Part shown: positions 1 through 64,000 of the stretch, piece by piece
How the letters are laid out: the number at the start of each line of letters is the position of its first letter
How positions within the stretch are numbered: the stretch's first letter is position 1
Assembly: GCA_963666595.2 (NCBI GenBank)
Contig: CAXXSV010000002.1
Span: forward strand, 149,241-213,240
Reading direction: 5' to 3'
From: Opitutales bacterium
Lineage (GTDB): Bacteria > Verrucomicrobiota > Verrucomicrobiia > Opitutales > CAXXNP01
Length of the DNA: 64,000 nucleotides
Notes under the pieces: model-generated
Database searches by the model: none
The model's input: the letters and a program-made list of their open reading frames with translations, nothing else
What the model was told of the DNA's origin: nothing
Program-made: the position numbers and the translations under genes

Positions 1-1210
1 TGGAGTCGCCCTCAAGGTCGCGGGCCATTTGTCGCCACGAACAAAGGCTTACCATGAAATCTGGCTCGACGGCGATAAGGTGGCCGGAGGGGAACAGGAC
101 CACGAACCTATTTACGGCAAAACATATCTGCCCCGTAAATTCAAAACGGCTTTTGCCATTCCTCCCAGCAACGATGTCGACGTTTTCACCCACGACATGG
201 GCTTTATCGCGATTGTCGATGATGGCAGGCTGGCCGGGTTCAATGTTACTGCAGGAGGCGGCCTCGGCATGGACCACGGCAAGGTGCAAACCTTTCCCCG
301 GCTTGCAGACGTTCTCGGCTTTATAACCATCGAACAAGTTATCCCGGTGGCCGAAGCCATTGTGACTACCCAGAGGGATTTCGGGGACCGATCAAACCGC
401 AAGCATGCCCGCATGAAATATACAATCGAAGATCGCGGCATCAAATGGTTCAAACAAGAGATCGAGCAACGCGCGGGATTTAACTTGCAACCGGCCCGGC
501 CATTTAAATTTGACAGCATGACCGATCGCTATGGCTGGACCATGGGCATAAACGGGATGTGGCATTTTAATCTCTTTATCCAGAACGGCCGGATAATGGA
601 TACCGACGATTTCAAATTGAAGAGAGGCGTTAGTCTAATCGCCGGAATGCACCAGGGCGATTTTCGCCTGACTCCAAATCAGAACCTCATCATCGCCAAT
701 ATTTCTGAGGAAAAGAAACCCGAAATCGAAGCGCTGCTGTCGGAATATGGACTTATCAATAGTCATTTACAGACCGGACTGCGTCTCAACTCACTCGCTT
801 GCGTAGCTCTTCCCACTTGCGGCCTGGCTTTGGCCGAGAGCGAGCGCCAGATTCACGATATATTGATAGAACTGGAAAATATTTTAGATGATTCGGGTTT
901 GCGGGACGACGAAATTACAATACGCATGACCGGCTGCCCAAATGCATGCGCCCGGCCCTATGATGCCGAAATTGGCTTGGTGGGACGCGCTCCCGGTAAA
1001 TACAATCTATACCTGGGAGCAGCTTTCGATGGAAGCCGTCTGAATAAACTATACAAGAAACTGGAAAACGTGGAGCAAATTGCCGAGGAACTCGATCCGA
1101 TCATTCGCCGTTATGCCGTTGAACGGAATAATGGTGAACGCTTCGGGGACTTTTGCATCCGCGCCGGATATGTGAAAGCTACCGAAAGAGGCAACCAGTT
1201 TCACGATTAA
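1..1210 (+). CDS. cysI: Assimilatory sulfite reductase hemoprotein (beta) subunit, 5'-truncated by the window edge
   Basis: Frame is open from nt 2. YLPRKFK motif, siroheme/4Fe-4S motifs ACVALPTC and TGCPNAC, C-terminal ERFGDF. Confidence 0.95.
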   Translation, partial: GVALKVAGHLSPRTKAYHEIWLDGDKVAGGEQDHEPIYGKTYLPRKFKTAFAIPPSNDVDVFTHDMGFIAIVDDGRLAGFNVTAGGGLGMDHGKVQTFPRLADVLGFITIEQVIPVAEAIVTTQRDFGDRSNRKHARMKYTIEDRGIKWFKQEIEQRAGFNLQPARPFKFDSMTDRYGWTMGINGMWHFNLFIQNGRIMDTDDFKLKRGVSLIAGMHQGDFRLTPNQNLIIANISEEKKPEIEALLSEYGLINSHLQTGLRLNSLACVALPTCGLALAESERQIHDILIELENILDDSGLRDDEITIRMTGCPNACARPYDAEIGLVGRAPGKYNLYLGAAFDGSRLNKLYKKLENVEQIAEELDPIIRRYAVERNNGERFGDFCIRAGYVKATERGNQFHD

Positions 1211-1279
1211 ATCGACGGCGAAATGCCGCCGGTCCTTAGTCCTTTGTCGAGGTGAGTGGATGGGGCAGGGCGCGGCGGC

Positions 1280-1708
1280 TCAATCGAGCATGGCGATGCG
1301 ACGGGTATGGCGGCCACCGTCTTCGAAGGGCGTTTGCAGCCATTCCCTGACGATCTCGAGGGCTGTCTCCAGAGTTATCATGCGTTGTCCAATCGATACC
1401 ATATTGGCGTCATTGTGTCTGCGGGCCAACCGGGCGATTTCAGTGTTCCAGCATAGGGCGCATCGGATACCTTTTACCTTGTTGGCGCACATTACTTCGC
1501 CATTACCCGAGCCGCCAAGGACGATGCCGCGTTCACAACGGCCGTCCGCCACCGCTTCGGCTGTCGGCTTGATGAAAAGCGGGTAGTCCACCGACTCAGT
1601 GCTGTCCGTGCCAAAGTCCTCGACCTCGTGACCGAGTTCAACGAGCATGGACTTAATGGCTTCTTTGTATTCGAATCCTGCGTGGTCCGAGCCGAGTGCG
1701 ATTTTCAT
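1280..1708 (-). CDS. rpiB: Ribose 5-phosphate isomerase B
   Basis: GSDHAG, DYP, GSGNG, ARRHNDAN and GRHxRR motifs. Start taken at MKIALG. Confidence 0.93.
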   Translation of the reverse strand: MKIALGSDHAGFEYKEAIKSMLVELGHEVEDFGTDSTESVDYPLFIKPTAEAVADGRCERGIVLGGSGNGEVMCANKVKGIRCALCWNTEIARLARRHNDANMVSIGQRMITLETALEIVREWLQTPFEDGGRHTRRIAMLD

Positions 1709-1869
1709 GGCGGTCAAGGAGTCAGTTGAGCGTAATCATTCGAGGAAATCTGCGTGAATTGGAAAGGTTCATCAACAAGTTATAACAGGATTGGAAAAAA
1801 AGAGAGATAATTTCGATTGTTTCCGTAGAATCCTGCTTTATATCGGGTGACAAATACTTCTAAAGGCTC

Positions 1870-3030
1870 ATGACACTGCTGCACCGCTATATTTTCCGCT
1901 CCGTGCTGTTTACGAGCCTGGCTTCGGTTGGATTGTTCGTATTTGTCCTGCTGGCCGGGCGCACTCTCAAGGATATTGTTGGGTTGCTGGCGGCAGGCCG
2001 GTTATCGGGACAAATGTTTGTCGAGCTGATGCTCCTGCTGATCCCTTACATGGTTTCCTATGCCCTGCCCCTGGGGATGCTCACGGGTATGCTGTTGGTA
2101 TTGGGCAGGCTATCGGCTCAGCGCGAAATCGTGGCGCTGAAAGCGGCCGGGGTATCGATCTGGTATATCGGAGCGCCCATATTAGCTCTGGCTCTGCTCG
2201 GCGTGGTTCTCAGCGGAGCAATTAATTGTTATTACGCTCCCCATGCCAAGACACGCTACCGGGCCAGACTTGCCGAATCGGTAAGTGAAGACCCGTTACG
2301 CTATATCGTTCCCAAAACTTTTATTCACGATTTCCCCGGATACGTCATTTACGCCGGCGAAAAGTCCGGCCAAACCCTGGAGGACTTCTGGATATGGGAA
2401 TTGGATGATGAGCAGCGTGCTGTGAGGGTGCTGCGAGCCCGGTCCGGCCAAGTTCAATACGATGCCGAGGGCGACGCACTGATACTCACCCTTGAAGAAG
2501 GCTTTACAGAGCTGCGCAGCGAAAATAACCCCGATGATATGCAAACAATCCGTCCCACGATCTCATTTAGCGAAGCAATAATTCGCCTGCCCCTGGACAA
2601 GCTTTTAGGCACCATCCGGCAGACTCAAAGGCTTTCGGACATGGACATAGGGCAACTGCTTAAAAAACGCTCGAATCTTGCCTTGCAACTGGAACAGCTC
2701 GACTCCGGGGAAGATACCGAAGTTCGAGCCGCCCTGGAGGTCGAAAAAATGAAAACGCAGGTGCAGTTGCAGAAGAATCTGGCAATGGCGTTCTCCATTC
2801 TCTCTCTGGCCCTGATCGGCATTCCTATGGGCATTCGTGTCAGTCGGAGTGAAACACATGCCAATATCGCCCTGGCGCTCATTCTGGCGCTTACCTACTA
2901 CTTTCTGATGATCATGGTCGGGTGGCTGGACAAAAATCCGACCCTACGTCCCGATCTGTTGGTCTGGTTGCCCAACATCCTCTACCAGAGCCTCGGTGTA
3001 TGGCTGTTGGTCCGCGCCAACCGCCATTAG
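1870..3030 (+). CDS. lptF: LPS export ABC transporter permease, LptF/LptG family
   Basis: LHRYI N-terminus, 3+3 TM layout around a periplasmic domain, EIVALKAAGVS and WLPN motifs. Confidence 0.8.
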   Translation: MTLLHRYIFRSVLFTSLASVGLFVFVLLAGRTLKDIVGLLAAGRLSGQMFVELMLLLIPYMVSYALPLGMLTGMLLVLGRLSAQREIVALKAAGVSIWYIGAPILALALLGVVLSGAINCYYAPHAKTRYRARLAESVSEDPLRYIVPKTFIHDFPGYVIYAGEKSGQTLEDFWIWELDDEQRAVRVLRARSGQVQYDAEGDALILTLEEGFTELRSENNPDDMQTIRPTISFSEAIIRLPLDKLLGTIRQTQRLSDMDIGQLLKKRSNLALQLEQLDSGEDTEVRAALEVEKMKTQVQLQKNLAMAFSILSLALIGIPMGIRVSRSETHANIALALILALTYYFLMIMVGWLDKNPTLRPDLLVWLPNILYQSLGVWLLVRANRH

Positions 3031-3139
3031 GGCTAACATTTTCGAGCAGTCTCAAGGGTCTCAGAAACTTATTCCCAATTGGCGCTTTTCCCTTGCTGCC
3101 TGGGACATGCCACATTCAAATGCTGCCCAAAAGACCGGC

Positions 3140-6100
3140 ATGTATCTCAAGGAATTACGCCTGAATGGTTTTAAAAGCTTTGCCGACGAAACATTTTTGG
3201 CGTTGGAGCCCGGGCTGACCGCCATAGTTGGTCCCAACGGATGTGGCAAAACCAATATTGCCGACGCCATTCGATGGGTGCTTGGCGAGCAGAAAACCAA
3301 ATCTCTGCGGGCCGGGACCATGCAGGATGTCATTTTTCAGGGCTCGGACACCCGTAAACCGGTAAACCTTTGCGAAGTCTCCCTGCTCTTTACCGATTGT
3401 GAAAAGGAACTTAAAACATCTTTTCACGAGGTCGAGGTTGCCCGGCGATTAAATCGCGATGGCGGCAGCGATTATTATATCAACGGCAAGATGTGCCGCC
3501 TGAAGGATATTCAGAATCTGTTCATGGATACGGGGATCGGACGGGTTTCCTATTCGTTCATGCTGCAAGGGCAGATCGATCAGATTCTTTCCTCTAATCC
3601 CGTGGAGCGGCGTGCGATTTTCGAAGAAGCAGCAGGCATTTCCAGATACAAGGCCCAGCGCAAGGAAGCTTTCAATAAGTTGGCGCTGGTGGACTCCAAT
3701 CTGGTCCGGGTCACCGACGTAATTGAAGAAGTGGGGCGCCAAATCGGTTCGCTCAGACGCCAGGCCGGCAAGGCATTGCGCTACAAACGGATAAAGCGGA
3801 GGCTCACCCATATAGACTTGGCTGGTCAGGGCCATAAATATGGCCTTTTGCGCTCCGATATGGTTACGATTGACGAGCAAGCGTCCGGACTGCGCGGTAA
3901 GGTCAACGCCATGCGGGATCGTCAGCTTGCCGGCGAAGCGGAGGTAGGAGTAAAAAAACCCCATCGGGCCGATCTCTACGAATCTCTCCAACGGGCGCAG
4001 CAAACCGTATTTGATTTACGCTCCGAAAAAGAACAAGCCGAAAACCAGGCGGAGTTATCAGCCGTCCGTGCCAATGACCAGAGTAACCGTCTTGAACAAA
4101 TCCGAAAGGAACAAACCACCCTCCGATCGCAGAAGGAGGAATTGGCTGACCAGGCAGCAAGTGAAGCACGCCGCAAAGGGGAGCAGCTGGAAATCATAGG
4201 CTGCTCCGATCAGGATTTTCAGGAAAAAAGCAGTCGGCTGTCAGTATTTCGGGAAAAGCTGGGCCTGCTGGAAAAGGAACAGCAGCAACACAAACAAGAC
4301 CTCCTTATACGAGAGAGCCACTTTGCAGGATTGCGCTCCAACTGCAACGATATCGAAGTAGAACTGAAAACTTGCCAGGCGCGTCACACCAGTTTGAACG
4401 AGGATATTTTAAACATGCAAAAGGCCTGCGCCGCCGGGGAGGATAACCTGGAAAAGACCCGCAGTTTGCTGGTTGCCCGCTGTGTGGATAGGAAAGAGGC
4501 GGAGGATGAGCTGCAAAAATTGCAAGATGGGGCCGATGTCAACCGTAAGGCATCTTACCGTATCCAGAATCAAATTCAGGAAATTGATCGTGTCATAGTA
4601 AGGATTTCCGCCAGGGCCGAAGTCCTGATAGCCTTGCAGGAAAATTTTGAAGGGTTCGGCGAAGGCGCCAAATCAATCCTGCAGGGCAAGCTGGATGGGA
4701 TTTTGTCCACGGAAAGCTACAGGTTACTCACTCGGCATCTACATGTGGAGCCTGCTTATGCCAAGGCCATCGAAGCCCTTCTGGGTACCGCCGAGGACAC
4801 AATCGCGTTGAGCAACAAAGCTGATTTAAGGGCTGTGACCGAGCGATTGGAGACAAATAAACTTGGCCGTGCCTGTCTGCAAATATCGGCTCCACCCAAA
4901 GGGTCCGGGCAAGTCAACGGTTCCCCGGAATGGCTTAGACCGGCCTTAGAAGTGATCAGTTGCGACATTCCGGAAATGGAAGCGCTGTTGAAAAATCTTT
5001 TTGCGGATTGTTATTTTTGCGAAAGTCTCAGTGATTTCCTGAGCTTTTGGGAAGAAAATGGGGAATTCGAATTCCTACTCGTGGCAACAACCCAGGGCGA
5101 TCTGATTGATCGGCGCGGATTGATCTATGCAGGCCACGGCGCCGTCCAGGCCGAGGGTTATTGGCAGCGTGACGCCGAAATAAAACGGCTGGGCCGGGAA
5201 CTTGGTGAGCAGCGGGAATTTCTCGAAAGCCGGCGCTCCGAGGCTTCAAAATTGAAGGACGATCTCGACGAGTCGGCAGAGCGGATTGAGGAAAGACGCA
5301 AAAGTCTCATGGAAACGGTCCAGGAAATCTCTACCCTGGAAACACAGGAAGGGGCTTTCCTGGACACCTTGACGGAAAACCGGGATCGAATCGACCGGGC
5401 AGAAAAGAATTTATTGGAATTCGAAGACAACAAGTCGGATTCCGCAAATCGTCTTGAGAGGGCCAACGCGCAATTGACGGATGCAGAGGCGGATCTCGAA
5501 AACCTCAGTCAAACCATTGCCGGTCTTGAGCAAAATGTAACCAGGTTGAATGAAGAACGCGAGGCCCATCAGGAAGGAATCTCGGAAGCTCGCCTTGTGC
5601 TGGCCGAGAAACGCCAGAGCCTGGAGATGCTTGACCGGGGCATTGATGAGCTGGAGGCCAAGTCAAAGGAGATCGATCAGATCCTATTTCGAAGCGATCA
5701 GGAAATCGACACACTGCGTGCCCAGATAGATGATCTCGAACGTGAAGCATCGGAACAGCGTGCACGAGCCGCGGAAATTGAAAAAAACCTTCAAATAACA
5801 TTGGGTACTCTCGAAGAAACCCGCGTATCGATGGCGACTTCCGAAAAGGAAATCAGCGACATCGAAGAATCCATGGCCTCACTGCGTGAAGAAATCCATA
5901 CAGTGGAAACCGATCTAAACCGTCTGGATATTAAACTCGCCCAGCAGCGATCCGAGCTTAATTTCCTGCTCGAAGAAATCCGACGAGAATACGACCTGGA
6001 CCTGGATTCGGTGGTCTGGAGACGAGAATTGTGGTTTGCCGGAGAGGCATTGCCGGAACGCATACGGGTCGATATTGAGGAAGAATCACCCGATGAGGAA

Positions 6101-6859
6101 GATGTAACCGAGCCTCGGAGTGAACCTTCCGCCGAGGAATTGGAAGCCCTCGAAAGCCCCGATTGGACCGCTCTGGCCGAGGAAATTAATTCCCTGCGCA
6201 GCCGACTCCATGCTATGGGTCCGATCAACTTGATTGCCATCGAGGAACATGAATCGCTGAAAGAGCGTCATCTTTTCCTGAAAACCCAAAGCGACGACCT
6301 CCACAAGTCAAAGGACCAATTGTTGGCCGCCATCGACGATATCAACAAGATATCACTGAAGCTTTTTGAAACAACCTTCGAACATATCCGCAAGAATTTC
6401 CAATACACCTTCGATATTCTTTTTAGAGGCGGAGAGGCCGACCTGAAATTGATCGATACTGAGGACGTCCTCGAATCCGGAATCGACATTACGGCCAGAC
6501 CCCCGGGGACCCGTTTAAAAACCCTTGTTTTACTCAGTGGAGGGCAAAAGGCCCTCACCGCCGTGGCGCTGCTCTTTGCCGTTTACATGGTCAAGCCAAG
6601 CCCCTTTTGCCTGCTGGACGAATTGGACGCTCCTCTCGACGATGCCAATGTGGGACGTTTCACCGACCTGTTGAAACGTTTCCTGAAATATTCGCAATTC
6701 CTCATAATAACCCACAATAAACGCACCATCGGAGTGGCTGACTCCGTTTATGGGATAACCATGCAGGAAAAAGGTGTCTCCAAAGTAATATCCATGCGGC
6801 TGGATAAAGAGCCGGTACATGCGGAAGAACCCGAGGAAGTTGAGGCAAAAATCGGCTGA
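3140..6859 (+). CDS. smc: Chromosome segregation protein SMC
   Basis: GFKSF, Walker A GPNGCGKTN, long coiled coils, hinge, LSGGQ signature, LLDELDAPLD Walker B/D-loop. Start reassigned to ATG 3140. Confidence 0.96.
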   Translation: MYLKELRLNGFKSFADETFLALEPGLTAIVGPNGCGKTNIADAIRWVLGEQKTKSLRAGTMQDVIFQGSDTRKPVNLCEVSLLFTDCEKELKTSFHEVEVARRLNRDGGSDYYINGKMCRLKDIQNLFMDTGIGRVSYSFMLQGQIDQILSSNPVERRAIFEEAAGISRYKAQRKEAFNKLALVDSNLVRVTDVIEEVGRQIGSLRRQAGKALRYKRIKRRLTHIDLAGQGHKYGLLRSDMVTIDEQASGLRGKVNAMRDRQLAGEAEVGVKKPHRADLYESLQRAQQTVFDLRSEKEQAENQAELSAVRANDQSNRLEQIRKEQTTLRSQKEELADQAASEARRKGEQLEIIGCSDQDFQEKSSRLSVFREKLGLLEKEQQQHKQDLLIRESHFAGLRSNCNDIEVELKTCQARHTSLNEDILNMQKACAAGEDNLEKTRSLLVARCVDRKEAEDELQKLQDGADVNRKASYRIQNQIQEIDRVIVRISARAEVLIALQENFEGFGEGAKSILQGKLDGILSTESYRLLTRHLHVEPAYAKAIEALLGTAEDTIALSNKADLRAVTERLETNKLGRACLQISAPPKGSGQVNGSPEWLRPALEVISCDIPEMEALLKNLFADCYFCESLSDFLSFWEENGEFEFLLVATTQGDLIDRRGLIYAGHGAVQAEGYWQRDAEIKRLGRELGEQREFLESRRSEASKLKDDLDESAERIEERRKSLMETVQEISTLETQEGAFLDTLTENRDRIDRAEKNLLEFEDNKSDSANRLERANAQLTDAEADLENLSQTIAGLEQNVTRLNEEREAHQEGISEARLVLAEKRQSLEMLDRGIDELEAKSKEIDQILFRSDQEIDTLRAQIDDLEREASEQRARAAEIEKNLQITLGTLEETRVSMATSEKEISDIEESMASLREEIHTVETDLNRLDIKLAQQRSELNFLLEEIRREYDLDLDSVVWRRELWFAGEALPERIRVDIEEESPDEEDVTEPRSEPSAEELEALESPDWTALAEEINSLRSRLHAMGPINLIAIEEHESLKERHLFLKTQSDDLHKSKDQLLAAIDDINKISLKLFETTFEHIRKNFQYTFDILFRGGEADLKLIDTEDVLESGIDITARPPGTRLKTLVLLSGGQKALTAVALLFAVYMVKPSPFCLLDELDAPLDDANVGRFTDLLKRFLKYSQFLIITHNKRTIGVADSVYGITMQEKGVSKVISMRLDKEPVHAEEPEEVEAKIG

Positions 6860-7012
6860 AAATAAAATTTTTATTGAAGAAAAGAGTATTAGCCGTAAAT
6901 ACATTGGGCCGCCGCTCTTTGCGCAATCCCAACCTGGCCCTCCGGTCGTGCCGTAAAACACGAATTTAATTTCAGTAACTCCTGAAATGTTTTTTTAAAA
7001 TTACAGCAATTA

Positions 7013-7210
7013 ATGTATGATCAAAATATTCACCGAAAGCATTTTCTCACAAAACTGGGGGCTTTGGCACTGAGTGCCGTTGGGCTTTCCAAAATTACCC
7101 GCGCCGACGAACCTTCTTCCGGGGAAACGGAGGATTCGCCCAAAGAAACGCCTGCCATTGCGGCGAAAAAAGAACCTCGGGCGGTCGAACAGTCTGCCGA
7201 CCGGGTCTAA
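7013..7210 (+). CDS. Small hypothetical protein with Tat-like signal (RKHFL plus hydrophobic segment), first gene of the ACIII operon
   Basis: 65-aa ATG ORF 33 nt upstream of actA, same strand, signal-like N-terminus. Confidence 0.55.
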   Translation: MYDQNIHRKHFLTKLGALALSAVGLSKITRADEPSSGETEDSPKETPAIAAKKEPRAVEQSADRV

Positions 7211-7243
7211 AAACATCGCTGACTGGGGCACGGGGCATTCGCA

Positions 7244-7897
7244 ATGGCAAATATATTTCCCAAATGGTCAAACGCAGTTCCGTTGCAGCTGCTGATTGCC
7301 TTGCTCTTGCTCGGGACGGCGGTTACCGCCGGTGTCACCTATTACTTTACGCCCAAATACACGAAGGTTGGTTATATGCCCGTCCAGCCGGTCGCATACA
7401 GCCATTATCTGCACGTCGGCCAACTCGGTCTGGATTGCCGCTACTGCCACACATACGTTGACCGCTCCGGCCACGCCAATATCCCCGATGCGGCAACGTG
7501 TATGAACTGTCATAATCAGATATTGCCTGACAGTCCGGCCTTGGCCCCCATTCGGGAGAGTTATGCCTCTGGCGACCCGGTTCCGTGGGTAAAAGTTCAC
7601 ACAATGCCTGATTATGTCTATTTTAATCACGCGGTGCACGTAAACCGGGGTATAAGTTGTGTGGAATGCCATGGGCAGATTAACGAGATGGAGGTTGTTT
7701 ACCACGCCAAGTCGTTGAGCATGAAATTTTGCCTGGATTGCCACCGCCACCCGGAAAATTTCCTTAGACCACTTGACAAAGTTTACGATCTGGACTGGAA
7801 GCCTGAATCTTCCCAAGTCCAGATAGAAGCAGGGCAGCAAATGGTTCACGACTGGAAGATTTCTCCTCCGGAAAGCTGTTCGGGCTGCCATCGATAG
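7244..7897 (+). CDS. actA: Alternative complex III pentaheme cytochrome c subunit
   Basis: N-terminal TM helix and five CxxCH motifs (CRYCH, CMNCH, CVECH, CLDCH, CSGCH). Confidence 0.93.
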   Translation: MANIFPKWSNAVPLQLLIALLLLGTAVTAGVTYYFTPKYTKVGYMPVQPVAYSHYLHVGQLGLDCRYCHTYVDRSGHANIPDAATCMNCHNQILPDSPALAPIRESYASGDPVPWVKVHTMPDYVYFNHAVHVNRGISCVECHGQINEMEVVYHAKSLSMKFCLDCHRHPENFLRPLDKVYDLDWKPESSQVQIEAGQQMVHDWKISPPESCSGCHR

Positions 7898-7898
7898 C

Positions 7899-10800
7899 AT
7901 GAAGACAAATTCGCATAATTCCCAAAAGGTCGTAGACGAGGTAGTAGGACCTCGTTACTGGCGGAGTTTGGACGAATTGATGGAAACGCCCGGTTTCGAG
8001 GAGTTCGTCCAGCGCGAATTTCCACAGGGCGCCTCAGATATGGAAGGAGTGAACCGGCGGCAGTTTATAAAGATCATGACCGCCTCGTTTGCCCTGGCAG
8101 GCGCCGGTTTATCGGGCTGCCGACAGCCTGTGGCCCGCATAATGCCCTATTCCAGGCAGCCGGATCGAATTGTACCCGGTGTCCCGGTTTATTACGCCAC
8201 CTCTTTACCCACGGCAAAGGACAATATTCCCCTTGTCGTTGAAACGCACCAGGCACGTCCTACCAAGATTGAGGGCAACCACCTATACGGAGCCTACGGT
8301 GGATCGACGGATGTTTTCGCCCAGGCCAGCGTGCTCGACCTTTACGACCCCGATCGGGCCACGGCCGACAGCCGGGGAACCCGGTCCATCACGCGGGCCG
8401 AAGTCAACGACCTTTTACAGTCGGTGCATGATAAATACCTGTCCACCGATGGACAGGGGCTGGCTTTTCTGGTGGAAGAATCCACATCTCCAACCCGCGC
8501 CCGCATGCAGAGTGAACTGCTCGAGAAATTCCCGCGCGCAGTATGGGCGGAATACGAACCGGTTGACAGCAACAACCCGGAAATTGCAACAAAAAGGTTG
8601 TTTGGTCAGAGATTGCGCCCCCAATACCAATTGAGAAAGACTCGGCGCGTACTCTCGCTCGATACCGACTTTCTGCACAAGGAACCGGGCAACCTGAAAT
8701 ATGCCCGGGATTTTGCCGACGGACGGCGCTTTCTCCACGCCGGAGAAGCCGAGTCGGACAAGATGAACCGTCTCTACCAGGTAGAAAGCGCGTTGACCGT
8801 AACAGGCTCGATGGCCGACCACAGACTGCGGATGTCTACCGGCCAGATTCCAGCTTTTACCGCCCTGGTGGCTGCGGAGGTCCTGCGTCAAAAACATAGC
8901 GATAGCGCCCTCGAAGGGAAATTCAATAAATGGGGAAAGGGCATCTCCGTCGACCAGCAGTGGATAGAGGAATGTGTATCGGACCTGATAAACTTTGAAG
9001 GCGAGGCCCTGGTTGTATGCGGCAGCCACCTTCCCGTTGAAGTGCATCAATTGGTGTTTTTCATCAATGATCTTATCGGGGCGAACGGCCGAACTGTGGC
9101 CTACCTCGAGTTGCCTGAACGGGAAGCGGCCACCATCTCTGATTTAGCATCGGAAATCGAAAAAGGCAGAGTGGAAACCCTGATAATCATCGGGGGCAAT
9201 CCCGCCTATAATGCGCCGGCCGACCTCAACTGGGGGCAACTGCAATCCAGTGTAAAGGAAGTCATTCGCCACGGTTACCATGTCGATGAAACCTCTCTCC
9301 TGGCGATCGAGAATAAGGGCCATCACATCGCTGCCACCCATTTTCTGGAGTCCTGGAGTGACGGGCGCGCATTCGATGGCACAATTTGTGCGGTTCAGCC
9401 AATGATCCTGCCGCTCTTTAAAGGAATGCAGGAACTAGAATTGCTGGGTAGGCTGTCCGGAGCCGCGAACACCGATCCATATACCCTGGTTTTTGAAACC
9501 TTCAGCATCCTCACTGACGAGGCCGACAAGGAGAAGGCCTTTAACCGGTTTCTAAACTCAGGTTTGCTGCCTGATACGGCCTTTAAGGCCGTAAAAGTCG
9601 ATCCGGACAGACCTCTTTTAAAATCCACCCTCGCCACCGCAGATTTCTCATCTTCCATACAGAAATTAAACAATTTGGAGGTACGCATAGTTCCCGATAA
9701 CCACACATGGGACGGCCGTTACAACAACAATGGCTGGTTGCAGGAATGTCCGGACCCCATGACCAAATTGACTTGGGAAAACGCTATCCAGATCAGCCCG
9801 AGACTGGCAAAGGAAATCGGATTCGATCCACGGACTTCCACTTTACTGAAAGTTTCTGCCAAGAGCAGCAGCACTTTCGAAGGAGGTTTCGATGTTGCCC
9901 CGGTGGCCGAGATCACCATCGACGGCGTTTCCCTCAAAGGGCCAGTGCACATTCAGCCCGGACTGGCGGATTACACAGTCCTCTTATCCATAGGCTACGG
10001 GCGCACCAAAACGGGCCGTGTCGGCAAGGGTGCTGGATTTAATGTATATCCCTTTTTAAAGGTAAAGGCTCCAGCTTATTCATCGGGCGCAGTCCTCAGT
10101 CTTACCGGTGAAACTTCTTACCTCGCCAATACCCAGAGACATTGGTCCATGGAGGGCCGGGGCATTATCCGCGAGGCAAATGTTGAGGACTACCAGGAGC
10201 ACCCGGACTTTGCGCAAAAAATCGGCATCGAATCGCATTCACCGCCAATATTCGGCACCGCCAAAGATAAGTCCCTGCAATTCAAAGTCGCCAATCAACC
10301 GCGGGGCGGTTCCGCCTACGAGATACCTACATTCGGCGGCGCTCAACAGTGGGGCATGACGATCGATCTCAACACGTGCATCGGCTGCAATGCCTGTGTG
10401 GTCGCCTGCCAGAGCGAAAACAATATTCCCATCGTGGGGAAAGAACAAGTTTTGCGCGGGCGGGAGATGCAATGGATACGCCTCGATCGTTATTACTCCA
10501 GCGGCGACGAGGAAGCCAATAGGAAGGAGATTCCGGCCGATCCGCAGGTTTCGCTCATGCCCGTAAACTGCATGCATTGCGAAAACGCACCCTGTGAGCA
10601 GGTGTGCCCGGTCAACGCCACAGTGCACGACGATGAAGGCTTGAACGTTATGGCATACAACCGCTGCGTGGGCACCCGTTATTGCGCAAACAACTGTCCC
10701 TACAAGGTGCGCCGCTTCAACTTCTTCGACTGGAATAAACGCGATCTCGATCATTTATACGAAGGACCCGTCGGGCCGGCCGGCATGCCCGAATTGCAGA

Positions 10801-11243
10801 AAATGAAGATGAATCCGGACGTCACGGTGCGCATGCGCGGTGTTATGGAAAAGTGCACCTACTGCCAGCAACGTATCGATCAGGCCAAGATCGCGCAAAA
10901 GGTAAAGGCCCGCGATTCTTCCGACATACTGGTGCCCGACGGGGCTATAAAAACAGCTTGCCAGCAGGTCTGCCCGACCAGCGCTATCGCTTTCGGAGAC
11001 ATACTAGATCCCACCACCGAAATTTCCAGAATCAAGGCATCCGACCGCAATTATTCGCTGCTCGGATACCTCAACACCCGTCCGCGCACCACTTACCTCG
11101 CCAAACTGCGCAATCCCAACAAGCGCATGCCCGATTATCACGATATGCCCCTAAGCAGGATGGAATACGAGGCCAGGGCCGGCCACGGATCAGGACACGG
11201 AGGGGAGCATCAACCTGATGCTTCCGAAAACGGCGGGCATTGA
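7899..11243 (+). CDS. actB: Alternative complex III ActB (molybdopterin-oxidoreductase-like domain plus Fe-S domain)
   Basis: YWRSL N-terminus, Tat motif NRRQFIK followed by LSGC, and C-terminal Fe-S motifs CIGCNACVVAC, CMHCENAPCEQVC, CVGTRYCANNC, CTYC...CQQVC. Confidence 0.95.
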   Translation: MKTNSHNSQKVVDEVVGPRYWRSLDELMETPGFEEFVQREFPQGASDMEGVNRRQFIKIMTASFALAGAGLSGCRQPVARIMPYSRQPDRIVPGVPVYYATSLPTAKDNIPLVVETHQARPTKIEGNHLYGAYGGSTDVFAQASVLDLYDPDRATADSRGTRSITRAEVNDLLQSVHDKYLSTDGQGLAFLVEESTSPTRARMQSELLEKFPRAVWAEYEPVDSNNPEIATKRLFGQRLRPQYQLRKTRRVLSLDTDFLHKEPGNLKYARDFADGRRFLHAGEAESDKMNRLYQVESALTVTGSMADHRLRMSTGQIPAFTALVAAEVLRQKHSDSALEGKFNKWGKGISVDQQWIEECVSDLINFEGEALVVCGSHLPVEVHQLVFFINDLIGANGRTVAYLELPEREAATISDLASEIEKGRVETLIIIGGNPAYNAPADLNWGQLQSSVKEVIRHGYHVDETSLLAIENKGHHIAATHFLESWSDGRAFDGTICAVQPMILPLFKGMQELELLGRLSGAANTDPYTLVFETFSILTDEADKEKAFNRFLNSGLLPDTAFKAVKVDPDRPLLKSTLATADFSSSIQKLNNLEVRIVPDNHTWDGRYNNNGWLQECPDPMTKLTWENAIQISPRLAKEIGFDPRTSTLLKVSAKSSSTFEGGFDVAPVAEITIDGVSLKGPVHIQPGLADYTVLLSIGYGRTKTGRVGKGAGFNVYPFLKVKAPAYSSGAVLSLTGETSYLANTQRHWSMEGRGIIREANVEDYQEHPDFAQKIGIESHSPPIFGTAKDKSLQFKVANQPRGGSAYEIPTFGGAQQWGMTIDLNTCIGCNACVVACQSENNIPIVGKEQVLRGREMQWIRLDRYYSSGDEEANRKEIPADPQVSLMPVNCMHCENAPCEQVCPVNATVHDDEGLNVMAYNRCVGTRYCANNCPYKVRRFNFFDWNKRDLDHLYEGPVGPAGMPELQKMKMNPDVTVRMRGVMEKCTYCQQRIDQAKIAQKVKARDSSDILVPDGAIKTACQQVCPTSAIAFGDILDPTTEISRIKASDRNYSLLGYLNTRPRTTYLAKLRNPNKRMPDYHDMPLSRMEYEARAGHGSGHGGEHQPDASENGGH

Positions 11244-11275
11244 TACCCTAAAATACTTTCAGAAAACCTTTATCA

Positions 11276-12694
11276 ATGGATTTAGCAGAACAGGTTACTA
11301 TTCAAAAGCCCGCTATTCTCGATCAGGTCCGGCCGGCTGAAATGCCCCGACGTCCACTGGTCGAAAACGACCGTAACCTGAACTGGATGACCGAGAAAGT
11401 CTGCGGAATCGTAGAGGAAAAGACACCGAAGTGGTGGTGGTATTGCTTCGGTTCGGCCTGTTTTGTAGCCATGTTCACCGTGGTCGGGCTCACCTACCTG
11501 GTGGCAACGGGAGTCGGAGTGTGGGGGTTGCGTAATCCTACCAACTGGGGATGGGCGATTGTGAACTTTGTGTTCTGGATCGGTATAGGCCACGCCGGCA
11601 CACTGATATCGGCCATCCTTTGTCTGCTAAAGCAGAAATGGCGTACCAGCATCAATCGTGCAGCCGAGGCCATGACGATTTTTGCCGTTGTCTGCGCGGG
11701 CCTGTTCCCCCTTTTCCATACAGGGAGGGTCTGGTTCGCATACTGGCTTTTCCCGCTGCCTTCAAGTCAGGGAAACTGGCCGAACTTCCGCAGTCCGCTG
11801 GAATGGGATGTTTTTGCGATTTCCACTTATCTCACCGTCTCATTGCTTTTTTGGTACATGGGGATGATACCCGACTTGGCCACAATCCGCGACCGGGCCA
11901 AGAGCAAGATACGAAAGTTTGCCTATGGCATATTAGCTATGGGATGGCGCGGCTCCAACCGCCATTGGAGCAACTACGAAATGGCCTATTTGATGCTCGC
12001 CGGATTGGCCACGCCGCTTGTGCTCTCAGTGCACACAATCGTCTCCTTCGATTTCGCAGTGGCTAATATACCCGGCTGGCATAGCACCATATTCCCCCCT
12101 TACTTTGTTGCAGGCGCCATATTCTCCGGATTCGGCATGGTGCTGACACTCGTGCTGCCATTGCGGGCCATCTACAAGCTGCACGACCTTATAACTCAAT
12201 ATCACATCGACTGCATATGCAAAATCACGCTGGCGACAGGCAGCATGGTAGGGTATGCATATCTGATCGAGTTCTTCATCGCCTGGTATGGAGCGAATCC
12301 CCTCGAAGGCTTCGCTTTCGTTAACCGGGCGTTTGGCCCTTACGCCTGGGCTTACTGGATCATGATTAGCTGCAACGTCATTATTCCGCAGCTATTCTGG
12401 TTTCGAAAAGTCAGGGAGAATACCGCGTTAGTGTGGATAGTTGCCATACTTGTAAATGTCGGAATGTGGTTCGAGCGATTTGTCATCATAGTGGGAACGT
12501 TGGCAAACGACTTCTTGCCTTCGTCATGGGACTACTTTTCACCAACCGTCGTAGACATCTTTACATTTGTCGGAACCTTTGGAGTGTTCTCCGCACTGTT
12601 TCTGTTGTTTATCCGGTTCATGCCCCTGATCGCCTTAGCCGAGGTGAAGGCCGTGAGTCCCCGGGGCGATCCCCACGGCTCTCATCATCAATAA
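11276..12694 (+). CDS. actC: Alternative complex III quinol-binding membrane subunit (NrfD/PsrC family)
   Basis: [47 protein letters not shown] motifs; multi-TM. Confidence 0.95.
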
Positions 12695-12712
12695 CAAATC
12701 TTTTTAATCATC

Positions 12713-13246
12713 ATGTCAGAAAAACCATACGGACTGGCCGCCACCTTTGATTCGGCCCCGGCCATTTACCGGGCCGCAAAGCGAGTGCGCGACGCAGGCT
12801 ATAAAAACTGGGACGTATTTACGCCATTCCCGGTCCACGGGATGGACGAGGCAATGGGATTGTCACGCTCCCGGGTAGGAGCCTTTGTCCTGGTCGGCGG
12901 GGTGATCGGATTTTTCACAGGCATGTTGCTCGCCTGGTATATGGGTGCATACGACTTTCCGCTGATCGTCAGTGGCATGCCCTACTTCAGCCCGATATTC
13001 CCCTTTCCAATTGCATACGAACTGGCCATTTTGCTCGGCGCGTTCGGAGCCTTTTTCGGCATGTTTATAACCAATTTCCTGCCTCAGCACTATCATCCGA
13101 TCATGAACATGGATGGCTGGGAGCAAATAACCGACGATGCTTTCGCTCTTGTCATCGAGACCGGCGATCCGAACTACGATCCGGAAAGAACCAGGGCCTT
13201 ACTTGAGGAGATAGGGGCCGTAAAGATCAACGAAGTGGAATCGTAA
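12713..13246 (+). CDS. actD: Alternative complex III ActD (DUF3341-like)
   Basis: TPFPVHG motif, two TM helices, position after actC. Confidence 0.9.
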   Translation: MSEKPYGLAATFDSAPAIYRAAKRVRDAGYKNWDVFTPFPVHGMDEAMGLSRSRVGAFVLVGGVIGFFTGMLLAWYMGAYDFPLIVSGMPYFSPIFPFPIAYELAILLGAFGAFFGMFITNFLPQHYHPIMNMDGWEQITDDAFALVIETGDPNYDPERTRALLEEIGAVKINEVES

Positions 13247-13855
13247 ATGCGATATTTCATCACAATTTTTATATTCCTGATAGTGGCTACACTATCTATT
13301 GCCGGCCTGCGCGGCCGCAAGTCAGCCAAACCCCCGTTGGAGGTGTTTAATGACATGGATCGGCAATACAAATACCTGCCCCAAGCGGCCAGCCCTTTCT
13401 TTGCCGACGGGCGGGCCGACCGTCCCGTGGTCCCGGGTACGGTGCCGCTTGGTTCATTTCAGGAAGACACCTATTTTGCCACCGGCAAGGATGGGGATGA
13501 ATTCGGCCGGGACTTTCCCGTGTCGATCGACCACCAGTTGTTGGAACTCGGACGTGAGAAATACGACATTTTTTGCGCCGTCTGTCATGGAACTACTGGC
13601 GACGGCAATGGAATAACAAAAAGTTACGGCATGGTAGCTACTCCCACCTACCATGTCGACCGGTTGCGTGGATTGGCGGAGGGCGAAATTTTCGACATCA
13701 TTACCAATGGGAAAAACAACATGGGCCCATACGGTGCCAAGTTGAGCTACGAAGAACGCTGGGCGGTCATCGCCTACTTGCGAGCTCTGCAGTTGGCCCA
13801 AAACGCCACATCGGAGGATGTCCCTTCCGCGAGTCGAAAGGAACTAGGCCTATGA
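13247..13855 (+). CDS. actE: Alternative complex III monoheme cytochrome c ActE
   Basis: DMDRQYK..Q motif, CAVCH heme site, MGPY axial Met, RWAVIAYLRAL. Confidence 0.9.
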   Translation: MRYFITIFIFLIVATLSIAGLRGRKSAKPPLEVFNDMDRQYKYLPQAASPFFADGRADRPVVPGTVPLGSFQEDTYFATGKDGDEFGRDFPVSIDHQLLELGREKYDIFCAVCHGTTGDGNGITKSYGMVATPTYHVDRLRGLAEGEIFDIITNGKNNMGPYGAKLSYEERWAVIAYLRALQLAQNATSEDVPSASRKELGL

Positions 13856-15150
13856 GTTTGGAAGCACTATCAAATCCTGCGATTGCCGCAGAGTCCGGCG
13901 GCAAAAAGGATTACTCGAAACTTGCCTTGATAGTGGCGACAGTTGGTCTGGCGATTTCGGCTTTCGGGCTTTACTCAGGTTTGGACCAGGAAAATGTCCG
14001 TCCGTTTTTGGGCTGGTTGATTGCCTTCAGCTATTGGCTTTCGGTGGGCCTGGGCATGTTGTTCTTGATCATGCTTTTTTACCTGTTCGACTCCGGCTGG
14101 TCTGTCGTTCTGCGAAGACCTCTAGAACATGCCTTGGGCGGAATGAAGTGGTTGGGACTGATATTTCTGCCGCTACTTCTGGTAGGTGTTTTCGTCTCCG
14201 GCAACGGAGCAGTCCTCTGGAAATGGATGGACCCGGCTCATGTGCTAATTGGCGGAGGGACGGTAGCAGAGGATCCGCTTTACCAGGCCAAGGCCGCATT
14301 CCTGAACGTGCCGTTCTTTGTTCTGCGCTCAGTCATATATTTTGGAATCTGGATCGGGTTGGCCGCCGTTTTGCGCCACGCCTCATTCAGCATGGACAAG
14401 GATGGAGACACTCGCTGGACCAGTCGTTGCCGAAAATGGTCCGCATTCGGCGTAATAGCCTGTTCGATTACGGTTACCTTCGCTTCAGTCGACTGGTTCA
14501 TGAGCATTGAATATCACTGGTTTTCGACCATGTATGGAGTGTGGTTTTTTTCCGAGAGCATGCGGGCTGGATTAGCTGTGCTGGTAATAATATGTTGGTT
14601 TTTATCGACGCGAGGGGCGCTCAAAGGATTATACAAACCGTCCCATAATTACTTGCTCGGTTGCCTGATGCTGGCATTTACGGTTTTCTGGGCTTACATC
14701 GTATTTTGCCAATATTTCCTCATCTACAGCGCCAATATTCCGGAGGAAACATTTTGGTATAACATGCGCGAGCTGTCTGTGAGTGGAGAAAATATTAAGA
14801 GCAGTTGGTGGTGGGTTAGTATGGGGCTGATCTTCGGACATTTCTTTTTCCCATTCTTTTTCCTGCTGTGGTATAAAAATAAATTCGGCCTGCGCATAGT
14901 ATTTATCTCCGTCTGGATACTGGTATTCCATCTGCTCGACATTTATTGGAATATTCTTCCCGGCCTTTCCCCGGCCGAAAACCCGTTCGGTTACGACATC
15001 AGGCAATTCAGTATTTCCATCTGGGATATATCCGGATTGCTAGGCATCGGGGGCCTTCTGGTCTGGTCTTTTCTCAACGACGCTAAAAAAACGGCCTCCA
15101 TTCCACTGCGGGATCCGCGCATCATGGAGTCTCTTACGCATCATGAGTAA
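13852..15150 (+). CDS. actF: Alternative complex III membrane subunit ActF
   Basis: Multi-TM; DWFMS..HWFSTMYG and YSANIPEET motifs. ATG 13852 overlaps the actE stop (ATGA). Confidence 0.9.
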   Translation: MSLEALSNPAIAAESGGKKDYSKLALIVATVGLAISAFGLYSGLDQENVRPFLGWLIAFSYWLSVGLGMLFLIMLFYLFDSGWSVVLRRPLEHALGGMKWLGLIFLPLLLVGVFVSGNGAVLWKWMDPAHVLIGGGTVAEDPLYQAKAAFLNVPFFVLRSVIYFGIWIGLAAVLRHASFSMDKDGDTRWTSRCRKWSAFGVIACSITVTFASVDWFMSIEYHWFSTMYGVWFFSESMRAGLAVLVIICWFLSTRGALKGLYKPSHNYLLGCLMLAFTVFWAYIVFCQYFLIYSANIPEETFWYNMRELSVSGENIKSSWWWVSMGLIFGHFFFPFFFLLWYKNKFGLRIVFISVWILVFHLLDIYWNILPGLSPAENPFGYDIRQFSISIWDISGLLGIGGLLVWSFLNDAKKTASIPLRDPRIMESLTHHE

Positions 15151-15499
15151 CCCTCACGATACATCATCGAATAACCGCGATCCAGGTGGCTTCAAAGTCA
15201 TGGTTTCCGCCATTGGGTATATCGGGGTGATGTTGATTTTCATACTCATCGTTTACCTTTCTTACGTATCCAACCAGCCGCCTCCGATTGACGAGCAGAT
15301 AATCGATGAACGCCTGCAAACATTAGCTGAGGTGCGCGCCAATCAAAAAGAAGCGGCCGTCAATTACGGTTGGGTGGACCGCTCGAAGGGAATCGTGCGC
15401 ATCCCGATTGAGAGGGCCATGGAACTCACCGTGCGGAAGCTCGCCGCAGTTCAGGAGGAGACAGAAGTCTCCCGGGAAATTGACGAAGCAACACCATGA
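15143..15499 (+). CDS. Single-TM protein, ActG-like ACIII accessory subunit
   Basis: One TM helix and a YGWVD...RIPIERAM motif as recalled from ACIII-associated small subunits; overlaps both neighbours. Confidence 0.65.
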   Translation: MSNPHDTSSNNRDPGGFKVMVSAIGYIGVMLIFILIVYLSYVSNQPPPIDEQIIDERLQTLAEVRANQKEAAVNYGWVDRSKGIVRIPIERAMELTVRKLAAVQEETEVSREIDEATP

Positions 15500-16959
15500 G
15501 CGAGCAATCTCTTCAGTCAACGCCAACCAGCGATATCGACTGCTCGATAAAATGGCCGGCGCTGCACTTTTTGGTATGGGCTGTCATCTGGCTGTTGGTT
15601 GGGTCTGTCCTGAGCCTGATCTCCTACGTCAAGCTCACTAACCCGGCGTTTTTATCTTCGTGGGAGTGGTTGACCTACGGGCGGGTGCATCCCGCGGCAA
15701 TTAACGCCATGGTATACGGCTGGTCCTGCAACGCTGCTTTCGCCGTAGCCTTGTGGATAATGGCGCGGCTATGCCGTGCCGGCATAAGGGGCGCCGGATT
15801 GTTGTTAACGGCCGGATTGTTCTGGAATATCGCTGTAGCCGTCGGAATAGGAGGCATCATTTACGGAGACATGATTGCGGTCGAATTTCTTGAAATGCCG
15901 GCCTACGTCACGCCGCTGATGGTGTTGTCTTATTTAGCGATCAGCGTATGGGGAATCATCTCGTTTCGATACCGGCGGTGCGAACAAATCTACGTCTCAC
16001 AATTTTATATTCTGGCGGCATTTTTCTGGTTTCCGTGGCTTTACACCGTAGCGCAGATTATGATTGTATTTGCGCCTGCACGAGGCGTTGTGCAGTCGAT
16101 AGTCAGTGCCTGGTATTCGCACAACTTGATGTGGTTGTGGATAGCTCCAATTGGGCTGGCCGCCGCATATTACTTGATACCAAAGGTGCTGGGCCGCCCG
16201 ATTTATCAATACAAACTCGCAGTTACGGGGTTTTGGACCTTGGCATTGTTTTCCAGTTGGGCCGGCATGCGGCATCTCGCGGGAGGGCCGGTTCCGGCCT
16301 GGGTAATTTCCACAAGTATTGTCGCCGGTATTTTTGTAATCATTCCGGTCGTAATCATTGCGCTCAACTGCCATGTAACCGCCTTCGACAATTTCGACGG
16401 GGTTTTGCGAAATCCCGTATTGCGCTTTGTCGTATTCGGAATGGTCTCCTTTACCCTGGCCGGATTGATTGGGTCGATTACGGTATTGCGAACGGTTAAT
16501 GAAGTAATCCAATTTACATACTTCACGGCAGGCCAATCACAACTCTTCAGCTACGCCTTTTTCTCCATGGTCATGTTCGGGAGCATCTATTTTTTAATAC
16601 CCCGTCTGCTTGGTCGCGAATGGCCATCCGCTCGCCTTATCAATTGGCACTTTCGGGCTTGCTCGACGGGTATTGTGATAGCGATTGCGGCCCTTATGAT
16701 GGGAGGTTTGATACAGGGCTGGCAGATGAACGCCTTGGATGAAAGCGGCGCTCCCGTTTTCGAGTTTCTGAAAGTTGTGGGTTATACTGGCCCCTGGCTT
16801 AAGATTAAATTGGCGGGAGAGATTCTGCTTTTAGCCGGGCACCTCGCATTTGCCGTCAATTTTTCTCGGTTGTTGGCCGGACTGCTTATAAGCGAGATTG
16901 CCGATAAAATCCCGGACTGGATCGGACCTACATTCAATAAATCCCGAGAGGTATCATGA
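15496..16959 (+). CDS. cbb3-type oxidase subunit I (CcoN)-like protein, apparently catalytically degenerate
   Basis: About 12 TM; CcoN landmarks TYGR, WYSHN, YYLIPK...PIY and WAG are present, but most metal-ligand His are substituted (see findings). Confidence 0.85.
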
Positions 16960-17615
16960 AGAATTTTCCACTGTTTTTTTGCGGAATCTTTTTCACGCTG
17001 GCCTTCTCGTGGGCCGGGTTGGTGCTCATCGGCCATAACCAGCTAGGCTCTCTAACTACCACGACGGAAAGAATTGATGGCGAAACGGGAGGTCCGGTGA
17101 AGGGCAATCCGCTCTATCCGGTTTCTTCGGCAGGCATGGCCATGCAGGGAAAGCAAGTTTATATGAGTATGGGTTGTTTCAATTGCCATACTCAACAGGT
17201 GCGCCGACAAGGACTCGGCGCTGATTATGAAAGAGGATGGGGCGACCGCCAAACTGTGGCTCGCGATTACATACGGGAAGAGCGCGTACTATTGGGTAGC
17301 TATCGCATCGGCCCTGACCTGCGCGATGTTGGCAGTCGGCTTCCCGAATCCGAATGGCATCACCTGCATCTTTATAACCCCCAAATCACCTCCGAAGGCT
17401 CAATAATGCCGCCTTTTGGATTCCTTTATGAGACCCGAAAAATAAAGGAAGAAATCCCCTCTCCCAAAGCTTTGAACCTGCCCGAAGAATACTTGGCGCC
17501 GGAAGGTCACGAAGTCGTTCCCACACGTCGAGCTGAAGCTCTTGTGGCTTATTTAATGAGTCTGCGCCTCGATTACAGCCTGCCCGAAGCCCAACTCACC
17601 CAATCATCTCAATGA
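16956..17615 (+). CDS. cbb3-type oxidase subunit II (CcoO/FixO)-like monoheme cytochrome c
   Basis: N-terminal [26 protein letters not shown] axial Met. Confidence 0.85.
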
Positions 17616-18289
17616 ACGATTTACCTTCATTTCCAACACCTCCGCGGCCGGATGACCCACAAGCGTCGAAAGGGACCGGGTTCGGCGATGCCGAAATGCA
17701 GGACGTCCACGCCCGGCTTCTGCGAGGAAAGGAAAGATCCACCGATCACATTTTGGAACTTTCCCTGGTCCTGGTATTGCTGAGCATTGGGATCATTGTT
17801 TCGGCGGAATACTTGATCGAAAATTCCGGTGGATTTGATCCCATGGTCTATGATGAGACCAAAAAGCAGGGTGGGGTGGTAATGATGGTAGAGCCGCCGT
17901 TCGATGCCGTGTTGGCCGGAGAGAACTTTTACAAGGCTAACTGCGTCGTCTGCCACCAGTCGAATGGCGGAGGGATTCCGGGCGCTTTTCCGCCATTAAC
18001 TGAATCAGAATGGGTGGCCGGCAGCGAGGACCGCCTCGCCAGTATTCTACTGAATGGTCTAAGCGGGCCGATTACTGTAAAAGGCGCTCAATACTTCAGC
18101 GTTATGCCCCCGTTAAATCAATTTTCCGACCGCGATCTTGCATCGGTTTTGACATTTGTGCGCCAGTCATTCGGCAACAACGCGGCCCCGGTCAGCGAAG
18201 AAAAGGTTGCTGAAATTCGCGCTCTATATAGTGACCGCCCCGCTCCGTGGTCACCGGAAGAACTCCTGAAGTTTTATCCAATTGAATAA
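17612..18289 (+). CDS. Membrane-anchored monoheme class I cytochrome c
   Basis: TM helix, [18 protein letters not shown] axial Met. Confidence 0.88.
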
Positions 18290-18316
18290 AGTTCAAAGGT
18301 TTAATAGTTCAAGGGT

Positions 18317-19321
18317 TTATTCTTCTTCGCCGAGTCGTTTGCCCGAAACCAGGTAGCTTTTTACGCAATCGGTGACTGCTTCGGCAAGTGGGGTGACCTG
18401 CTTCTCATACCCGGAAGACCGCAGTGTTGATATGTCGGCCTGGGTAAAATACTGGTATTTGGAGCGTAAGTTCTGAGGCATTTCGATGAAGTCGATTTCC
18501 TCAGGCTTTTCCATTGCGGCAAATATAGCTGATACCAGGCTTATCCAAGTGTTGGCTACGCCGCTGCCAATATTGAAAATACCAGCTGCGCCGGACTTTT
18601 CGGCCAGATGCATTGTCATAGCGACGGCGTCCTTGACATACAGGAAATCCCGCCGTTGTTCGCCGTCGCGGTAGTCGGGGTGATAACTTTTAAATAGACC
18701 TACGCGGCCCGTATCCCTGATTTGTTCACAGGCTTTGTGGACCAGGCTGCGCATATCACCCTTTTGGTATTCATTTGGTCCAAAAACATTGAAATACTTT
18801 AGACCCACGATGTGATCGAGCATTCCGTGCCGCCGTGCGAACAGGTCGAATAGGTGCTTGGAATAGCCATACATATTCAGGGGGCGCAATTTACCGAGTC
18901 CATCCTCGGCGTCGGACATGCCCCGCGAGCCGTCGCCGTAGGTAGCTGCCGAGGAGGCATAGACGAATCGCTTGCCCTTATCCAAAGCCCATAGCGCCAA
19001 TGTCCTGGTATACTCGTAGTTGTTCCGGATGAGGTAATGGCTGTCACGCTCGGTTGTATCCGAGCAGGCGCCGAGATGGAAGACGGCGGTGACATCGTCG
19101 TATTGCTCGGGGCGCGAATCGAGGTCCGATAGAAATTGGTCTGCGTCCTGAAAGTCGTCGAACTGAAGTGGTACGAGGTTTTTGAACTTGTCGTCTTCAC
19201 CCATGCGGTCGATTACAAGGATATTGTCGATGCCTCGCTCATTGAGCGCCCACACCAGGGAACTGCCGATGAACCCGGCTCCTCCGGTGACGACTATTTT
19301 GCCCTTCTCCAGGATGCTCAT
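18317..19321 (-). CDS. rfaD: ADP-L-glycero-D-manno-heptose 6-epimerase
   Basis: TGGAGFIGS, HLGACSDT, YASSAATYG, YGYSK, KYQYFTQAD. Confidence 0.93.
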   Translation of the reverse strand: MSILEKGKIVVTGGAGFIGSSLVWALNERGIDNILVIDRMGEDDKFKNLVPLQFDDFQDADQFLSDLDSRPEQYDDVTAVFHLGACSDTTERDSHYLIRNNYEYTRTLALWALDKGKRFVYASSAATYGDGSRGMSDAEDGLGKLRPLNMYGYSKHLFDLFARRHGMLDHIVGLKYFNVFGPNEYQKGDMRSLVHKACEQIRDTGRVGLFKSYHPDYRDGEQRRDFLYVKDAVAMTMHLAEKSGAAGIFNIGSGVANTWISLVSAIFAAMEKPEEIDFIEMPQNLRSKYQYFTQADISTLRSSGYEKQVTPLAEAVTDCVKSYLVSGKRLGEEE

Positions 19322-20124
19322 CAGGATTGTGCGAGTTCGATCGAGCGCTTCCTGGCCGCCTCAACGGCGTCTGCAAGAATGCGTCGGAATTCTTTTTCGC
19401 CCAAAACCTCTAGGGCCGCCATTGTGGTTCCACCGGATGAAGTGACCTGGTCGCGCAAGTTCTCCGGGCTTTCACCGGTGCGGGCAAGCAAACGGGCGGC
19501 GCCCAGAGTTGTTTCCAAGGCGAGCTTGTAAGCTACCTTTGGGTCCAGACCTGCAGCGATACCGCTGTCTCGCAGGGCGGCGACAAACTCGAACACATAC
19601 GCGGGGCCGCTGCCGCTAACCGCAGTTACGGCGTCAAGGTATTCCTCGTCCAGGGGGATTACATGGCCCATCGAGCCGAGGATTTTTTCAACGGCCTCCA
19701 TATCTTCGCTCTCGAGGGGATCGAGAGATGCGTAGCATGTGATACCGGCTCCAATCTGGCCGGGGGTATTGGGCATGGCCCGCACTATGTTCCCGGCCTT
19801 TGGAAATCTTTCATTGAGCTTATTAAGAGGAGTCCCGGCCAGAATGGAGATGATGAGTTTCCCGGCGGTCAATTCGGACACAGTCTGGTCGATGTCTTCC
19901 AACTGCTGGGGCTTGCAAGCGAGGACGACGATGGCTGGTTCCTGGAGCAGACTGCGAAGGTCAGTGCCATAACCTATGCTAGTGCTGTCAGCCAGGGCTT
20001 CACCTGTACCGTCCGGAGCACTGGTGCAGACAAGCTGATCCGGTGTATATAGTTTTTTGGCCAGGAGGCCGTTCACCATGGCTGACGCCATCCTACCGGC
20101 TCCGAGGAATGCAATATCGGTCAT
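19321..20124 (-). CDS. proC: Pyrroline-5-carboxylate reductase
   Basis: GAGRMA, RAMPNTP, SGSGPAY, VTSSGGTT. Confidence 0.95.
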   Translation of the reverse strand: MTDIAFLGAGRMASAMVNGLLAKKLYTPDQLVCTSAPDGTGEALADSTSIGYGTDLRSLLQEPAIVVLACKPQQLEDIDQTVSELTAGKLIISILAGTPLNKLNERFPKAGNIVRAMPNTPGQIGAGITCYASLDPLESEDMEAVEKILGSMGHVIPLDEEYLDAVTAVSGSGPAYVFEFVAALRDSGIAAGLDPKVAYKLALETTLGAARLLARTGESPENLRDQVTSSGGTTMAALEVLGEKEFRRILADAVEAARKRSIELAQS

Positions 20125-20247
20125 AAATTCAATAATTTATGTATCCTGAGCCGAAAATCGAGCAAATCTTAAATTTGCCCACCGCAATTCCGATCGGGCT
20201 CCCGTGCTCACTCCGCAGCTAATCGTGGTTGCGGATGCCGTAGTCGA

Positions 20248-21348
20248 TCACAATGGATGTGTAAGCAGTGCGCAGGTACCGCCCATGGGGCGGTTTTGCA
20301 GGATCAGTTCCCCGCCGAAATTGCGAATACTGTGTCGTGCAACGCTTAACCCCATCCCTCGACCGACCGAAGACTTGGAACTGACGAAGGGCTCGAACAT
20401 ATTATCCTCGATTTCGGCGTCGATCCCGCTTCCACAATCGTTCACCCTGACCAGTAGACGGTGCTTTCCGTTAATTTTCATAACCTCTGTCTCGATGTCT
20501 AAGGGGCGATTGCCGTTGTTTTCATTGGGATAGCTTTCCCAGCCATTAATGAGCAGTTTACCTAAAATGGACTCGAAAACCTCGACATTAGTCTGCACCT
20601 CGATATCGGGATTCGATTTGGATATATTTACATTGGCATCGACCTTGTATTCTCTCTTAAATCGCTCGACACTCTTTTGCAGCAGGGGCAATAGAAGAAT
20701 CTTGGTCGTGCTGAAACATTCATTATCGGCAATAATGCCAAGCTGTCTGATGATATTGACAATGCGCTTGATGGCCTTATCCATGAGTTGGGTGCTGCGC
20801 TTTACCATATCGGGATTGTCATAACCTGTTTTTACCAGGTCCAGGTAACCGACCACCACACCTAGAAGGTTATTGAGGTTGTGTGCGAGACCCTGTGTGA
20901 CGGCCCCGATGGCAGCAGTCTTCCGGGTGTCGTCAAGGCGCATTTGCAGTTCAAGGTTTTCACGGTAAATTTCCTGAAAACGCAACTGAGTATTTACACG
21001 GGCCAAGGTTTCGTCGAGATCGATGGGCTTTGTAATGTAATCGACCGCCCCGGCATTCAATCCTTCCAGTTTACCCTCCTTGGAAGACTTGGCCGTTATA
21101 AATAGTATGGGTATTGTACGGGTATCTTCAGAAGCTTTAAGTCTCTCGCAAACCTCGATGCCGCTCATTCCGGGCATCATAACATCCAGCAAGATGAGGT
21201 CCGGCGGTGTTTTTGCAACGATATCGAGACATTCCTGGCCACTGAAAGCCTGGAGAATCTCCATTCCTTCCCGCCCGAGCTTGCGCTCGAGCAGTTTAAC
21301 GTTAAGTATATGGTCGTCAACAACCAGAATTTTCGGCTTGGTTTTCAA
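20248..21348 (-). CDS. Hybrid response regulator-histidine kinase (REC + HisKA + HATPase)
   Basis: ILVVDD / LLDVMMP / KP receiver motifs; H-box LAHNLNN; DCGSGI, FEPF and GRGMGL boxes. TTG start uncertain. Confidence 0.88.
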   Translation of the reverse strand: MKTKPKILVVDDHILNVKLLERKLGREGMEILQAFSGQECLDIVAKTPPDLILLDVMMPGMSGIEVCERLKASEDTRTIPILFITAKSSKEGKLEGLNAGAVDYITKPIDLDETLARVNTQLRFQEIYRENLELQMRLDDTRKTAAIGAVTQGLAHNLNNLLGVVVGYLDLVKTGYDNPDMVKRSTQLMDKAIKRIVNIIRQLGIIADNECFSTTKILLLPLLQKSVERFKREYKVDANVNISKSNPDIEVQTNVEVFESILGKLLINGWESYPNENNGNRPLDIETEVMKINGKHRLLVRVNDCGSGIDAEIEDNMFEPFVSSKSSVGRGMGLSVARHSIRNFGGELILQNRPMGGTCALLTHPL

Positions 21349-21470
21349 TTTTGTGTTTCTATGAAATTAAATGGCATTCGCCTGAAAATCTACAGGCGCC
21401 TTCAATGTAAACGGTTAATTGAGCCGAAGAATAAGAGATTTTTCGGTTTTTTGTAATCAAGCAACCAGTC

Positions 21471-22346
21471 TCAGGCGATGGCAGCGGCTAGACGGGCTTT
21501 CACCGTATTGCGCATGAGCATCGCAACGGTCATAGGACCGACTCCCCCTGGAACAGGTGTGATTTTGTCAACAAGAGGCGCTACGGCCTCGAAATCAACA
21601 TCTCCTACCAGCCGATAGCCGGATTTGCGTGTATCATCCGTCACACGGTTGATACCGACGTCGATAACTACCGAGCCTGTCTTGACCATGTCGGCTGTTA
21701 TGAAACGCGGCCTTCCGGCGGCGGCTATCAAAATATCGGCTTGGCGCGTAATGGCCGGCAGGTCAGTCGTCCGGGAATGGCAGATTGTTACCGTGGCGTT
21801 TCCCATACCGCTCTTTCGCAGGAAAAGAAGCGCGCAGGGTTTGCCAACAATAAGGCTGCGACCCACCACCACCACGTGGCGGCCGTCGGTAGCTACTCCG
21901 GAGTGCTTGAGCAACTCGACGATTCCTCCGGGAGTGCAGGCCACGAAGCCGGCAGGATCATCCTGGCAGAGGCGTCCAAGATTGGCGCTGCTGAAGCCAT
22001 CGACATCCTTGTCGGGATGCACGCGGTTAAAAACCACCAAATCGCTCAAATGCTCCGGCAGGGGAGCCTGAATGAGTATTCCGTGTACTGCGGGGTCGGC
22101 GTTGAGGGCATCAATATGCTCCAGAAGTTCGCCTTGTTCTATGGATTCGTGCAAAAGCAGGAGGCGGCTTTCGATCCCGATTTGGGCGGCCACCTTCTGT
22201 TTTTTATTAACGTAAGTTGCCGAGGCTGGGTTTTCGCCCACCCGGATAAGGGTCACACAGGGCGCCGGAGGTGCGATTTGCTCCACCTCGACAGTCAGTT
22301 CATCAACGATTTGTTTGGCAATAGCATTGCCATCAATGAGTTCCAT
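21471..22346 (-). CDS. folD: Bifunctional methylenetetrahydrofolate dehydrogenase/cyclohydrolase
   Basis: [30 protein letters not shown]. Confidence 0.96.
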
Positions 22347-22361
22347 GAGCGGTTCCTGGTG

Positions 22362-23150
22362 TTAATCAGGGACGGCGAACGTTTTCAGGCGAATAGTAGT
22401 CGCCTTAATTTCGTAATACTTCATGTCCTTTAAGGGATCCTTTACGCCATATATGACGACTGGACGGCCGAGATAATCGTGCAGAGACCCGTTTATGAGT
22501 AAATTCTTATCATCTACAAAGGCGATGAACTTGCCCCTTTCGTCAACTAATTTCAGAGAGTATTTGGAAGGCAGGCGAAAAAAGTTGCGGTAAGGTTTAA
22601 GAGTGCCCTCGAAATGCGGAGGCTGGATATCGCGGGACGCGACAGTTTTAACACGGCCTGGCGATACTCTGGGGGCCGAGACCGCAGGTCTGGCATCTAC
22701 GGTGGATGCACGTACAACCGGCGTCGAAGGGGAGACCGATGCAGATTTTTGCAGGTAAACGGGAACTGCCTTGGTCAGTCCGATTTCCGACCAGTCGCCG
22801 ACGCTGATCAAATCGGTAACATCCAACTCCTCGATAATAGTCAGGATCGGACTTACGTCATCGGGTCTCAAGCGCACGTACACGCCAGTTTTCACAGACA
22901 GGTTTTTACCGATTTCCTCGTTTTTCACAAAACCATTGAAATTCACCACATGTTCCATCCAGAGCCATCCCTGTTCCCGTTTTACAGCCTCGAGCACTGG
23001 TTCCGCTCGATCCAGAGCCGGATCGTTGGGACTAATTTCCGCAGCTATGGCCGCCTCGGTATCGGGTTCAAAATAAAGTGTAATCGAAGCGGCGCCCAGG
23101 AAGGCCTGAACGAAAAGCTGAAATACTAGACATAAAACGATATTTTTCAT
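22362..23150 (-). CDS. Secreted hypothetical protein, possible SH3b-like segment
   Basis: Signal-peptide-like N-terminus (MKNIVLCLVF...), VYVRLRPDDVSPILT resembles SH3b, Pro/Ser/Ala linker; co-oriented between rluB and folD. Confidence 0.6.
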   Translation of the reverse strand: MKNIVLCLVFQLFVQAFLGAASITLYFEPDTEAAIAAEISPNDPALDRAEPVLEAVKREQGWLWMEHVVNFNGFVKNEEIGKNLSVKTGVYVRLRPDDVSPILTIIEELDVTDLISVGDWSEIGLTKAVPVYLQKSASVSPSTPVVRASTVDARPAVSAPRVSPGRVKTVASRDIQPPHFEGTLKPYRNFFRLPSKYSLKLVDERGKFIAFVDDKNLLINGSLHDYLGRPVVIYGVKDPLKDMKYYEIKATTIRLKTFAVPD

Positions 23151-23198
23151 GGTTCGCATCGTGGAAAACGGCTTTGCCGGTAGCATTTTATTATAAGA

Positions 23199-23936
23199 TT
23201 AATTGGAAAATAACAAGCTGATTTCTTTCTCCTGGAGGAGGCGGCAACGTCCCGAACCCAACCCGCGCAACACCAGTTTACCTACCTGAAATCGGTAAAG
23301 CCGCTCAACATTATAGCCAAGAGCTGAAAATAAGCGTCTTATTTCCCTCTTGCGGCCGTGCTGCAAATGAACCTCTACCCGCCGGACCTTTTCAACTCCT
23401 TTCTTTGCCGTATAGACCTTCTCAACTTTCAAAAGCTCACCCTCGACGGTTAATCCGCGAAGCAGCAGCGGGATTTTTCCGCGGTCGAAAGGCTTGTCCA
23501 GAGTCAGCCGGTAGCGCTTGAGAACTCGGTATGAAGGGTGGGTGAGGCGTTGGGCCAGTGCCCCGTCGTTGGTTAAAATCAGCAGACCTTCGCTTTCCTT
23601 GTCCAATCTGCCTGCACAAAAGAGGCGTATTTTGCAGTAGCGGGGAGGCAACAGGTCAAAAACTGTTCTGCCATGGTGAGGATCGAGGTTAGTGCAGACG
23701 AGACCCTTGGGCTTGTTTAGCAGGAGGGTGCAGGTTGTTTGCGATGACGATTTTAGCGTTTTACCCTGCATGGTAATATGGTCTTTACAAGGGTCAACTT
23801 TCTGTCCAATCTCGGCCAATTTCCCGTTCACACTGACTTCGCCCGCTAAGATAAAGACCTCGGCACGGCGGCGGGAACAAATACCAATATCAGCTATAAG
23901 TTTCTGCAAACGAACAAGTTGAGTTTTTGTTTCCAT
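23199..23936 (-). CDS. rluB: rRNA pseudouridine synthase, RluB/RsuA family
   Basis: S4 domain RLQK...CSRR, LNKPKG, GRLD catalytic motif, GRKREIRR. Confidence 0.8.
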   Translation of the reverse strand: METKTQLVRLQKLIADIGICSRRRAEVFILAGEVSVNGKLAEIGQKVDPCKDHITMQGKTLKSSSQTTCTLLLNKPKGLVCTNLDPHHGRTVFDLLPPRYCKIRLFCAGRLDKESEGLLILTNDGALAQRLTHPSYRVLKRYRLTLDKPFDRGKIPLLLRGLTVEGELLKVEKVYTAKKGVEKVRRVEVHLQHGRKREIRRLFSALGYNVERLYRFQVGKLVLRGLGSGRCRLLQEKEISLLFSN

Positions 23937-24031
23937 CGGTTGGATCCACCGCTTTTACCAGTCGGGGAAAAGTTAGAGTCTTATTAGCTGAATAGATAAG
24001 TTTAAGTAGTATTATTGAAATTTACCATATA

Positions 24032-25195
24032 ATGCCAAATATATTAGAAAAATCCATATACAACAAAAACAACCCATTCTTATCCAGGCTTACGGAAAAT
24101 ACCCTCATGTCGAAGGAAGGGTCCATCAAGGAAACCCGGCATTTCGTGGTCAATTTTGCAGGGAGCGGACTGATATATACTTGCGGAGATTCACTGGCCG
24201 TTTTTCCCACCAATCGAAATGAGGATGTGGAAGAAATCCTGGCCGCTCAGGGTGCAACCGGTGAGGAACTGGTGAGCCTCCCGCGCTCCGAGGAAAAAAT
24301 ATCCTACCGCGAAGTGCTTACCAGCAAGATATCATTGGCCGTGCCAAATAAAAAATTCCTCATCCTGCTGTCGGAGAAGGCGACCAGTGAGCCGGAAAAG
24401 GCCATGCTTCAGAAGCTACTCGATCCCGAAGCGGCGGAGAAATTGAAATTGTATTTGGCCGAACGACACTTCATCGATTTGATCGAGGAGTTTCCCAGCG
24501 CTCGTTTGAGTCCCCAGGAATTAACGGCCCAATCCAGGAGACTTGTTCCTCGCCTTTATTCAATAGCTTCTTCGCCAACCAAGTATCCGGAGGAGGTGCA
24601 CCTTATCATAGCGATTGTGCGCTACAATACCAACAATCGCGAGCGCGTTGGAGTTTGCTCGACTTACATCGCAGATCGCGTCCCGCTTAACGAGTCCTTC
24701 GTACCCGTTTTTATGGCAAGCTCCCATTTCGGTCTGCCAGAGGACGACACCACCGATCTCATCATGGTAGGCCCGGGCACGGGCATTGCGCCTTTTCGCG
24801 CTTTTCTGCAGGAGCGCATCTTGCGCAAGGCCACGGGGCGCTCATGGATATTCTTCGGCGACCAACACAAGGCCACGGATTACTCCTACGGGGAGGAATT
24901 CGATCAATACCTGGCGGAGGGCAGCCTGGACCGGCTCAGCCTGGCCTGGTCGCGCGACCAGGAAAATAAAATTTACGTGCAGGACAAAATGCTCGAATCG
25001 GGCAAGGACTTGTGGGATTGGATCGATAAGGGCGCCATTTTTTACGTTTGCGGGGATGCCAGTCGGATGGCGGCAGATGTCGATGCCGCCCTACATAGCA
25101 TTATTCAGGAGTATGGTGGTATGAGCGAATCAGACGCGCAGGCTTTTGTGAAACAGCTAAAAAAGGACAAACGATACCAGCGTGATGTTTACTGA
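24032..25195 (+). CDS. cysJ: Sulfite reductase flavoprotein-like protein (FAD/NADPH domains only, no flavodoxin domain)
   Basis: RLYSIASS, GVCSTY, MVGPGTGIAPFR, YVCGDA and C-terminal RYQRDVY; only 387 aa. Confidence 0.8.
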   Translation: MPNILEKSIYNKNNPFLSRLTENTLMSKEGSIKETRHFVVNFAGSGLIYTCGDSLAVFPTNRNEDVEEILAAQGATGEELVSLPRSEEKISYREVLTSKISLAVPNKKFLILLSEKATSEPEKAMLQKLLDPEAAEKLKLYLAERHFIDLIEEFPSARLSPQELTAQSRRLVPRLYSIASSPTKYPEEVHLIIAIVRYNTNNRERVGVCSTYIADRVPLNESFVPVFMASSHFGLPEDDTTDLIMVGPGTGIAPFRAFLQERILRKATGRSWIFFGDQHKATDYSYGEEFDQYLAEGSLDRLSLAWSRDQENKIYVQDKMLESGKDLWDWIDKGAIFYVCGDASRMAADVDAALHSIIQEYGGMSESDAQAFVKQLKKDKRYQRDVY

Positions 25196-25250
25196 CAGGA
25201 TCCCATTTTTCTTAGACCTTCCGATATGCACAATTAATCCCCTAACATAA

Positions 25251-25997
25251 ATGCAATTAACTTTTGATAATCGTGTTGCTCTGGTTACCGGCGCAGGCCG
25301 GGGCATCGGACGCGCAATTTCCGAGGAGTTGGCCCGCCAAGGGGTCAAGGTTATCTGTGTGAGCAAATCTGAATCCAGTTGCGGAGCCGTAGCTGAATCA
25401 ATCAAGGCCGCCGGCGGTGACGCATTCGCTCGTCCTGTAGATGTCTCAGACGGTGAGGCCGTTGCCCAGGCGGCCAAGGAACTCCTCGAACAATTCGGCC
25501 AAATCGACATTCTCGTAAACAATGCCGGCATCACCCGCGACGGTCTCATCCTCAGGATGTCCCACGAGGACTGGGACGCCGTGATATCGACCAATCTATC
25601 CAGCTGTTTTTATTGGAGCAAGCACTTGATACATCCCATGGCGCGCCGCCGTTGGGGTCGTATTGTGAACATCACCTCAATCACCGGCCTGGTCGGCAAC
25701 GCCGGGCAGGTAAACTACGCCGCTGCCAAAGCCGGCATGATCGGGCTGACCAAGAGCCTGGCTAAGGAGTTTGGCTCCAGAACGCTCACAGTTAACGCAA
25801 TAGCCCCGGGTTTCATCAAAACCGATATGACTTCGGGGCTCAGCGATCAGATCACCGAAATCGTTTTGAAGAACATTCCACTGCGCCGCCTGGGACAACC
25901 CGAAGACGTCGCCGGCATTGCCGTATACCTCTGTGCCGAGGAAGCATCATATATAACAGGCCAGGTTTTTTCCGTTGACGGCGGTCTTGCGATGTGA
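25251..25997 (+). CDS. fabG: 3-oxoacyl-ACP reductase
   Basis: TGAGRGIG, NNAGITRD, NYAAAK; upstream of acpP-fabF. Confidence 0.95.
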   Translation: MQLTFDNRVALVTGAGRGIGRAISEELARQGVKVICVSKSESSCGAVAESIKAAGGDAFARPVDVSDGEAVAQAAKELLEQFGQIDILVNNAGITRDGLILRMSHEDWDAVISTNLSSCFYWSKHLIHPMARRRWGRIVNITSITGLVGNAGQVNYAAAKAGMIGLTKSLAKEFGSRTLTVNAIAPGFIKTDMTSGLSDQITEIVLKNIPLRRLGQPEDVAGIAVYLCAEEASYITGQVFSVDGGLAM

Positions 25998-26035
25998 TGC
26001 ATAAGTTAAACCTATAGTAAATCACTTCAATAAAT

Positions 26036-26293
26036 ATGGCTGACAAATCCATCTCAGAACGCGTCAAAGAACTTATTATTAACCAGCTCGACGTAAATGA
26101 AGAGCAAGTTACCCTTGAGGCCTCCTTCCTGGACGATCTTGGAGCCGATTCCCTGGATACCGTCGAACTCATCATGGCCTTCGAAGAAGAGTTTAAAGAT
26201 GAAATTCAGGGCGAAATCCCAGAATCAGAAGCGGAAAAGCTTCAGACCGTTGGAGACGTTACCCGATACATTGAAGAAAAGGCCGGAGCATAA
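26036..26293 (+). CDS. acpP: Acyl carrier protein
   Basis: [12 protein letters not shown] phosphopantetheine site. Confidence 0.97.
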
Positions 26294-26343
26294 GTTCCGC
26301 CCCAAAATCGGAACGTTATCAAACGCAAAAGCACGGCAAACTG

Positions 26344-27606
26344 GTGACAGCTAACCAGCAGCCGAAGCCCAAAGTGGTTGTCACAGGGCTGGGGGCAATA
26401 ACTTCGCTTGGCCACGATGCCCAATCTCTCTGGTCAAACCTGCTGGACGGAAAAAGCGGGATAGGCCGAGTGACCCGCTTCGACCCTGGCCCCTTCACCT
26501 GCAAGGTTGCTTCTGAAGTAAAAGATTTTGACCCGACCCGCTTCATGGATGCGAAGGAGGTCCGCCGCAGCGATCCTTTTACGCATTACGCCATGGCGGC
26601 CTCCAAAATGGCCATTGAGGATTCCGGCCTGGATTTAAACGCAGTCGATAAGGAGCGCATTGGAGTCATTATCGGCTCTGGTATCGGTGGTATAAAAACT
26701 TTTGAAGATGCGGCCATAAAGATGGCGAAGGGGGGACCCAGGAAGGTTTCCCCATTTATGATTCCCTCCCTAATCGCCAACATGGCCTCCGGTATCGTAG
26801 CGATTGAAATCGGCGCCATGGGCCCAAATTTCGGACTTGTCAGCGCCTGCTCCTCGGCATCGCACTCCATAGGCGAATCCTTAAGATTACTCCGTTCCGG
26901 CGGTGTGGATGTTATGGTTGCCGGTGGCAGCGAGGCGGCTGTAACTCCCTTGTCCTTTGCCGGGTTCTGCTCGGCGCGGACAATGAGCACTTCTTTTAAC
27001 GATGAACCACAGCGGGCCAGCAGGCCATTCGACGCCAAGCGCGACGGATTCATAATGGGTGAGGGGTCTGGTATCCTGATCCTTGAAACCCTCGAGAATG
27101 CGCGTGCCCGCGGAGCGCGTATCTACTGTGAACTTGCCGGTTACGCGGCCTCTAGCGATGCTTACCACATCACATCACCCCATCCGGAGGGCAGCGGATT
27201 GACTCTGTGTATCCGCAATGCCCTGGCCGATGCTGATTCGAGACCCGAAGAGATTGACTACATAAACGCCCACGGCACATCCACTATCTATAACGACAAG
27301 GCCGAAACCAAAGCGATCAGAGAAATCTTTGGGGACCATGCTGACAAGCTCCTCGTAAGTTCCACCAAATCGATGACCGGTCACTTGTTGGGGGCGGCCG
27401 GCGCCATTGAGGCCATCGCTGCCATAAAAGCCATCGAAACGGGAGAGGTGCCGCCAACCATCAACTACGAAAATCTAGATCCCGATTGCGACCTCAACTA
27501 CGTGCCTAACAAAAAAGTGCGTGTTAAGGTCAAAGTAGCCATGAGCAACAACATGGGTTTCGGCGGCCACAATGCCGGTATCGTGTTGCGCGCTCTTGAG
27601 AAGTAG
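26344..27606 (+). CDS. fabF: 3-oxoacyl-ACP synthase II
   Basis: VVVTGLG, SACSS, NAHGTST, KSMTGHLLGAAG, GFGGHN. Confidence 0.95.
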   Translation: MTANQQPKPKVVVTGLGAITSLGHDAQSLWSNLLDGKSGIGRVTRFDPGPFTCKVASEVKDFDPTRFMDAKEVRRSDPFTHYAMAASKMAIEDSGLDLNAVDKERIGVIIGSGIGGIKTFEDAAIKMAKGGPRKVSPFMIPSLIANMASGIVAIEIGAMGPNFGLVSACSSASHSIGESLRLLRSGGVDVMVAGGSEAAVTPLSFAGFCSARTMSTSFNDEPQRASRPFDAKRDGFIMGEGSGILILETLENARARGARIYCELAGYAASSDAYHITSPHPEGSGLTLCIRNALADADSRPEEIDYINAHGTSTIYNDKAETKAIREIFGDHADKLLVSSTKSMTGHLLGAAGAIEAIAAIKAIETGEVPPTINYENLDPDCDLNYVPNKKVRVKVKVAMSNNMGFGGHNAGIVLRALEK

Positions 27607-27710
27607 TTACAACACTTTCAACAAACTGTTATAGAAAATTCTGAAAGCGATTCTTGATGCTGCGCGAGTCTGCGCTAAGCTGGCATGCCCGTATCCAACC
27701 GCGTTTTCAA

Positions 27711-28088
27711 ATGTCTAGTAAATGGCAGAAGTTGCTGAAGATGGCGGACCGTGAAGTCGCTGAGATTATGGAAAAGCTGCCAAAGATTCTGCGGGATAAA
27801 ACAAAATCGGTCGCCGTTATTTTTCAAAGCAGACACGGGCCCGGGGGGCAGGACAACGACTTCGATCCCGACCTGTTGGGACTCTTTATAGGCGAACCTT
27901 TTTCCGATGAAGGGAGCGGCCTGGAGCCGGCGCCATCTCAAATTATTCTTTTTCCCGAAAATATCTGGAACTATGCGACAGGAAAAGAGAAAGCTTACAG
28001 AAGGGAAGTGCGCCGTACATACCTGCATGAACTAGGCCATTATCTGGGCCTTGAGGAAGAGGACCTGATGCTGCGCGGACTGGATTGA
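27711..28088 (+). CDS. Zincin-like metallopeptidase family protein (DUF1025-like)
   Basis: LLGLF and C-terminal HELGHYLG (HExxH); start uncertain. Confidence 0.8.
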   Translation: MSSKWQKLLKMADREVAEIMEKLPKILRDKTKSVAVIFQSRHGPGGQDNDFDPDLLGLFIGEPFSDEGSGLEPAPSQIILFPENIWNYATGKEKAYRREVRRTYLHELGHYLGLEEEDLMLRGLD

Positions 28089-28126
28089 TAACCCTGCCGG
28101 TCCCTGCAAGGAATTATATTCTACCG

Positions 28127-28738
28127 ATGGAACTATCTGAAGATTTCAACAAGGTTTTTCAGCTCCTTCATATTTTGATTATTGTCTGGGGCATGGCCGA
28201 TTGTTTTTTCGGCTTCCGGATATTCAAGCTGACTCTTACATTGCTAGGTGTGGTGATGGGAGCAATCCTGGGAATCGTCATCGGGTGGGCGCTGTTTGAT
28301 GGCGGGCTGATAGCTATGTCTTCCGGGTTTATCCTGGGAGGTATTCTGGGGGGAGCGCTGGCATTCTATGTTTACCTGGCTGGAGTTTTTGTTCTGGGCT
28401 TCGGCGTGGGGTTCATTCTGGCGGCCCCCCTCCTGGAACCGTTTGGGGGGAGTGTCATTAATATCCTTTTGGTGATCGGTGTCCTCTCCGGAATATTATC
28501 CATATTTCTAGTCAAGGTGATGATTGTAGTCGCCACTGCCGTTACAGGAGCCTTCAGGGTGGTTTTTGGCGCCAGTTACCTTATGGGCGGCTACAACCTT
28601 TTCGACGCCATCACTGATCCCGAGAGCCTGTCAACTGCGCTTGCGGAATCGCACGGGTTATTCTGGACCATGGCGCTCACGGCCGCAGCCGGCATACTGG
28701 TTCAATTTCACTCCAGGAAACGGCGTAGAACAACTTGA
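28127..28738 (+). CDS. Gly-rich multi-TM membrane protein (DUF4203/TMEM198-like)
   Basis: CFFGFRIFK N-terminal motif, about 7 hydrophobic helices, ATAVTGA. Confidence 0.7.
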   Translation: MELSEDFNKVFQLLHILIIVWGMADCFFGFRIFKLTLTLLGVVMGAILGIVIGWALFDGGLIAMSSGFILGGILGGALAFYVYLAGVFVLGFGVGFILAAPLLEPFGGSVINILLVIGVLSGILSIFLVKVMIVVATAVTGAFRVVFGASYLMGGYNLFDAITDPESLSTALAESHGLFWTMALTAAAGILVQFHSRKRRRTT

Positions 28739-28886
28739 AGAGAAGCCGGATTTCTGGTTGCGGGCAACTCACTTCGTCATTTTTTCCTTCGGAATTGGGA
28801 ACGGTTTTGATATGGTAAATAATAATTAATGTTCCCGTCGTCTTCAGATTAACCGGGAGCAATCGGTAATGCCGTGAAGCTGAATT

Positions 28887-29492
28887 ATGAATTCCTTTGA
28901 AATATTCACTGTAGCCTTGGTGGGCTACCTGCTCGGTTCCATACCTTCCGCTGTTTTGATTGCGCGGCGCAAGGGAATTGACATCCTCAAGGCCGGCAGC
29001 GGTAATCCGGGCGCAACCAATGTAAGGCGAGTCATCGGAAAGAGGGAAGGCGCCCTCTGTCTAGTTCTGGACACCCTGAAAGGGTTCCTGGCGGCCGGTA
29101 TGCCGATGATTCCGGTTCTGCATACTTCCGAACCGGCCACACTGGGCATTATTGGTCTGATGGCGGCGTTGCTGGGACACAGTTTTTCAGTCTTTTTGAA
29201 ATTCAAGGGAGGTAAAGGAGTGGCAGTGATAGCCGGGGGGCTGTTCGCACTTGTGCCTTTAATAATGTTCATTACTGGAGGATTAATTTGGTTGGCGGTG
29301 TTTTTCACAACCCGCTACGTATCACTGGCCTCAATTACCCTTGGGCTCAGTCTTCCGCTAATATGCCTGATTTTTCGGTTGCCGAGGGAGCAAACCTTGC
29401 TTTGCCTGTTGCTGGCTATTATTATTGTAGTTCGCCACCGAGCCAATATACAACGCCTGCTTAAGGGCACGGAAAACCGTTTTACCAAATAA
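28887..29492 (+). CDS. plsY: Glycerol-3-phosphate acyltransferase
   Basis: YLLGSIP, GSGNPGATN, FKGGKGVA, HRANIQRL. Confidence 0.96.
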   Translation: MNSFEIFTVALVGYLLGSIPSAVLIARRKGIDILKAGSGNPGATNVRRVIGKREGALCLVLDTLKGFLAAGMPMIPVLHTSEPATLGIIGLMAALLGHSFSVFLKFKGGKGVAVIAGGLFALVPLIMFITGGLIWLAVFFTTRYVSLASITLGLSLPLICLIFRLPREQTLLCLLLAIIIVVRHRANIQRLLKGTENRFTK

Positions 29493-29550
29493 CCTGCGGT
29501 TTTTTGGCCGCCATTGCTCCCAGTCGAGCGCCAATAAAAAATTTACCATT

Positions 29551-30882
29551 GTGAGCGATAAACCTGTCATAAAAATAGGACTGATCGGCTTCGGAGTTGT
29601 CGGCCAGGGAGTCCTGAAGCACTTCAACCGAAATCGTATTCCCCTGGAGGCACGGCTGGGCGCCGGCCTGGTGATGCACCGCGTCGCCGTTCGGGACATG
29701 AAGAAAAAACGCGAGGTTCAGCTTTCTGCCTCCCAGTTAACCGACGATGCCATGGCTTTGGCCACCGATCCCGATATCGACATAGTTTGTGAATTGATGG
29801 GAGGAACCGACCTGGCTAAAAAATTGACTTTGGCCGCCCTGAAAAAGGGCAAGATAGTTGTTTCGGCCAACAAGGCTCTCATCTGTGAAAGTGGTGAAGA
29901 AATCTTTCAGGCGGCGCGCAAGAACGGTGGTCACTTCTTTTTTGAGGCCAGCGTCGGCGGAGGCATCCCAATAATCAAAGTCATCCGAGAAGGACTGGTG
30001 GCCAACCGTTTCAAGCTGATCTACGGCATCCTCAACGGTACCTGCAATTACATACTCTCCCGCATGGAACGCGAACGGCGTCCCTTGGATGAGATTGTAG
30101 AGGAAGCCAGACAACTGGGCTACATGGAGACCGACGAGTCTCTCGATCTCGATGGCTGGGACACCGCCCACAAGGCGGTAATCCTGGCATTTCTGGCCCA
30201 TGGAAAATGGATGCCTCTAAAAGATGTCCCCGTTACAGGTATTCGACATATTACTCTTGAGGATATCCGCTGGGCTGAGGAACTCGGCTACAAGATAAAA
30301 TTGTTGGGAATCATCTCTCGCGATTTTAAAACCCGGAGGGTTTTTGTGAGAGTGCAGCCTACGCTCATCCTGCGGCAAAAATTGCTGGCAGGTGTTGATG
30401 AGGAATTCAATGCCGTAAGTCTGACCGGCGACGTGGCAGGAACCACCGTATTAATAGGGCGCGGCGCCGGGCAGGATGCTACCGCAAGCGCTGTAATAAG
30501 CGACATCACCGATGCCGTCACTGCCCTTTTGGGAGTTCCGCCGCCGAAGTTCTCTGAAGCGGATATGGAGTCCTATGAGGAAATTGGGAAAAGATCGAGG
30601 ATCGCCTCTCTCGAAGAGGCATTCGGAGAATATTACCTGCGTCTCCTGGTCGTCGATCAGCCCGGTGTCCTGGCCGAATTGACATCGATTATGGCCACGC
30701 ACTGTATAAGTGTAGCTTCGATGCTGCAACAGCCGGCCAAAAAGGAAAATCTCTCCAATGTTGTCCTCACCACTCATACCTGTAATGAAAGGCGCATTCA
30801 GAATGCCGTGCATGATCTCGAAGCACACGAACACGTGCTCGAAGCTCCTTTGCTGCTGAATATCGCCAATTTCGAGGATTAA
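29551..30882 (+). CDS. hom: Homoserine dehydrogenase with C-terminal ACT domain
   Basis: GFGVVG, ANKA, EASVGGGIP, GILNGT, GRGAG, DQPGVLA. Confidence 0.95.
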   Translation: MSDKPVIKIGLIGFGVVGQGVLKHFNRNRIPLEARLGAGLVMHRVAVRDMKKKREVQLSASQLTDDAMALATDPDIDIVCELMGGTDLAKKLTLAALKKGKIVVSANKALICESGEEIFQAARKNGGHFFFEASVGGGIPIIKVIREGLVANRFKLIYGILNGTCNYILSRMERERRPLDEIVEEARQLGYMETDESLDLDGWDTAHKAVILAFLAHGKWMPLKDVPVTGIRHITLEDIRWAEELGYKIKLLGIISRDFKTRRVFVRVQPTLILRQKLLAGVDEEFNAVSLTGDVAGTTVLIGRGAGQDATASAVISDITDAVTALLGVPPPKFSEADMESYEEIGKRSRIASLEEAFGEYYLRLLVVDQPGVLAELTSIMATHCISVASMLQQPAKKENLSNVVLTTHTCNERRIQNAVHDLEAHEHVLEAPLLLNIANFED

Positions 30883-30900
30883 CTTCTCCTTGAGCTTCGC

Positions 30901-32127
30901 ATGGCCTTGATAGTACAGAAATTCGGCGGCACCTCGGTGCGGGACCTTGATCGCATTCATGAAGTGGCAAAGCGCATCAAGACTGATTGCGATGCCGGGC
31001 ACCAGGTCGTGATAGTTGTATCGGCCCGTTCCGGTGTTACCAACCGTCTGATAGAAGACGCCAAGGAGATATTTGCAAATCCCTCCGCTCGCGAAATGGA
31101 TATGCTTCTGGCCGCAGGCGAGCAGGAAACCATCGCCTTGACCGCCATCGCTCTGCAGTCCATCGGAGTCCCGGCCGTTTCTTTTACCGGCTCCCAGGCC
31201 GGCATCCTCACCGATAATGAGCACACCAAGGCCCGCATAGTTGATATCAAAGGTGACGAAATAAAGCGCCAACTCGATTCCGGCAAGGTGGTCATAGTGG
31301 CGGGCTTCCAGGGGTATAACAAGGACGGGCAAATCACCACCCTCGGCCGCGGAGGGTCGGACCTTACCGCCATCGCCTTGGCCGCAACGCTCAAAGCCGA
31401 CATTTGCCGAATCTGTACTGACGTGGACGGTGTTTACACCGCCGATCCCAGTGTTGTGGACGATGCCCGCAAACTTGACGAAATCGCCTATGATGAAATG
31501 CTCGAGTTGGCCAGTATGGGCTCAAGGGTCATGCAGTCCAGATCGGTTGAGTTTGCCAAGAACCATAATATTGAATTTGAAGTATGCTCCAGTTTTAACA
31601 CCAATCCCGGAACAATTGTGAAAGAAGAAATTGCATCAATGGAAGACGTCGTTGTCCGAAGCGTCGCGGCCGACAAAGACCAGGTCAAAGTAGTGGTAAG
31701 CGATCTGTCTGATAAGCCCGGCACCGCAGCCAAGGTGTTTCAAGCTCTGGCTGATGCCGATGTCAATGTGGACATGATCGTGCAGAACGTGGGCCGGGGG
31801 GGCCACGCCAACCTGACCTTTACAGTGCCGTCGGAGCAGGCCAACAGCTCTGAGGAGGCAGTAAGCAAGGTGTTGAAAAAACTGGGGAGCGGCCAAGTGG
31901 CAGTGGCTGGCCCAATAGCAAAAATTTCAGTGGTGGGGGTAGGTATGCGTACGCATTCCGGAGTGGCATCAAAATTATTCATGGCACTCGCCGATGCCGA
32001 CATCAACATACAGCTCATAAGCACTTCGGAAATTAAGATTTCCGTAGCTATTCAAGTGGACGACGCCGACAGAGCATGCCGCGCCGTCCATGATGCCTTT
32101 GAACTGAGTGCCGATGGCGCGTCATGA
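30901..32127 (+). CDS. lysC: Aspartate kinase
   Basis: VQKFGGTS, TLGRGGSD, TDVDGVYTADP, two ACT domains. Confidence 0.96.
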   Translation: MALIVQKFGGTSVRDLDRIHEVAKRIKTDCDAGHQVVIVVSARSGVTNRLIEDAKEIFANPSAREMDMLLAAGEQETIALTAIALQSIGVPAVSFTGSQAGILTDNEHTKARIVDIKGDEIKRQLDSGKVVIVAGFQGYNKDGQITTLGRGGSDLTAIALAATLKADICRICTDVDGVYTADPSVVDDARKLDEIAYDEMLELASMGSRVMQSRSVEFAKNHNIEFEVCSSFNTNPGTIVKEEIASMEDVVVRSVAADKDQVKVVVSDLSDKPGTAAKVFQALADADVNVDMIVQNVGRGGHANLTFTVPSEQANSSEEAVSKVLKKLGSGQVAVAGPIAKISVVGVGMRTHSGVASKLFMALADADINIQLISTSEIKISVAIQVDDADRACRAVHDAFELSADGAS

Positions 32128-33485
32128 ATTTCCAAAGTACGCGGGGGCAGGCTGAAGGAGTGTCCTTTTCCCGAGCCGTGGCCACCGGCCTTGCTACGGA
32201 TGGAGGACTCTATCTGCCCGAAGACCTGCCCGACCTCGGCGGGTATCTGCAGGATTGGGAAAAACTAACATATCCCGACCTCTGTTGCGCCTTCTTCCAA
32301 ATTTTTGCTGATGATATCGATCCCGATACCTTGCGGGACTTGATACACCGTTCCTACGAGAACTTCGGCCATCCGGATATCGCTCCGTTACGGCGACTTG
32401 ACGACCGCCTCTTCGTGCTCGAACTCTTTCACGGGCCTACTCTCGCGTTTAAGGATTTCGCCCTGCAAATTCTGGGCAACCTTTTTGCTGAACAAATCAG
32501 GCACTCCGGAGCCTCAATCAATGCCCTGGGTGCCACCTCGGGCGACACAGGATCCGCCGCTATACATGGGCTGTTGAGCAAGAAAGGCGTCAACATCTTT
32601 ATCCTTTACCCGGAGGGAAGGATTTCCCAACTGCAGGAGCGCCAAATGGCCTGTACCGGAGCGGCCAATGTTTACCCCCTGGCCATCGATGGCTCATTCG
32701 ACGATGCACAGCGCGCCCTGAAGGAAACTTTTGCGGACACCGGGTTCCGCGAGCAATACAGCCTCTCCGCTGTAAATTCCATTAACATTGCGCGTATAAT
32801 CGCACAATGCGTCTATTATCTCTACGCTTGGTTTCGACTGCCCGAAGACCGCAGGGAATCGGTCGAGTTTGCCGTTCCAACCGGTAATTTCGGCAATATT
32901 CTGGCAGGTTGGATGGTTCAAAAAATGGGTTTGCCCGCTGCATCATTCAAAATTTCTACGAACCAGAACGACATTCTTTACAGACTGTTCCAATCGGGAG
33001 TTTACGAGGTCAAAAAGGTCGCGCCCAGTCTGGCCCCGTCCATGGACATTCAGGTTGCCTCCAATTTTGAACGATTCCTTTTTTACGCCGAGAACAAGGA
33101 CAGCGACACGGTGCGCGCTATCATGGCCGAGCTTTTAAATACTGGAAAATACTCTTTCAACAGTTTTGACCAAGACATCTTCTCAACCTCTCGGACTACC
33201 GATGCGGAAATTTCCCAGATCATCAATCGGGTGTATAAAAAATACAGTTACGTTATCGATCCGCACACCGCTTGCGCTTTCAGCGATCTCTCTCCGGACA
33301 AGACCACCGTCGTTCTTGCCACGGCCCATCCTGCGAAATTTCCGGAAACTATTATCGAAGCAATCGGCGAGGAACCGCATGCCGAATCCCTAGAAGCGCT
33401 CAAGGACCGTCCCATTATAAAATACCACGTCGCTGCCGACAAAGCCTCCATCCAAAACTTTATCCGGGAGCATTCCACAAATTAA
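32124..33485 (+). CDS. thrC: Threonine synthase
   Basis: STRG, ELFHGPTLAFKD, ATSGDTG, PTGNFGN, TAHPAKF. Confidence 0.96.
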   Translation: MNFQSTRGQAEGVSFSRAVATGLATDGGLYLPEDLPDLGGYLQDWEKLTYPDLCCAFFQIFADDIDPDTLRDLIHRSYENFGHPDIAPLRRLDDRLFVLELFHGPTLAFKDFALQILGNLFAEQIRHSGASINALGATSGDTGSAAIHGLLSKKGVNIFILYPEGRISQLQERQMACTGAANVYPLAIDGSFDDAQRALKETFADTGFREQYSLSAVNSINIARIIAQCVYYLYAWFRLPEDRRESVEFAVPTGNFGNILAGWMVQKMGLPAASFKISTNQNDILYRLFQSGVYEVKKVAPSLAPSMDIQVASNFERFLFYAENKDSDTVRAIMAELLNTGKYSFNSFDQDIFSTSRTTDAEISQIINRVYKKYSYVIDPHTACAFSDLSPDKTTVVLATAHPAKFPETIIEAIGEEPHAESLEALKDRPIIKYHVAADKASIQNFIREHSTN

Positions 33486-33587
33486 ACCAACCCGGATCCG
33501 GGCATCCTAATATTGGTTCCTTAGAGAAAGGTTGTAAACTCAACCCGACTCCCTAACCTGAATTTTTCATTCTTTTTCATCTCACCG

Positions 33588-35186
33588 ATGGCCGATAAAC
33601 CAAAAATCATCATCTACGATACAACCTTGCGTGACGGCACTCAGGGCGAAAACGTATCCTTTACGGTTACGTCCAAACTCCGGCTTACAGAGAAGCTGGA
33701 CCAGTTTGGGATCGATTATATCGAAGGAGGATGGCCGGGGTCTAATCCGCGTGACATGGCATATTTTGAGGAAGTCGCGGGTATCAAACTCGAACACGCC
33801 AAGGTTGCGGCTTTCGGATCCACCCGCCGAGCCAATCAAAAGGTCGAAGACGACCCGCAAATCAAACTCCTGCTCGATTCCAACACCCCCGTTATCACCA
33901 TCTTCGGCAAAAGCTGGCTCCTCCACGTCTTACAGGTATTGCGCACCACCGAAGAGGAAAACTTGCTCATGATTGAAGATTCGGTGCGCTTCCTGGCCGA
34001 GCAGGGCAGGGAAGTCATATACGACGCCGAGCACTTCTTCGACGGGTATGCGGACAACCGCGATTACGCAGTTGCCACTCTTGAAGCCGCCGCAAAAGGC
34101 GGTGCCCATTACCTTGTTCTTTGCGACACTAATGGCGGCCGCCTCGTTGACGAGATTGGCGAAGCGACCGCGGCCATGGTTTCACGATTTCCCGACAACC
34201 TCATAGGCGCTCACTGCCACAACGATTCGGGCGTCGGCGTAGCGGTTTCGCTCTCCGCGGTAAAGGCCGGAGCCACTATGGTCCATGGCACCATGAATGG
34301 TTACGGCGAGCGCAACGGAAATGCCAACCTGACCTCGATCATTCCCAACCTAGCGCTCAAATTGAACTATTCTCTCAACTGCGCGGCACACTTGAACAAA
34401 CTCCGCGACCTCTCCCTGTTCGTAGACGATTCGGCAAACCTCAGGCCCGATATTCGAGCACCCTATGTCGGGGCCAGCTCCTTCGCGCACAAAGGCGGCG
34501 TGCACGCCAATGCGGCTTCCAAGGTTGCCCGCAGCTATGAACATATCGAGCCGGGATTGGTGGGCAACCGCCAGCGCGTCCTCATATCCGACCTCTCCGG
34601 CCGTAGCAGCATCATGATGAAGGCCCACGAAATCGGTATCGACCTCGATGAAAAATCCGATGCCATGAAAAACCTTCTCGAAGAACTCAAGCAGCTCGAA
34701 TTCCGCGGTTACGAATTCGAATCGGCTGACGCCTCTTTTAAACTCCTCCTGAACAAGTGGCTGAAAAAGAAAAAAGATTACTTCGAACTCATCAGCTACA
34801 AGGTAACCACCCAATGCGACGAAAAAAAAGGCAAAATGATATCGGAAGCCTCCGTGGAACTCAAAGTTGAGGACGAAATCCATCAATCAGTGGCTGAAGC
34901 AACGGGGCCCGTCGGTGCCCTCGACCACGCCCTGCGCAAGGCATTAGCCAAGTCCTATCCTTCCATCAACGATGTTGTACTCAAAGACTACAAAGTACGC
35001 ATCCTCGATACCGGCAAGGGAGCCGATGCACGCATACTGGTGCAAATCGAATCCTCCGACGGTAAAGAATTTTGGGGCACCGTCGGCGCCAGCGACAATA
35101 TAATCGAAGCCAGCTGGGAAGCCCTCAAAGACTCCGTCGAATACAAACTCCAGCGAGAAGACGAATTGAAAGAAGGAGCCACCTAA
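33588..35186 (+). CDS. cimA: Citramalate synthase
   Basis: YDTTLRDG, EGGWPGSNP, YDAEHFFDG, AHKGGVH, LeuA-type regulatory C-terminus. Confidence 0.9.
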   Translation: MADKPKIIIYDTTLRDGTQGENVSFTVTSKLRLTEKLDQFGIDYIEGGWPGSNPRDMAYFEEVAGIKLEHAKVAAFGSTRRANQKVEDDPQIKLLLDSNTPVITIFGKSWLLHVLQVLRTTEEENLLMIEDSVRFLAEQGREVIYDAEHFFDGYADNRDYAVATLEAAAKGGAHYLVLCDTNGGRLVDEIGEATAAMVSRFPDNLIGAHCHNDSGVGVAVSLSAVKAGATMVHGTMNGYGERNGNANLTSIIPNLALKLNYSLNCAAHLNKLRDLSLFVDDSANLRPDIRAPYVGASSFAHKGGVHANAASKVARSYEHIEPGLVGNRQRVLISDLSGRSSIMMKAHEIGIDLDEKSDAMKNLLEELKQLEFRGYEFESADASFKLLLNKWLKKKKDYFELISYKVTTQCDEKKGKMISEASVELKVEDEIHQSVAEATGPVGALDHALRKALAKSYPSINDVVLKDYKVRILDTGKGADARILVQIESSDGKEFWGTVGASDNIIEASWEALKDSVEYKLQREDELKEGAT

Positions 35187-35217
35187 TTCCCATCCTCATA
35201 ATCCCTTCCCTTGCCGC

Positions 35218-35250
35218 GCCATAGTCCCGCGGCTGCGGGACGACGGCAGG
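35218..35250. repeat. GC-rich REP-like hairpin or bidirectional terminator between convergent cimA and the hydrolase gene
   Basis: GTCCCGC-GGCT-GCGGGAC perfect 7-bp stem (35224-35241); a related copy lies at 58284-58308. Confidence 0.55.
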
Positions 35251-35261
35251 TGATTTCCTGT

Positions 35262-36074
35262 TTAAATCTTGCCGAGAAGATATAACCATCTTTGCCACGC
35301 CGACATCATTGCTCTGCGGTTAGGCATTTCCCCGGTCTCGGTTTCTCCCCTGCGCATGAAGGCATGCCGGGCGCCATCGTATATAACCGGATCATACGTT
35401 TTTCCATTTTCCTTCATCCACTTTTCGGTTTCGGGGATGGTCGCGTTAATGCGATTGTCGTCCTCACCGTAAAATCCGTAAACCGGGCATACGATGTGCT
35501 CGATACCCGATTCCGGCGCGCGGCCGTAAAAAACAGACGCGGCTGAGAGGTCACCACGGTTTGTGGCAAAACGAAAAGTCTGCGAACCTCCCCAGCAGAA
35601 ACCGCCGACGGCGAGACGGCCGTTACAGGGCGGAATCGCCTTAACGTAATTTGCCGTCGCGTTCAAAGCCGCGGTCACAAAATCCGGTTTCAGCTCGTAA
35701 ATAGCCTTGCGGGCATCGTCGGTAGTCGGGAAATCGGAAGTTCCGCCGCCGTCCGGCGCCATCCCCGAAATCAAGTCTGGAGCGATTGCCAGATACCCCT
35801 CTTCGGCCAAACGGTCGGCCACTGACCGCGCCCAATCATTCAACCCACGGTTTTCATGAATAACCAGAACCGCCGTCACCTTCCCTGTAACCTCGGGGAA
35901 AACCAGGAAAGCCTTAATCGAACCCCCGTCAAATTCGATATTCACCCACTCCTGGTGCCGCGGCGAATTCACAAGGCGCTCAAGCGCAGAGTCTTCAGCC
36001 CACGCCTGAACCCCCAAAAGGCACACCATAGAAAAAATAAAAATCTCCCGCAACCTCATATCACCCAAAAGCAT
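35262..36074 (-). CDS. Dienelactone hydrolase family protein, probably exported
   Basis: IHENRGLN, APDL, GFCWGG nucleophile elbow, FYG, HAF; N-terminal signal-like segment. Confidence 0.9.
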   Translation of the reverse strand: MLLGDMRLREIFIFSMVCLLGVQAWAEDSALERLVNSPRHQEWVNIEFDGGSIKAFLVFPEVTGKVTAVLVIHENRGLNDWARSVADRLAEEGYLAIAPDLISGMAPDGGGTSDFPTTDDARKAIYELKPDFVTAALNATANYVKAIPPCNGRLAVGGFCWGGSQTFRFATNRGDLSAASVFYGRAPESGIEHIVCPVYGFYGEDDNRINATIPETEKWMKENGKTYDPVIYDGARHAFMRRGETETGEMPNRRAMMSAWQRWLYLLGKI

Positions 36075-36242
36075 GATAAAAACAAAAATTTAAAACAACA
36101 ACAAACCAAAACTAAAAATAATAAAAACCGGTCCTTAAAACCTGACCCCTATTAAAAATATTCATTTGGCAAGAGTGGTAACGGTTAGCTACAAACATAA
36201 GGGTTTGACCCCCGTTTGCTAAATTATCCTCCGTTCGCCGAC

Positions 36243-36845
36243 TCAAACGGCCAGATCTTCGGGACAGCAGGATTTTATGATTTCGGGATTGAGGTGACCT
36301 GCCTCAGCCGCTATTTGAGCAAGAGTGTAGCGGGGCGTGATATGTTGAGGGCAGTTCCAGTCATAGCCACGGATGCGCAGGATGATGACCCGCTCCACGT
36401 GAGCTTTGTAATTATCTTGGGTGAGTTGTTTCACCAGGTCCAGCTCATCCGATGCGTCACGAATCTCGGCCTCAGCCCAAATCTTCAGGCGCTGTTGGGT
36501 GGGGTAGTCGAGGAGGATGAGTGAGGCCCGCCGCGTATCAGTGATGTTGCCGGCGCTGATGTATTGTCGGTTGCCGCGGAAGTCGGCGAATCCGAGTGTC
36601 GTGTCGTCCAGAACGTGCAGGAATCCCGGGGGTCCGCCACGGAATTGCACGTAAGGCCAGCCGTTTTCCCCGACCGTCGCCATGTAAAAACTATCGCGCG
36701 ACTCGATGAAAGGCTTCTCGCGGTCAGTCAGGACAAAGCGATCGCCGGATTGCTCCATTTTTGCATAGGACATTCTGGAGCCATACTTTTCCTGGATACT
36801 CTTTACTGTGTCAGTAAAGGCTAGCTTGGTGAAGTTTTCGTTCAT
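36243..36845 (-). CDS. Pyridoxamine 5'-phosphate oxidase-like FMN-binding protein
   Basis: FYMATV, PYVQFRGG, ADFRGNRQY, DWNCPQHITPR. Confidence 0.88.
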   Translation of the reverse strand: MNENFTKLAFTDTVKSIQEKYGSRMSYAKMEQSGDRFVLTDREKPFIESRDSFYMATVGENGWPYVQFRGGPPGFLHVLDDTTLGFADFRGNRQYISAGNITDTRRASLILLDYPTQQRLKIWAEAEIRDASDELDLVKQLTQDNYKAHVERVIILRIRGYDWNCPQHITPRYTLAQIAAEAGHLNPEIIKSCCPEDLAV

Positions 36846-36994
36846 GATAATTAGGGCTTAGGAGACTAACTTTCTTGTAGGCAGCGTTGACGCATCTGTC
36901 AATTAGGTAATCGCTAAGTTAGTCGTGCCTGAATCGAATATCTGACAGAAAAAAATACCTTTCCTCTGTGACTCTGGGAATGTAGTTTACGGAA

Positions 36995-38488
36995 ATGTCT
37001 TTTATACTAGCGCTTGATCAGGGGACTACGAGTTCCAGAGCTATTGTGTTTAATAAGTCGGGCGCAATTCAGGGGGTAGCCCAGAGGGAATTTGAACAGT
37101 TTTTCCCCGAGTCCGGTTGGGTGGAGCATGACGCCGGAGAAATCTGGGAATCGCAACTGGATGTGGCCAAGGAGGCGCTTTTGGCCTCAAAAATAGAGGC
37201 CTCGGACTTGGCCGCCATCGGTATAACCAATCAGCGGGAGACGACGGTGGTATGGGATCGTACTACAAGAAAGCCTATCGCGCCGGCTATTGTTTGGCAG
37301 GATCGGCGAACTGCTGGCTTTTGCGATGAATTGAAGGCAGACGACCTTGCCAAAACTATCCAGGAGAAAACGGGCCTGGTAATCGACGCTTATTTTTCGG
37401 GAACCAAGTTGCGCTGGTTGCTGGACAATGTGCCCGGCGCGCGAGCAAAAGCTGAAGCTGGAGAACTGGCTTTCGGAACTATCGATTCGTGGCTAATATG
37501 GAATCTGACCGGTGGCAAAAAGCATGTTACGGATGTTTCCAACGCCTCGCGCACCATGCTTTTCGATATCCATAAAGGTGATTGGGACGCCGAATTGCTG
37601 GAGATGTTGCAGATACCCGCTGCCGTATTGCCGGAGGTTTGTTCCTCCAGCGAGGTTTACGGCGAGACGGAGCCTGAAATATTAGGTCGAGCCGTGCCGA
37701 TCGCGGGTATTGCGGGCGATCAGCAAGCCGCGTTATTCGGCCAAATGTGCCTGGAACCGGGGATGGTGAAAAATACTTACGGCACCGGTTGCTTTATATT
37801 GATGAATACCGGGGAGCAGGCAGCGTCCTCGCGCAATCAACTTCTTTCAACGGTGGCCTGGCGGATCGGCTCGCAAACGGTCTATGCCCTGGAGGGCAGT
37901 GTTTTTATCGCAGGTGCGGTTGTGCAATGGCTGCGGGATGGTCTGAAAATTATCAGTGATTCCAGCGAAGTGGAAGGGCTGGCCGCCTCGGTGCCCGACA
38001 ATGGAGGCGTTTATTTAGTGCCGGCTTTCACGGGACTTGGCGCTCCGCATTGGGATCCTTACGCTCGAGGCGCAATTATCGGTCTCACTCGTGACAGCTC
38101 CGCTGCGCACATCGCTCGTGCTGCCCTGGAATCCATAGCTTACCAGGTAGCCGATGCTGTGACTGCGATGCAGGATGACGCCGGATTCTCTTTAACCGAA
38201 TTGCGTGTAGATGGCGGAGCTTCAGTCAATGACCTCTTAATGCAGTTTCAAGCCGATGTGCTGGGCGTTCCCGTAGTGCGTTCACAGATGGCGGAAGCGA
38301 CTGCACTGGGGGCGGCTTACCTGGCCGGTCTGGCAGTGGGATACTGGGAAGACATAAAAACTATCTCTTCACAATGGAAGGCCCAAAAAGTTTTCGAGCC
38401 GAAAATCTCGGAGTCCGAGCGCCGAGATTTAAGGGAACAGTGGACCCGGGCGGTGGAACGTTCAAAAGGGTGGGCGCGGCAGTCCTGA
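36995..38488 (+). CDS. glpK: Glycerol kinase
   Basis: [40 protein letters not shown]. Confidence 0.97.
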
Positions 38489-38545
38489 GACTTCTGATAG
38501 TTGAGGAACGAGCAGCAGGGCGGGCAACAGAAATCCGTTTAGCTG

Positions 38546-39652
38546 TCAGGCGGGGATCCCATTTTGCTTTAGGGGCAATTGAATAAAGAAGTTTGTGCCT
38601 TCTCCCGTTGCGGTTTTGAAGTGAATTGTACCGCCGTGGGCTTCAATAATGGATTTTGCGATGGCGGTTCCCAGTCCGGTTCCCCTGGTCTTTCCGTGGG
38701 TGACAAACGGCTCAAAGAAATGAGGGCGAATTTCTGGTGGAATGCCACCGGCATTATCGGCGATTTTCATCACCAGGTTGTCATCCCCTGAGCACTCTGC
38801 AGTAATTGAGATACGGCCTTCAGCGTCATCAAAAGCATCTATGGCGTTGCTTACCAGGTTTTGCAATACGCGCAGCAACTTGCTTTCCTCTCCCTCGAAA
38901 TTGATGCTGGGGACGGATATGCTCAGAGCGATCTTATCTTGATGAAAGTATGGAGCGTTCAGCTCCTTAAAGTTTTTGAGGAGTGTTTTTAAATTGAGGG
39001 TCGTGGTATTGAGGTTTTGTTGACCCCGCGAAAATTCGCTCAGTTCCTCCGCCATGCCGACCATGCGCTTGATTTGGTCCTCGATGGTATTGCATATTTT
39101 GTTAGTCTTTTTGTCGTCGTGCAGTTTGCTGATCATCTGGGTGCCGAGACTGATCAGGGTAAAGGGGTTTTTAAAATCGTGGATTATCGAGTTCATTATA
39201 TTGCCGACCATCGCCATTTTTTCCTGTTGTATCATGTCATCGATATAATGGCGGGTGGTGTCGTGCAGGTGGTCTACGACGCTTTGAAGGATACTTCCAA
39301 TTGGCCCCGGTGTCTTATTAATATATTCAATGAGCGCCTCCTTGGGAATCTTGGCCACTTCAACTGTGCCCCGTGATTCGGCCCGCAGGGCACGGGCGCT
39401 GTCGGTAACCAGGCCGATCTCGCCAAAAAATTCCCCCGCCTTCGAATAACTGACCGTACGGTAATCGCCTCCGGGAAGTTTTTTGCGAAAAGCAATCTCG
39501 CCCTCGAGGATAAGAAGTATACCGTCGGAAGCGCTCCCTTCCTCGAAAATTACGGAATCTGGTGGGTATTTATGGTGAACGGCTACATCCGCCAAGGCGG
39601 AAATATGTTCCGGTTTCACATTTTTAAAGAAGGGATGCGATGTTGTATCCAT
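38546..39652 (-). CDS. Cyclic-nucleotide-binding domain sensor histidine kinase
   Basis: cNMP domain (IFEEG...FFGEIGL....R), H-box HDFKNP, N-box NLVSNA, DNAGGI, GTGLG; start at MDTTS. Confidence 0.9.
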   Translation of the reverse strand: MDTTSHPFFKNVKPEHISALADVAVHHKYPPDSVIFEEGSASDGILLILEGEIAFRKKLPGGDYRTVSYSKAGEFFGEIGLVTDSARALRAESRGTVEVAKIPKEALIEYINKTPGPIGSILQSVVDHLHDTTRHYIDDMIQQEKMAMVGNIMNSIIHDFKNPFTLISLGTQMISKLHDDKKTNKICNTIEDQIKRMVGMAEELSEFSRGQQNLNTTTLNLKTLLKNFKELNAPYFHQDKIALSISVPSINFEGEESKLLRVLQNLVSNAIDAFDDAEGRISITAECSGDDNLVMKIADNAGGIPPEIRPHFFEPFVTHGKTRGTGLGTAIAKSIIEAHGGTIHFKTATGEGTNFFIQLPLKQNGIPA

Positions 39653-39819
39653 TTGATGCGGCCATAAATGATGTCTACGGGTATTCCTAATTGCGGCGCA
39701 AAGCAAAACAGTCAAGACATATCCGGACAGTCCTGAATAGCGGTTAAATAGGCAGCTCTTAAGCTATTAATTAGCAAATAGTTACAAAAATATCTTCAAT
39801 GAACAAGAAAAAAATGCAA

Positions 39820-39870
39820 TATATCTTTACTATTCTGCCTATTATAGTAAGGATATAAGGCTATATATCC
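39820..39870. promoter_or_regulatory. Inverted-repeat operator candidate upstream of cysHCDN
   Basis: TATATCTTTACTAT-N10-ATAGTAAGGATATA (14-bp arms, 1 mismatch), plus overlapping GGATATA-N6-TATATCC. Confidence 0.5.
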
Positions 39871-39892
39871 TTGAGGCGACCGATAAGACCAT

Positions 39893-40612
39893 ATGCAATT
39901 TTCACCACAAGAGCTTAGAGAAGCTGACCAAAAACTGGAAGCGATGACCGCTCCAGAACGCATACACTGGGCCGCCGATACGTTTGGAAACAATCTGATG
40001 CTGAGCACAAGTTTCGGCATCCAGTCCGCCGTCATGCTTCATTTGGCCACCAGGGTTAATCCATGCATCCCGATAATCTTTATCGATACCGGCTACCTCT
40101 TTCGGGAGACATATCTTTTCGCGCTCCGCCTTACCCGACAACTCAATCTTAATCTTAAGAAATATAAACCCTTGATAAGTCCTGAGGAACAGGAGGCCGC
40201 CGATGGACTCTTATGGGAAAAAGGCAAGGAAGGATTGGAGAAGTATAATTTTACCCGGAAAGTCGAGCCGATGAACCGCGCGCTGCAAGAGCTTGGGGCA
40301 AATGCCTGGATGGCCGGATTGCGACACGATCAAGCCCAATCTCGTAAAAACTTACCGGTTCTTCAAAAACAAAACAAAATTATAAAAATCCATCCCATCA
40401 TCGATTGGGCCGATGAGGATGTTCACAAATACATACAAAAACACAACCTTCCAACGCATCCACTCTCGGAGGAAGGTTATGTATCGGTCGGCGATTGGCA
40501 CAGCACTTCAAAGTTGGACGAAGGTATGCTCCCGGAAAACACTCGTTTTAACGGAGTAAAACGTGAATGTGGCCTTCACGAGCTTTCTAACCGCATCGAT
40601 TTTCAAATTTAA
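39893..40612 (+). CDS. cysH: Phosphoadenylyl-sulfate (PAPS) reductase
   Basis: STSFG, DTGYLF, GYVSVGD, ECGLH; lacks the CC and CxxC Fe-S ligands of APS reductases. Confidence 0.93.
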
Positions 40613-40714
40613 ATCATCCGGCAGCCAGGAATCAAAACTAACAGACTTGCTGGCAACGATTTGAGTTTGGTTTTTTTGAACCGGGTTCCGTAAAAATAAC
40701 GGCCTAGATTAATT

Positions 40715-41323
40715 ATGAAAACTGTCCCAAAAAATATTCATCCGGAATTTGCCCGCCATCTAGATAAAGCAAAAAAGGAAGCCCTATTAAAACAAAGCGG
40801 TAAGGTAGTGTGGCTCTACGGATTGTCGGGCTCGGGCAAGAGCACCCTCGCAAACGCGCTTGAAAAACGCCTGCACGCAGAGGGATTTCATTCCGTGGTT
40901 CTTGATGCCGACAATATTCGCACGGGCCTAAATCGCGATCTGGGCTTCTCCGATGAAGATCGGCGTGAGAACATCCGTCGCGTAGCCGAGACGGCCCGTT
41001 TATTTCTTGATGCCGGTGTCATAGTAATAACAGCATTTATCACGCCCAGTCGTGAGCTTCGCAAGATGGCTCGTCAGATAATCGGAGAGAGTGATTTTTT
41101 TGAGATTTTCGTGAAATGCTCCTACGAAACTTGCGCTCAACGCGATGTCAAGGGACTCTACGCCAAGGCCCGGGCTGGCGAAGTAGAAAAATTTACGGGT
41201 CGCGATTCCACATTCGAGGAACCGGAGAATCCCAACTTGCTGCTCGATACAGAGAGTAAAAGCCTGGCTGAATGTTTCGAAGCCCTTTATGCGTTGGTCA
41301 TTCCCGCTCTCCGGCTCAATTAA
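40715..41323 (+). CDS. cysC: Adenylyl-sulfate kinase
   Basis: GLSGSGKST, DLGFS..DR.ENIRR, RDVKGLY. Confidence 0.95.
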   Translation: MKTVPKNIHPEFARHLDKAKKEALLKQSGKVVWLYGLSGSGKSTLANALEKRLHAEGFHSVVLDADNIRTGLNRDLGFSDEDRRENIRRVAETARLFLDAGVIVITAFITPSRELRKMARQIIGESDFFEIFVKCSYETCAQRDVKGLYAKARAGEVEKFTGRDSTFEEPENPNLLLDTESKSLAECFEALYALVIPALRLN

Positions 41324-41399
41324 AGCGAAAATTCCTTTTTCGGATTGCCATTCAAGATTGTACATCTCAATTCCTCTGTCCCTTTCAGTCATATCGGCC

Positions 41400-42311
41400 A
41401 TGCAACACCATTCATATACTGTAAAGCATTTGCAGCACCTGGAGTCCGAAGCTATTTTCGTTCTTCGGGAAACAACCGCGCAATTTCAGAACCCCGTCCT
41501 TTTATTTTCCGGTGGCAAGGACTCGATAGTGCTCACCCGGCTTTCCGAAAAAGCTTTTTGGCCGGCCAAATTACCATTCCAGCTTCTGCACATCGACACT
41601 GGACACAATTTTCCAGAAACCCTTCAGTTTCGAGACAGTTTGGTAGAAAAGATAAAAGCAAGACTCATTGTCCGTACCGTGCAGGATTCCATAGACAATG
41701 GAAGGGTGGTGGAGGAAAAAGGCTCGAACGCCAGCCGCAATGCCCTGCAGACAATTACTCTGCTGGACGCCATCGAGGAATTAAAGTTCGATGCCGCCAT
41801 TGGTGGAGCACGTCGCGACGAAGAGAAAGCGCGAGCCAAGGAGCGCTTTTTCTCGCACCGTAATGAATTCGGTCAATGGGAACCCAAGCAACAACGCCCG
41901 GAATTGTGGAACCTTTTCAACGGACGGAAAAATTTCGGCGAACACTTCCGTGTCTTCCCGCTGAGCAATTGGACCGAAATGGATGTCTGGCAATACATCA
42001 GTCGCGAGAAGCTGGAACTTCCCAGCCTCTATTTTTCGCACGAGCGCGACGTGGTTCAGCGCAACGGCGTATTACTAGCCGTCACCGAACACCTTACTCT
42101 GAGTCCAGGTGAGCAAGTGGAGCGCAAATCAGTCCGCTACCGCACAGTCGGCGATTCCGTCTGCACCGGCGCCGTCGAAACCATGGCAAAAACACTTGAT
42201 GACATTATAGCTGAAGTAGCTGCCGCCCGTCTCGGCGAACGCGGGACCCGAGTCGACGACCAACGCTCTGAATCTGCGATGGAAGACCGCAAACGGGAAG
42301 GCTATTTTTAA
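41400..42311 (+). CDS. cysD: Sulfate adenylyltransferase subunit 2
   Basis: LESEAI, FSGGKDS, GGARRDEE, QRPELW, RKREGYF; start reassigned to ATG 41400. Confidence 0.96.
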   Translation: MQHHSYTVKHLQHLESEAIFVLRETTAQFQNPVLLFSGGKDSIVLTRLSEKAFWPAKLPFQLLHIDTGHNFPETLQFRDSLVEKIKARLIVRTVQDSIDNGRVVEEKGSNASRNALQTITLLDAIEELKFDAAIGGARRDEEKARAKERFFSHRNEFGQWEPKQQRPELWNLFNGRKNFGEHFRVFPLSNWTEMDVWQYISREKLELPSLYFSHERDVVQRNGVLLAVTEHLTLSPGEQVERKSVRYRTVGDSVCTGAVETMAKTLDDIIAEVAAARLGERGTRVDDQRSESAMEDRKREGYF

Positions 42312-42318
42312 TATACTA

Positions 42319-43593
42319 ATGACTCATAAAGACCCAAAATATTCAGGAATGGACCTGTTGCGTTTTACTACCGCAGGCAGTGTTGACGATGGCAAGAGCA
42401 CGCTCATCGGCCGGTTGATGTATGAAACGAAGAATATTTTTAAAGATCAACTCGAGGCCGTCGAGAGAACCAGCAGACAGCGCGGCGATGATTATATCAA
42501 CCTTGCACTCCTTACCGACGGCTTGCGCGCAGAGCGCGAACAGGGCATCACAATCGACGTGGCCTATCGCTACTTTGCCACTCCAAAACGCAAATTCATT
42601 ATCGCGGATACGCCCGGCCATATTCAATACACCCGCAACATGGTTACCGGCGCTTCTACCGCCAGTCTGGCCGTTATTCTAATCGACGCTCGCAAAGGGG
42701 TCCTTGAACAAACCTGCCGCCACGCCTTCATCGCTTCCCTGCTGCGCATCGGACATGTGGTCGTTTGTGTCAACAAAATGGATTTGGTGGATTACCAGGA
42801 GGAGGTATTTGAAAAGATTGTTGCCGACTTCATAAGCTTTGCTTCCCGCCTGGATATCGCCGACATGACTTTTATTCCCATCAGTGCTCTGAAGGGAGAC
42901 AATGTCGTGGAAAAATCTTCCAACATGCCTTGGTATGAGGGGCCTACCTTTTTATACCACTTGGAGCATGTTTACATCGGACCGGACGCCAACCAGGTCG
43001 ACGCCCGCTTCCCGGTGCAATGGGTCATCCGGCCTCAATCAGATAAATTCCATGATTTCCGGGGATATGCCGGTAAAGTAGCCAGCGGAGTCTTCAAGCC
43101 GGGCGACGATGTCCTGATTTTACCATCCGGATTCACATCGCGAATCAAGGGCATCCACACAATCGACGGCGACCTCAAGGAAGCCTTTTACCCTCAATCG
43201 GTGAGCATTACTCTGGATGATGAAATCGACATCAGTCGCGGGGACATGATTGTTAAACCGCAAAACCAGCCAAAGGTGGGCCAGGACCTGGACCTTATGC
43301 TCTGCTGGTTCTCGGACAATAAAAAACTCCTCCCTCGGGCCAGATACATACTCCGACATACCACAAGGGAAGTTAAGGCGCTGGTGAAAGAAGTTTCCTA
43401 CAAGGTAAATGTAAACACCCTTCACAAAATCGAAGATCTACACGAACTTGGCCTCAACGACATAGGGCGTGTGCTACTGCGTACTTCCAGCCCTCTATTT
43501 TTCGACAGCTACAGGCGCAACCGCAATACCGGCGGCATTATTCTCATTGACGAGTTATCTAACGAGACAGTCGCCGCCGGCATGATTCGCTAA
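42319..43593 (+). CDS. cysN: Sulfate adenylyltransferase subunit 1 (GTPase)
   Basis: GSVDDGKSTLIGRL, EREQGITIDVAY, DTPGH, NKMD; no fused CysC domain. Confidence 0.96.
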   Translation: MTHKDPKYSGMDLLRFTTAGSVDDGKSTLIGRLMYETKNIFKDQLEAVERTSRQRGDDYINLALLTDGLRAEREQGITIDVAYRYFATPKRKFIIADTPGHIQYTRNMVTGASTASLAVILIDARKGVLEQTCRHAFIASLLRIGHVVVCVNKMDLVDYQEEVFEKIVADFISFASRLDIADMTFIPISALKGDNVVEKSSNMPWYEGPTFLYHLEHVYIGPDANQVDARFPVQWVIRPQSDKFHDFRGYAGKVASGVFKPGDDVLILPSGFTSRIKGIHTIDGDLKEAFYPQSVSITLDDEIDISRGDMIVKPQNQPKVGQDLDLMLCWFSDNKKLLPRARYILRHTTREVKALVKEVSYKVNVNTLHKIEDLHELGLNDIGRVLLRTSSPLFFDSYRRNRNTGGIILIDELSNETVAAGMIR

Positions 43594-43672
43594 TTGCGTG
43601 ATCCCCGTTCGGCCTTGTTGTCAAGTTAGCCCGGCCTTGCTGGAAAACACGCAAAATGTGCTAACACATAAA

Positions 43673-43691
43673 CGTATAACTGCGTTATACG
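43673..43691. terminator. Hairpin between convergent cysN and alaS, possible terminator
   Basis: CGTATAAC-TGC-GTTATACG perfect 8-bp stem; no clear U-tract. Confidence 0.3.
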
Positions 43692-43748
43692 AATAGAAGG
43701 TTAAGTTGGAGTTATTAAACGCCTGGTCTTGATTTTGGCAATTGACCT

Positions 43749-46421
43749 TTACTTTACAGCAGCGAGGAAGTCTTCGAGGGCCTTTTCCAGTTTTCCGGGT
43801 TCCTTGCCGCCACCCATTGCAAAGTCGGCCTTGCCACCTCCTTTGCCTCCCAATTGTCCCGCCAATTCCCGCACTATGTCTCCGGCCTTGTGTCCCGCTT
43901 TGATGGCTTCGGGTGAGCACAGTGCCAGCACGGAGGCCTTGCCTTCGAAATCGCCGCCGAACACAACTACGCTGGCTGTCAGTTTTTGCGAAACATCAAC
44001 CGCGAGCTTTCTCATTTCATTGGGGTCGGCCACATCAACCTTGGCAGCCACCCAGTGAATACCACTTTTCTCGGAGGCGCTTGAGGCCAATTCGTCGGCC
44101 AGGGCGGCCACGTCTTTTTTCCTTGCTCCGCGTAATTCCTTTTCCAGTGCGCTTCGTTGCTTGAGCAGTGATGCAAAGCGCGCTTCCAGCTCCTGAGGCT
44201 TGCAGGATAATTTCTGACTCAAGGTCATTAATAGATCGTAATTACCTTCCATCAAGCCGTAGGCGGTTTGTCCTGCCACCGCTTCGATACGGCGGGTGCC
44301 GGCGGCAATGGATGATTCACTCACTATCTTGACCAGGCCGATTTCGCCGGTGGCGCCGACGTGAGTGCCGCCGCACAATTCCACCGAGTATCCTCCGATA
44401 TCGACCACGCGCACTACATTGCCGTATTTCTCTCCGAAGAAAGCGATGCAGTTTTCCGGTTTCTCGTTGAACGGAACTTCATACCAGTTAACGTCTGCGT
44501 TTTCCAGAATGCGCTTGTTGGTCAACGCTTCGATTTCATGCAATTGTTCACTGTCAGGATGCTCGAAGTGGGAGAAGTCGAATCGCAGTCTGTTTTCCGC
44601 CACAAGCGATCCCGCCTGTTTCACGTGCTCGCCCAACACCTTGCGCAATGCCCAATGGAGAATATGAGTTGCGCTGTGATGGCGCTGGATAGCCAGCCGG
44701 CGTTCCATATTAATTGTTAACGAAGCCTTTTTCCCCGCGAGGTTTTCCACGGTATCGACTTCTATATGGTGCAGATATTGTCCCGCATTATCCAAAATCG
44801 TATCCAGAATTTGAATACGACTGTCTTCCATTACGACTTCTCCAGTATCTCCGACCTGGCCTCCCATTTCGGCATAGAAGGGGCTTTTTGGGAAGACGAT
44901 GTAGGTACGGTCATTAGATTGAATGACCTCCTGCACCTCTGTCTCCAGATCTTTCAGTGAATTGCTCTCATAGCCCACAAATTGAGTGGAGGCCGCTCCC
45001 CCTTCTTTATCGGAAACGGAAACGACGTCTTTTTTTCTGGCGTCGCGGGCGCGTTTGCGTTGCTTTTCCATTTCCTTGTTAAAGCCCTCAGTGTCCACTT
45101 CCATGTTGCGTTCTCTCGCGACGACCTGGGTGAGGTCGAGGGGAAAGCCGTAGGTGTCATAAAGCAAAAAGGCGTCTTCGCCGCCTATGCCACCTTTTTT
45201 TTTGGCGGTTATCTTGTCAAGGATCTGAATGCCGCGGTCTATTGTGCGGTCAAATGCCGATTCTTCAGCAAGGATAACCTTGCGGATGACTTCCTGTTGT
45301 TCGCGCAATTCGGGAAATACCGGGCCGAGTGTATCCAGTACCGGGGAGACCAGTTGGCTGAAAGAGCCGGGATCAAGATCGAGACGCCGGCCCCAGAGCA
45401 CCGCGCGGCGCAGTATACGCCGTAACACGTAATTGCGTCCCTCGTTGCCCGGCAGTATACCGTCGCCGATGGCGCAACAGAGAGTGCGTATGTGGTCGGC
45501 CAGCACGCGGAAAGCGCAATCACGCATTTCCTCAACTGACAGATCGTGGCGGTTGACCGGCACGGAGCCTCCGTAGATATGGCCGCACATTTTTGCAAGG
45601 CTGCTGAAGATAGTTTTAAAAAGATCGCTCTCGTAGTTGCTGGGGGGGCGGGAAAAATCGGTAAAATTACTTGTCGATGCCATGATGCCGGCAACGCGCT
45701 CGAAACCCAAACCCGTATCTACATGCCTGGCCGTCAGAGGCAGGTAGGAGCCGTCCTCCGCGGCATTGAATTGGATAAAGACCAGGTTCCATATCTCGAT
45801 GCTAAGGGGCGAATCGCCGTTTACCAGGCTCCCTTGGCTATCTCCCTTTTCTGTCAAGTCCATGTGAATCTCACTGCACGGACCGCAGGGACCCGTTTCG
45901 CCCATCATCCAGAAATTGTCATTTTTCCCGCCATGCAGTAAATGAATCTTAAGGTCCATGCCCTCCGCCTTAAAAACTTCCGACCAGCAATCCGATGCCT
46001 CCTGGTCAAACTCGGCTGGATCGCCTTCACCGGGGTTGTAAACGGTGACGTAGAGACGCTCTTTGGGAAACCCCCAAACCTCGGTCAAAAGTTCCCAGGC
46101 CCAGGAAATCGCCTCTTTTTTGAAATAGTCGTCGAAAGACCAATTGCCCAGCATCTCAAAGAATGTGTGGTGGTAAGTATCGAACCCGACGTCCTCGAGG
46201 TCATTGTGTTTACCGCCTGCTCGAATGCATTTCTGGGTGTTTGCAACTCGCGGATGGAGGGCTTCTCTCTCGTCCAGGAAGTTTGGAACGAACTGGTTCA
46301 TACCCGCGTTGGTGAACAGCAAGTTTGGCGAATCAGGCAATAGCGTGCTAGAGGGCACGATGGCGTGCTCTTTCGCTTTAAAAAAATCCAGAAAGGACTG
46401 CCGTATTTCCGAAGAGGTCAT
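43749..46421 (-). CDS. alaS: Alanine--tRNA ligase
   Basis: LLFTNAGM, HHTFFEMLGN, GPCGPCSE, editing motifs HSATH and ELCGGTH, GGKGGG; start at MTSSEIR. Confidence 0.97.
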   Translation of the reverse strand: MTSSEIRQSFLDFFKAKEHAIVPSSTLLPDSPNLLFTNAGMNQFVPNFLDEREALHPRVANTQKCIRAGGKHNDLEDVGFDTYHHTFFEMLGNWSFDDYFKKEAISWAWELLTEVWGFPKERLYVTVYNPGEGDPAEFDQEASDCWSEVFKAEGMDLKIHLLHGGKNDNFWMMGETGPCGPCSEIHMDLTEKGDSQGSLVNGDSPLSIEIWNLVFIQFNAAEDGSYLPLTARHVDTGLGFERVAGIMASTSNFTDFSRPPSNYESDLFKTIFSSLAKMCGHIYGGSVPVNRHDLSVEEMRDCAFRVLADHIRTLCCAIGDGILPGNEGRNYVLRRILRRAVLWGRRLDLDPGSFSQLVSPVLDTLGPVFPELREQQEVIRKVILAEESAFDRTIDRGIQILDKITAKKKGGIGGEDAFLLYDTYGFPLDLTQVVARERNMEVDTEGFNKEMEKQRKRARDARKKDVVSVSDKEGGAASTQFVGYESNSLKDLETEVQEVIQSNDRTYIVFPKSPFYAEMGGQVGDTGEVVMEDSRIQILDTILDNAGQYLHHIEVDTVENLAGKKASLTINMERRLAIQRHHSATHILHWALRKVLGEHVKQAGSLVAENRLRFDFSHFEHPDSEQLHEIEALTNKRILENADVNWYEVPFNEKPENCIAFFGEKYGNVVRVVDIGGYSVELCGGTHVGATGEIGLVKIVSESSIAAGTRRIEAVAGQTAYGLMEGNYDLLMTLSQKLSCKPQELEARFASLLKQRSALEKELRGARKKDVAALADELASSASEKSGIHWVAAKVDVADPNEMRKLAVDVSQKLTASVVVFGGDFEGKASVLALCSPEAIKAGHKAGDIVRELAGQLGGKGGGKADFAMGGGKEPGKLEKALEDFLAAVK

Positions 46422-46515
46422 TTGGGAGGTGCGACTGAAGGTTAGATTATAAAAATCTAGATTCCAAGAAACACTTTTTAGTCCCGGCCACCCGGGATAA
46501 GGATTTTCACCGAGT

Positions 46516-47583
46516 TCAGCCGGCAACAAGCTCGGCGGTCATATCGCCGACATCGGAGGTACTGTAGCCCATTTGGCCTGCGCCCAGTCCTTTAAGACGG
46601 TTACTCGTGATTTCAATTACCGCTCTTTCTATGGCCTGGGCTGCGTCGTTCTGCCCGAGTGTTTCGAGCATCATCTGTCCGGCGCAAATGGCGGCGAGGG
46701 GGTTAATGACGTTTTTGCCTGTGTATTTTGGGGCCGAGCCGCCGATGGGCTCAAACATGCTTACACCCTCTGGGTTGATGTTGGCACCCGCGGCGATGCC
46801 CATTCCGCCCTGGGTGATAGCACCGAGATCGGTGATTATGTCGCCAAACATATTTCCGGTCACAATAACGTCGAACCACTCCGGATTTTTAACCATCCAC
46901 ATGCAGGTGGCATCGACGTGGTAGTATTCGCGGTTAACTTCCGGGTAGTCCGCCTTGCCCATTTCGTGAAAGGCACGTTCCCAGAGATCGTAAATGTAAG
47001 TCAGCACATTGGTCTTGCCGCACAGTGCCAGGGTTTTTTTCTTGTTTCGCTTGATGCAGTATTCAAATGCGTAGCGCAGGCAGCGATCCACCTGGTGACG
47101 GGTGTAAACCGCGCTCTGGACCGCGACCTCCTGCTTCGTGCCTTTCATGCTGAATCCTCCGATGCCGGTGTAAATTCCGCCGGTGTTTTCCCGCACGACG
47201 ACATAGTCGATGTCTTCGGGCCCCTTGTTTTTGAGCGGTGTTTCGACGCCGGGGTAGAGTTTGACGGGGCGCAGGTTTATATACTGATCAAGATCGAATC
47301 GCAGGCGCAATAGTATGCCTTTTTCGAGAATGCCCGGCTTGACATCGGGATGTCCGATTGCCCCCAAAAGGATGGCGTCATGTCCGCGAAGTTCCTCAAT
47401 CGCGGAATCAGGTAACACCTCTCCGGTTCGCAGGTAACGTTCACCTCCAAAATCGTATGGGGTCGTATCGAGCTTGAAACCATATTTACCGGCCGCGGCA
47501 TCGAGAACCTTTAGGGCTTCGTTAGTGACTTCGGCTCCGGTTCCGTCACCGGGAATAACCGCTATTTTATAGGTCTGGCTCAT
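46516..47583 (-). CDS. leuB: 3-isopropylmalate dehydrogenase
   Basis: IPGDGTG, NLRP, VRENT, NMFGDIITD, FEPIGGSAP; start at MSQTY. Confidence 0.88.
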   Translation of the reverse strand: MSQTYKIAVIPGDGTGAEVTNEALKVLDAAAGKYGFKLDTTPYDFGGERYLRTGEVLPDSAIEELRGHDAILLGAIGHPDVKPGILEKGILLRLRFDLDQYINLRPVKLYPGVETPLKNKGPEDIDYVVVRENTGGIYTGIGGFSMKGTKQEVAVQSAVYTRHQVDRCLRYAFEYCIKRNKKKTLALCGKTNVLTYIYDLWERAFHEMGKADYPEVNREYYHVDATCMWMVKNPEWFDVIVTGNMFGDIITDLGAITQGGMGIAAGANINPEGVSMFEPIGGSAPKYTGKNVINPLAAICAGQMMLETLGQNDAAQAIERAVIEITSNRLKGLGAGQMGYSTSDVGDMTAELVAG

Positions 47584-47734
47584 GAATGTTCCATTTGGAT
47601 TGATTGTAAGTAAAGGCTGAAAAGGTGGTTTAAAGGAAAATACGAGACATGCCGCAACCAAAAACCCTGCGGAAAACTCATCCCGAACGAAATCGGGTTG
47701 CCTCGGAGCCGTGCCCAGGTTCAATCTGGTGGGC

Positions 47735-48367
47735 ATGGAATTCCGCATCTATGAGTTGCCGCCCATCGGCACAAACGCCTATCTCCTGCTCGATTCTGAC
47801 CGAAAAGAGGCATTGCTCTTCGATGCTCCAATGAATGCCTGGACCGAAGCAGACAAGGCGTTGCGCGAATTGGACTGCCGGCTATCGGCCCTGCTGCTGA
47901 CTCATGGCCATTGGGATCACATTATTGATGTCGCTGAGATCACAAAACATGGAGTGTCCGTATATGCCCACCCGGACGATTTGAGCCTCATTGAAAATCC
48001 CTCAAAGATGGGGAGCTATTTCCAGCCGGGTTTAAAAATCCTGCCCGGTCGTGTGGACCACTTTGTCGAAAATGGCCAAAATCTAAGCCTGATTGGCCAG
48101 ACTATCGAAGTGCGCCACGTTCCTGGCCACAGCGATGGAAGTGTGCTCTTTTATATTAAGGAACTGGAATTGGCGATCTCCGGCGATGCCATATTTGCAG
48201 GCGGCGTCGGACGCACGGACCTCCCAAATGGCAGTATGGATGTGCTGTCGCAATCCATCCGCGAGAATATATATTCGCTCCCCGATTCCACGGTGCTCTT
48301 TCCAGGGCACGGACCCCGCACAACGGTCGGAGAAGAAATGCAAAACAATCCCTTTGTCCGCGCCTAG
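47735..48367 (+). CDS. MBL-fold metallo-hydrolase (glyoxalase II-like)
   Basis: THGHWDH, PGHS, GD..F, PGHG, NPF. Confidence 0.92.
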   Translation: MEFRIYELPPIGTNAYLLLDSDRKEALLFDAPMNAWTEADKALRELDCRLSALLLTHGHWDHIIDVAEITKHGVSVYAHPDDLSLIENPSKMGSYFQPGLKILPGRVDHFVENGQNLSLIGQTIEVRHVPGHSDGSVLFYIKELELAISGDAIFAGGVGRTDLPNGSMDVLSQSIRENIYSLPDSTVLFPGHGPRTTVGEEMQNNPFVRA

Positions 48368-48376
48368 ACAGAAATT

Positions 48377-49492
48377 ATGCCCGCGAATAACGACAATACT
48401 TTCATGCGCCGGGCGCTTCGCCTCGCCCGCAAAGGATGGGGCGCAACCCATCCGAACCCCATGGTCGGCGCCGTCATCGCGGATGGCGCAAAACTTTTAG
48501 CCGAGAGCTACCATGCCGTCGCTGGAAAACCTCATGCAGAAGTCGACGCCCTCAGCCTGCTCAAGCCTCCATTTTCCGGCGAGACCACACTCTATGTGAC
48601 GCTCGAGCCGTGCTCAACGTCCGGACGCACTCCTCCATGCACCGATGCCATTATCAAATCTGGCCTAAAACGGGTTGTCATCGGCGCAACCGACCCCAAT
48701 CCCCGACATACGGGTCGCGGCATTGACCTATTGCGCGAGGCCGGTATCACGGTGCGAACCGGCGTACTTGCCGGTGATTGCAAAGACCTGAATCTCATTT
48801 TCAACCACTGGATAACTCGACATACACCTATGATCGCCGGAAAGACCGCCGCTACACTTGACGGCCGTATCGCCACCCGTACTGGCGAATCTAAATGGAT
48901 CACCGGTAAACTAGCTCGCAAAGACGTAATGCGCTGGCGCCGTCTTTTCCCATCCGTCGCCGTGGGTTCCGGAACCGTGCTAGCCGATAACCCGAACTTG
49001 ACAAGTCGCATAGGCAAGAAGGTCGTTTGTCCAATACGGTTCATTTTTGACGGCAGACTGCGAACGGTCGGGGATCCGATGCCAAATGTTTATACAGATG
49101 AATATAAAAAGCGGACTATTGTAATTACCTACAAAACCGCCGACAAAATTCTTAAGTCACGGTTGGCAGATGCCGGCATTATTATCTGGGAGTTTTCAGG
49201 CGAAGATGACATTGAAGCATTCTCACATTTCCGGGAGCGCTGTCTGCAAGAGGAAATAACCGGAGTTTTATGCGAAGGCGGGTCCAACCTGCTCAGCTCA
49301 ATGCTCCTGACCCGGAACCTGGATTACCTGTTCAGCTACCGGGCCCCAAGGCTGTTTGCCGACGAACAGACGCTGCCGATGTTAAAGGGCGCTTTGGGTA
49401 AAGACATCGAACAGGCCCCTTATCTATCTGATGTAAAACACAGGATTTTAGGTAACGATCAGCTGATGCGTGGGTATATGGTTTATTCGTAA
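48377..49492 (+). CDS. ribD: Riboflavin biosynthesis deaminase/reductase
   Basis: PNPMVG, HAE, TLEPC...RTPPC, LDG.IA, EGG. Confidence 0.95.
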   Translation: MPANNDNTFMRRALRLARKGWGATHPNPMVGAVIADGAKLLAESYHAVAGKPHAEVDALSLLKPPFSGETTLYVTLEPCSTSGRTPPCTDAIIKSGLKRVVIGATDPNPRHTGRGIDLLREAGITVRTGVLAGDCKDLNLIFNHWITRHTPMIAGKTAATLDGRIATRTGESKWITGKLARKDVMRWRRLFPSVAVGSGTVLADNPNLTSRIGKKVVCPIRFIFDGRLRTVGDPMPNVYTDEYKKRTIVITYKTADKILKSRLADAGIIIWEFSGEDDIEAFSHFRERCLQEEITGVLCEGGSNLLSSMLLTRNLDYLFSYRAPRLFADEQTLPMLKGALGKDIEQAPYLSDVKHRILGNDQLMRGYMVYS

Positions 49493-49537
49493 AAAAATAG
49501 AGATTTTAAATGCTTGATATCTAAGTGGTTGCAGAAT

Positions 49538-49601
49538 TTGACAAAGAACCTAGCAGAAATATGATTGACAGTATAAGTATACAGTATAATTATACTGTAT
49601 A
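49538..49601 (+). promoter_or_regulatory. Tandem sigma70-like promoters with a perfect 24-bp palindromic operator
   Basis: TTGACA(49538)-N16-TATGAT(49560); TTGACA(49565)-N20-TATACT(49591); palindrome TATACAGTATAA|TTATACTGTATA at 49578-49601. Confidence 0.7.
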
Positions 49602-49679
49602 TATTACATAATATATCCAAATAATTACTTAGGGGAATGGTCAACATTCACTTAACGGGAATAAAACAAACTGCCAATC

Positions 49680-51227
49680 ATGCTGACAAGTAAGCAAATA
49701 CTGGATGCGACCAAAATATCACGAGCCACATTGAACAATTATATAGGCTTGGGTGTTTTACCGAAACCGGTAATCCGCAAACCCGGTCCCGGTGAAGGTC
49801 GAGCCAGACAGATTGGTTACTTTCCTGACGAATGTTTGGCTATAGTTAGACTAATACAGAAACTAAAAAAAGAGGGATTAAGCATGAGTGAGATTGTGAA
49901 CCGTATAAACCAAGAAGAACAGAACATGGATCAGGCTTCATTGTCAGACAGAATGATTGAAGAAAATATTGAAGTCGAAACACCAGAGACGAATGGGAAA
50001 TCAAGAAAAACCGGAAAGAAAAAAGAGATGACCCTGAGCGACCTCAATCTTCCAATTTGCATGGTCAATTATAACTTCGAAGTGGAATGGTCAAATTCGC
50101 AATTTAACAAGGAGATTCTTGGAGATGAGAGCACAATGAGTCCGGAACTCGAAGATAGGGACCTCCTTCAATTATTACTCGATTCTCCAAATTGGGATAG
50201 CTCTAGGGACTGGGGAGAGTTGCTGAATTTTCATTTGGGAATAGCCAAGAACCGTTTATCTAAAGCCGCGCTCGACCGTCTTTTATCGAAGGCGGAAATT
50301 AGCAAGATAAGGATACTTAAAGGTTTGTATGAACAAGTGGATGTAATTGAGCTTGAGCCGATCATCCAAGCATCATTTTTACTGAAACTGTCCGAAGATG
50401 GTGAAAATTCTTATCGTGTATTTGCCTCAACTTATCGCGAACAAATTATATTTATATATACTCCTGAATCGTCCGACCAAGATAGCTTGCTGAATTTTCT
50501 GGCCGAACGAGATCAAGTGATACGGGACTTGATTCGCAAAAGGCCTCCCGTCATAACATCAGTTTGTGTATTAGTGGCAGACCTTCAGAACTCGATGAAA
50601 ATATCGGCTGAATTGCCTCCAAATGAATATTTCGAACTGATAAACGATTTATGGATATCAGTTCAACCGGTCTTTAAAAAATATTACGGCACCCATGGCA
50701 CCCATGGCAGGCATGCAGGAGACGGCATGGTTTACTACTTTTTTCCGCAGCCGGACCAAAATTACATTCTAAATGCGTTGATATGCGCGCAAGAAATAAA
50801 AAATGCGGTAAGAGGGGTCAGTAAGGAATGGCAACTAAGAAAAAACTGGCCCACAGAGCTCTATTTGAATATCGGCATAAATGAGGGCCGGGAATGGCTT
50901 GGCACTTACGTGACTCCAACCCAAGTGGAGTTTACAGTGCTGGGAGACACTATAAATTATGCAGGCCGTTTGAGCGACTTTGCGCGATTTGGTTCCATCT
51001 GGGTCACGAAAAACTTACTGAGCGCGCTCGATAAAGAAGAATGCGGCCAGATAATGTTTGGGATCCATCGTGAAAACAACGAAGGCCGGAAAATCCTTGT
51101 CCCGACAAGCTACTCGCGCATCTTAAACCTGGTTGACTTGACCAGCGACAAGTTTGAAAAATTCAATGATGTTGCGAATTTAGCGGTTACTGAAATTATT
51201 GAAGTTTTTCTGCCCATAGAAAAATAA
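49680..51227 (+). CDS. MerR-type HTH / PAS-like / class III adenylate-guanylate cyclase fusion protein
   Basis: N-terminal ISRATLNNYIGLGVLP...IQKLKKEGLSMSEI (MerR-like); LPICMVNYNFEVEWSN (PAS-like start); cyclase motifs VLVADLQNS, AGDG, IGINEG, FTVLGDTINYAGRL. Confidence 0.85.
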   Translation: MLTSKQILDATKISRATLNNYIGLGVLPKPVIRKPGPGEGRARQIGYFPDECLAIVRLIQKLKKEGLSMSEIVNRINQEEQNMDQASLSDRMIEENIEVETPETNGKSRKTGKKKEMTLSDLNLPICMVNYNFEVEWSNSQFNKEILGDESTMSPELEDRDLLQLLLDSPNWDSSRDWGELLNFHLGIAKNRLSKAALDRLLSKAEISKIRILKGLYEQVDVIELEPIIQASFLLKLSEDGENSYRVFASTYREQIIFIYTPESSDQDSLLNFLAERDQVIRDLIRKRPPVITSVCVLVADLQNSMKISAELPPNEYFELINDLWISVQPVFKKYYGTHGTHGRHAGDGMVYYFFPQPDQNYILNALICAQEIKNAVRGVSKEWQLRKNWPTELYLNIGINEGREWLGTYVTPTQVEFTVLGDTINYAGRLSDFARFGSIWVTKNLLSALDKEECGQIMFGIHRENNEGRKILVPTSYSRILNLVDLTSDKFEKFNDVANLAVTEIIEVFLPIEK

Positions 51228-51289
51228 AGACCGAAGAGCGGTCTGCATTATCGGCTGAAAATCCGCGACGCTTCGCGCACTTTATACCA

Positions 51290-51892
51290 ATGCGCCTCTA
51301 TCTTGCCACGGGGAATCCTCACAAAGTTGACGAATTGGTCCGGATGATTGAGACCGCCAAGCTCGATATCGAGGTATTTCCCGGCAACAAAATTTGTAAT
51401 TCACCTCCCTGCGAGGAAACCGGTGTCACTTTTCAGGCCAATGCCTTTCTTAAAGCCCGTACCCTTCGGCCGCTGATTCCACCGGAAGACTGGGTGCTGG
51501 CCGACGACAGCGGCTTGGAAGTTGATGCCCTTAACGGAAGACCCGGCATACGCTCCGCTCGCTACGCGGGAGAGGATGCTTTGGACGCCGACAATATCCG
51601 GAAATTGCTGAAAGAGCTTGACGGTGTTCCGGACGCGGAGCGCACGGCCCGTTTTATTTGCTTCCTCGCACTCATTGGGCCAGAAGAGCGCGTTCTAACC
51701 TTTCAAGGTACCTGCAAAGGAAAAATCGTCAAAGAACCGCGTGGTTTAGAAGGCTTCGGTTACGATCCGCTGTTTCAACCGGAGGGTTATGATAAAACCT
51801 TCGCAGAACTGGGCCCATCGGTCAAAGACACCGAAAGCCATCGCGCGCGTGCCCTGACTGGCCTTCTCGATTGGCTGAAGTTACAAAGATAG
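51290..51892 (+). CDS. rdgB: Non-canonical purine NTP pyrophosphatase (RdgB/HAM1)
   Basis: ATGNPHK, ADDSGL, SARY, GFGYDP, SHR. Confidence 0.95.
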   Translation: MRLYLATGNPHKVDELVRMIETAKLDIEVFPGNKICNSPPCEETGVTFQANAFLKARTLRPLIPPEDWVLADDSGLEVDALNGRPGIRSARYAGEDALDADNIRKLLKELDGVPDAERTARFICFLALIGPEERVLTFQGTCKGKIVKEPRGLEGFGYDPLFQPEGYDKTFAELGPSVKDTESHRARALTGLLDWLKLQR

Positions 51893-51896
51893 ACGG

Positions 51897-52766
51897 TTAA
51901 ATCGACTCGAGCTTTCGGCAGACTTCATCTATTATAAAGTCTGGAGTAGAAGCCCCCGCCGTGACGCCAACGGTGCTGTATTTTTTCAAAGACTTCGGGT
52001 CGACTTCTGCAGCCGTTTCGATGTGAAAGGTGGGCAAGTCCTGGAGACCTGCTAGCTTGGCCAGTTTGCGGGTGTTGGCCGAGTGGTGCCCTCCGATTAC
52101 CACTATGGCCTCTGCTCCCTCTTTAGCAAGATATGTAACGCCATCCTGACGCTCTTTGGTAGCTCCGCAGATAGTGTCAAAGACCAGCAGATGAGGATAT
52201 TTTTCTTTGAGGCGTGCTGAAAGCTCCACGAATTCGTGGGTGAACATAGTCGATTGCGAGACCATGATCACTTTCTCACCCAGCGGAGGCAGGTTGTCGA
52301 TGTCCTCTTTGGTTTGGACGACATGTCCTTTGCCTTCGGTATAACCCAGAAGGCCGATAGCTTCGGGATGTTCGGGATCGCCGAAAATGACCGTTTCGTA
52401 TCCCCTTTTAGTATGGCCCCGGATTTTTCCGGCGATGATACCCACGTCCGGGCAAGTGGCGTCACGGAATTCCAGGTCGAGGTTCTTCAGATATTTGCGC
52501 CTTTCCGGCGAAATGCCGTGAGCGCGCACGACCATGACCGAATTTTTCTTATCTGCATTATCAATTGCGAGTTCTGACTTGCTTTGGTAATCGCCGACTT
52601 CACGGATGCCCTCGTCTTCAAGCTTTTCCATCATCTGTTTATTGTGTATGAGCGGGCCGTCGGTATAGACAGGGTGTTTGCCTTTACCGGTATATTCCCG
52701 GGCGATATTGATAGCGCGTTCGACGCCCCAACAAAAGCCGGCGCTTTCTGCTCTGATTACTTTCAC
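51897..52766 (-). CDS. ispH: 4-hydroxy-3-methylbut-2-enyl diphosphate reductase
   Basis: GFCWGV, IHN, RAHG, DATCP, HPE, TICGAT, SANT, TAGASTP. Confidence 0.95.
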   Translation of the reverse strand: MKVIRAESAGFCWGVERAINIAREYTGKGKHPVYTDGPLIHNKQMMEKLEDEGIREVGDYQSKSELAIDNADKKNSVMVVRAHGISPERRKYLKNLDLEFRDATCPDVGIIAGKIRGHTKRGYETVIFGDPEHPEAIGLLGYTEGKGHVVQTKEDIDNLPPLGEKVIMVSQSTMFTHEFVELSARLKEKYPHLLVFDTICGATKERQDGVTYLAKEGAEAIVVIGGHHSANTRKLAKLAGLQDLPTFHIETAAEVDPKSLKKYSTVGVTAGASTPDFIIDEVCRKLESI

Positions 52767-52873
52767 AGTATGTAATATTGCACACTAATGGCCAATACGT
52801 CAAACAGAGCTTTACGAAATCTTCAAAATATAATCCTTGTTTCTTGAGGCTCATTTAAAGTTATTGTGTTCCC

Positions 52874-54310
52874 ATGCAAATTATTCCACCTGAGCTTTTT
52901 CGCAAAACAGAGCGCAACCGCGAATCGCTCCTGACCTTTCTGGAAATGTGCCGGGATCAAGCACGGCAGGACGAACATTTTAAAGTGGCCAGTATAACGC
53001 TGGAAGTAAAGCACATCGATCCTCTGGCCGTTCTGGAATCAATCTTTGAGCCGGATGAGCTTCATTTTTACCTGGAACATCCTGTAGCGGAAGAATCGGT
53101 GGCGGGGGCCGAAGCCATAATCGAAAAGAGTTTTGCGGGCCCGCAAAGGTTCAGGAAAGTGCGTGAGTTCGCTCAATCCGTCCTCGCCTACACTATCGCC
53201 GTCGGGGAAATGGACATTCCTTTCGGCGGCCCTCACTTTTTCGTCGGATTTACCTTTTTCGACGATGCAGAGAGCGAGGATTTCTTTCACCCCGCTACCA
53301 TATTTTTACCCCGTTGGCAGGTTTCTCACTGCAAGGGTATTTACGGTGCAGTCGCCAACATCCTGGTAGAGCCGCAGTCCGAACTTGAACCCATGGCAGA
53401 CAAGGTTTTGTCAGCTCATGCCAAGTTTTCCGCCTTCGATTATGAAGAGTCGGTGGTTTCAAAACCGACGAAAGCCAGAGATCAAACTCGAATTACAGAG
53501 GTGGGAAGGGAGGTTGGTTTCGAAGTGGCTGTAAAGATCGGTCTTGAGCGTATCGCATCCGGCAAATATCAAAAAATCGTTCTGGCCCGAGCAGTGGACA
53601 TTGTGTCCGATTTGCCATTCGATCCTCTCGGTTCTCTCAACCATTTACGTAACAAGTTTCACGATTGCCATGCTTTCTCCATGGCCAATGGTCTTGAGCA
53701 AAGCTTCATCGGTGCAACTCCCGAAAGATTGCTGCGGGTGCGCGGCAAGGAATTATTTACCGAGGCCATTGCCGGATCCGGGCCACGGGGGCCAACGGCT
53801 CGCGACGATGCCCGGTTCGCCCGCGAATTGCTCGGCAGCGACAAGGACCTGCGCGAGCATAGCATCGTCGTCGATTCAATCCAGCGCCGTCTACGGTCGC
53901 TCGGTATCGAGCCGGAAATTTCCGAACGGCCTAATTTGCTCCAATTGTCCAATGTTCAGCACCTGCGTTCTTCAATTTACGCGGAAATTCCCGAGGAAAT
54001 TCATATCTTGGACATCCTGGCCTCATTGCATCCAACTCCGGCCGTGGGAGGAACTCCTCGCGAGGCAGCCATTCCCGATATACGGGAAATCGAAAATTTC
54101 GACCGCGGGCTTTATGCCGGCGCGATAGGGTGGTTCGATTACAAAGGCGACGGCGAGATTGTCGTGGCTATCCGTTCGGCCCTTATTGACGGCTGCCATG
54201 CTCGCGTCTACGCCGGCAACGGCATCATAAGCGGTTCCGATCCGGAACGGGAAAAACAGGAAACCGACCTAAAACTCCGCGCCCTGCTCGAAGTATTGAC
54301 GATACGATAA
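52874..54310 (+). CDS. menF: Isochorismate synthase
   Basis: KIVLAR, GATPERL, KD..EH, LHPTPAVGG, YAG.GI; menD and menB nearby. Confidence 0.88.
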   Translation: MQIIPPELFRKTERNRESLLTFLEMCRDQARQDEHFKVASITLEVKHIDPLAVLESIFEPDELHFYLEHPVAEESVAGAEAIIEKSFAGPQRFRKVREFAQSVLAYTIAVGEMDIPFGGPHFFVGFTFFDDAESEDFFHPATIFLPRWQVSHCKGIYGAVANILVEPQSELEPMADKVLSAHAKFSAFDYEESVVSKPTKARDQTRITEVGREVGFEVAVKIGLERIASGKYQKIVLARAVDIVSDLPFDPLGSLNHLRNKFHDCHAFSMANGLEQSFIGATPERLLRVRGKELFTEAIAGSGPRGPTARDDARFARELLGSDKDLREHSIVVDSIQRRLRSLGIEPEISERPNLLQLSNVQHLRSSIYAEIPEEIHILDILASLHPTPAVGGTPREAAIPDIREIENFDRGLYAGAIGWFDYKGDGEIVVAIRSALIDGCHARVYAGNGIISGSDPEREKQETDLKLRALLEVLTIR

Positions 54311-54354
54311 AGGGAATTTAAAAAGTGGTCATGCCGCGATATGCGGATAACGGC

Positions 54355-54591
54355 TTAAAGGCTGCTGTGTGTGCCGTCACAGAACGGTTTGTTGCCCGTA
54401 TGCTTGCAACCGCACCAGGCAATCGTTTTATTTTCAGCGATTTTAACCTGGACGGGTTTGATGTCGGTCTCTTTGTGCGACCCATCGCAGAAGGGCTGGG
54501 TCTGCGAAAGTCCGCAAGCGCACCACCAATAAGAGCCTGGATCGGTAGCTTGCACGAAGGGATTTTTTTGTGCGATATTTGGTTCGGTCAT
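54355..54591 (-). CDS. Double CDGSH iron-sulfur domain protein
   Basis: WCACGLSQTQPFCDGSH and WCGCKHTGNKPFCDGTH. Confidence 0.92.
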   Translation of the reverse strand: MTEPNIAQKNPFVQATDPGSYWWCACGLSQTQPFCDGSHKETDIKPVQVKIAENKTIAWCGCKHTGNKPFCDGTHSSL

Positions 54592-54651
54592 AGTTTATTG
54601 CGGCTTGTGTTGTTTTGTTGCTGAAACCCGGCAACACCAAAGTCAAATATA

Positions 54652-56400
54652 TTATGGCGCCGATTGCGTATCCAGCCAAGCCTTTATTTCACGCTCGGCG
54701 ATGTCGAGTGGCACCGCCCCGGACCGCATGAGCGCGTCGTGATAGTCACGCACATCGAATGCTCCACCCAATGTACGAGCGCATAACCGGCGCAATTCCT
54801 TAAATTTCAGCTCTCCGATTTTGTAGGCCAGGGCCTGGCCTGGCCATGCCAGATAGCGGTCGATTTCGTTTGTGATATCCAGTTCGCTTTTGGGCGTATT
54901 TTCCAGGAAGTAGTCGATTGCTCTTCGCCGCTCCCACTTGAAAGAGTGCAACCCCGTATCGACTACCAACCGCAGGGCTCGCCACATTTCGTAGGTCAAC
55001 TGGCCGAATTTGTCGTAAGGGTTTTCATAAAGGCCGACCTCTTCGCCCAGGAACTCGGCATATAGTCCCCAGCCCTCGACAAAGGCGGTGTAACCGCCAT
55101 AGCGCCGGAAATTCGGCATATCTCCCTGCTCCATGGCCAGCGAAATCTGCAAGTGGTGTCCCGGAACGGCCTCATGCAGAGACAGGGCCATCATAGCCCA
55201 TTTGGGGCGCGTTTCGGGCTTATAGAGATTTATAAAAAACCTTCCCGCCCGCGATCCATCGGCTGCCGGCCGACTGTAATAAGCGGTCGTCGTATCTGGT
55301 GCGATGTTCTCAGGGATGGGCATGACCCCGTAGGGCATCCGGGGAAGTGTTTTAAACAAGTTGACCATCAACGGATCGATTCGCCGGGTGAGCGCACGGT
55401 AAGCGTTTAAGAGTTCCTCTGGCGTTTCGTAGTAAAATTCCGGATCCGTCCGCAGGTAGGTGAAAAATTCTTTAAGCGACCCATCGAATCCGCTCCTTTT
55501 CTTGACTGCTTCCATCTCTTTTCGGATGCGGGCTACTTCTCTCAGACCGATGTTGTGGATCTCATCCGGCGTCAATTCGGTGGTTGTGAAACGCCGTGCC
55601 CGGAATTGGTAGAGCGCCTCTCCTTTTGGCAGCTGCCATATGCCTACTTCGTCAAGGGAGGCAGTCAGGTATTCCTCGACAAAAAATAATTTAAATCTGG
55701 AGAAAGCGGGAATAACGGAGCCGCTAATGGCCGCCGCCGCTTTTTCTTTCAGGCGCTCCTGCTCCTCCGGAGGAATCGAGGTGTGAAAGGACTTGAAGGG
55801 TTTGAAAAAAGGACTTTCTTCGGGTGCAGCCACAATCTGTTTGTCGATTTGCTTGGGCACCCGCCGCATGAGAACCTTGGGGTGAAGCATTCCGCTTCCT
55901 ATCCCCTCGCGCATTATGGCTATTGTTTGATCCATCAAGGCAGGCATCGCCTCCAGTCTGGTAATCCAGTCGGTGTAATCCTTCACCGTGGAAAAGCGCA
56001 GCGAATTGGCCAGGTCGTCGAAAGTTTGGATACCTCCGCGATGGGATAACGGCAGAAGGTAGGTTCGATAGGAAAACTCTTCGATATCCACTTCCGTTTC
56101 CTTGACAAACAAATCGTAGTTGAGTTTGTCAGCCGTCGTGAGCCGGGATCTGTCAATTACCAAGACCCTGCGCAAAAATATCTTATCCTGATTGTGGTGG
56201 CGCTGAAATGCTTCCGGGCTGTAATCTGTCCAACGGTCGTTGTAGCGCCGATCACCCAGCCTGGATGCATACTCCGGATGTCGCTCCATCGTGTATTCCC
56301 AATGCTCGGCAAAGACGACATGCAAGTCGCGGGCCGGATCGCTGGCGCACAGGGCAGTAGTTATACAAACAGGGAAGAAGAATAATATTGCTCTCAACAT
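54652..56400 (-). CDS. DUF885 family exported protein (putative metallopeptidase-like)
   Basis: Signal peptide; HEAVPGHHLQ, EGWGLYAE, RLVVDTGLH, PGQALAYKIG. Confidence 0.9.
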   Translation of the reverse strand: MLRAILFFFPVCITTALCASDPARDLHVVFAEHWEYTMERHPEYASRLGDRRYNDRWTDYSPEAFQRHHNQDKIFLRRVLVIDRSRLTTADKLNYDLFVKETEVDIEEFSYRTYLLPLSHRGGIQTFDDLANSLRFSTVKDYTDWITRLEAMPALMDQTIAIMREGIGSGMLHPKVLMRRVPKQIDKQIVAAPEESPFFKPFKSFHTSIPPEEQERLKEKAAAAISGSVIPAFSRFKLFFVEEYLTASLDEVGIWQLPKGEALYQFRARRFTTTELTPDEIHNIGLREVARIRKEMEAVKKRSGFDGSLKEFFTYLRTDPEFYYETPEELLNAYRALTRRIDPLMVNLFKTLPRMPYGVMPIPENIAPDTTTAYYSRPAADGSRAGRFFINLYKPETRPKWAMMALSLHEAVPGHHLQISLAMEQGDMPNFRRYGGYTAFVEGWGLYAEFLGEEVGLYENPYDKFGQLTYEMWRALRLVVDTGLHSFKWERRRAIDYFLENTPKSELDITNEIDRYLAWPGQALAYKIGELKFKELRRLCARTLGGAFDVRDYHDALMRSGAVPLDIAEREIKAWLDTQSAP

Positions 56401-56486
56401 TCCGATTTTGACTTTTATCTTCGATTCAAGAGTGGTTAACTCGGGAAAACCTTGTATAATCCAGAGCGTTATTCAAAACATTTCGG

Positions 56487-58265
56487 ATGGCAAGACACCA
56501 TTCCAAAGACAGCGTCACTCTCTTCGACGAACATGCCAGGGCCAATGCCAACAGCCTTTGGGGTGCGGTTATAGCGGCAACTTTGGCCAGGCTGGGTCTG
56601 CGCTACGCGGTTATATCACCGGGATTCCGATCTACCCCAATGACCTTCGCTTTTTGCCGCTATCCGGGCATAGAAGCGATCCCGGTGCTCGACGAGCGTT
56701 CCGCCGCTTTTTTCGCCTTGGGTCTGGCCCGCCAAACCGGCCGGGCAACTGTCTTGATTTGCACCTCCGGAACGGCAGCCGCCAATTTTTTCCCCGCCAT
56801 TATTGAAGCCAGGGAAAGTGGAACGCCATTGTTGGCCCTCACAGCAGACCGTCCGCCGGAAATGCGCCACTGCAATTCCGGGCAGGCCATAGATCAACTA
56901 AAGCTCTACGGCGGTTACCCTAATTTTCAGGCCGAGCTGTCAATGCCATCAATGGAAAATATGCGTCTTCGATACCTGCGCCAGACCTTGGTCCATGCCT
57001 GGGAACGCACTCGCTTTCCTACCGCCGGCCCGGTGCATCTCAATATACCATTTCGCGACCCACTGGCGCCGACGTCCGACATTGAACATTCCGATACGGA
57101 AATATCCTTCGATCCCGAAACATTTTTTTCCGACGTTGCACCATTGCCGGAGGTATCGGTTTCACTCCACGAAACACAAAGGCATACTTTGGGCAAAGAA
57201 ATGATCAGTTACCGCAAGGGCGTTATTGTGGCTGGCCCCAGCCAGCCGGAGAATGCGGAAAACTTCGCAAAGGCCGTGGCCTTAATTTCACGAAGGTTGG
57301 GCTGGCCGGTTCTGGCCGACGGACTCAATCCGTTGCGCAATTACGCCGCATTGCTTCCCAGCCTGATTTCCCGTTACGACATTCTGCTGCGCAATCCCGA
57401 GACAGCAAAACAATTGGCCCCTGACGCCATCCTGAGCATAGGCACTCCGCCTATCAGCAATGTACTGCGAGCATGGCTGGAAAGATCCAATGCCCGGACC
57501 TGGCTGCTCGATGCCGGACAGGACAATATCGACCCGCTACACCTCCGTTCCGTTCCGCTGCGTTTCGACGTGGAAGCGCTGGCAGATGTCCTGGTTGGCA
57601 AATCCCGAAAGGCCGGCCCGTATTACAAAAAATGGCTGGAGTCCGACAAGCAGGCCGGCCTCTTTCTCAATCGTGAACTGAGGCGGTGCGATTTTAACTT
57701 CGAGGGCAAAGTTTCCTGGCTGTTGTCAAAGTCCCTTCCCCGAACCACGCCTCTTTTCATTGCCAGCAGTATGCCGGTGCGCGACGTAGAATTTTTCTGG
57801 CAGCCTGGCAACCGGGCCATCCGGCCGTTTTTCAATCGTGGAGCCAATGGAATAGACGGCACACTCTCCACTGCACTCGGTGTCGCTCACAAAAACAAAA
57901 GCGCGGTTCTGCTTACCGGGGACTTGGCGCTCTTGCATGACACGAACGGGTTCTTGTTGTGCAATAAATTCAGGGGCCACCTGAGTATCGTTGTCATAAA
58001 TAACCGGGGCGGAGGAATTTTTGAGCATCTGCCGATCGCCCGCTTCGATCCGCCATTCGAGGAATTTTTCGCAATGCCGCAAAATGTGGACTTTAAAAAA
58101 CTGTCCGCAGCTTATGGAGTCGATTATATCAGGATAAAAAACCTGAAAGAACTTGTGCCGTTGATGCGAAAGTTGCCTCGTTCAGGCATCCGGATCATCG
58201 AAGTCCCTACCGACCGCAAGCGCGATACCCGATACCGCAAAGCCCTTTTCAAGGTTCAATTTTAA
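56487..58265 (+). CDS. menD: SEPHCHC synthase
   Basis: SPG.RS.P, DERSAAFFALG, CTSGTA, TADRP, NRGANGIDG, GDL...HD, NNRGGGIF. Confidence 0.95.
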   Translation: MARHHSKDSVTLFDEHARANANSLWGAVIAATLARLGLRYAVISPGFRSTPMTFAFCRYPGIEAIPVLDERSAAFFALGLARQTGRATVLICTSGTAAANFFPAIIEARESGTPLLALTADRPPEMRHCNSGQAIDQLKLYGGYPNFQAELSMPSMENMRLRYLRQTLVHAWERTRFPTAGPVHLNIPFRDPLAPTSDIEHSDTEISFDPETFFSDVAPLPEVSVSLHETQRHTLGKEMISYRKGVIVAGPSQPENAENFAKAVALISRRLGWPVLADGLNPLRNYAALLPSLISRYDILLRNPETAKQLAPDAILSIGTPPISNVLRAWLERSNARTWLLDAGQDNIDPLHLRSVPLRFDVEALADVLVGKSRKAGPYYKKWLESDKQAGLFLNRELRRCDFNFEGKVSWLLSKSLPRTTPLFIASSMPVRDVEFFWQPGNRAIRPFFNRGANGIDGTLSTALGVAHKNKSAVLLTGDLALLHDTNGFLLCNKFRGHLSIVVINNRGGGIFEHLPIARFDPPFEEFFAMPQNVDFKKLSAAYGVDYIRIKNLKELVPLMRKLPRSGIRIIEVPTDRKRDTRYRKALFKVQF

Positions 58266-58283
58266 ACAATATTTAATGAGTTA

Positions 58284-58332
58284 GCCACAGACCCCGCAGT
58301 TGCGGGACAGGTGAATACAGATGGACACTGAT
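58284..58332. repeat. Second REP-like hairpin embedded in a degenerate 10-nt tandem repeat
   Basis: GCCACAG-ACCCCGC-AGTT-GCGGGAC, then ACAGGTGAAT ACAGATGGAC ACTGAT. Confidence 0.45.
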
Positions 58333-58356
58333 TCTAAAAAAAATATGATTGGCACC

Positions 58357-59184
58357 ATGGATTGGAATAAGGTCAAAGACTACAAGGATATTATCTACGA
58401 AAAAGGAGATGGCATCGCCCGGGTAACGATTAATCGACCGGAAAAGCGCAATGCCTTCCGTCCTGAAACGGTGACGGAAATGATAGAGGCATTTTCCGAC
58501 GCGCGCGACGACAGCTCTATAGGCGTCGTATTCCTTACCGGCGCCGGACCTCATAGCGACGGCAAATACGCTTTTTGCGCAGGAGGCGATCAAAGCGTTC
58601 GCGGCAAGGCCGGCTATCTGGACGAATCGGGAATGCCAAGACTTAATGTGCTCGAACTGCAGCGGCTCATCCGCTCAATGCCAAAGGTTGTCATCGCGCT
58701 GGTGGCGGGCTACGCCATCGGAGGAGGTCAAGTTTTGCAGGTCATCTGCGATTTGACCATCGCGGCGGACAACGCGGTGTTCGGGCAGACCGGTCCCAGG
58801 GTAGGCAGCTTCGACGGCGGGTTCGGAGCCGGTTACCTGGCCCGTATAGTGGGACAAAAGAAGGCACGTGAGATCTGGTTTTTATGCCGACAATATTCCG
58901 CACAAGAAGCGCTGGATATGGGACTGGTCAATAAAGTGGTGCCGGTCGAAGAACTCGAAGCCGAAGGCATTAAATGGGCACAGGAAATCCTGGCCAAAAG
59001 CCCACTTGCTATTCGTTGCCTAAAGGCTGCCTTTAACGCCGACTGCGACGGACTGGCAGGCATCCAGGAATTGGCAGGCAACGCCACGTTGTTATATTAT
59101 CTTTCCGAAGAGGGCAGTGAGGGACATAAAGCCTTCATGGAAAAGCGCGAGCCGAACTTCCGTAAATATCCCTGGTTGCCTTAA
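58357..59184 (+). CDS. menB: 1,4-dihydroxy-2-naphthoyl-CoA synthase
   Basis: [28 protein letters not shown]; start could be 58345 or 58357. Confidence 0.96.
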
Positions 59185-59269
59185 CAGTCACTGACCGCTT
59201 CTAGCTCAGTTTTTTCTCGGGAAAAGTTTCCGGTCAATGAGGGGAATTACCTGGATAACCATACCACCC

Positions 59270-60304
59270 TTAGATCTGTCCGAATAAAGTCTTGTCTTTT
59301 GAACGCAAGTCATCGGCGCCTTTTTTGACGCGAACTGACATCGCCTCCTCGGCCGCTTTCAAGTAGGAGCGTGGATCGTAGAATTTTTTGCCGCCGATTT
59401 CACCATCCACCATCAGCACGCTGTCATAGTTTTTAAGCATATGATCGGCGATGGGTCGGGTAAAGGCGTATTGGGCGTCGGTGTCGATATTCATTTTAAT
59501 CACACCGTAATCCAGGGTTTCGCGAATCTGCTTCACGGGCGAGCCGGAGCCGCCATGAAACACCAGATCAAACTCGGCTTCATTGCCGTATTTTTCTGTA
59601 ACGGCCTCCTGACCTTTCTTTAGAATGTCGGGGCGCAACTTGACGGCTCCCGGTTTGTAGTGACCATGAACGTTGCCGAAAGTTGCCGCAAACATGTAAC
59701 GACCCAGCCCCTTTAGTGATTCATATACGAAGAGCATATCCTCCGGGGTCGTATAAAGTTTTTCCTCCGGGGTATCCTCGGTACCGGCGGCGCCATCTTC
59801 TTCGCCCCCGACGACTCCCGCTTCAACTTCGAGGATTATATCATTTTCGGCGCAGAGTTTGAGATATTCGCTTGAAATTTTCATATTTTCCTCCAACGGA
59901 ATTGCAGAGGCATCGAGCATATGTCCCTGGAAAAGAGGACCCAGGCCTTGTTTACGGCGACGGGCCGATTCCTCGATGAGTGGCTTTAGGAAGCCTTCGG
60001 CTTTATCGGGTTGACAGTGATCAGTGTGCAGCGCGATCAAAATATCGTATTGGTCGGCCAACCGGCAGGCTGCTTCAGCCAGGATAATGCAGCCCATTGC
60101 GGCGTCCTTGTTATTTAGGCCCGAGGCGAATTGACCGGCGCCTGTGGAATATTGAATTATGCCGTCGGACTTTGAATCGGCCAAACCCTTCAAAGCGGCA
60201 TTCATGGTAATGATGGAAGTGCAGTTTATAGCCGGGAAGGCATAGTTGTTCTCTTGAGCTGCATCTAGCATTGCAGCATACTGTTTCGGTGATGCTACTG
60301 GCAT
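59270..60304 (-). CDS. fbaA: Class II fructose-bisphosphate aldolase
   Basis: YAFPAIN, HTDHC, GGEEDG, FGNVHG, FHGGSG, KMNIDTD, YDPR. Confidence 0.95.
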   Translation of the reverse strand: MPVASPKQYAAMLDAAQENNYAFPAINCTSIITMNAALKGLADSKSDGIIQYSTGAGQFASGLNNKDAAMGCIILAEAACRLADQYDILIALHTDHCQPDKAEGFLKPLIEESARRRKQGLGPLFQGHMLDASAIPLEENMKISSEYLKLCAENDIILEVEAGVVGGEEDGAAGTEDTPEEKLYTTPEDMLFVYESLKGLGRYMFAATFGNVHGHYKPGAVKLRPDILKKGQEAVTEKYGNEAEFDLVFHGGSGSPVKQIRETLDYGVIKMNIDTDAQYAFTRPIADHMLKNYDSVLMVDGEIGGKKFYDPRSYLKAAEEAMSVRVKKGADDLRSKDKTLFGQI

Positions 60305-60355
60305 GGTTCTATCCTTTATTTCTCAAATAAGGTGTTTTTCAGCACCCTGCTAGTC

Positions 60356-62842
60356 TCATTTTTTTGATTTTGGCGTCGATTTTGTTTTCTTTTCTCGTGC
60401 CGGGAACTCAAAACCTATACTGCCGTCTTTTCTCAGAATCAAGTAGGCGGAGAACAGTTTCCCTGTTTTCTTTGAGCGAAATTTTTCCAGGAGATCAGTC
60501 TTACCGTTTTCGATCAGCTTGAGGAATTGTTCGTTGGGGATAGATCTGCCTAGCATTTTACGGCTTACCCTGAAATCACAAGATTTTTTTTCAGCAATCG
60601 CATTTTCGCAAATAAACGCGTTTGGAGCGTCCAACAATTTTGCGCCATCTTTAGGGCATTTCCCGAGAACCGGTAGATTGTCAGGGTCGATTCCGTCCAT
60701 CGAGTTGTCGCGGCGGCTCTTGTCGAACACGAATTCAATCTTGTTGAAGTCATTCAGCCGGAGAGTGGCTGAAAAAGGCCTGCCGGCTTTGGAGAGGAAA
60801 CCATCCAGTGGCCCCAATTCCCGGTTTTTAATGATGGTTCCGATTTCCTCTTCGCTAAATTTTCTATTACAGATTACTTTGTATATGATGATGTCTCCAT
60901 CCTGCGATTTATATTGTCGCAGGCCTTCTTTAATTGGCTTTCCATCGGTGGGAGATATTATATTTGTGATGCGATCCTCCACGTCCGATTCTTCGAAATC
61001 CTTTGTCTTCTGAACAATTTCCGAGGTCATATCCGAAATACCCTGCATGAATTCTTTACGGGAAAGTTTGCCTTCCTCGATAAGACTCAATTTGTGCTCC
61101 CACTCTCCGGTCAAGGCCGGGCTGGTGAGAGCTTCGACTTTGAGGGCGGCGAGGAATTCGATCAAACTTTCGGCTTTGGCGGTAGGAGACAAATCTCGTT
61201 TGTGCCGTTCCATGTAATTTTCTTTTATCAAGTGCTCGATGATTTGGGCGCGTGTCGCAGGAGTGCCGAGTCCCTTTCCTTTCATGGCTTCTGCCAATTC
61301 TTCATCCTCTACAAATTTACCGGCGTTTTCCATGGCGGAAAGGAGGGTGGCTTCGGTATAGCGTGGGGGCGGTTTGGTTGTATCCTCCGAGAGTTCAAAA
61401 TTCAGCACTTGTGCTAGTGCCGGTAAGCCGTCTTCCGGTGAGAGGGCGGGCAGTTCCACCGAGCTGTCTGTACTTTTCCCGTAAACTTCGAGCCAACCTG
61501 GCTGGATGAGCACTTTGCCTTCGGTTTTAAACTGGGTGTCTTCGACGGTGCTCAGGCGGATTGTAACATCGAACACAGCCTCGGGGAAAAATACCGCCAC
61601 GAATCGGCGTGCTATCATGTCTAGAATTTTGGTTGCGTTGAAGTCCAGATTGCGACTCTCCCTGCCGGTAGGAATTATTGCGAAATGGTCGCTGACTTGC
61701 GCGTTGTTGAAAACACGCTTGTTCGGGCGCACGCCTTCGCTGTCCAGGACCTTTCGGGCAAACTCCTGCAAGTCACCGCCAAGGGAGTCCAGCGTTTTCT
61801 TGCAGGTCTGGATGTAGTCTTCGGGCAAGGCTCGCGAGTCGGTTCGCGGATAAGTTATCAATTTGTGCTTTTCATAGAGTTCCTGCGCGATCTGTAAAGT
61901 TTTGCGGGCGGGGAGGCTGAAACGGCTGTTGGCCTCGCGTTGCAGTGAAGTGAGGTCGTAGAGGCGAGGCGGAAGTTGACGGGTACGCTTTTTCTCATCT
62001 GTAACTTCGGCGGTTTTGGCCTCGCTGATTTGTGTCAATTTGGTTTCGGCATCGATACGTTTCCATATCCGGTCGATGCGGTCATCGGCGGATGCCTTGT
62101 CGGAAGATTTCTTGAAGTCCGGTTTCTGATAAACACCATCGTATTCGCCTTGATTGACTCCGAATTTGCCGAGTATGCGCCAATATGGGCGTGGCTGGAA
62201 GTTTGTGATTTGCTTTTCCCGTACCATAACCAGTGTCAGGGTGGGAGTCTGCACTCGTCCCACGGTAGCCACCTGTCTGCTCTTGGAGCCCGACTTATAC
62301 ATACGCCGAGTAATGGCGCGTGTGCCGTTAATGCCGATGAGCCAATCCGATTCTGAGCGGCAGCGCGCGGCGTCCTGCAAGGACAGCATCTCTTTTTCGG
62401 AGCGCAATTGAGAGAAGGCACCCCGTATGGCTTTCGGCAACATGGAACTGAGCCAAAGGCGATGCACTGGTTTGCGACATTTGGCCAATTCGTATATATT
62501 GGTAAATATGAGTTCGCCCTCCCTGCCGGAATCGCAGGCATTGACGACCTTATCGACATCTTTTCGCGAAAGGAGTTTCTTCAACTCGGCAAACTTCTTT
62601 TTCGTTCTCTCAATGGGCTTGAGGGAGAATTTATCCGGGATAATGGGCAAGTCCTGGAGTTTCCAAAAAGTCAGTTTCTTATCGATATCCTCGGGCATGA
62701 AAAGTTCGACCAGATGGCCGATGGCCGAGCTGATGATGTATTGCTCGTCCTCAAACCAATCCCCGTTTTTTTTGACGTTATCGAGGGCCGAGGCTATGTC
62801 GCGTGCGACGCTTGGTTTCTCGGCAATAATCAAAGTTTTCAT
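60356..62842 (-). CDS. topB: DNA topoisomerase III (type IA) with C-terminal repeats
   Basis: IAEKPSVA, DSGREGE, GRVQTP, ITYPRTD catalytic Tyr, GLGTPATRA, two C-terminal F.SK.G..FSA repeats. Confidence 0.9.
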   Translation of the reverse strand: MKTLIIAEKPSVARDIASALDNVKKNGDWFEDEQYIISSAIGHLVELFMPEDIDKKLTFWKLQDLPIIPDKFSLKPIERTKKKFAELKKLLSRKDVDKVVNACDSGREGELIFTNIYELAKCRKPVHRLWLSSMLPKAIRGAFSQLRSEKEMLSLQDAARCRSESDWLIGINGTRAITRRMYKSGSKSRQVATVGRVQTPTLTLVMVREKQITNFQPRPYWRILGKFGVNQGEYDGVYQKPDFKKSSDKASADDRIDRIWKRIDAETKLTQISEAKTAEVTDEKKRTRQLPPRLYDLTSLQREANSRFSLPARKTLQIAQELYEKHKLITYPRTDSRALPEDYIQTCKKTLDSLGGDLQEFARKVLDSEGVRPNKRVFNNAQVSDHFAIIPTGRESRNLDFNATKILDMIARRFVAVFFPEAVFDVTIRLSTVEDTQFKTEGKVLIQPGWLEVYGKSTDSSVELPALSPEDGLPALAQVLNFELSEDTTKPPPRYTEATLLSAMENAGKFVEDEELAEAMKGKGLGTPATRAQIIEHLIKENYMERHKRDLSPTAKAESLIEFLAALKVEALTSPALTGEWEHKLSLIEEGKLSRKEFMQGISDMTSEIVQKTKDFEESDVEDRITNIISPTDGKPIKEGLRQYKSQDGDIIIYKVICNRKFSEEEIGTIIKNRELGPLDGFLSKAGRPFSATLRLNDFNKIEFVFDKSRRDNSMDGIDPDNLPVLGKCPKDGAKLLDAPNAFICENAIAEKKSCDFRVSRKMLGRSIPNEQFLKLIENGKTDLLEKFRSKKTGKLFSAYLILRKDGSIGFEFPAREKKTKSTPKSKK

Positions 62843-62897
62843 TTCAGGTGACGCTTCTATTTAAAAAGTGTGTATTTGGGGTGGAAAATTGATCTGC

Positions 62898-63971
62898 TTA
62901 GAGTTCCGCCATGAGGGTGTCGAGGTTTTCCAGCAAACCTCCTATGGATTCTTCGGTTTCATCTCCCATATTTGATATCCTGAAAGTCTGCCCCTTGATT
63001 TTTCCATAACCTCCGTCTATTACGCAATTGAACCGTTCCTTTAGGCGGCTGATAAGAAGCGGCACATCGATGTCCCGGTTATTCTTAACGCAGGTCAAAG
63101 TTTTCGAACAGAAGGCTTTTTCTGGATAAAATTCAAATCCGTTCCTCTCCACCCAGGCATGGACCATGGCGTTGAGCCGGTCATGGCGGACATAACGGGC
63201 TTGCAGCCCCTCGGCCTTTATGTCCTCCAATTTGGAACGCAATGCAAAAATGTGAGGGATATTCGGTGTGGTCGGGGTCGTTCCATTTTCGTGGTTTTTC
63301 AAAAACTCCAGGAAATCAAAATAGAGCCCTCGCCCGGGAATCTGAGCGGCCCGGTCCAAGGCCTGTTGCGACACGCTGAAGAGAGCCAGGCCGGGAGGCA
63401 GCGCTAGGGCTTTTTGGGAGCCGGTCAAAAGAACGTCGATGCCCAACTCGTCCATTGGCAGCGCAACCGCGGAAAAGGAGCTTACCGCATCAACTATGGA
63501 GATGACATCGGGAAATTCTCTGACAACGGCCATGATGTCAGCAATGGGGTTCATCAGTCCGGTCGAGGTTTCATTGTGAACGATAGTGACGGTGTCGTAA
63601 CCGCCCTTGGACAATTCCCTCCGCACTGCATCCGGGTCAACTGGCCGGCCCCAATCGAATTGCAGGGGCGCGGCCTCCTTACCGCATCGAAGACTGACGT
63701 CGTGCCACTTGTCCGAAAACGCACCGCACATGCAGATCAATACTTTCTTGGCGGTCAGGTTGCGCACCGCTCCCTCCATCACGCCCCAAGCGCTGCTGGT
63801 GCTTAAAAATACCGGATCGGTGGTGCCGAAAAGCTCCTGCAAGCCGGGTTGCAGGGAGCGGTAGAGTTCGGCGAATTCTGAACTTCGATGACCGAAAATG
63901 GGGGTCGTCAAGGCCTGGTAGGTTTTATCCGATACCTGGACCGGACCTGGAATGAAGAGTTTATAGCTCAT
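62898..63971 (-). CDS. Class V PLP aminotransferase (serine-pyruvate/alanine-glyoxylate family)
   Basis: IPGP, HRS, HNETSTG, DAVSS, GSQKAL PLP lysine. Confidence 0.9.
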   Translation of the reverse strand: MSYKLFIPGPVQVSDKTYQALTTPIFGHRSSEFAELYRSLQPGLQELFGTTDPVFLSTSSAWGVMEGAVRNLTAKKVLICMCGAFSDKWHDVSLRCGKEAAPLQFDWGRPVDPDAVRRELSKGGYDTVTIVHNETSTGLMNPIADIMAVVREFPDVISIVDAVSSFSAVALPMDELGIDVLLTGSQKALALPPGLALFSVSQQALDRAAQIPGRGLYFDFLEFLKNHENGTTPTTPNIPHIFALRSKLEDIKAEGLQARYVRHDRLNAMVHAWVERNGFEFYPEKAFCSKTLTCVKNNRDIDVPLLISRLKERFNCVIDGGYGKIKGQTFRISNMGDETEESIGGLLENLDTLMAEL

Positions 63972-64000
63972 GTTTATCCAGTTTGATGATTGTATGATTG

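Follow-up and report, generated by a model that had tools for sequence, protein, structure and literature searches.

We analyzed a stretch of 64,000 nucleotides from an Opitutales bacterium (hereafter the window) and found that the ORF following the genes of its alternative complex III (ACIII) encodes a CcoN homologue, confirmed as such by sequence comparison and with a predicted cbb3 fold, that lacks most of the residues holding the hemes and copper. Given that these residues are lost and the gene is kept intact, its product (P0001) is probably not an oxidase but a structural relic. Most of the ligands are gone, a ccoS gene was not found, the heme c motifs of the two partner cytochromes are intact, the gene family has stayed under constraint and an intact A-type oxidase is present in the genome. 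The best explanation, and one that we hold to be probable, is that P0001 is redox-dead and serves on ACIII as a membrane scaffold that carries two c-type cytochromes.

Table 1. The ACIII operon of the window and the altered ligand codons of its ccoN-like gene (positions are those of the window)
Feature	Position	Strand	Basis or remark
actA, pentaheme cytochrome c of alternative complex III	7244..7897	+	multiheme cytochrome c Pfam families; five CxxCH
actB, Fe-S / molybdopterin-like subunit	7899..11243	+	4Fe-4S dicluster domains; QrcC-like; TAT-variant signal
actC, NrfD-like membrane subunit	11276..12694	+	PF03916 NrfD, E 4.5e-26
actD	12713..13246	+	PF11821 ActD, E 5.3e-61
actE, monoheme cytochrome c	13247..13855	+	Cytochrome_CBB3 and Cytochrom_C domains; one CxxCH
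actF, second large membrane subunit	13852..15150	+	named by position and synteny; ATG overlaps actE stop as ATGA
actG, 118-aa single-pass membrane protein	15143..15499	+	profile match to 8k9e_G; AF2 pLDDT 89
ccoN-like gene (P0001)	15496..16959	+	487 aa; predicted cbb3 subunit-I fold; four of six His ligands and cross-link Tyr replaced
codon A68	15697..15699	+	replaces low-spin heme b His in alignment to 3mk7_A; column is His in 114/121
codon H209	16120..16122	+	sole ligand-position His invariant in the window's own clade
codons S253 to H260	16252..16275	+	Tyr replaced by S253; first CuB His of HH pair by R259; second His (H260) kept
codons Q339, Q347, Q349	16510..16542	+	replace three conserved His, two of them heme ligands
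ccoO-like monoheme cytochrome c, N-terminal membrane helix	16956..17615	+	PF02433 FixO, E 9.4e-22; CFNCH at residue 74; MPP motif
membrane-anchored monoheme cytochrome c, weakly CcoP-like	17612..18289	+	Cytochrom_C, E 3.3e-10; CVVCH at residue 111

The ORF starts with ATG and contains no internal stops. Its product matches the COX1 family (PF00115, E 4.4e-53), and its best solved relatives are the cbb3 CcoN chains 9g6b_A (E 5.8e-45) and 3mk7_A (E 1.4e-41). Foldseek superimposed an AF2 model of P0001 (pLDDT 93.9) on 3mk7_A and 9g6b_A with TM-scores of 0.88/0.92 and an rmsd of about 1.8-2.0 Å; the alignment underlying this model is rich in six-His homologues, and the model is silent on whether the heme pockets are empty or filled. 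The Pfam match, the model and the Foldseek comparison place P0001 in the heme-copper oxidase subunit I family with its 12-helix fold. The score against the CcoN equivalog model TIGR00780 is 179.6 bits, below the curated cut-off of 583.15. The same ligand columns are lost in a comparison with NorB (cNOR/qNOR), to which the fold match is weaker (3o0r_B, TM-score 0.77).

A residue-by-residue alignment with 3mk7_A as the reference reproduced all four departures from the canonical CcoN motifs that the earlier note had listed: 1) GRLRPLHTN of 3mk7_A corresponds to GRVHPAAIN in P0001, with A68 at the position of the chain's histidine. 2) WWYGHN corresponds to AWYSHN, in which H209 is retained. 3) YIWAGPHHL corresponds to SSWAGMRHL, with S253 in place of the tyrosine, R259 in place of a histidine, and H260 retained. 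4) HYTDWTIGHVH corresponds to a stretch of equal length in which Q339, Q347 and Q349 take the places of three histidines. Hence, of the six histidine ligands of heme b, heme b3 and CuB, only H209 and H260 are present in P0001, the others being replaced by A68, R259, Q347 and Q349; the metal that each histidine binds is what we take it to be from structure papers on P. stutzeri. Going by the title of Rauhamaki 2006, the active-site tyrosine is reportedly cross-linked to a CuB histidine in cbb3 oxidases. At these sites 106 of 121 aligned homologues show H-H-Y-H-H-H-H, so that alignment noise does not account for the replacements, which are genuine departures. Beside the lost ligands bulky residues have replaced small conserved ones (G213W, G351F). 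The loss of catalytic residues by which pseudoenzymes are recognized is seen both in P0001 and in its relatives.

The ccoN-like gene is the eighth of ten tightly packed genes in the order actABCDEFG-ccoN-ccoO-like-cyt c, an arrangement common to operons of the ligand-depleted and the six-His type. These genes are co-linear and translationally coupled, and ActA to ActG are all recognizable, ActF via synteny only. The gene had been described as lying inside the ACIII operon; it does belong to the same co-linear operon, but it follows actG, the last ACIII gene, rather than lying within ACIII. Start and stop codons overlap as ATGA at 13852, 15496, 16956 and 17612, so that both neighbours of the unbroken 487-codon ORF are overlapped, as had been reported, and five overlaps, either ATGA or of 8 bases, join actE through the last cytochrome gene. 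The actF product matched no Pfam family, and its homologues precede actG/ccoN in related loci. Similarly, no Pfam family matched the 118-aa protein encoded next. A profile of 41 of its homologues recovered chain 8k9e_G ("ActG" of the Chloroflexus aurantiacus ACIII) with E 1.6e-5, and the same chain is its top, though weak, Foldseek match; it was therefore assigned as ActG, and its candidacy as a cbb3 part (CcoQ, CcoH or CcoS) was rejected. The adjacent CcoO-like protein scores below the curated cut-offs (69.5 against 200.65 bits) and has a FixO domain with its heme c motif and MPP motif in place; C74, C77 and H78 are invariant among 41 such sequences. The second cytochrome also falls below the cut-off of its nearest model (TIGR00782, 27.8 bits). 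Across the depleted loci examined the CxxCH motif is present in 79/79 CcoO-like proteins and in 73/73 of the cytochromes c that follow.

The six-His operons contain an ORF of about 60 codons of the FixS/CcoS family between actG and ccoN (e.g. 1242-1433 of locus L005). A profile search of all fetched loci recovered such an ORF in 35/35 six-His loci, in 0/1 five-His loci and in 3/79 depleted loci. The same search found no ccoS-like ORF in the window, where the junction between actG and the ccoN-like gene leaves no space for one, and PF03597 had no matches in the window's genome (94% complete). Among 41 related genomes 11 have a Pfam FixS match, none of them of the depleted type; the FixS gene adjoins the ccoN-like gene in ten of these, and in the remaining one (G010) it starts another contig. 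The missing ligands, the absence of PF03597 matches and the closed junction uphold the claim of the earlier note that this is not a working oxidase. Two further markers, ccoG and fixH, were uninformative: TIGR02745 matched in G014 alone, next to a second cbb3 that is fused, and PF05751 in 0/5 genomes.

In the Verrucomicrobiota this cbb3 oxidase is encoded as the tail of the ACIII operon, and we propose that in the window's lineage its subunit I has lost the ability to bind hemes b and b3 and CuB and that ccoS, which serves maturation, was deleted. The ORF product would then be a catalytically dead, cofactor-free descendant of CcoN, a 12-helix protein that is presumably still made and selected for a structural job, namely to keep two cytochromes next to ACIII, the CcoO-like cytochrome c with its membrane anchor and the second monoheme cytochrome c. 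A search of RNA runs for the stretch had no match. Through the two c hemes electrons would leave the ActA/ActE heme wire for another acceptor, most likely the A-type heme-copper oxidase whose genes lie elsewhere in the genome. That P0001 binds no cofactor at all, still binds CcoO and sits on ACIII we infer, as we do the destination of the electrons beyond the two cytochromes. A precedent comes from Rhodobacter capsulatus, in which cbb3 made without CcoS is fully assembled yet inactive (Koch 2000 and Kulajta 2006, as cited in an excerpt of PMC5742617): it too lacks CcoS, is inactive and is assembled with its c-type subunits. However, the R. capsulatus case is a mutant made in the laboratory that has all its ligands, whereas here the state is natural and fixed by evolution, with the ligands eroded. 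Taken with the retention of CxxCH in both partners, this makes a scaffold for the CcoO-like and c-type cytochromes, one of the roles suggested in the earlier note, the reading that fits best.

Docking has a precedent in the ACIII-caa3 and ACIII-aa3 supercomplexes of Rhodothermus marinus and Flavobacterium johnsoniae, in which, according to excerpts of PMC5928083 and PMC8552683, the oxidase is encoded after the act genes, is docked to ACIII and receives electrons by direct heme-to-heme transfer; in R. marinus subunit I/III docks next to ActC (PMC5928083). Those docked oxidases are active and belong to the A family, whereas the docked core proposed here is of the C family and redox-dead, with the A-type oxidase encoded about 1 Mb away. 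The docking of R. marinus subunit I against ActC would equally suit a dead CcoN that is a structural part of ACIII, needed for the assembly or stability of the complex or supercomplex whether or not electrons flow through the cytochromes, and so would the strict synteny with actF and actG, to which the gene is also translationally coupled, and the fact that depleted CcoN evolves at the pace of its ActF, ActG and CcoO neighbours. We consider this unlikely, given that ACIII of other phyla works without an oxidase subunit, as described in parts of PMC5928083 and PMC8552683, and that it leaves unexplained why both partners keep their heme c motifs at every depleted locus.

The scaffold reading is joined by measures of constraint along the protein. 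P0001 retains 106 of the 136 columns with a conservation of at least 95% among six-His homologues; in the other depleted lineages 72 of the 136 stay conserved, and the 26 that are released are the ligand positions and their helix neighbours. Relative to the ActF, ActG and CcoO neighbours, CcoN divergence is 1.07-fold in depleted and 0.70-fold in six-His operons, which corresponds to a roughly 1.5-fold relaxation of constraint on depleted CcoN. In the column comparison against six-His proteins no column is newly conserved in the depleted proteins, and hence the comparison gives no positive sign of a new function. This bears on the possibility, also raised in the earlier note as ion conduction, that the emptied fold now serves beside ActC/ActF as a channel or coupling element, be it for the conduction of ions or protons or for conformational changes. 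The fold does persist, as do most of the conserved polar and aromatic residues, and cofactor-free membrane subunits are common in such complexes (an excerpt of PMC8076601). Against it stand the lack of newly conserved columns and the residues of P0001 at 242 (Ala) and 319 (Phe), the serine at 242 being replaced by alanine in 96% of the other depleted lineages as well. Both positions we take to be part of the cbb3 proton path, on whose residues a literature search returned nothing. We regard such a module as quite improbable, and ion conduction finds no positive support.

P0001 has seven histidines in all (positions 24, 65, 209, 260, 293, 385 and 449), and it might in principle still be a redox protein that holds heme or metal through H209, H385, H449, methionines or tyrosines and catalyzes some reaction. 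H209, H385 and H449, along with 10 Met and 14 Tyr, are indeed invariant in the window's clade, and the invariance of H209 in 13/13 clade members leaves room for a residual site. But H385 and H449 stay conserved among six-His homologues as well, at columns outside the ligand set, no ligand column is fixed across the depleted lineages, and ccoS was not found, which makes continued redox function very improbable. H65, one turn before the lost heme b histidine, is H, Q or S among the closest relatives and was rejected as an alternative heme b ligand. H260 likewise varies there (H, N, S or Q), which also counts against a redox role. With this variation, and with H209 retained in just 15% of the other depleted lineages, the proposal of the earlier note that copper is bound by the two remaining histidines is unsupported.

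The retention of the gene is seen first in its close relatives. All 13 full-length relatives of P0001 (74-92% identity) are 487 or 501 aa long, open and depleted. The earlier note would have taken intact ligands in close orthologues as a sign of recent decay; the nearest orthologues with six His share only 56-60% identity with P0001, and its claim stands. In 300 runs of simulated neutral drift the ORF stayed free of stops in 7%, 1%, 0.3% and 0% at 92, 83, 79 and 74% identity, respectively. Contigs of relatives about 85-88% identical in DNA span the ORF without a net frameshift, and among the variants within it 11 are synonymous and 7 replacing (the best 18 of 1193 rows, picked for support). 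The median NG86 dN/dS is 0.11 in depleted proteins (304 non-independent pairs) and 0.119 in six-His proteins (53 pairs), the former being strong evidence of purifying selection in the depleted family at large, with the openness of the ORF in the 13 relatives, the simulation and the 18 variants giving indirect evidence for the window's own clade. Together with the conserved columns, the open relatives and the split of the variants agree with the claim that the gene has been retained. Further, among the 136 scorable cluster representatives closest to the query 132 are of the depleted type, which makes this state an old and widespread one. Metagenome and genome contigs, when scanned, gave 55 and 65 loci, none more than 53% identical. 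In a few fetched loci (L081, L085 and L147) CcoN is in pieces; this looks like poor assembly, as the neighbouring genes are in pieces too. On these sequence comparisons the ligand loss in P0001 does not appear to be recent decay. A gene on its way out, its function lost recently and its ORF unbroken so far, has a slimmer chance than any of the above, its faster evolution relative to six-His CcoN, the two of three last-motif histidines still present in the relative P0006 and the sister lineage G001 lacking the tyrosine alone being outweighed by the open relatives to 74% identity, the 11:7 variants, the low dN/dS and the age of the state.

Next to the CcoN of known cbb3-type (C-family) oxidases (P. 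stutzeri 3MK7/5DJQ; 9G6B), P0001 shows the same Pfam family, best structural matches and fold, and has a CcoO-like gene directly downstream; it differs in the two remaining of six histidines, the missing tyrosine, the TIGR00780 score below cut-off, the ccoS that was not found and a third subunit that is monoheme at the window's locus. In Opitutaceae and verrucomicrobial methanotrophs the act genes are directly followed by cbb3 genes (Refojo et al. 2010, via an excerpt of PMC8498564; also part of PMC6688271), an arrangement shared by the window's locus and the loci fetched here. In those excerpts the cbb3 is treated as a working high-affinity oxidase, whereas here and in most fetched relatives its subunit I is ligand-depleted; the excerpts make no mention of ligand loss in this subunit. 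In the main texts covered by the literature search, where unrelated acronyms dominated the results of one query, no ligand-less CcoN was described. Databases name such proteins "cbb3-type cytochrome c oxidase subunit I", and a ligand-less ccoN is easily misread in genome surveys. A ccoN gene has been taken as a sign of high-affinity, low-oxygen respiration, for example in the part of bioRxiv 10.1101/365627 that concerns it; if subunit I is empty, this inference would be wrong for the window's organism and, by the count of depleted representatives given above, for a large share of the Verrucomicrobiota. The scaffold reading, if true, would provide an example from nature of a heme-copper oxidase core that is retained for something other than catalysis, and a handle on how ACIII hands electrons over to its partners.

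As to the origin of the depleted type, the tree of CcoN itself groups the depleted proteins (57 rows with support 99 in FastTree; 18 rows with SH-aLRT 92 under a mixture model). Trees of the neighbour genes interleave depleted and intact operons. With both test groups chosen after the trees were viewed, the neighbour genes reject a clade of 13 depleted operons (p-AU 0.0003), on which ground a single origin of all depleted proteins was rejected, and a clade uniting the window's group and G001 is rejected by the CcoN data (p-AU 0.013). The branches of depleted CcoN are long, and we read their grouping as probable long-branch attraction; the neighbour-gene trees indicate that ligand loss may have been repeated in separate operons. 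Replacement of ccoN alone via transfer is a possible alternative to repeated loss. More tentatively, and with somewhat less confidence than would make it our expectation, we suggest that in the Verrucomicrobiota an ACIII-attached cbb3 catalytic subunit became a structural protein free of cofactors on at least six separate occasions, with ccoS dropped in nearly every case (3/79 depleted loci keep a ccoS-like ORF), and only in genomes with an A-type oxidase. Repeated conversion, if true, would mean that CcoN has a second, catalysis-independent role in the ACIII supercomplex and that the leftover pair of CcoO and cytochrome c reroutes ACIII electrons to an aa3-type oxidase. An A-type oxidase with a score of 500 bits or more occurs in 12/12 genomes of the depleted type against 8/15 of the six-His type (Fisher p = 0.008, which is overstated, the genomes being kin). 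In the window's genome the A-type COX1 retains the HPEVY, WAHHMF and GHFHY motifs.

In the window the metal ligands and ccoS (FixS), the cbb3 maturation gene, are gone; the CcoN-like gene has been retained, together with intact heme-c partners and an intact alternative complex III (ACIII). [quoted passage not shown] It scores far under the cut-off of the curated CcoN model TIGR00780 (179.6 vs 583.15 bits), and its closest solved structures are CcoN chains of cbb3, the C-family heme-copper oxidase (9g6b_A, E 5.8e-45; 3mk7_A, E 1.4e-41). In the alignment with 3mk7_A, A68, S253, R259, Q339, Q347 and Q349 occupy His or Tyr positions and H209 and H260 are retained, from a total of 7 His in the protein; the assignment of each His column to its metal is presumed from published structures. 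This alignment reproduced all the motif-by-motif comparisons of the earlier note, and the ATGA overlaps it reported with both neighbors are present in the DNA; its observation of an intact but ligand-poor CcoN homolog is thus borne out by the open frame, the family match and the alignment. The AF2 model of P0001 is confident (pLDDT 93.9, pTM 0.92) and matches CcoN chains with a TM-score of 0.88/0.92 and rmsd of 1.7-2.0 Å, NorB and A/B-type subunits being far poorer structural matches. The alignment feeding the model was rich in six-His homologs (those keeping all six His ligand positions); as a prediction, the model shows a sequence compatible with the CcoN fold and is silent on whether the pockets are empty.

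The gene is one of ten that follow each other head to tail between 7244 and 18289, with intergenic gaps of 1, 32, 18, 0, -4, -8, -4, -4 and -4 bases in gene order. A Pfam search placed the 118-aa ORF upstream of it in no family; a profile of 41 homologs of this ORF matched ActG (chain 8k9e_G) in the structure of ACIII from Chloroflexus aurantiacus (E 1.6e-5), and Foldseek, with a weak score, ranked this chain first for the model of the ORF. As both point to 8k9e_G we named this ORF ActG, and the CcoN-like gene therefore comes after the last ACIII gene. According to passages in PMC8498564 and PMC6688271, an ACIII-cbb3 gene arrangement has already been published for Opitutaceae and verrucomicrobial methanotrophs. 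The operon flanks (2996-6859 and 18317-21348) are ordinary, with SMC upstream and ADP-heptose 6-epimerase, proC and a hybrid response regulator/histidine kinase on the minus strand downstream.

Genes of the ACIII and CcoN-like operon in the window
Gene	Position	Strand	Feature
ActA	7244-7897	+	five CxxCH
ActB	7899-11243	+	Fe-S domains
ActC	11276-12694	+	NrfD-like
ActD	12713-13246	+	PF11821
ActE	13247-13855	+	one CxxCH
ActF	13852-15150	+	synteny; ATG position fixed
ActG	15143-15499	+	profile match to 8k9e_G
CcoN-like	15496-16959	+	PF00115
CcoO-like	16956-17615	+	FixO domain; CFNCH, MPP
Monoheme cytochrome c	17612-18289	+	CVVCH

A word-indexed homolog search scored 8000 candidates, of which 895 matched at E <= 0.001. 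The query and its best 120 matches make a set of 121 proteins; the full ligand pattern is present in 106 of them, and these full-pattern homologs share just 50-60% identity with the query. Ligand loss is common to all five matches at 75-91% identity within this set, which together with their cluster members form the window's clade of 13 distinct full-length proteins (487 or 501 aa). Since 13 of 13 are depleted, with most ligands replaced, the loss predates the 26% protein divergence within this clade. Position 260 is H, N, S or Q in the clade and position 65 is H, Q or S, while P0006 retains two His of the last motif. Only H209, H385 and H449 are invariant His in six aligned clade representatives, and the columns of the latter two are also His in six-His homologs. 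On account of these patterns the clade has no conserved replacement metal site. Copper binding by the two residual His, as proposed earlier, is unsupported. Of the genomes compared, a single one, G001 (locus L004), belongs to the family of the window's genome; it has all six His with Thr instead of Tyr, and 6/6 members of its protein cluster (P0008, P0135-P0139) combine six His with Thr for the cross-link Tyr, a change that may mark the onset of this decay. This sister lineage has a weak ccoS match.

Fetching loci by peptide patterns favors proteins like the query, and in this set the full ligand pattern occurs in only 41 of 141 locus ORFs (two of the 141 being the window's own gene). A search of all 50%-identity cluster representatives, free of this bias, gave 391 at E <= 1e-30. 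Fourteen of the best 150 had no residue at one of seven sites, and the other 136 keep no His ligand in 71 cases, one in 43, two in 15, three in 2, four in 1 and six in 4, counts that measure diversity and not genomes because the faster-evolving depleted proteins split into many clusters. A literature search found no description of such a ligand-less CcoN family. At L081, L085, L114 and L147 the CcoN-like, CcoO-like or act genes are in several ORF pieces; as neighboring genes are split too, assembly errors seem a likelier cause than pseudogene formation.

The CcoN tree groups the strongly depleted proteins (57 rows, support 99, FastTree), as does a mixture model without ligand columns (18 rows, SH-aLRT 92), their branches being long (0.6-2.8 vs 0.1-0.3). 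Trees of the neighboring genes (C-terminal part of ActF, ActG, CcoO-like) interleave depleted and six-His types, requiring 10-11 type changes, at least 6 of them forced by well-supported branches, and place the window beside its family mate G001 (support 86 and 83). A clade of 13 depleted operons is rejected by the neighbor-gene data (p-AU 0.0003) and the window's clade plus G001 by the CcoN data (p-AU 0.013), both groups having been chosen after the trees were seen. From sequence comparison, this reads as repeated ligand loss, the grouping in the CcoN tree being put down to long-branch attraction; ccoN alone may instead have been replaced by transfer. No His column has lost its His in all depleted lineages, and individual ligands therefore eroded in parallel.

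By NG86 over codons 20-460, with pairs that are not independent, median dN/dS is 0.11 in depleted pairs (range 0.034-0.238, n=304) and 0.119 in six-His pairs (n=53). Among 72 six-His representatives, 136 columns reach a conservation of 95% or more. When 55 depleted representatives from beyond the window's clade are scored at these columns, 72 columns still reach 80%, 38 lie in between and 26 are under 40%; the last are the ligand positions and their neighbors on the four ligand-bearing helices. P0001 retains 106 of the 136, and this comparison found no columns conserved in depleted proteins only. At equal neighbor divergence, CcoN change relative to ActF/ActG/CcoO is 0.70x in six-His pairs and 1.07x in depleted pairs. 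The window and G001 share 60% CcoN identity at 60% neighbor identity, and the six-His pair L004-L005 76% at 61%. Two sediment metagenomes contain contigs of relatives at ~85-88% DNA identity; the listed pieces of these show no net frameshift, and the 18 variants displayed inside the ORF, from a table of 1193 rows, are 11 synonymous and 7 replacing. Neutral drift simulated at the clade identities left between 7% and 0% of 300 runs with an open frame. Residue 242 of P0001 (16219-16221), which may form part of the cbb3 proton path, is Ala in a column that is Ser in at least 95% of six-His proteins and Ala in 96% of depleted lineages outside the window's clade; judged by the aligned residues, the Ser to Ala change in these lineages and the window is convergent.

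Six-His operons have a separate ~60-residue ORF with the FixS/CcoS signature between actG and ccoN (e.g. L005 1242-1433). Pfam FixS matches occur in 11 of 41 related genomes, adjoining the CcoN-like gene in 10 and starting a different contig in G010; 10 of the 11 are six-His genomes, the remaining one having just part of a CcoN ORF. Pfam FixS matches are absent from all 12 depleted-type genomes and from the window's genome (94% complete). Searching every fetched locus with a ccoS profile made from L005 detected such an ORF in 35/35 six-His, 0/1 five-His and 3/79 depleted loci, with no match in the window, where there is no room for ccoS because actG overlaps the CcoN-like start. Two of the three depleted matches are weak (L061 and L120, ~31 bits) and one is strong (L015, 75 bits). 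The latter, the one clear exception, is a minus-strand ORF (2923-3108, genome G013) beside a strongly depleted CcoN with 1/6 His. Passages in PMC7558416 state that active cbb3 requires CcoS, and those in PMC5742617 that the complex of CcoS-less mutants is assembled but inactive.

The CcoO-like protein has at least one CxxCH in 79/79 depleted, 1/1 five-His and 40/40 six-His loci, and the downstream cytochrome has CxxCH in 73/73, 1/1 and 35/35, respectively. In 41 CcoO-like sequences C74, C77 and H78 are invariant and M151 nearly so. We infer that the CcoN-like protein is a redox-dead scaffold keeping the CcoO-like protein and second cytochrome c beside ACIII. Of the repurposed docking scaffold suggested earlier, the retention of the gene without its ligands stands and the docking role is probably the best reading of it; ion conduction, also suggested, has no positive evidence. 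In 22/73 depleted loci, namely L066, L070, L121, L124-L129 and other Chthoniobacter-type loci, another cytochrome c ORF follows the first one, bringing the total to three CxxCH.

As parts of such a scaffolded complex, the CcoO-like protein and second cytochrome c would provide an electron exit from ACIII, most likely leading to an A-type oxidase. The window's genome has one other heme-copper oxidase, an A-type COX1 with HPEVY, WAHHMF and GHFHY intact, adjoined by COX3 and COX4 genes, with a bd-like subunit and three c-type cytochromes next door. An A-type oxidase (>=500 bits) is present in 12/12 depleted-type vs 8/15 six-His genomes (Fisher p = 0.008, a significance inflated by the kinship of the genomes). 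In the A-type cluster of the window's genome (L154, G000:C2:1163000-1180000, 5380-16299) no ORF was recognized as COX2; COX1 is preceded by a cupredoxin with a membrane anchor and by a 264-aa protein of no recognized family, and followed by the bd-like subunit I, the three cytochromes and an EB_dh domain protein. In the six-His genome G010 the A-type COX1 match (G010:C3:191291-192850) contains one in-frame TAG.

Follow-up and report, generated by a model that had tools for sequence, protein, structure and literature searches.

A gene for a putative DNA-binding cyclase with a predicted ligand-binding domain and a conserved operator array in its own proposed promoter

What might a nucleotide cyclase do with a DNA-binding head of its own? 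The question is raised by a gene in the window, by which we mean the whole 64,000-nt stretch of DNA analysed here, whose product joins a helix-turn-helix (HTH), a PAS-like domain and a class III cyclase domain in a single chain. An earlier note, made from the sequence alone, had described this fusion and read it as a horizontally acquired regulator that either couples DNA binding to cyclic nucleotide synthesis or uses the cyclase fold as a nucleotide sensor. The observation of a three-domain fusion is confirmed overall, with Pfam profiles and a structure model returning the same order of HTH, linker, PAS-like and cyclase segments, and the interpretation as a whole is partly supported. The coding region is laid out as follows.

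49680..51227, + strand: coding sequence, 515 aa, ATG start; MerR-HTH / PAS-like ligand-binding / class IIIb cyclase
49680..49940, + strand: MerR-type winged HTH, residues 1-87 (Pfam MerR_1, invariant columns, predicted helices and wing)
49941..50018, + strand: flexible charged linker, residues 88-113 (gappy, unconserved alignment block)
50019..50555, + strand: residues 114-292, predicted as an enlarged PAS-like domain for ligand binding, MmyB/MltR kind (model and fold matches)
50556..51206, + strand: class IIIb nucleotide cyclase domain, residues 293-509, with D301, R344, D348, T419, N426 and R430
51228..51244, no strand assigned: hairpin AGACCGAAGAGCGGTCT immediately 3' of the stop codon, a candidate terminator without a T-run on the + strand

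The reading frame had been placed exactly, and the gene lies where it was said to lie, between genes for RibD and a Ham1/RdgB protein. The 515-aa protein has no transmembrane segment (maximal 19-residue Kyte-Doolittle mean 1.22), again in agreement with the earlier reading, and matched no NCBIfam family at E<=1. An Rfam search of 49300-51400 at E<=1 likewise returned no match, so this interval holds no known riboswitch or leader. Contigs from the runs of two studies, one of them possibly the window's own source, cover 48000-52500 without a difference, and this stretch is not an assembly artefact.

Closer inspection of the N-terminus supports a MerR-like head. The window protein itself scores just below the cut-off of Pfam MerR_1 (20.7 against 21.6 bits, residues 3-75), whereas 41 of 46 aligned family members match that profile at E<=0.01, the best at 8.9e-12; PF00376 is also matched by 16 of the 46 relatives. 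HTH_26, of the Cro/C1 type, is matched by one of the 46; the N-terminus of the family matches MerR_1 and MerR, not an Xre-type model. The modelled domain has helices at residues 4-11, 15-24, 51-64 and 69-87 and a two-strand wing at 31-48, a layout that fits the MerR type, and the recognition helix carries S14, R15, T17, L18, N20 and Y21, all invariant in the family alignment. A profile of this domain searched against the PDB gave weak MerR matches (E 0.05-0.15) that were interspersed with spurious designed repeat proteins. MerR regulators are defined by a long coiled coil for dimerisation; the model of the window protein has none, its helix stopping at residue 87 and a disordered linker coming next. 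This stretch, noted earlier as a charged linker, is modelled as disorder over residues 84-113 (pLDDT<50) and varies in length and sequence among relatives.

The segment that follows, described earlier as PAS-like, has a two-strand, five-helix, three-strand layout, and its best structural matches are PAS domains. Modelled alone, the sensor domain reached a pLDDT of 84 and a pTM of 0.83; Foldseek matches of this model are PAS domains, and the top VIA-align match is 3pxp_A (MltR), with Z 10.0 and an rmsd of 3.7 A over 151 residues against Z 8.2 for the runner-up. PF17765 (MLTR_LBD) is matched by 15 of 40 relatives, the best at E 3.6e-6, while the window copy has no match at E<=1. These models and profiles predict a sensor more specific in kind than a generic PAS-like domain, namely a ligand-binding domain of the MmyB/MltR type. 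Its C-terminal part consists of two conserved helices that run into the cyclase. MltR, a one-component regulator, was crystallised with a fatty acid in the equivalent, buried pocket (PMC3406030).

The cyclase motifs were found where they had been claimed, as VADL (D301), GRHAGDG (R344 and D348), FTVLGD (T419) and TINYAGR (N426 and R430), and these six residues fall on the catalytic positions when aligned with class III cyclases of solved structure. All six catalytic positions of the window cyclase domain are filled, T419 standing at the adenine-specifying position where subclass IIIb has Thr instead of Asp. Pfam Guanylate_cyc (PF00211) matches residues 293-453 with 32.8 bits against a cut-off of 21.9, a score that marks the domain as divergent. 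The family profile searched against the PDB recovered CyaB (3r5g, 7.3e-18), Cya2 (2w01, 8.8e-15) and CyaC (1wc0/1wc1), with E values ranging to 3.4e-11, and Foldseek to Cya2, CyaC and CyaB gave E values from 2.6e-12 to 1e-11 and target TM-scores of 0.75-0.83. Among 181 full-length relatives, the two metal positions are Asp in 148 (D301) and 151 (D348), and the transition-state positions are Asn in 145 (N426) and Arg in 150 (R430). The Arg that had been placed at the substrate-specifying Lys position is indeed there (R344), as a peculiarity of the window's small clade; the 181 relatives have Lys in 146 cases, Arg in 20 and another residue in 15. A three-residue duplication (GTH) directly before R344 is specific to the window.

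Upstream of the gene, the following features were assigned.

49561..49605, no strand assigned: predicted operator array of three 19-bp palindromic units at 13-bp steps (centres 49570, 49583 and 49596)
49565..49570, + strand: -35-like hexamer TTGACA of the proposed promoter (promoter scan and sequence)
49591..49596, + strand: putative -10-like hexamer TATACT, 20 bp after TTGACA, by analogy with gammaproteobacterial loci

The upstream palindrome mentioned in the earlier note is perfect, 24 bp long (49578-49601) and part of this array. Of the 200-nt regions upstream of 80 genes of the family (that of the window and those of 79 loci), 53 contain the 7-mer CTGTCTA, where the remainder of the loci would predict 1.1, while TGTCTAA is found in 49 and CAGTATA in 45. 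These words belong to a palindromic unit, TTAKACWGTMTAA, that is clustered in the promoters of these genes and has the consensus TAnTTAKACWGTMTAAnTA. The units are centred on ACWGT, with a commonest centre-to-centre spacing of 13 bp (21 of 108 intervals); in betaproteobacterial loci they stand 54 bp apart. When the 2,632,632-bp genome was scanned with a matrix built from other genomes only, leaving the window out, the units at 49596 (22.8 bits) and 49583 (22.5 bits) ranked first and second, the next site reaching 17.7 bits; the third unit, at 49570, scored 14.3 bits and came 10th of 29 matches genome-wide. Dinucleotide shuffles of the window's upstream region gave a mean of 0.06 matches, against three observed. 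In a separate metagenome set of relatives no more than 56% identical to the window protein, 49 of 63 usable loci had at least one upstream match. The 12,550 nt of upstream sequence contained 98 matches and the other 372,405 nt contained 9, and shuffles of the upstream regions gave a mean of 1.0 against 93 observed. Since ACWGT anchored the matrix and the genome loci served for its training, any count on these loci is circular; only the window and the metagenome set are independent of the training, with lineages that overlap the training set.

Many related loci have an exact TTGACA at set distances from their units, and the distances differ between clades: the window's units are centred at +5, +18 and +31 from its first T, while other clades have units at -14 and +40, or at +16 to +19. 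In gammaproteobacterial loci the spacer between TTGACA and a following TATACT measures about 18 bp and contains a unit. Regulation through the units may be negative or positive. The site co-occurs with the gene in Alpha-, Beta-, Gamma- and Zetaproteobacteria, in Desulfobacterota and in the window genome, which is probably verrucomicrobial. A survey of the neighbourhoods of 81 loci, proposed earlier as a check, found neither a conserved neighbour gene nor a conserved operon partner, the largest neighbour cluster being present in 13 of the 81 and following lineage synteny only, so the cyclase gene is the only constant partner of the site. Collectively, an operator conserved in the gene's own promoter lends comparative support to the earlier proposal that the protein may bind DNA.

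The exact 13-mer occurs at five sites in three of five complete genomes that carry a relative, against none for a reversed control; two of the five belong to the promoter of the gene itself, and each of the other three is a lone intergenic site. With one mismatch allowed, the same five genomes showed no excess (29 sites against 51 for the control). Four of the five next-best sites in the window genome (16-17.7 bits) are intergenic, as expected for an AT-rich motif. We do not claim a wider regulon.

The proposal of horizontal acquisition is supported by low GC and GC3 and by the lack of matches in 340 other sampled genomes of the phylum and order. The gene has 42.2% GC and its upstream spacer 28.3%, compared with 53.4% for ribD, 53.9% for rdgB and 51.6% for the window; the spot counts that had first drawn attention to this (21/60 and 35/60) were reproduced. 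A full-length match was sought in 40 relatives of the window genome and a match to residues 1-290 in 300 other genomes of the phylum, and none was found in either set. These patterns suggest that the gene was acquired together with its own promoter. A FastTree tree put the window clade inside the proteobacterial crown; however, an AU test did not reject a tree in which all 29 proteobacterial rows form one clade without the window clade (p 0.655), and both the nesting and any donor read from it are therefore tentative.

Taken together, we favour, at roughly 55%, a soluble, one-component and horizontally acquired cyclase that senses a ligand, binds DNA and regulates its own gene, these functions being putative. 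What is observed beneath this reading is the set of domains, a catalytic centre with its residues intact, a conserved operator, and signs of transfer in both composition and phyletic distribution. Two chains would pair through their class III cyclase domains, as is general for such cyclases, and probably also through their PAS-like domains. This would place side by side two winged HTH heads of the MerR type, tethered by flexible linkers of some 30 residues each. As comparative genomics suggests, these heads would bind the palindromic units over the -35 and -10 elements of the gene's own promoter, and the protein may thereby set its own level. The MmyB/MltR-type pocket would take up a small, probably amphipathic ligand, which may tune cyclase activity through the two conserved helices that precede the catalytic domain. 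The product would most likely be cAMP, to be read by cNMP-binding proteins encoded elsewhere in the genome; the window genome has eight matches to cNMP_binding and four cyclase domains.

Catalysis is one point at which this reading may be questioned. The protein might instead be essentially a transcription factor whose cyclase fold is a regulatory module for dimerisation and/or nucleotide binding and makes no second messenger, which is the nucleotide-sensor alternative of the earlier note; we consider this account unlikely. It draws on the 41 of 181 full-length relatives that have lost catalytic residues (at least one of the metal Asp, the Asn and the Arg), 39 of which keep the S-R-T-L-N-Y recognition helix, such that catalysis is not the family's most conserved function; the invariant columns of the family indeed include no catalytic residue. 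The low Pfam cyclase score of the window protein, its Arg at the Lys position and the adjoining GTH duplication point the same way. However, every catalytic position is kept in the window protein and in the three close relatives examined, and 140 of the 181 relatives, 64 of the 69 full-length genome loci among them, keep both Asp, the Asn, the Arg and a Lys or Arg at the substrate position, a breadth of retention that would be unexpected without selection for catalysis. Furthermore, three loci with degenerate transition-state residues (L019, L059 and L073) are without the upstream operator and may for that reason be a functionally separate branch.

The link between protein and operator has its own competitor: some other regulator may bind the upstream units, or they may be an element of promoter architecture, and the HTH would then recognise different DNA or no DNA at all. 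A core palindrome of 13 bp is short for a MerR-type dimer, and two related genomes (L090, L091 and L093) carry single exact units in further intergenic regions, but we judge this account improbable: the site stays with the gene across lineages while no other gene stays linked to it, the two best sites of the window genome are unique to the gene's own promoter, and a global regulator of the host would be expected to have many sites and not to recognise an imported promoter. A defence role, in which a Pycsar-like cyclase would make a pyrimidine cyclic nucleotide upon phage infection, is very improbable. PADLOC PycC models do match the cyclase domain (33.6 bits, E 6.2e-9), and the Arg at the substrate position is unusual; the PycC score nevertheless equals that of the generic Pfam cyclase profile, indicating class III homology only, and no effector adjoins the gene, whose neighbours are ribD and rdgB, or is conserved in the 81 loci. 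An HTH, a ligand-binding domain and an auto-operator are, to our knowledge, not Pycsar features either. We rejected the defence reading on the generic level of the PycC matches and on the neighbourhoods.

The favoured reading, that of a self-regulated, ligand-sensing cyclase, sets the protein beside several known systems. Class IIIb cyclases such as P. aeruginosa CyaB, Spirulina CyaC, Synechocystis Cya2 and bPAC/OaPAC share its catalytic fold and have both metal Asp, the IIIb Thr and the Asn/Arg pair at the same positions, and in bPAC, too, a sensor domain precedes the cyclase and is joined to it through helices; unlike the window protein, none of those named has a DNA-binding domain, and the window protein has Arg for the substrate Lys and 16-20% identity to them in Foldseek alignments. 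MerR regulators (MerR, CueR, SoxR, BmrR and MtaN) resemble it in the predicted N-terminal helix-turn-helix, wing and second helix pair and in a palindromic operator inside the proposed promoter; a long -35/-10 spacer of 19-20 bp is typical of MerR promoters, and the candidate spacing in the window is 20 bp. Their defining dimer element is a long antiparallel C-terminal coiled coil, where the window protein has its disordered linker, and their effector part is a short C-terminal metal or drug pocket as opposed to a PAS domain and a cyclase. The operators differ as well, those of the window family being tandem units at 13 bp whose placement varies among clades. Class III cyclases and an HTH are also found in one polypeptide in the mycobacterial proteins Rv0386, Rv1358 and Rv2488c, multidomain cyclases with a C-terminal LuxR-type HTH; they have the opposite domain order, a large ATPase/TPR region in between and no PAS-like ligand-binding domain, and we know of no conserved auto-operator for them. 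EL222 (3p7n) and VqmA (7dwm) likewise combine a PAS-type sensor and an HTH in one chain, with fold matches to the sensor domain at a generic PAS level (Z 6.6 and 7.2), but in reversed domain order and without an enzymatic output. In the MmyB-like regulators (MltR, Caur_2278, 3pxp; PF17765), an HTH is followed by an enlarged PAS-related ligand-binding domain of the kind predicted here; MltR differs in having an Xre-type HTH and no enzymatic output, and the MltR family is described as predominantly actinomycete (PMC3406030), whereas the window family is mostly proteobacterial.

The earlier note had known of no characterised protein with this architecture, and a full-text literature search found none, nor any described cyclase that itself binds DNA at a defined, conserved site. 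The analysis suggests a self-regulating DNA-binding cyclase switch that the literature found does not describe. Many kinds of sensor domain are known on bacterial class III cyclases, and this fusion is now a directly testable system, with a defined 45-bp operator, a predicted recognition helix and, in the loss of catalysis in one branch, a natural control. The predicted ligand pocket is of the kind that held a fatty acid in the sole solved relative. Because gene, promoter and operator form a self-contained unit, uptake by a distant, probably verrucomicrobial host may be explained, and a compact ligand-to-cAMP module with built-in feedback could serve as a part for synthetic biology.

Class III cyclases are active only as dimers, with their active sites at the interface. 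Combined with heads that have no coiled coil and sit on flexible linkers, this would allow the tandem units, at 13 bp or at the betaproteobacterial 54 bp, to assemble competent dimers or higher oligomers on the DNA, and we entertain, as an improbable extension, that the operator is also a cofactor and that cAMP synthesis is switched on by promoter occupancy together with ligand. If true, the protein would be a DNA-templated second-messenger synthase reporting its own gene dosage or chromosomal state, and the catalytically dead branch would keep only the DNA-binding half.

The architecture turned out not to be rare. Full-length relatives are present in at least 591 species genomes, mostly of Pseudomonadota, and given a family of this size its function would bear on cAMP wiring in many uncultured bacteria. 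Methylobacillus sp. MM3 (L076) is the one cultured organism among the carriers seen. In addition, matches at E<=1e-30 were obtained for 165 representative clusters, some of them over less than the full length. Some members already bear the automatic label 'class 3 adenylate cyclase/DNA-binding transcriptional MerR regulator'. Close relatives (P0002-P0004) are 80-85% identical to the window protein, and many carriers of the family are groundwater, soil and marine Pseudomonadota.

The open reading frame and the domain order that the earlier note had read by eye were both borne out, and the observation of a domain fusion is confirmed.
49680..51227, + strand: fusion gene, ATG start, 515 aa; MerR-type HTH, PAS-like sensor and class III cyclase
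In a full-length AlphaFold2 model built on 46 relatives (mean pLDDT 85.2, pTM 0.63), two helices, a two-strand wing and two further helices follow one another in residues 1-87, as in a MerR-type winged HTH. The Pfam MerR_1 profile scores 20.7 bits on residues 3-75, just under its cut-off of 21.6, and matches 41 of the 46 relatives at E<=0.01 (best 8.9e-12), with PF00376 matched by the N-termini of 16/46. Searches with the N-terminal profile returned solved MerR proteins as weak matches (E 0.05-0.15) among spurious designed repeats. The recognition helix of the family is invariant (signature S-R-T-L-N-Y). Whereas MerR regulators carry a long dimerising coiled coil, the model has no such element, and residues 84-113 are disordered (pLDDT<50) within a gappy, unconserved alignment block. 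As the earlier note had read, there is no membrane segment: hydropathy averaged over 19 residues peaks at 1.22. No NCBIfam family was found for the fusion protein.

The main new result of the analysis is a putative operator upstream of the gene. A perfect 24-bp palindrome at 49578-49601, in the spacer 5' of the fusion gene, adjoins TTGACA at 49565-49570. A word survey of 80 upstream regions of 200 nt, 79 from related loci and one from the window gene, showed CTGTCTA in 53 regions, where the remaining 631 kb of these loci would predict 1.1; TGTCTAA was present in 49/80 and CAGTATA in 45/80. The flanks are symmetric about ACWGT cores, giving a 19-bp unit, TAnTTAKACWGTMTAAnTA; 74/80 regions hold at least one core and 61/80 at least two, and neighbouring units most often have their centres 13 bp apart (21 of 108 intervals). 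Using a weight matrix built from the related loci only, with the window excluded, we scanned the 2,632,632-bp genome of the window and obtained 29 hits at >=12 bits. The two best lie at window positions 49596 (22.8 bits) and 49583 (22.5), the next, elsewhere, reaches 17.7, and the window unit at 49570 ranks tenth.

Among the training loci, where the test is circular, an upstream hit occurs in 64/70 and two or more in 49/70. For an independent test we took 80 metagenome loci, of which 17 were excluded before counting (11 lacking the HTH signature in the DNA, 5 with <150 nt upstream, 1 lacking a start codon). At least one upstream hit was found in 49 of the 63 usable loci and at least two in 32, or 98 hits per 12,550 nt upstream versus 9 per 372,405 nt elsewhere; because the training and metagenome sets share lineages, their loci do not count as separate events. 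Proteins of different clades are only 40-50% identical and their flanking genes differ. One hundred dinucleotide shuffles of 62 metagenome upstream regions averaged 1.0 hits, with 4 at most, versus 93 observed, a count slightly below 98 because only sites wholly inside the 200 nt were scored, and shuffles of the window region gave 0.06 versus 3; composition is thus not the explanation for the upstream hits.

The fusion protein itself is the likely binder of these predicted sites. The neighbourhood survey that the earlier note had proposed returned no conserved neighbour gene among 81 loci, the largest cluster (13/81) tracking lineage synteny, which leaves the fusion gene as the sole constant companion of the site. 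The recognition helix is invariant, the two best genome sites are unique to this promoter, and the spacer serves only the fusion gene because ribD, upstream, has the same direction. The promoter elements, as read from the sequence, are arranged as follows.
49565-70: candidate -35, TTGACA, with a 20-bp spacer to the candidate -10
49591-96: proposed candidate -10, TATACT
Window units: centres at +5, +18 and +31 from TTGACA
Gammaproteobacterial loci place a unit at +16 to +19 from TTGACA, and betaproteobacterial loci place units at -14 and +40, 54 bp apart, a layout that suggests two cooperating dimers. In betaproteobacterial loci such as L009, L010, L030, L035 and L039 the pair is fixed at about -110 / -56 from the start codon and brackets a CTTGACAA, with an imperfect 22-bp palindrome, TGTCTAA-N8-TTAGACA, between the units. 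No known RNA element was found in the leader of the fusion gene.

Across five complete genomes with the gene, an exact 13-mer occurs at 5 sites in three genomes (reversed control 0), two of them in the promoter of the gene itself and the other three as single sites in intergenic regions elsewhere; allowing one mismatch gave no excess over control, and we claim no regulon from these counts. Two Pseudohongiella genomes carry single perfect units (21-25 bits) in intergenic regions other than the gene's promoter (L090:1507, L093:1507, L091:1507). One has a methylisocitrate-lyase-like gene on one side and a 460-aa ORF on the other, and another precedes a gene whose N-terminus appears PAPS-reductase-like by eye; these are possible extra targets.

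Modelled separately, residues 114-292 (pLDDT 84, pTM 0.83) fold as a PAS core whose helical insert is enlarged, and Foldseek returned PAS domains, in keeping with the PAS-like segment proposed from sequence. A Foldseek-independent fold search ranked 3pxp_A first (Z 10.0, rmsd 3.7 A over 151 aligned residues; runner-up Z 8.2). According to its report (PMC3406030), 3pxp is MltR, an MmyB-like regulator combining an Xre HTH with a PAS-related ligand-binding domain; in the crystal, a buried pocket held a fatty acid that was modelled as myristic acid. The corresponding profile, PF17765 MLTR_LBD, matches 15 of 40 relatives (best E 3.6e-6) and gave no match to the window copy of the sensor; a protein-atlas look-up placed clusters with MLTR_LBD nearby, which we treat as a lead only.

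The class III cyclase domain spans residues 293-509 (Guanylate_cyc 32.8 bits over 293-453, cut-off 21.9), and the family profile matches CyaB 3r5g (7.3e-18), Cya2 2w01, CyaC 1wc0/1wc1 and photoactivated cyclases, with which Foldseek agrees. The motifs reported earlier are present as D301, R344, D348, T419, N426 and R430. Together with the sensor and the putative operator, these features make an autoregulated, ligand-sensing cyclase the most likely mechanism, predicted with a probability of roughly 0.55. The main rival, a transcription factor whose cyclase fold would be non-catalytic, we consider rather unlikely; the family bears on both. In a survey of 181 fetched relatives of 470-600 aa, a mixed sample of best word-search matches and 50% representatives and no census of nature, 140 retain both Asp, Asn, Arg and a K or R at the substrate position. 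The other 41, 26-48% identical to the fusion protein, lack at least one of these residues; the recognition-helix signature is intact in 39 of the 41. The invariant columns (S14, L18, Y21, P30, G66, W137, N139, F354, G438, G461) include no catalytic residue. If the predicted cyclase is active, a possible reader of its product is encoded in the window, being one of 8 cNMP_binding matches in a genome with 4 class III cyclase domains.
38546-39715, - strand: histidine kinase, 389 aa, cNMP-binding domain + HisKA + HATPase_c

The substrate position is K in 146 relatives, R in 20 and another residue in 15, Arg being a trait of the window's small clade. Just before R344, the window protein alone carries a tandem three-residue duplication, GTHGTH (residues 338-343, about 50692-50709; pLDDT 72-73, a lower model confidence); P0004, the closest relative shown in the alignment, has a single GTH. 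A deep branch (P0136-P0247) has lost the cyclase catalytic residues while retaining the HTH signature and full architecture, and the three loci of the catalytic-loss branch examined (L019, L059, L073) have no operator unit upstream.

The earlier interpretation is correct in outline, but it overstated rarity. We found no paper on this family in the full-text literature (subscription journals outside scope), consistent with the statement that no protein of this architecture is characterised; at least 591 of at least 595 pattern matches in one-genome-per-species contigs nevertheless encode a relative. Of 8000 candidates scored in a word-indexed search, 2373 proteins reached E<=1e-3; in the best 120 of these, the closest are 85, 85 and 80% identical to the fusion protein and the remainder <=50%, nearly all full length. 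An exhaustive representative search gave 165 clusters at E<=1e-30, and the full-length matches extend to identities as low as ~28%. Some entries already carry the title 'class 3 adenylate cyclase/DNA-binding transcriptional MerR regulator', so the fusion is both widespread and labelled by automatic annotation. Nearly all of the 80 loci retained come from Pseudomonadota MAGs, Methylobacillus sp. MM3 being the sole cultured organism seen among them. This large, uncharacterised family now has a precise putative operator open to direct test.

Horizontal acquisition, also proposed earlier, is supported, and the gene appears to have been acquired together with its promoter, given low GC and absence from the genomes searched. 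GC is 42.2% in the fusion gene and 28.3% in the 187-bp spacer 5' of it, compared to 53.4% in ribD, 53.9% in rdgB and 51.6% in the window; GC3 is 0.44 versus 0.56-0.57 in four neighbour genes, and the original spot counts proved exact on recount. No full-length match was found in 40 sampled relative genomes (1 of the same family, 39 of the same order), 7 of which have cyclase-domain-only matches at 25-29% identity, and residues 1-290 were not found at E<=1e-8 in 300 other genomes of the phylum (293 high quality). For the neighbouring IspH, the closest relatives with a name belong to Opitutales, Puniceicoccaceae and Opitutus (71-74% identity), which makes a verrucomicrobial host genome probable. 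In a FastTree tree the window clade branches among proteobacterial clades, on a long stem, and a position outside all 29 proteobacterial rows is not rejected by the AU test (p 0.655). The 39 same-order genomes each represent a different family (0.8-5.1 Mb), and the sole same-family genome is 7.2 Mb versus 2.6 Mb for the window's; such sparse sampling weakens statements on the time of gene gain.

Contigs from runs of two studies, one of which may be the window's own source, span 48000-52500 without difference, so the gene arrangement is not an assembly artefact. Within rdgB (51551-51775), other contigs of the same runs match by short ends only, skipping 177 bases for which they carry diverged sequence of equal length, so a strain or relative whose rdgB has diverged may co-occur.
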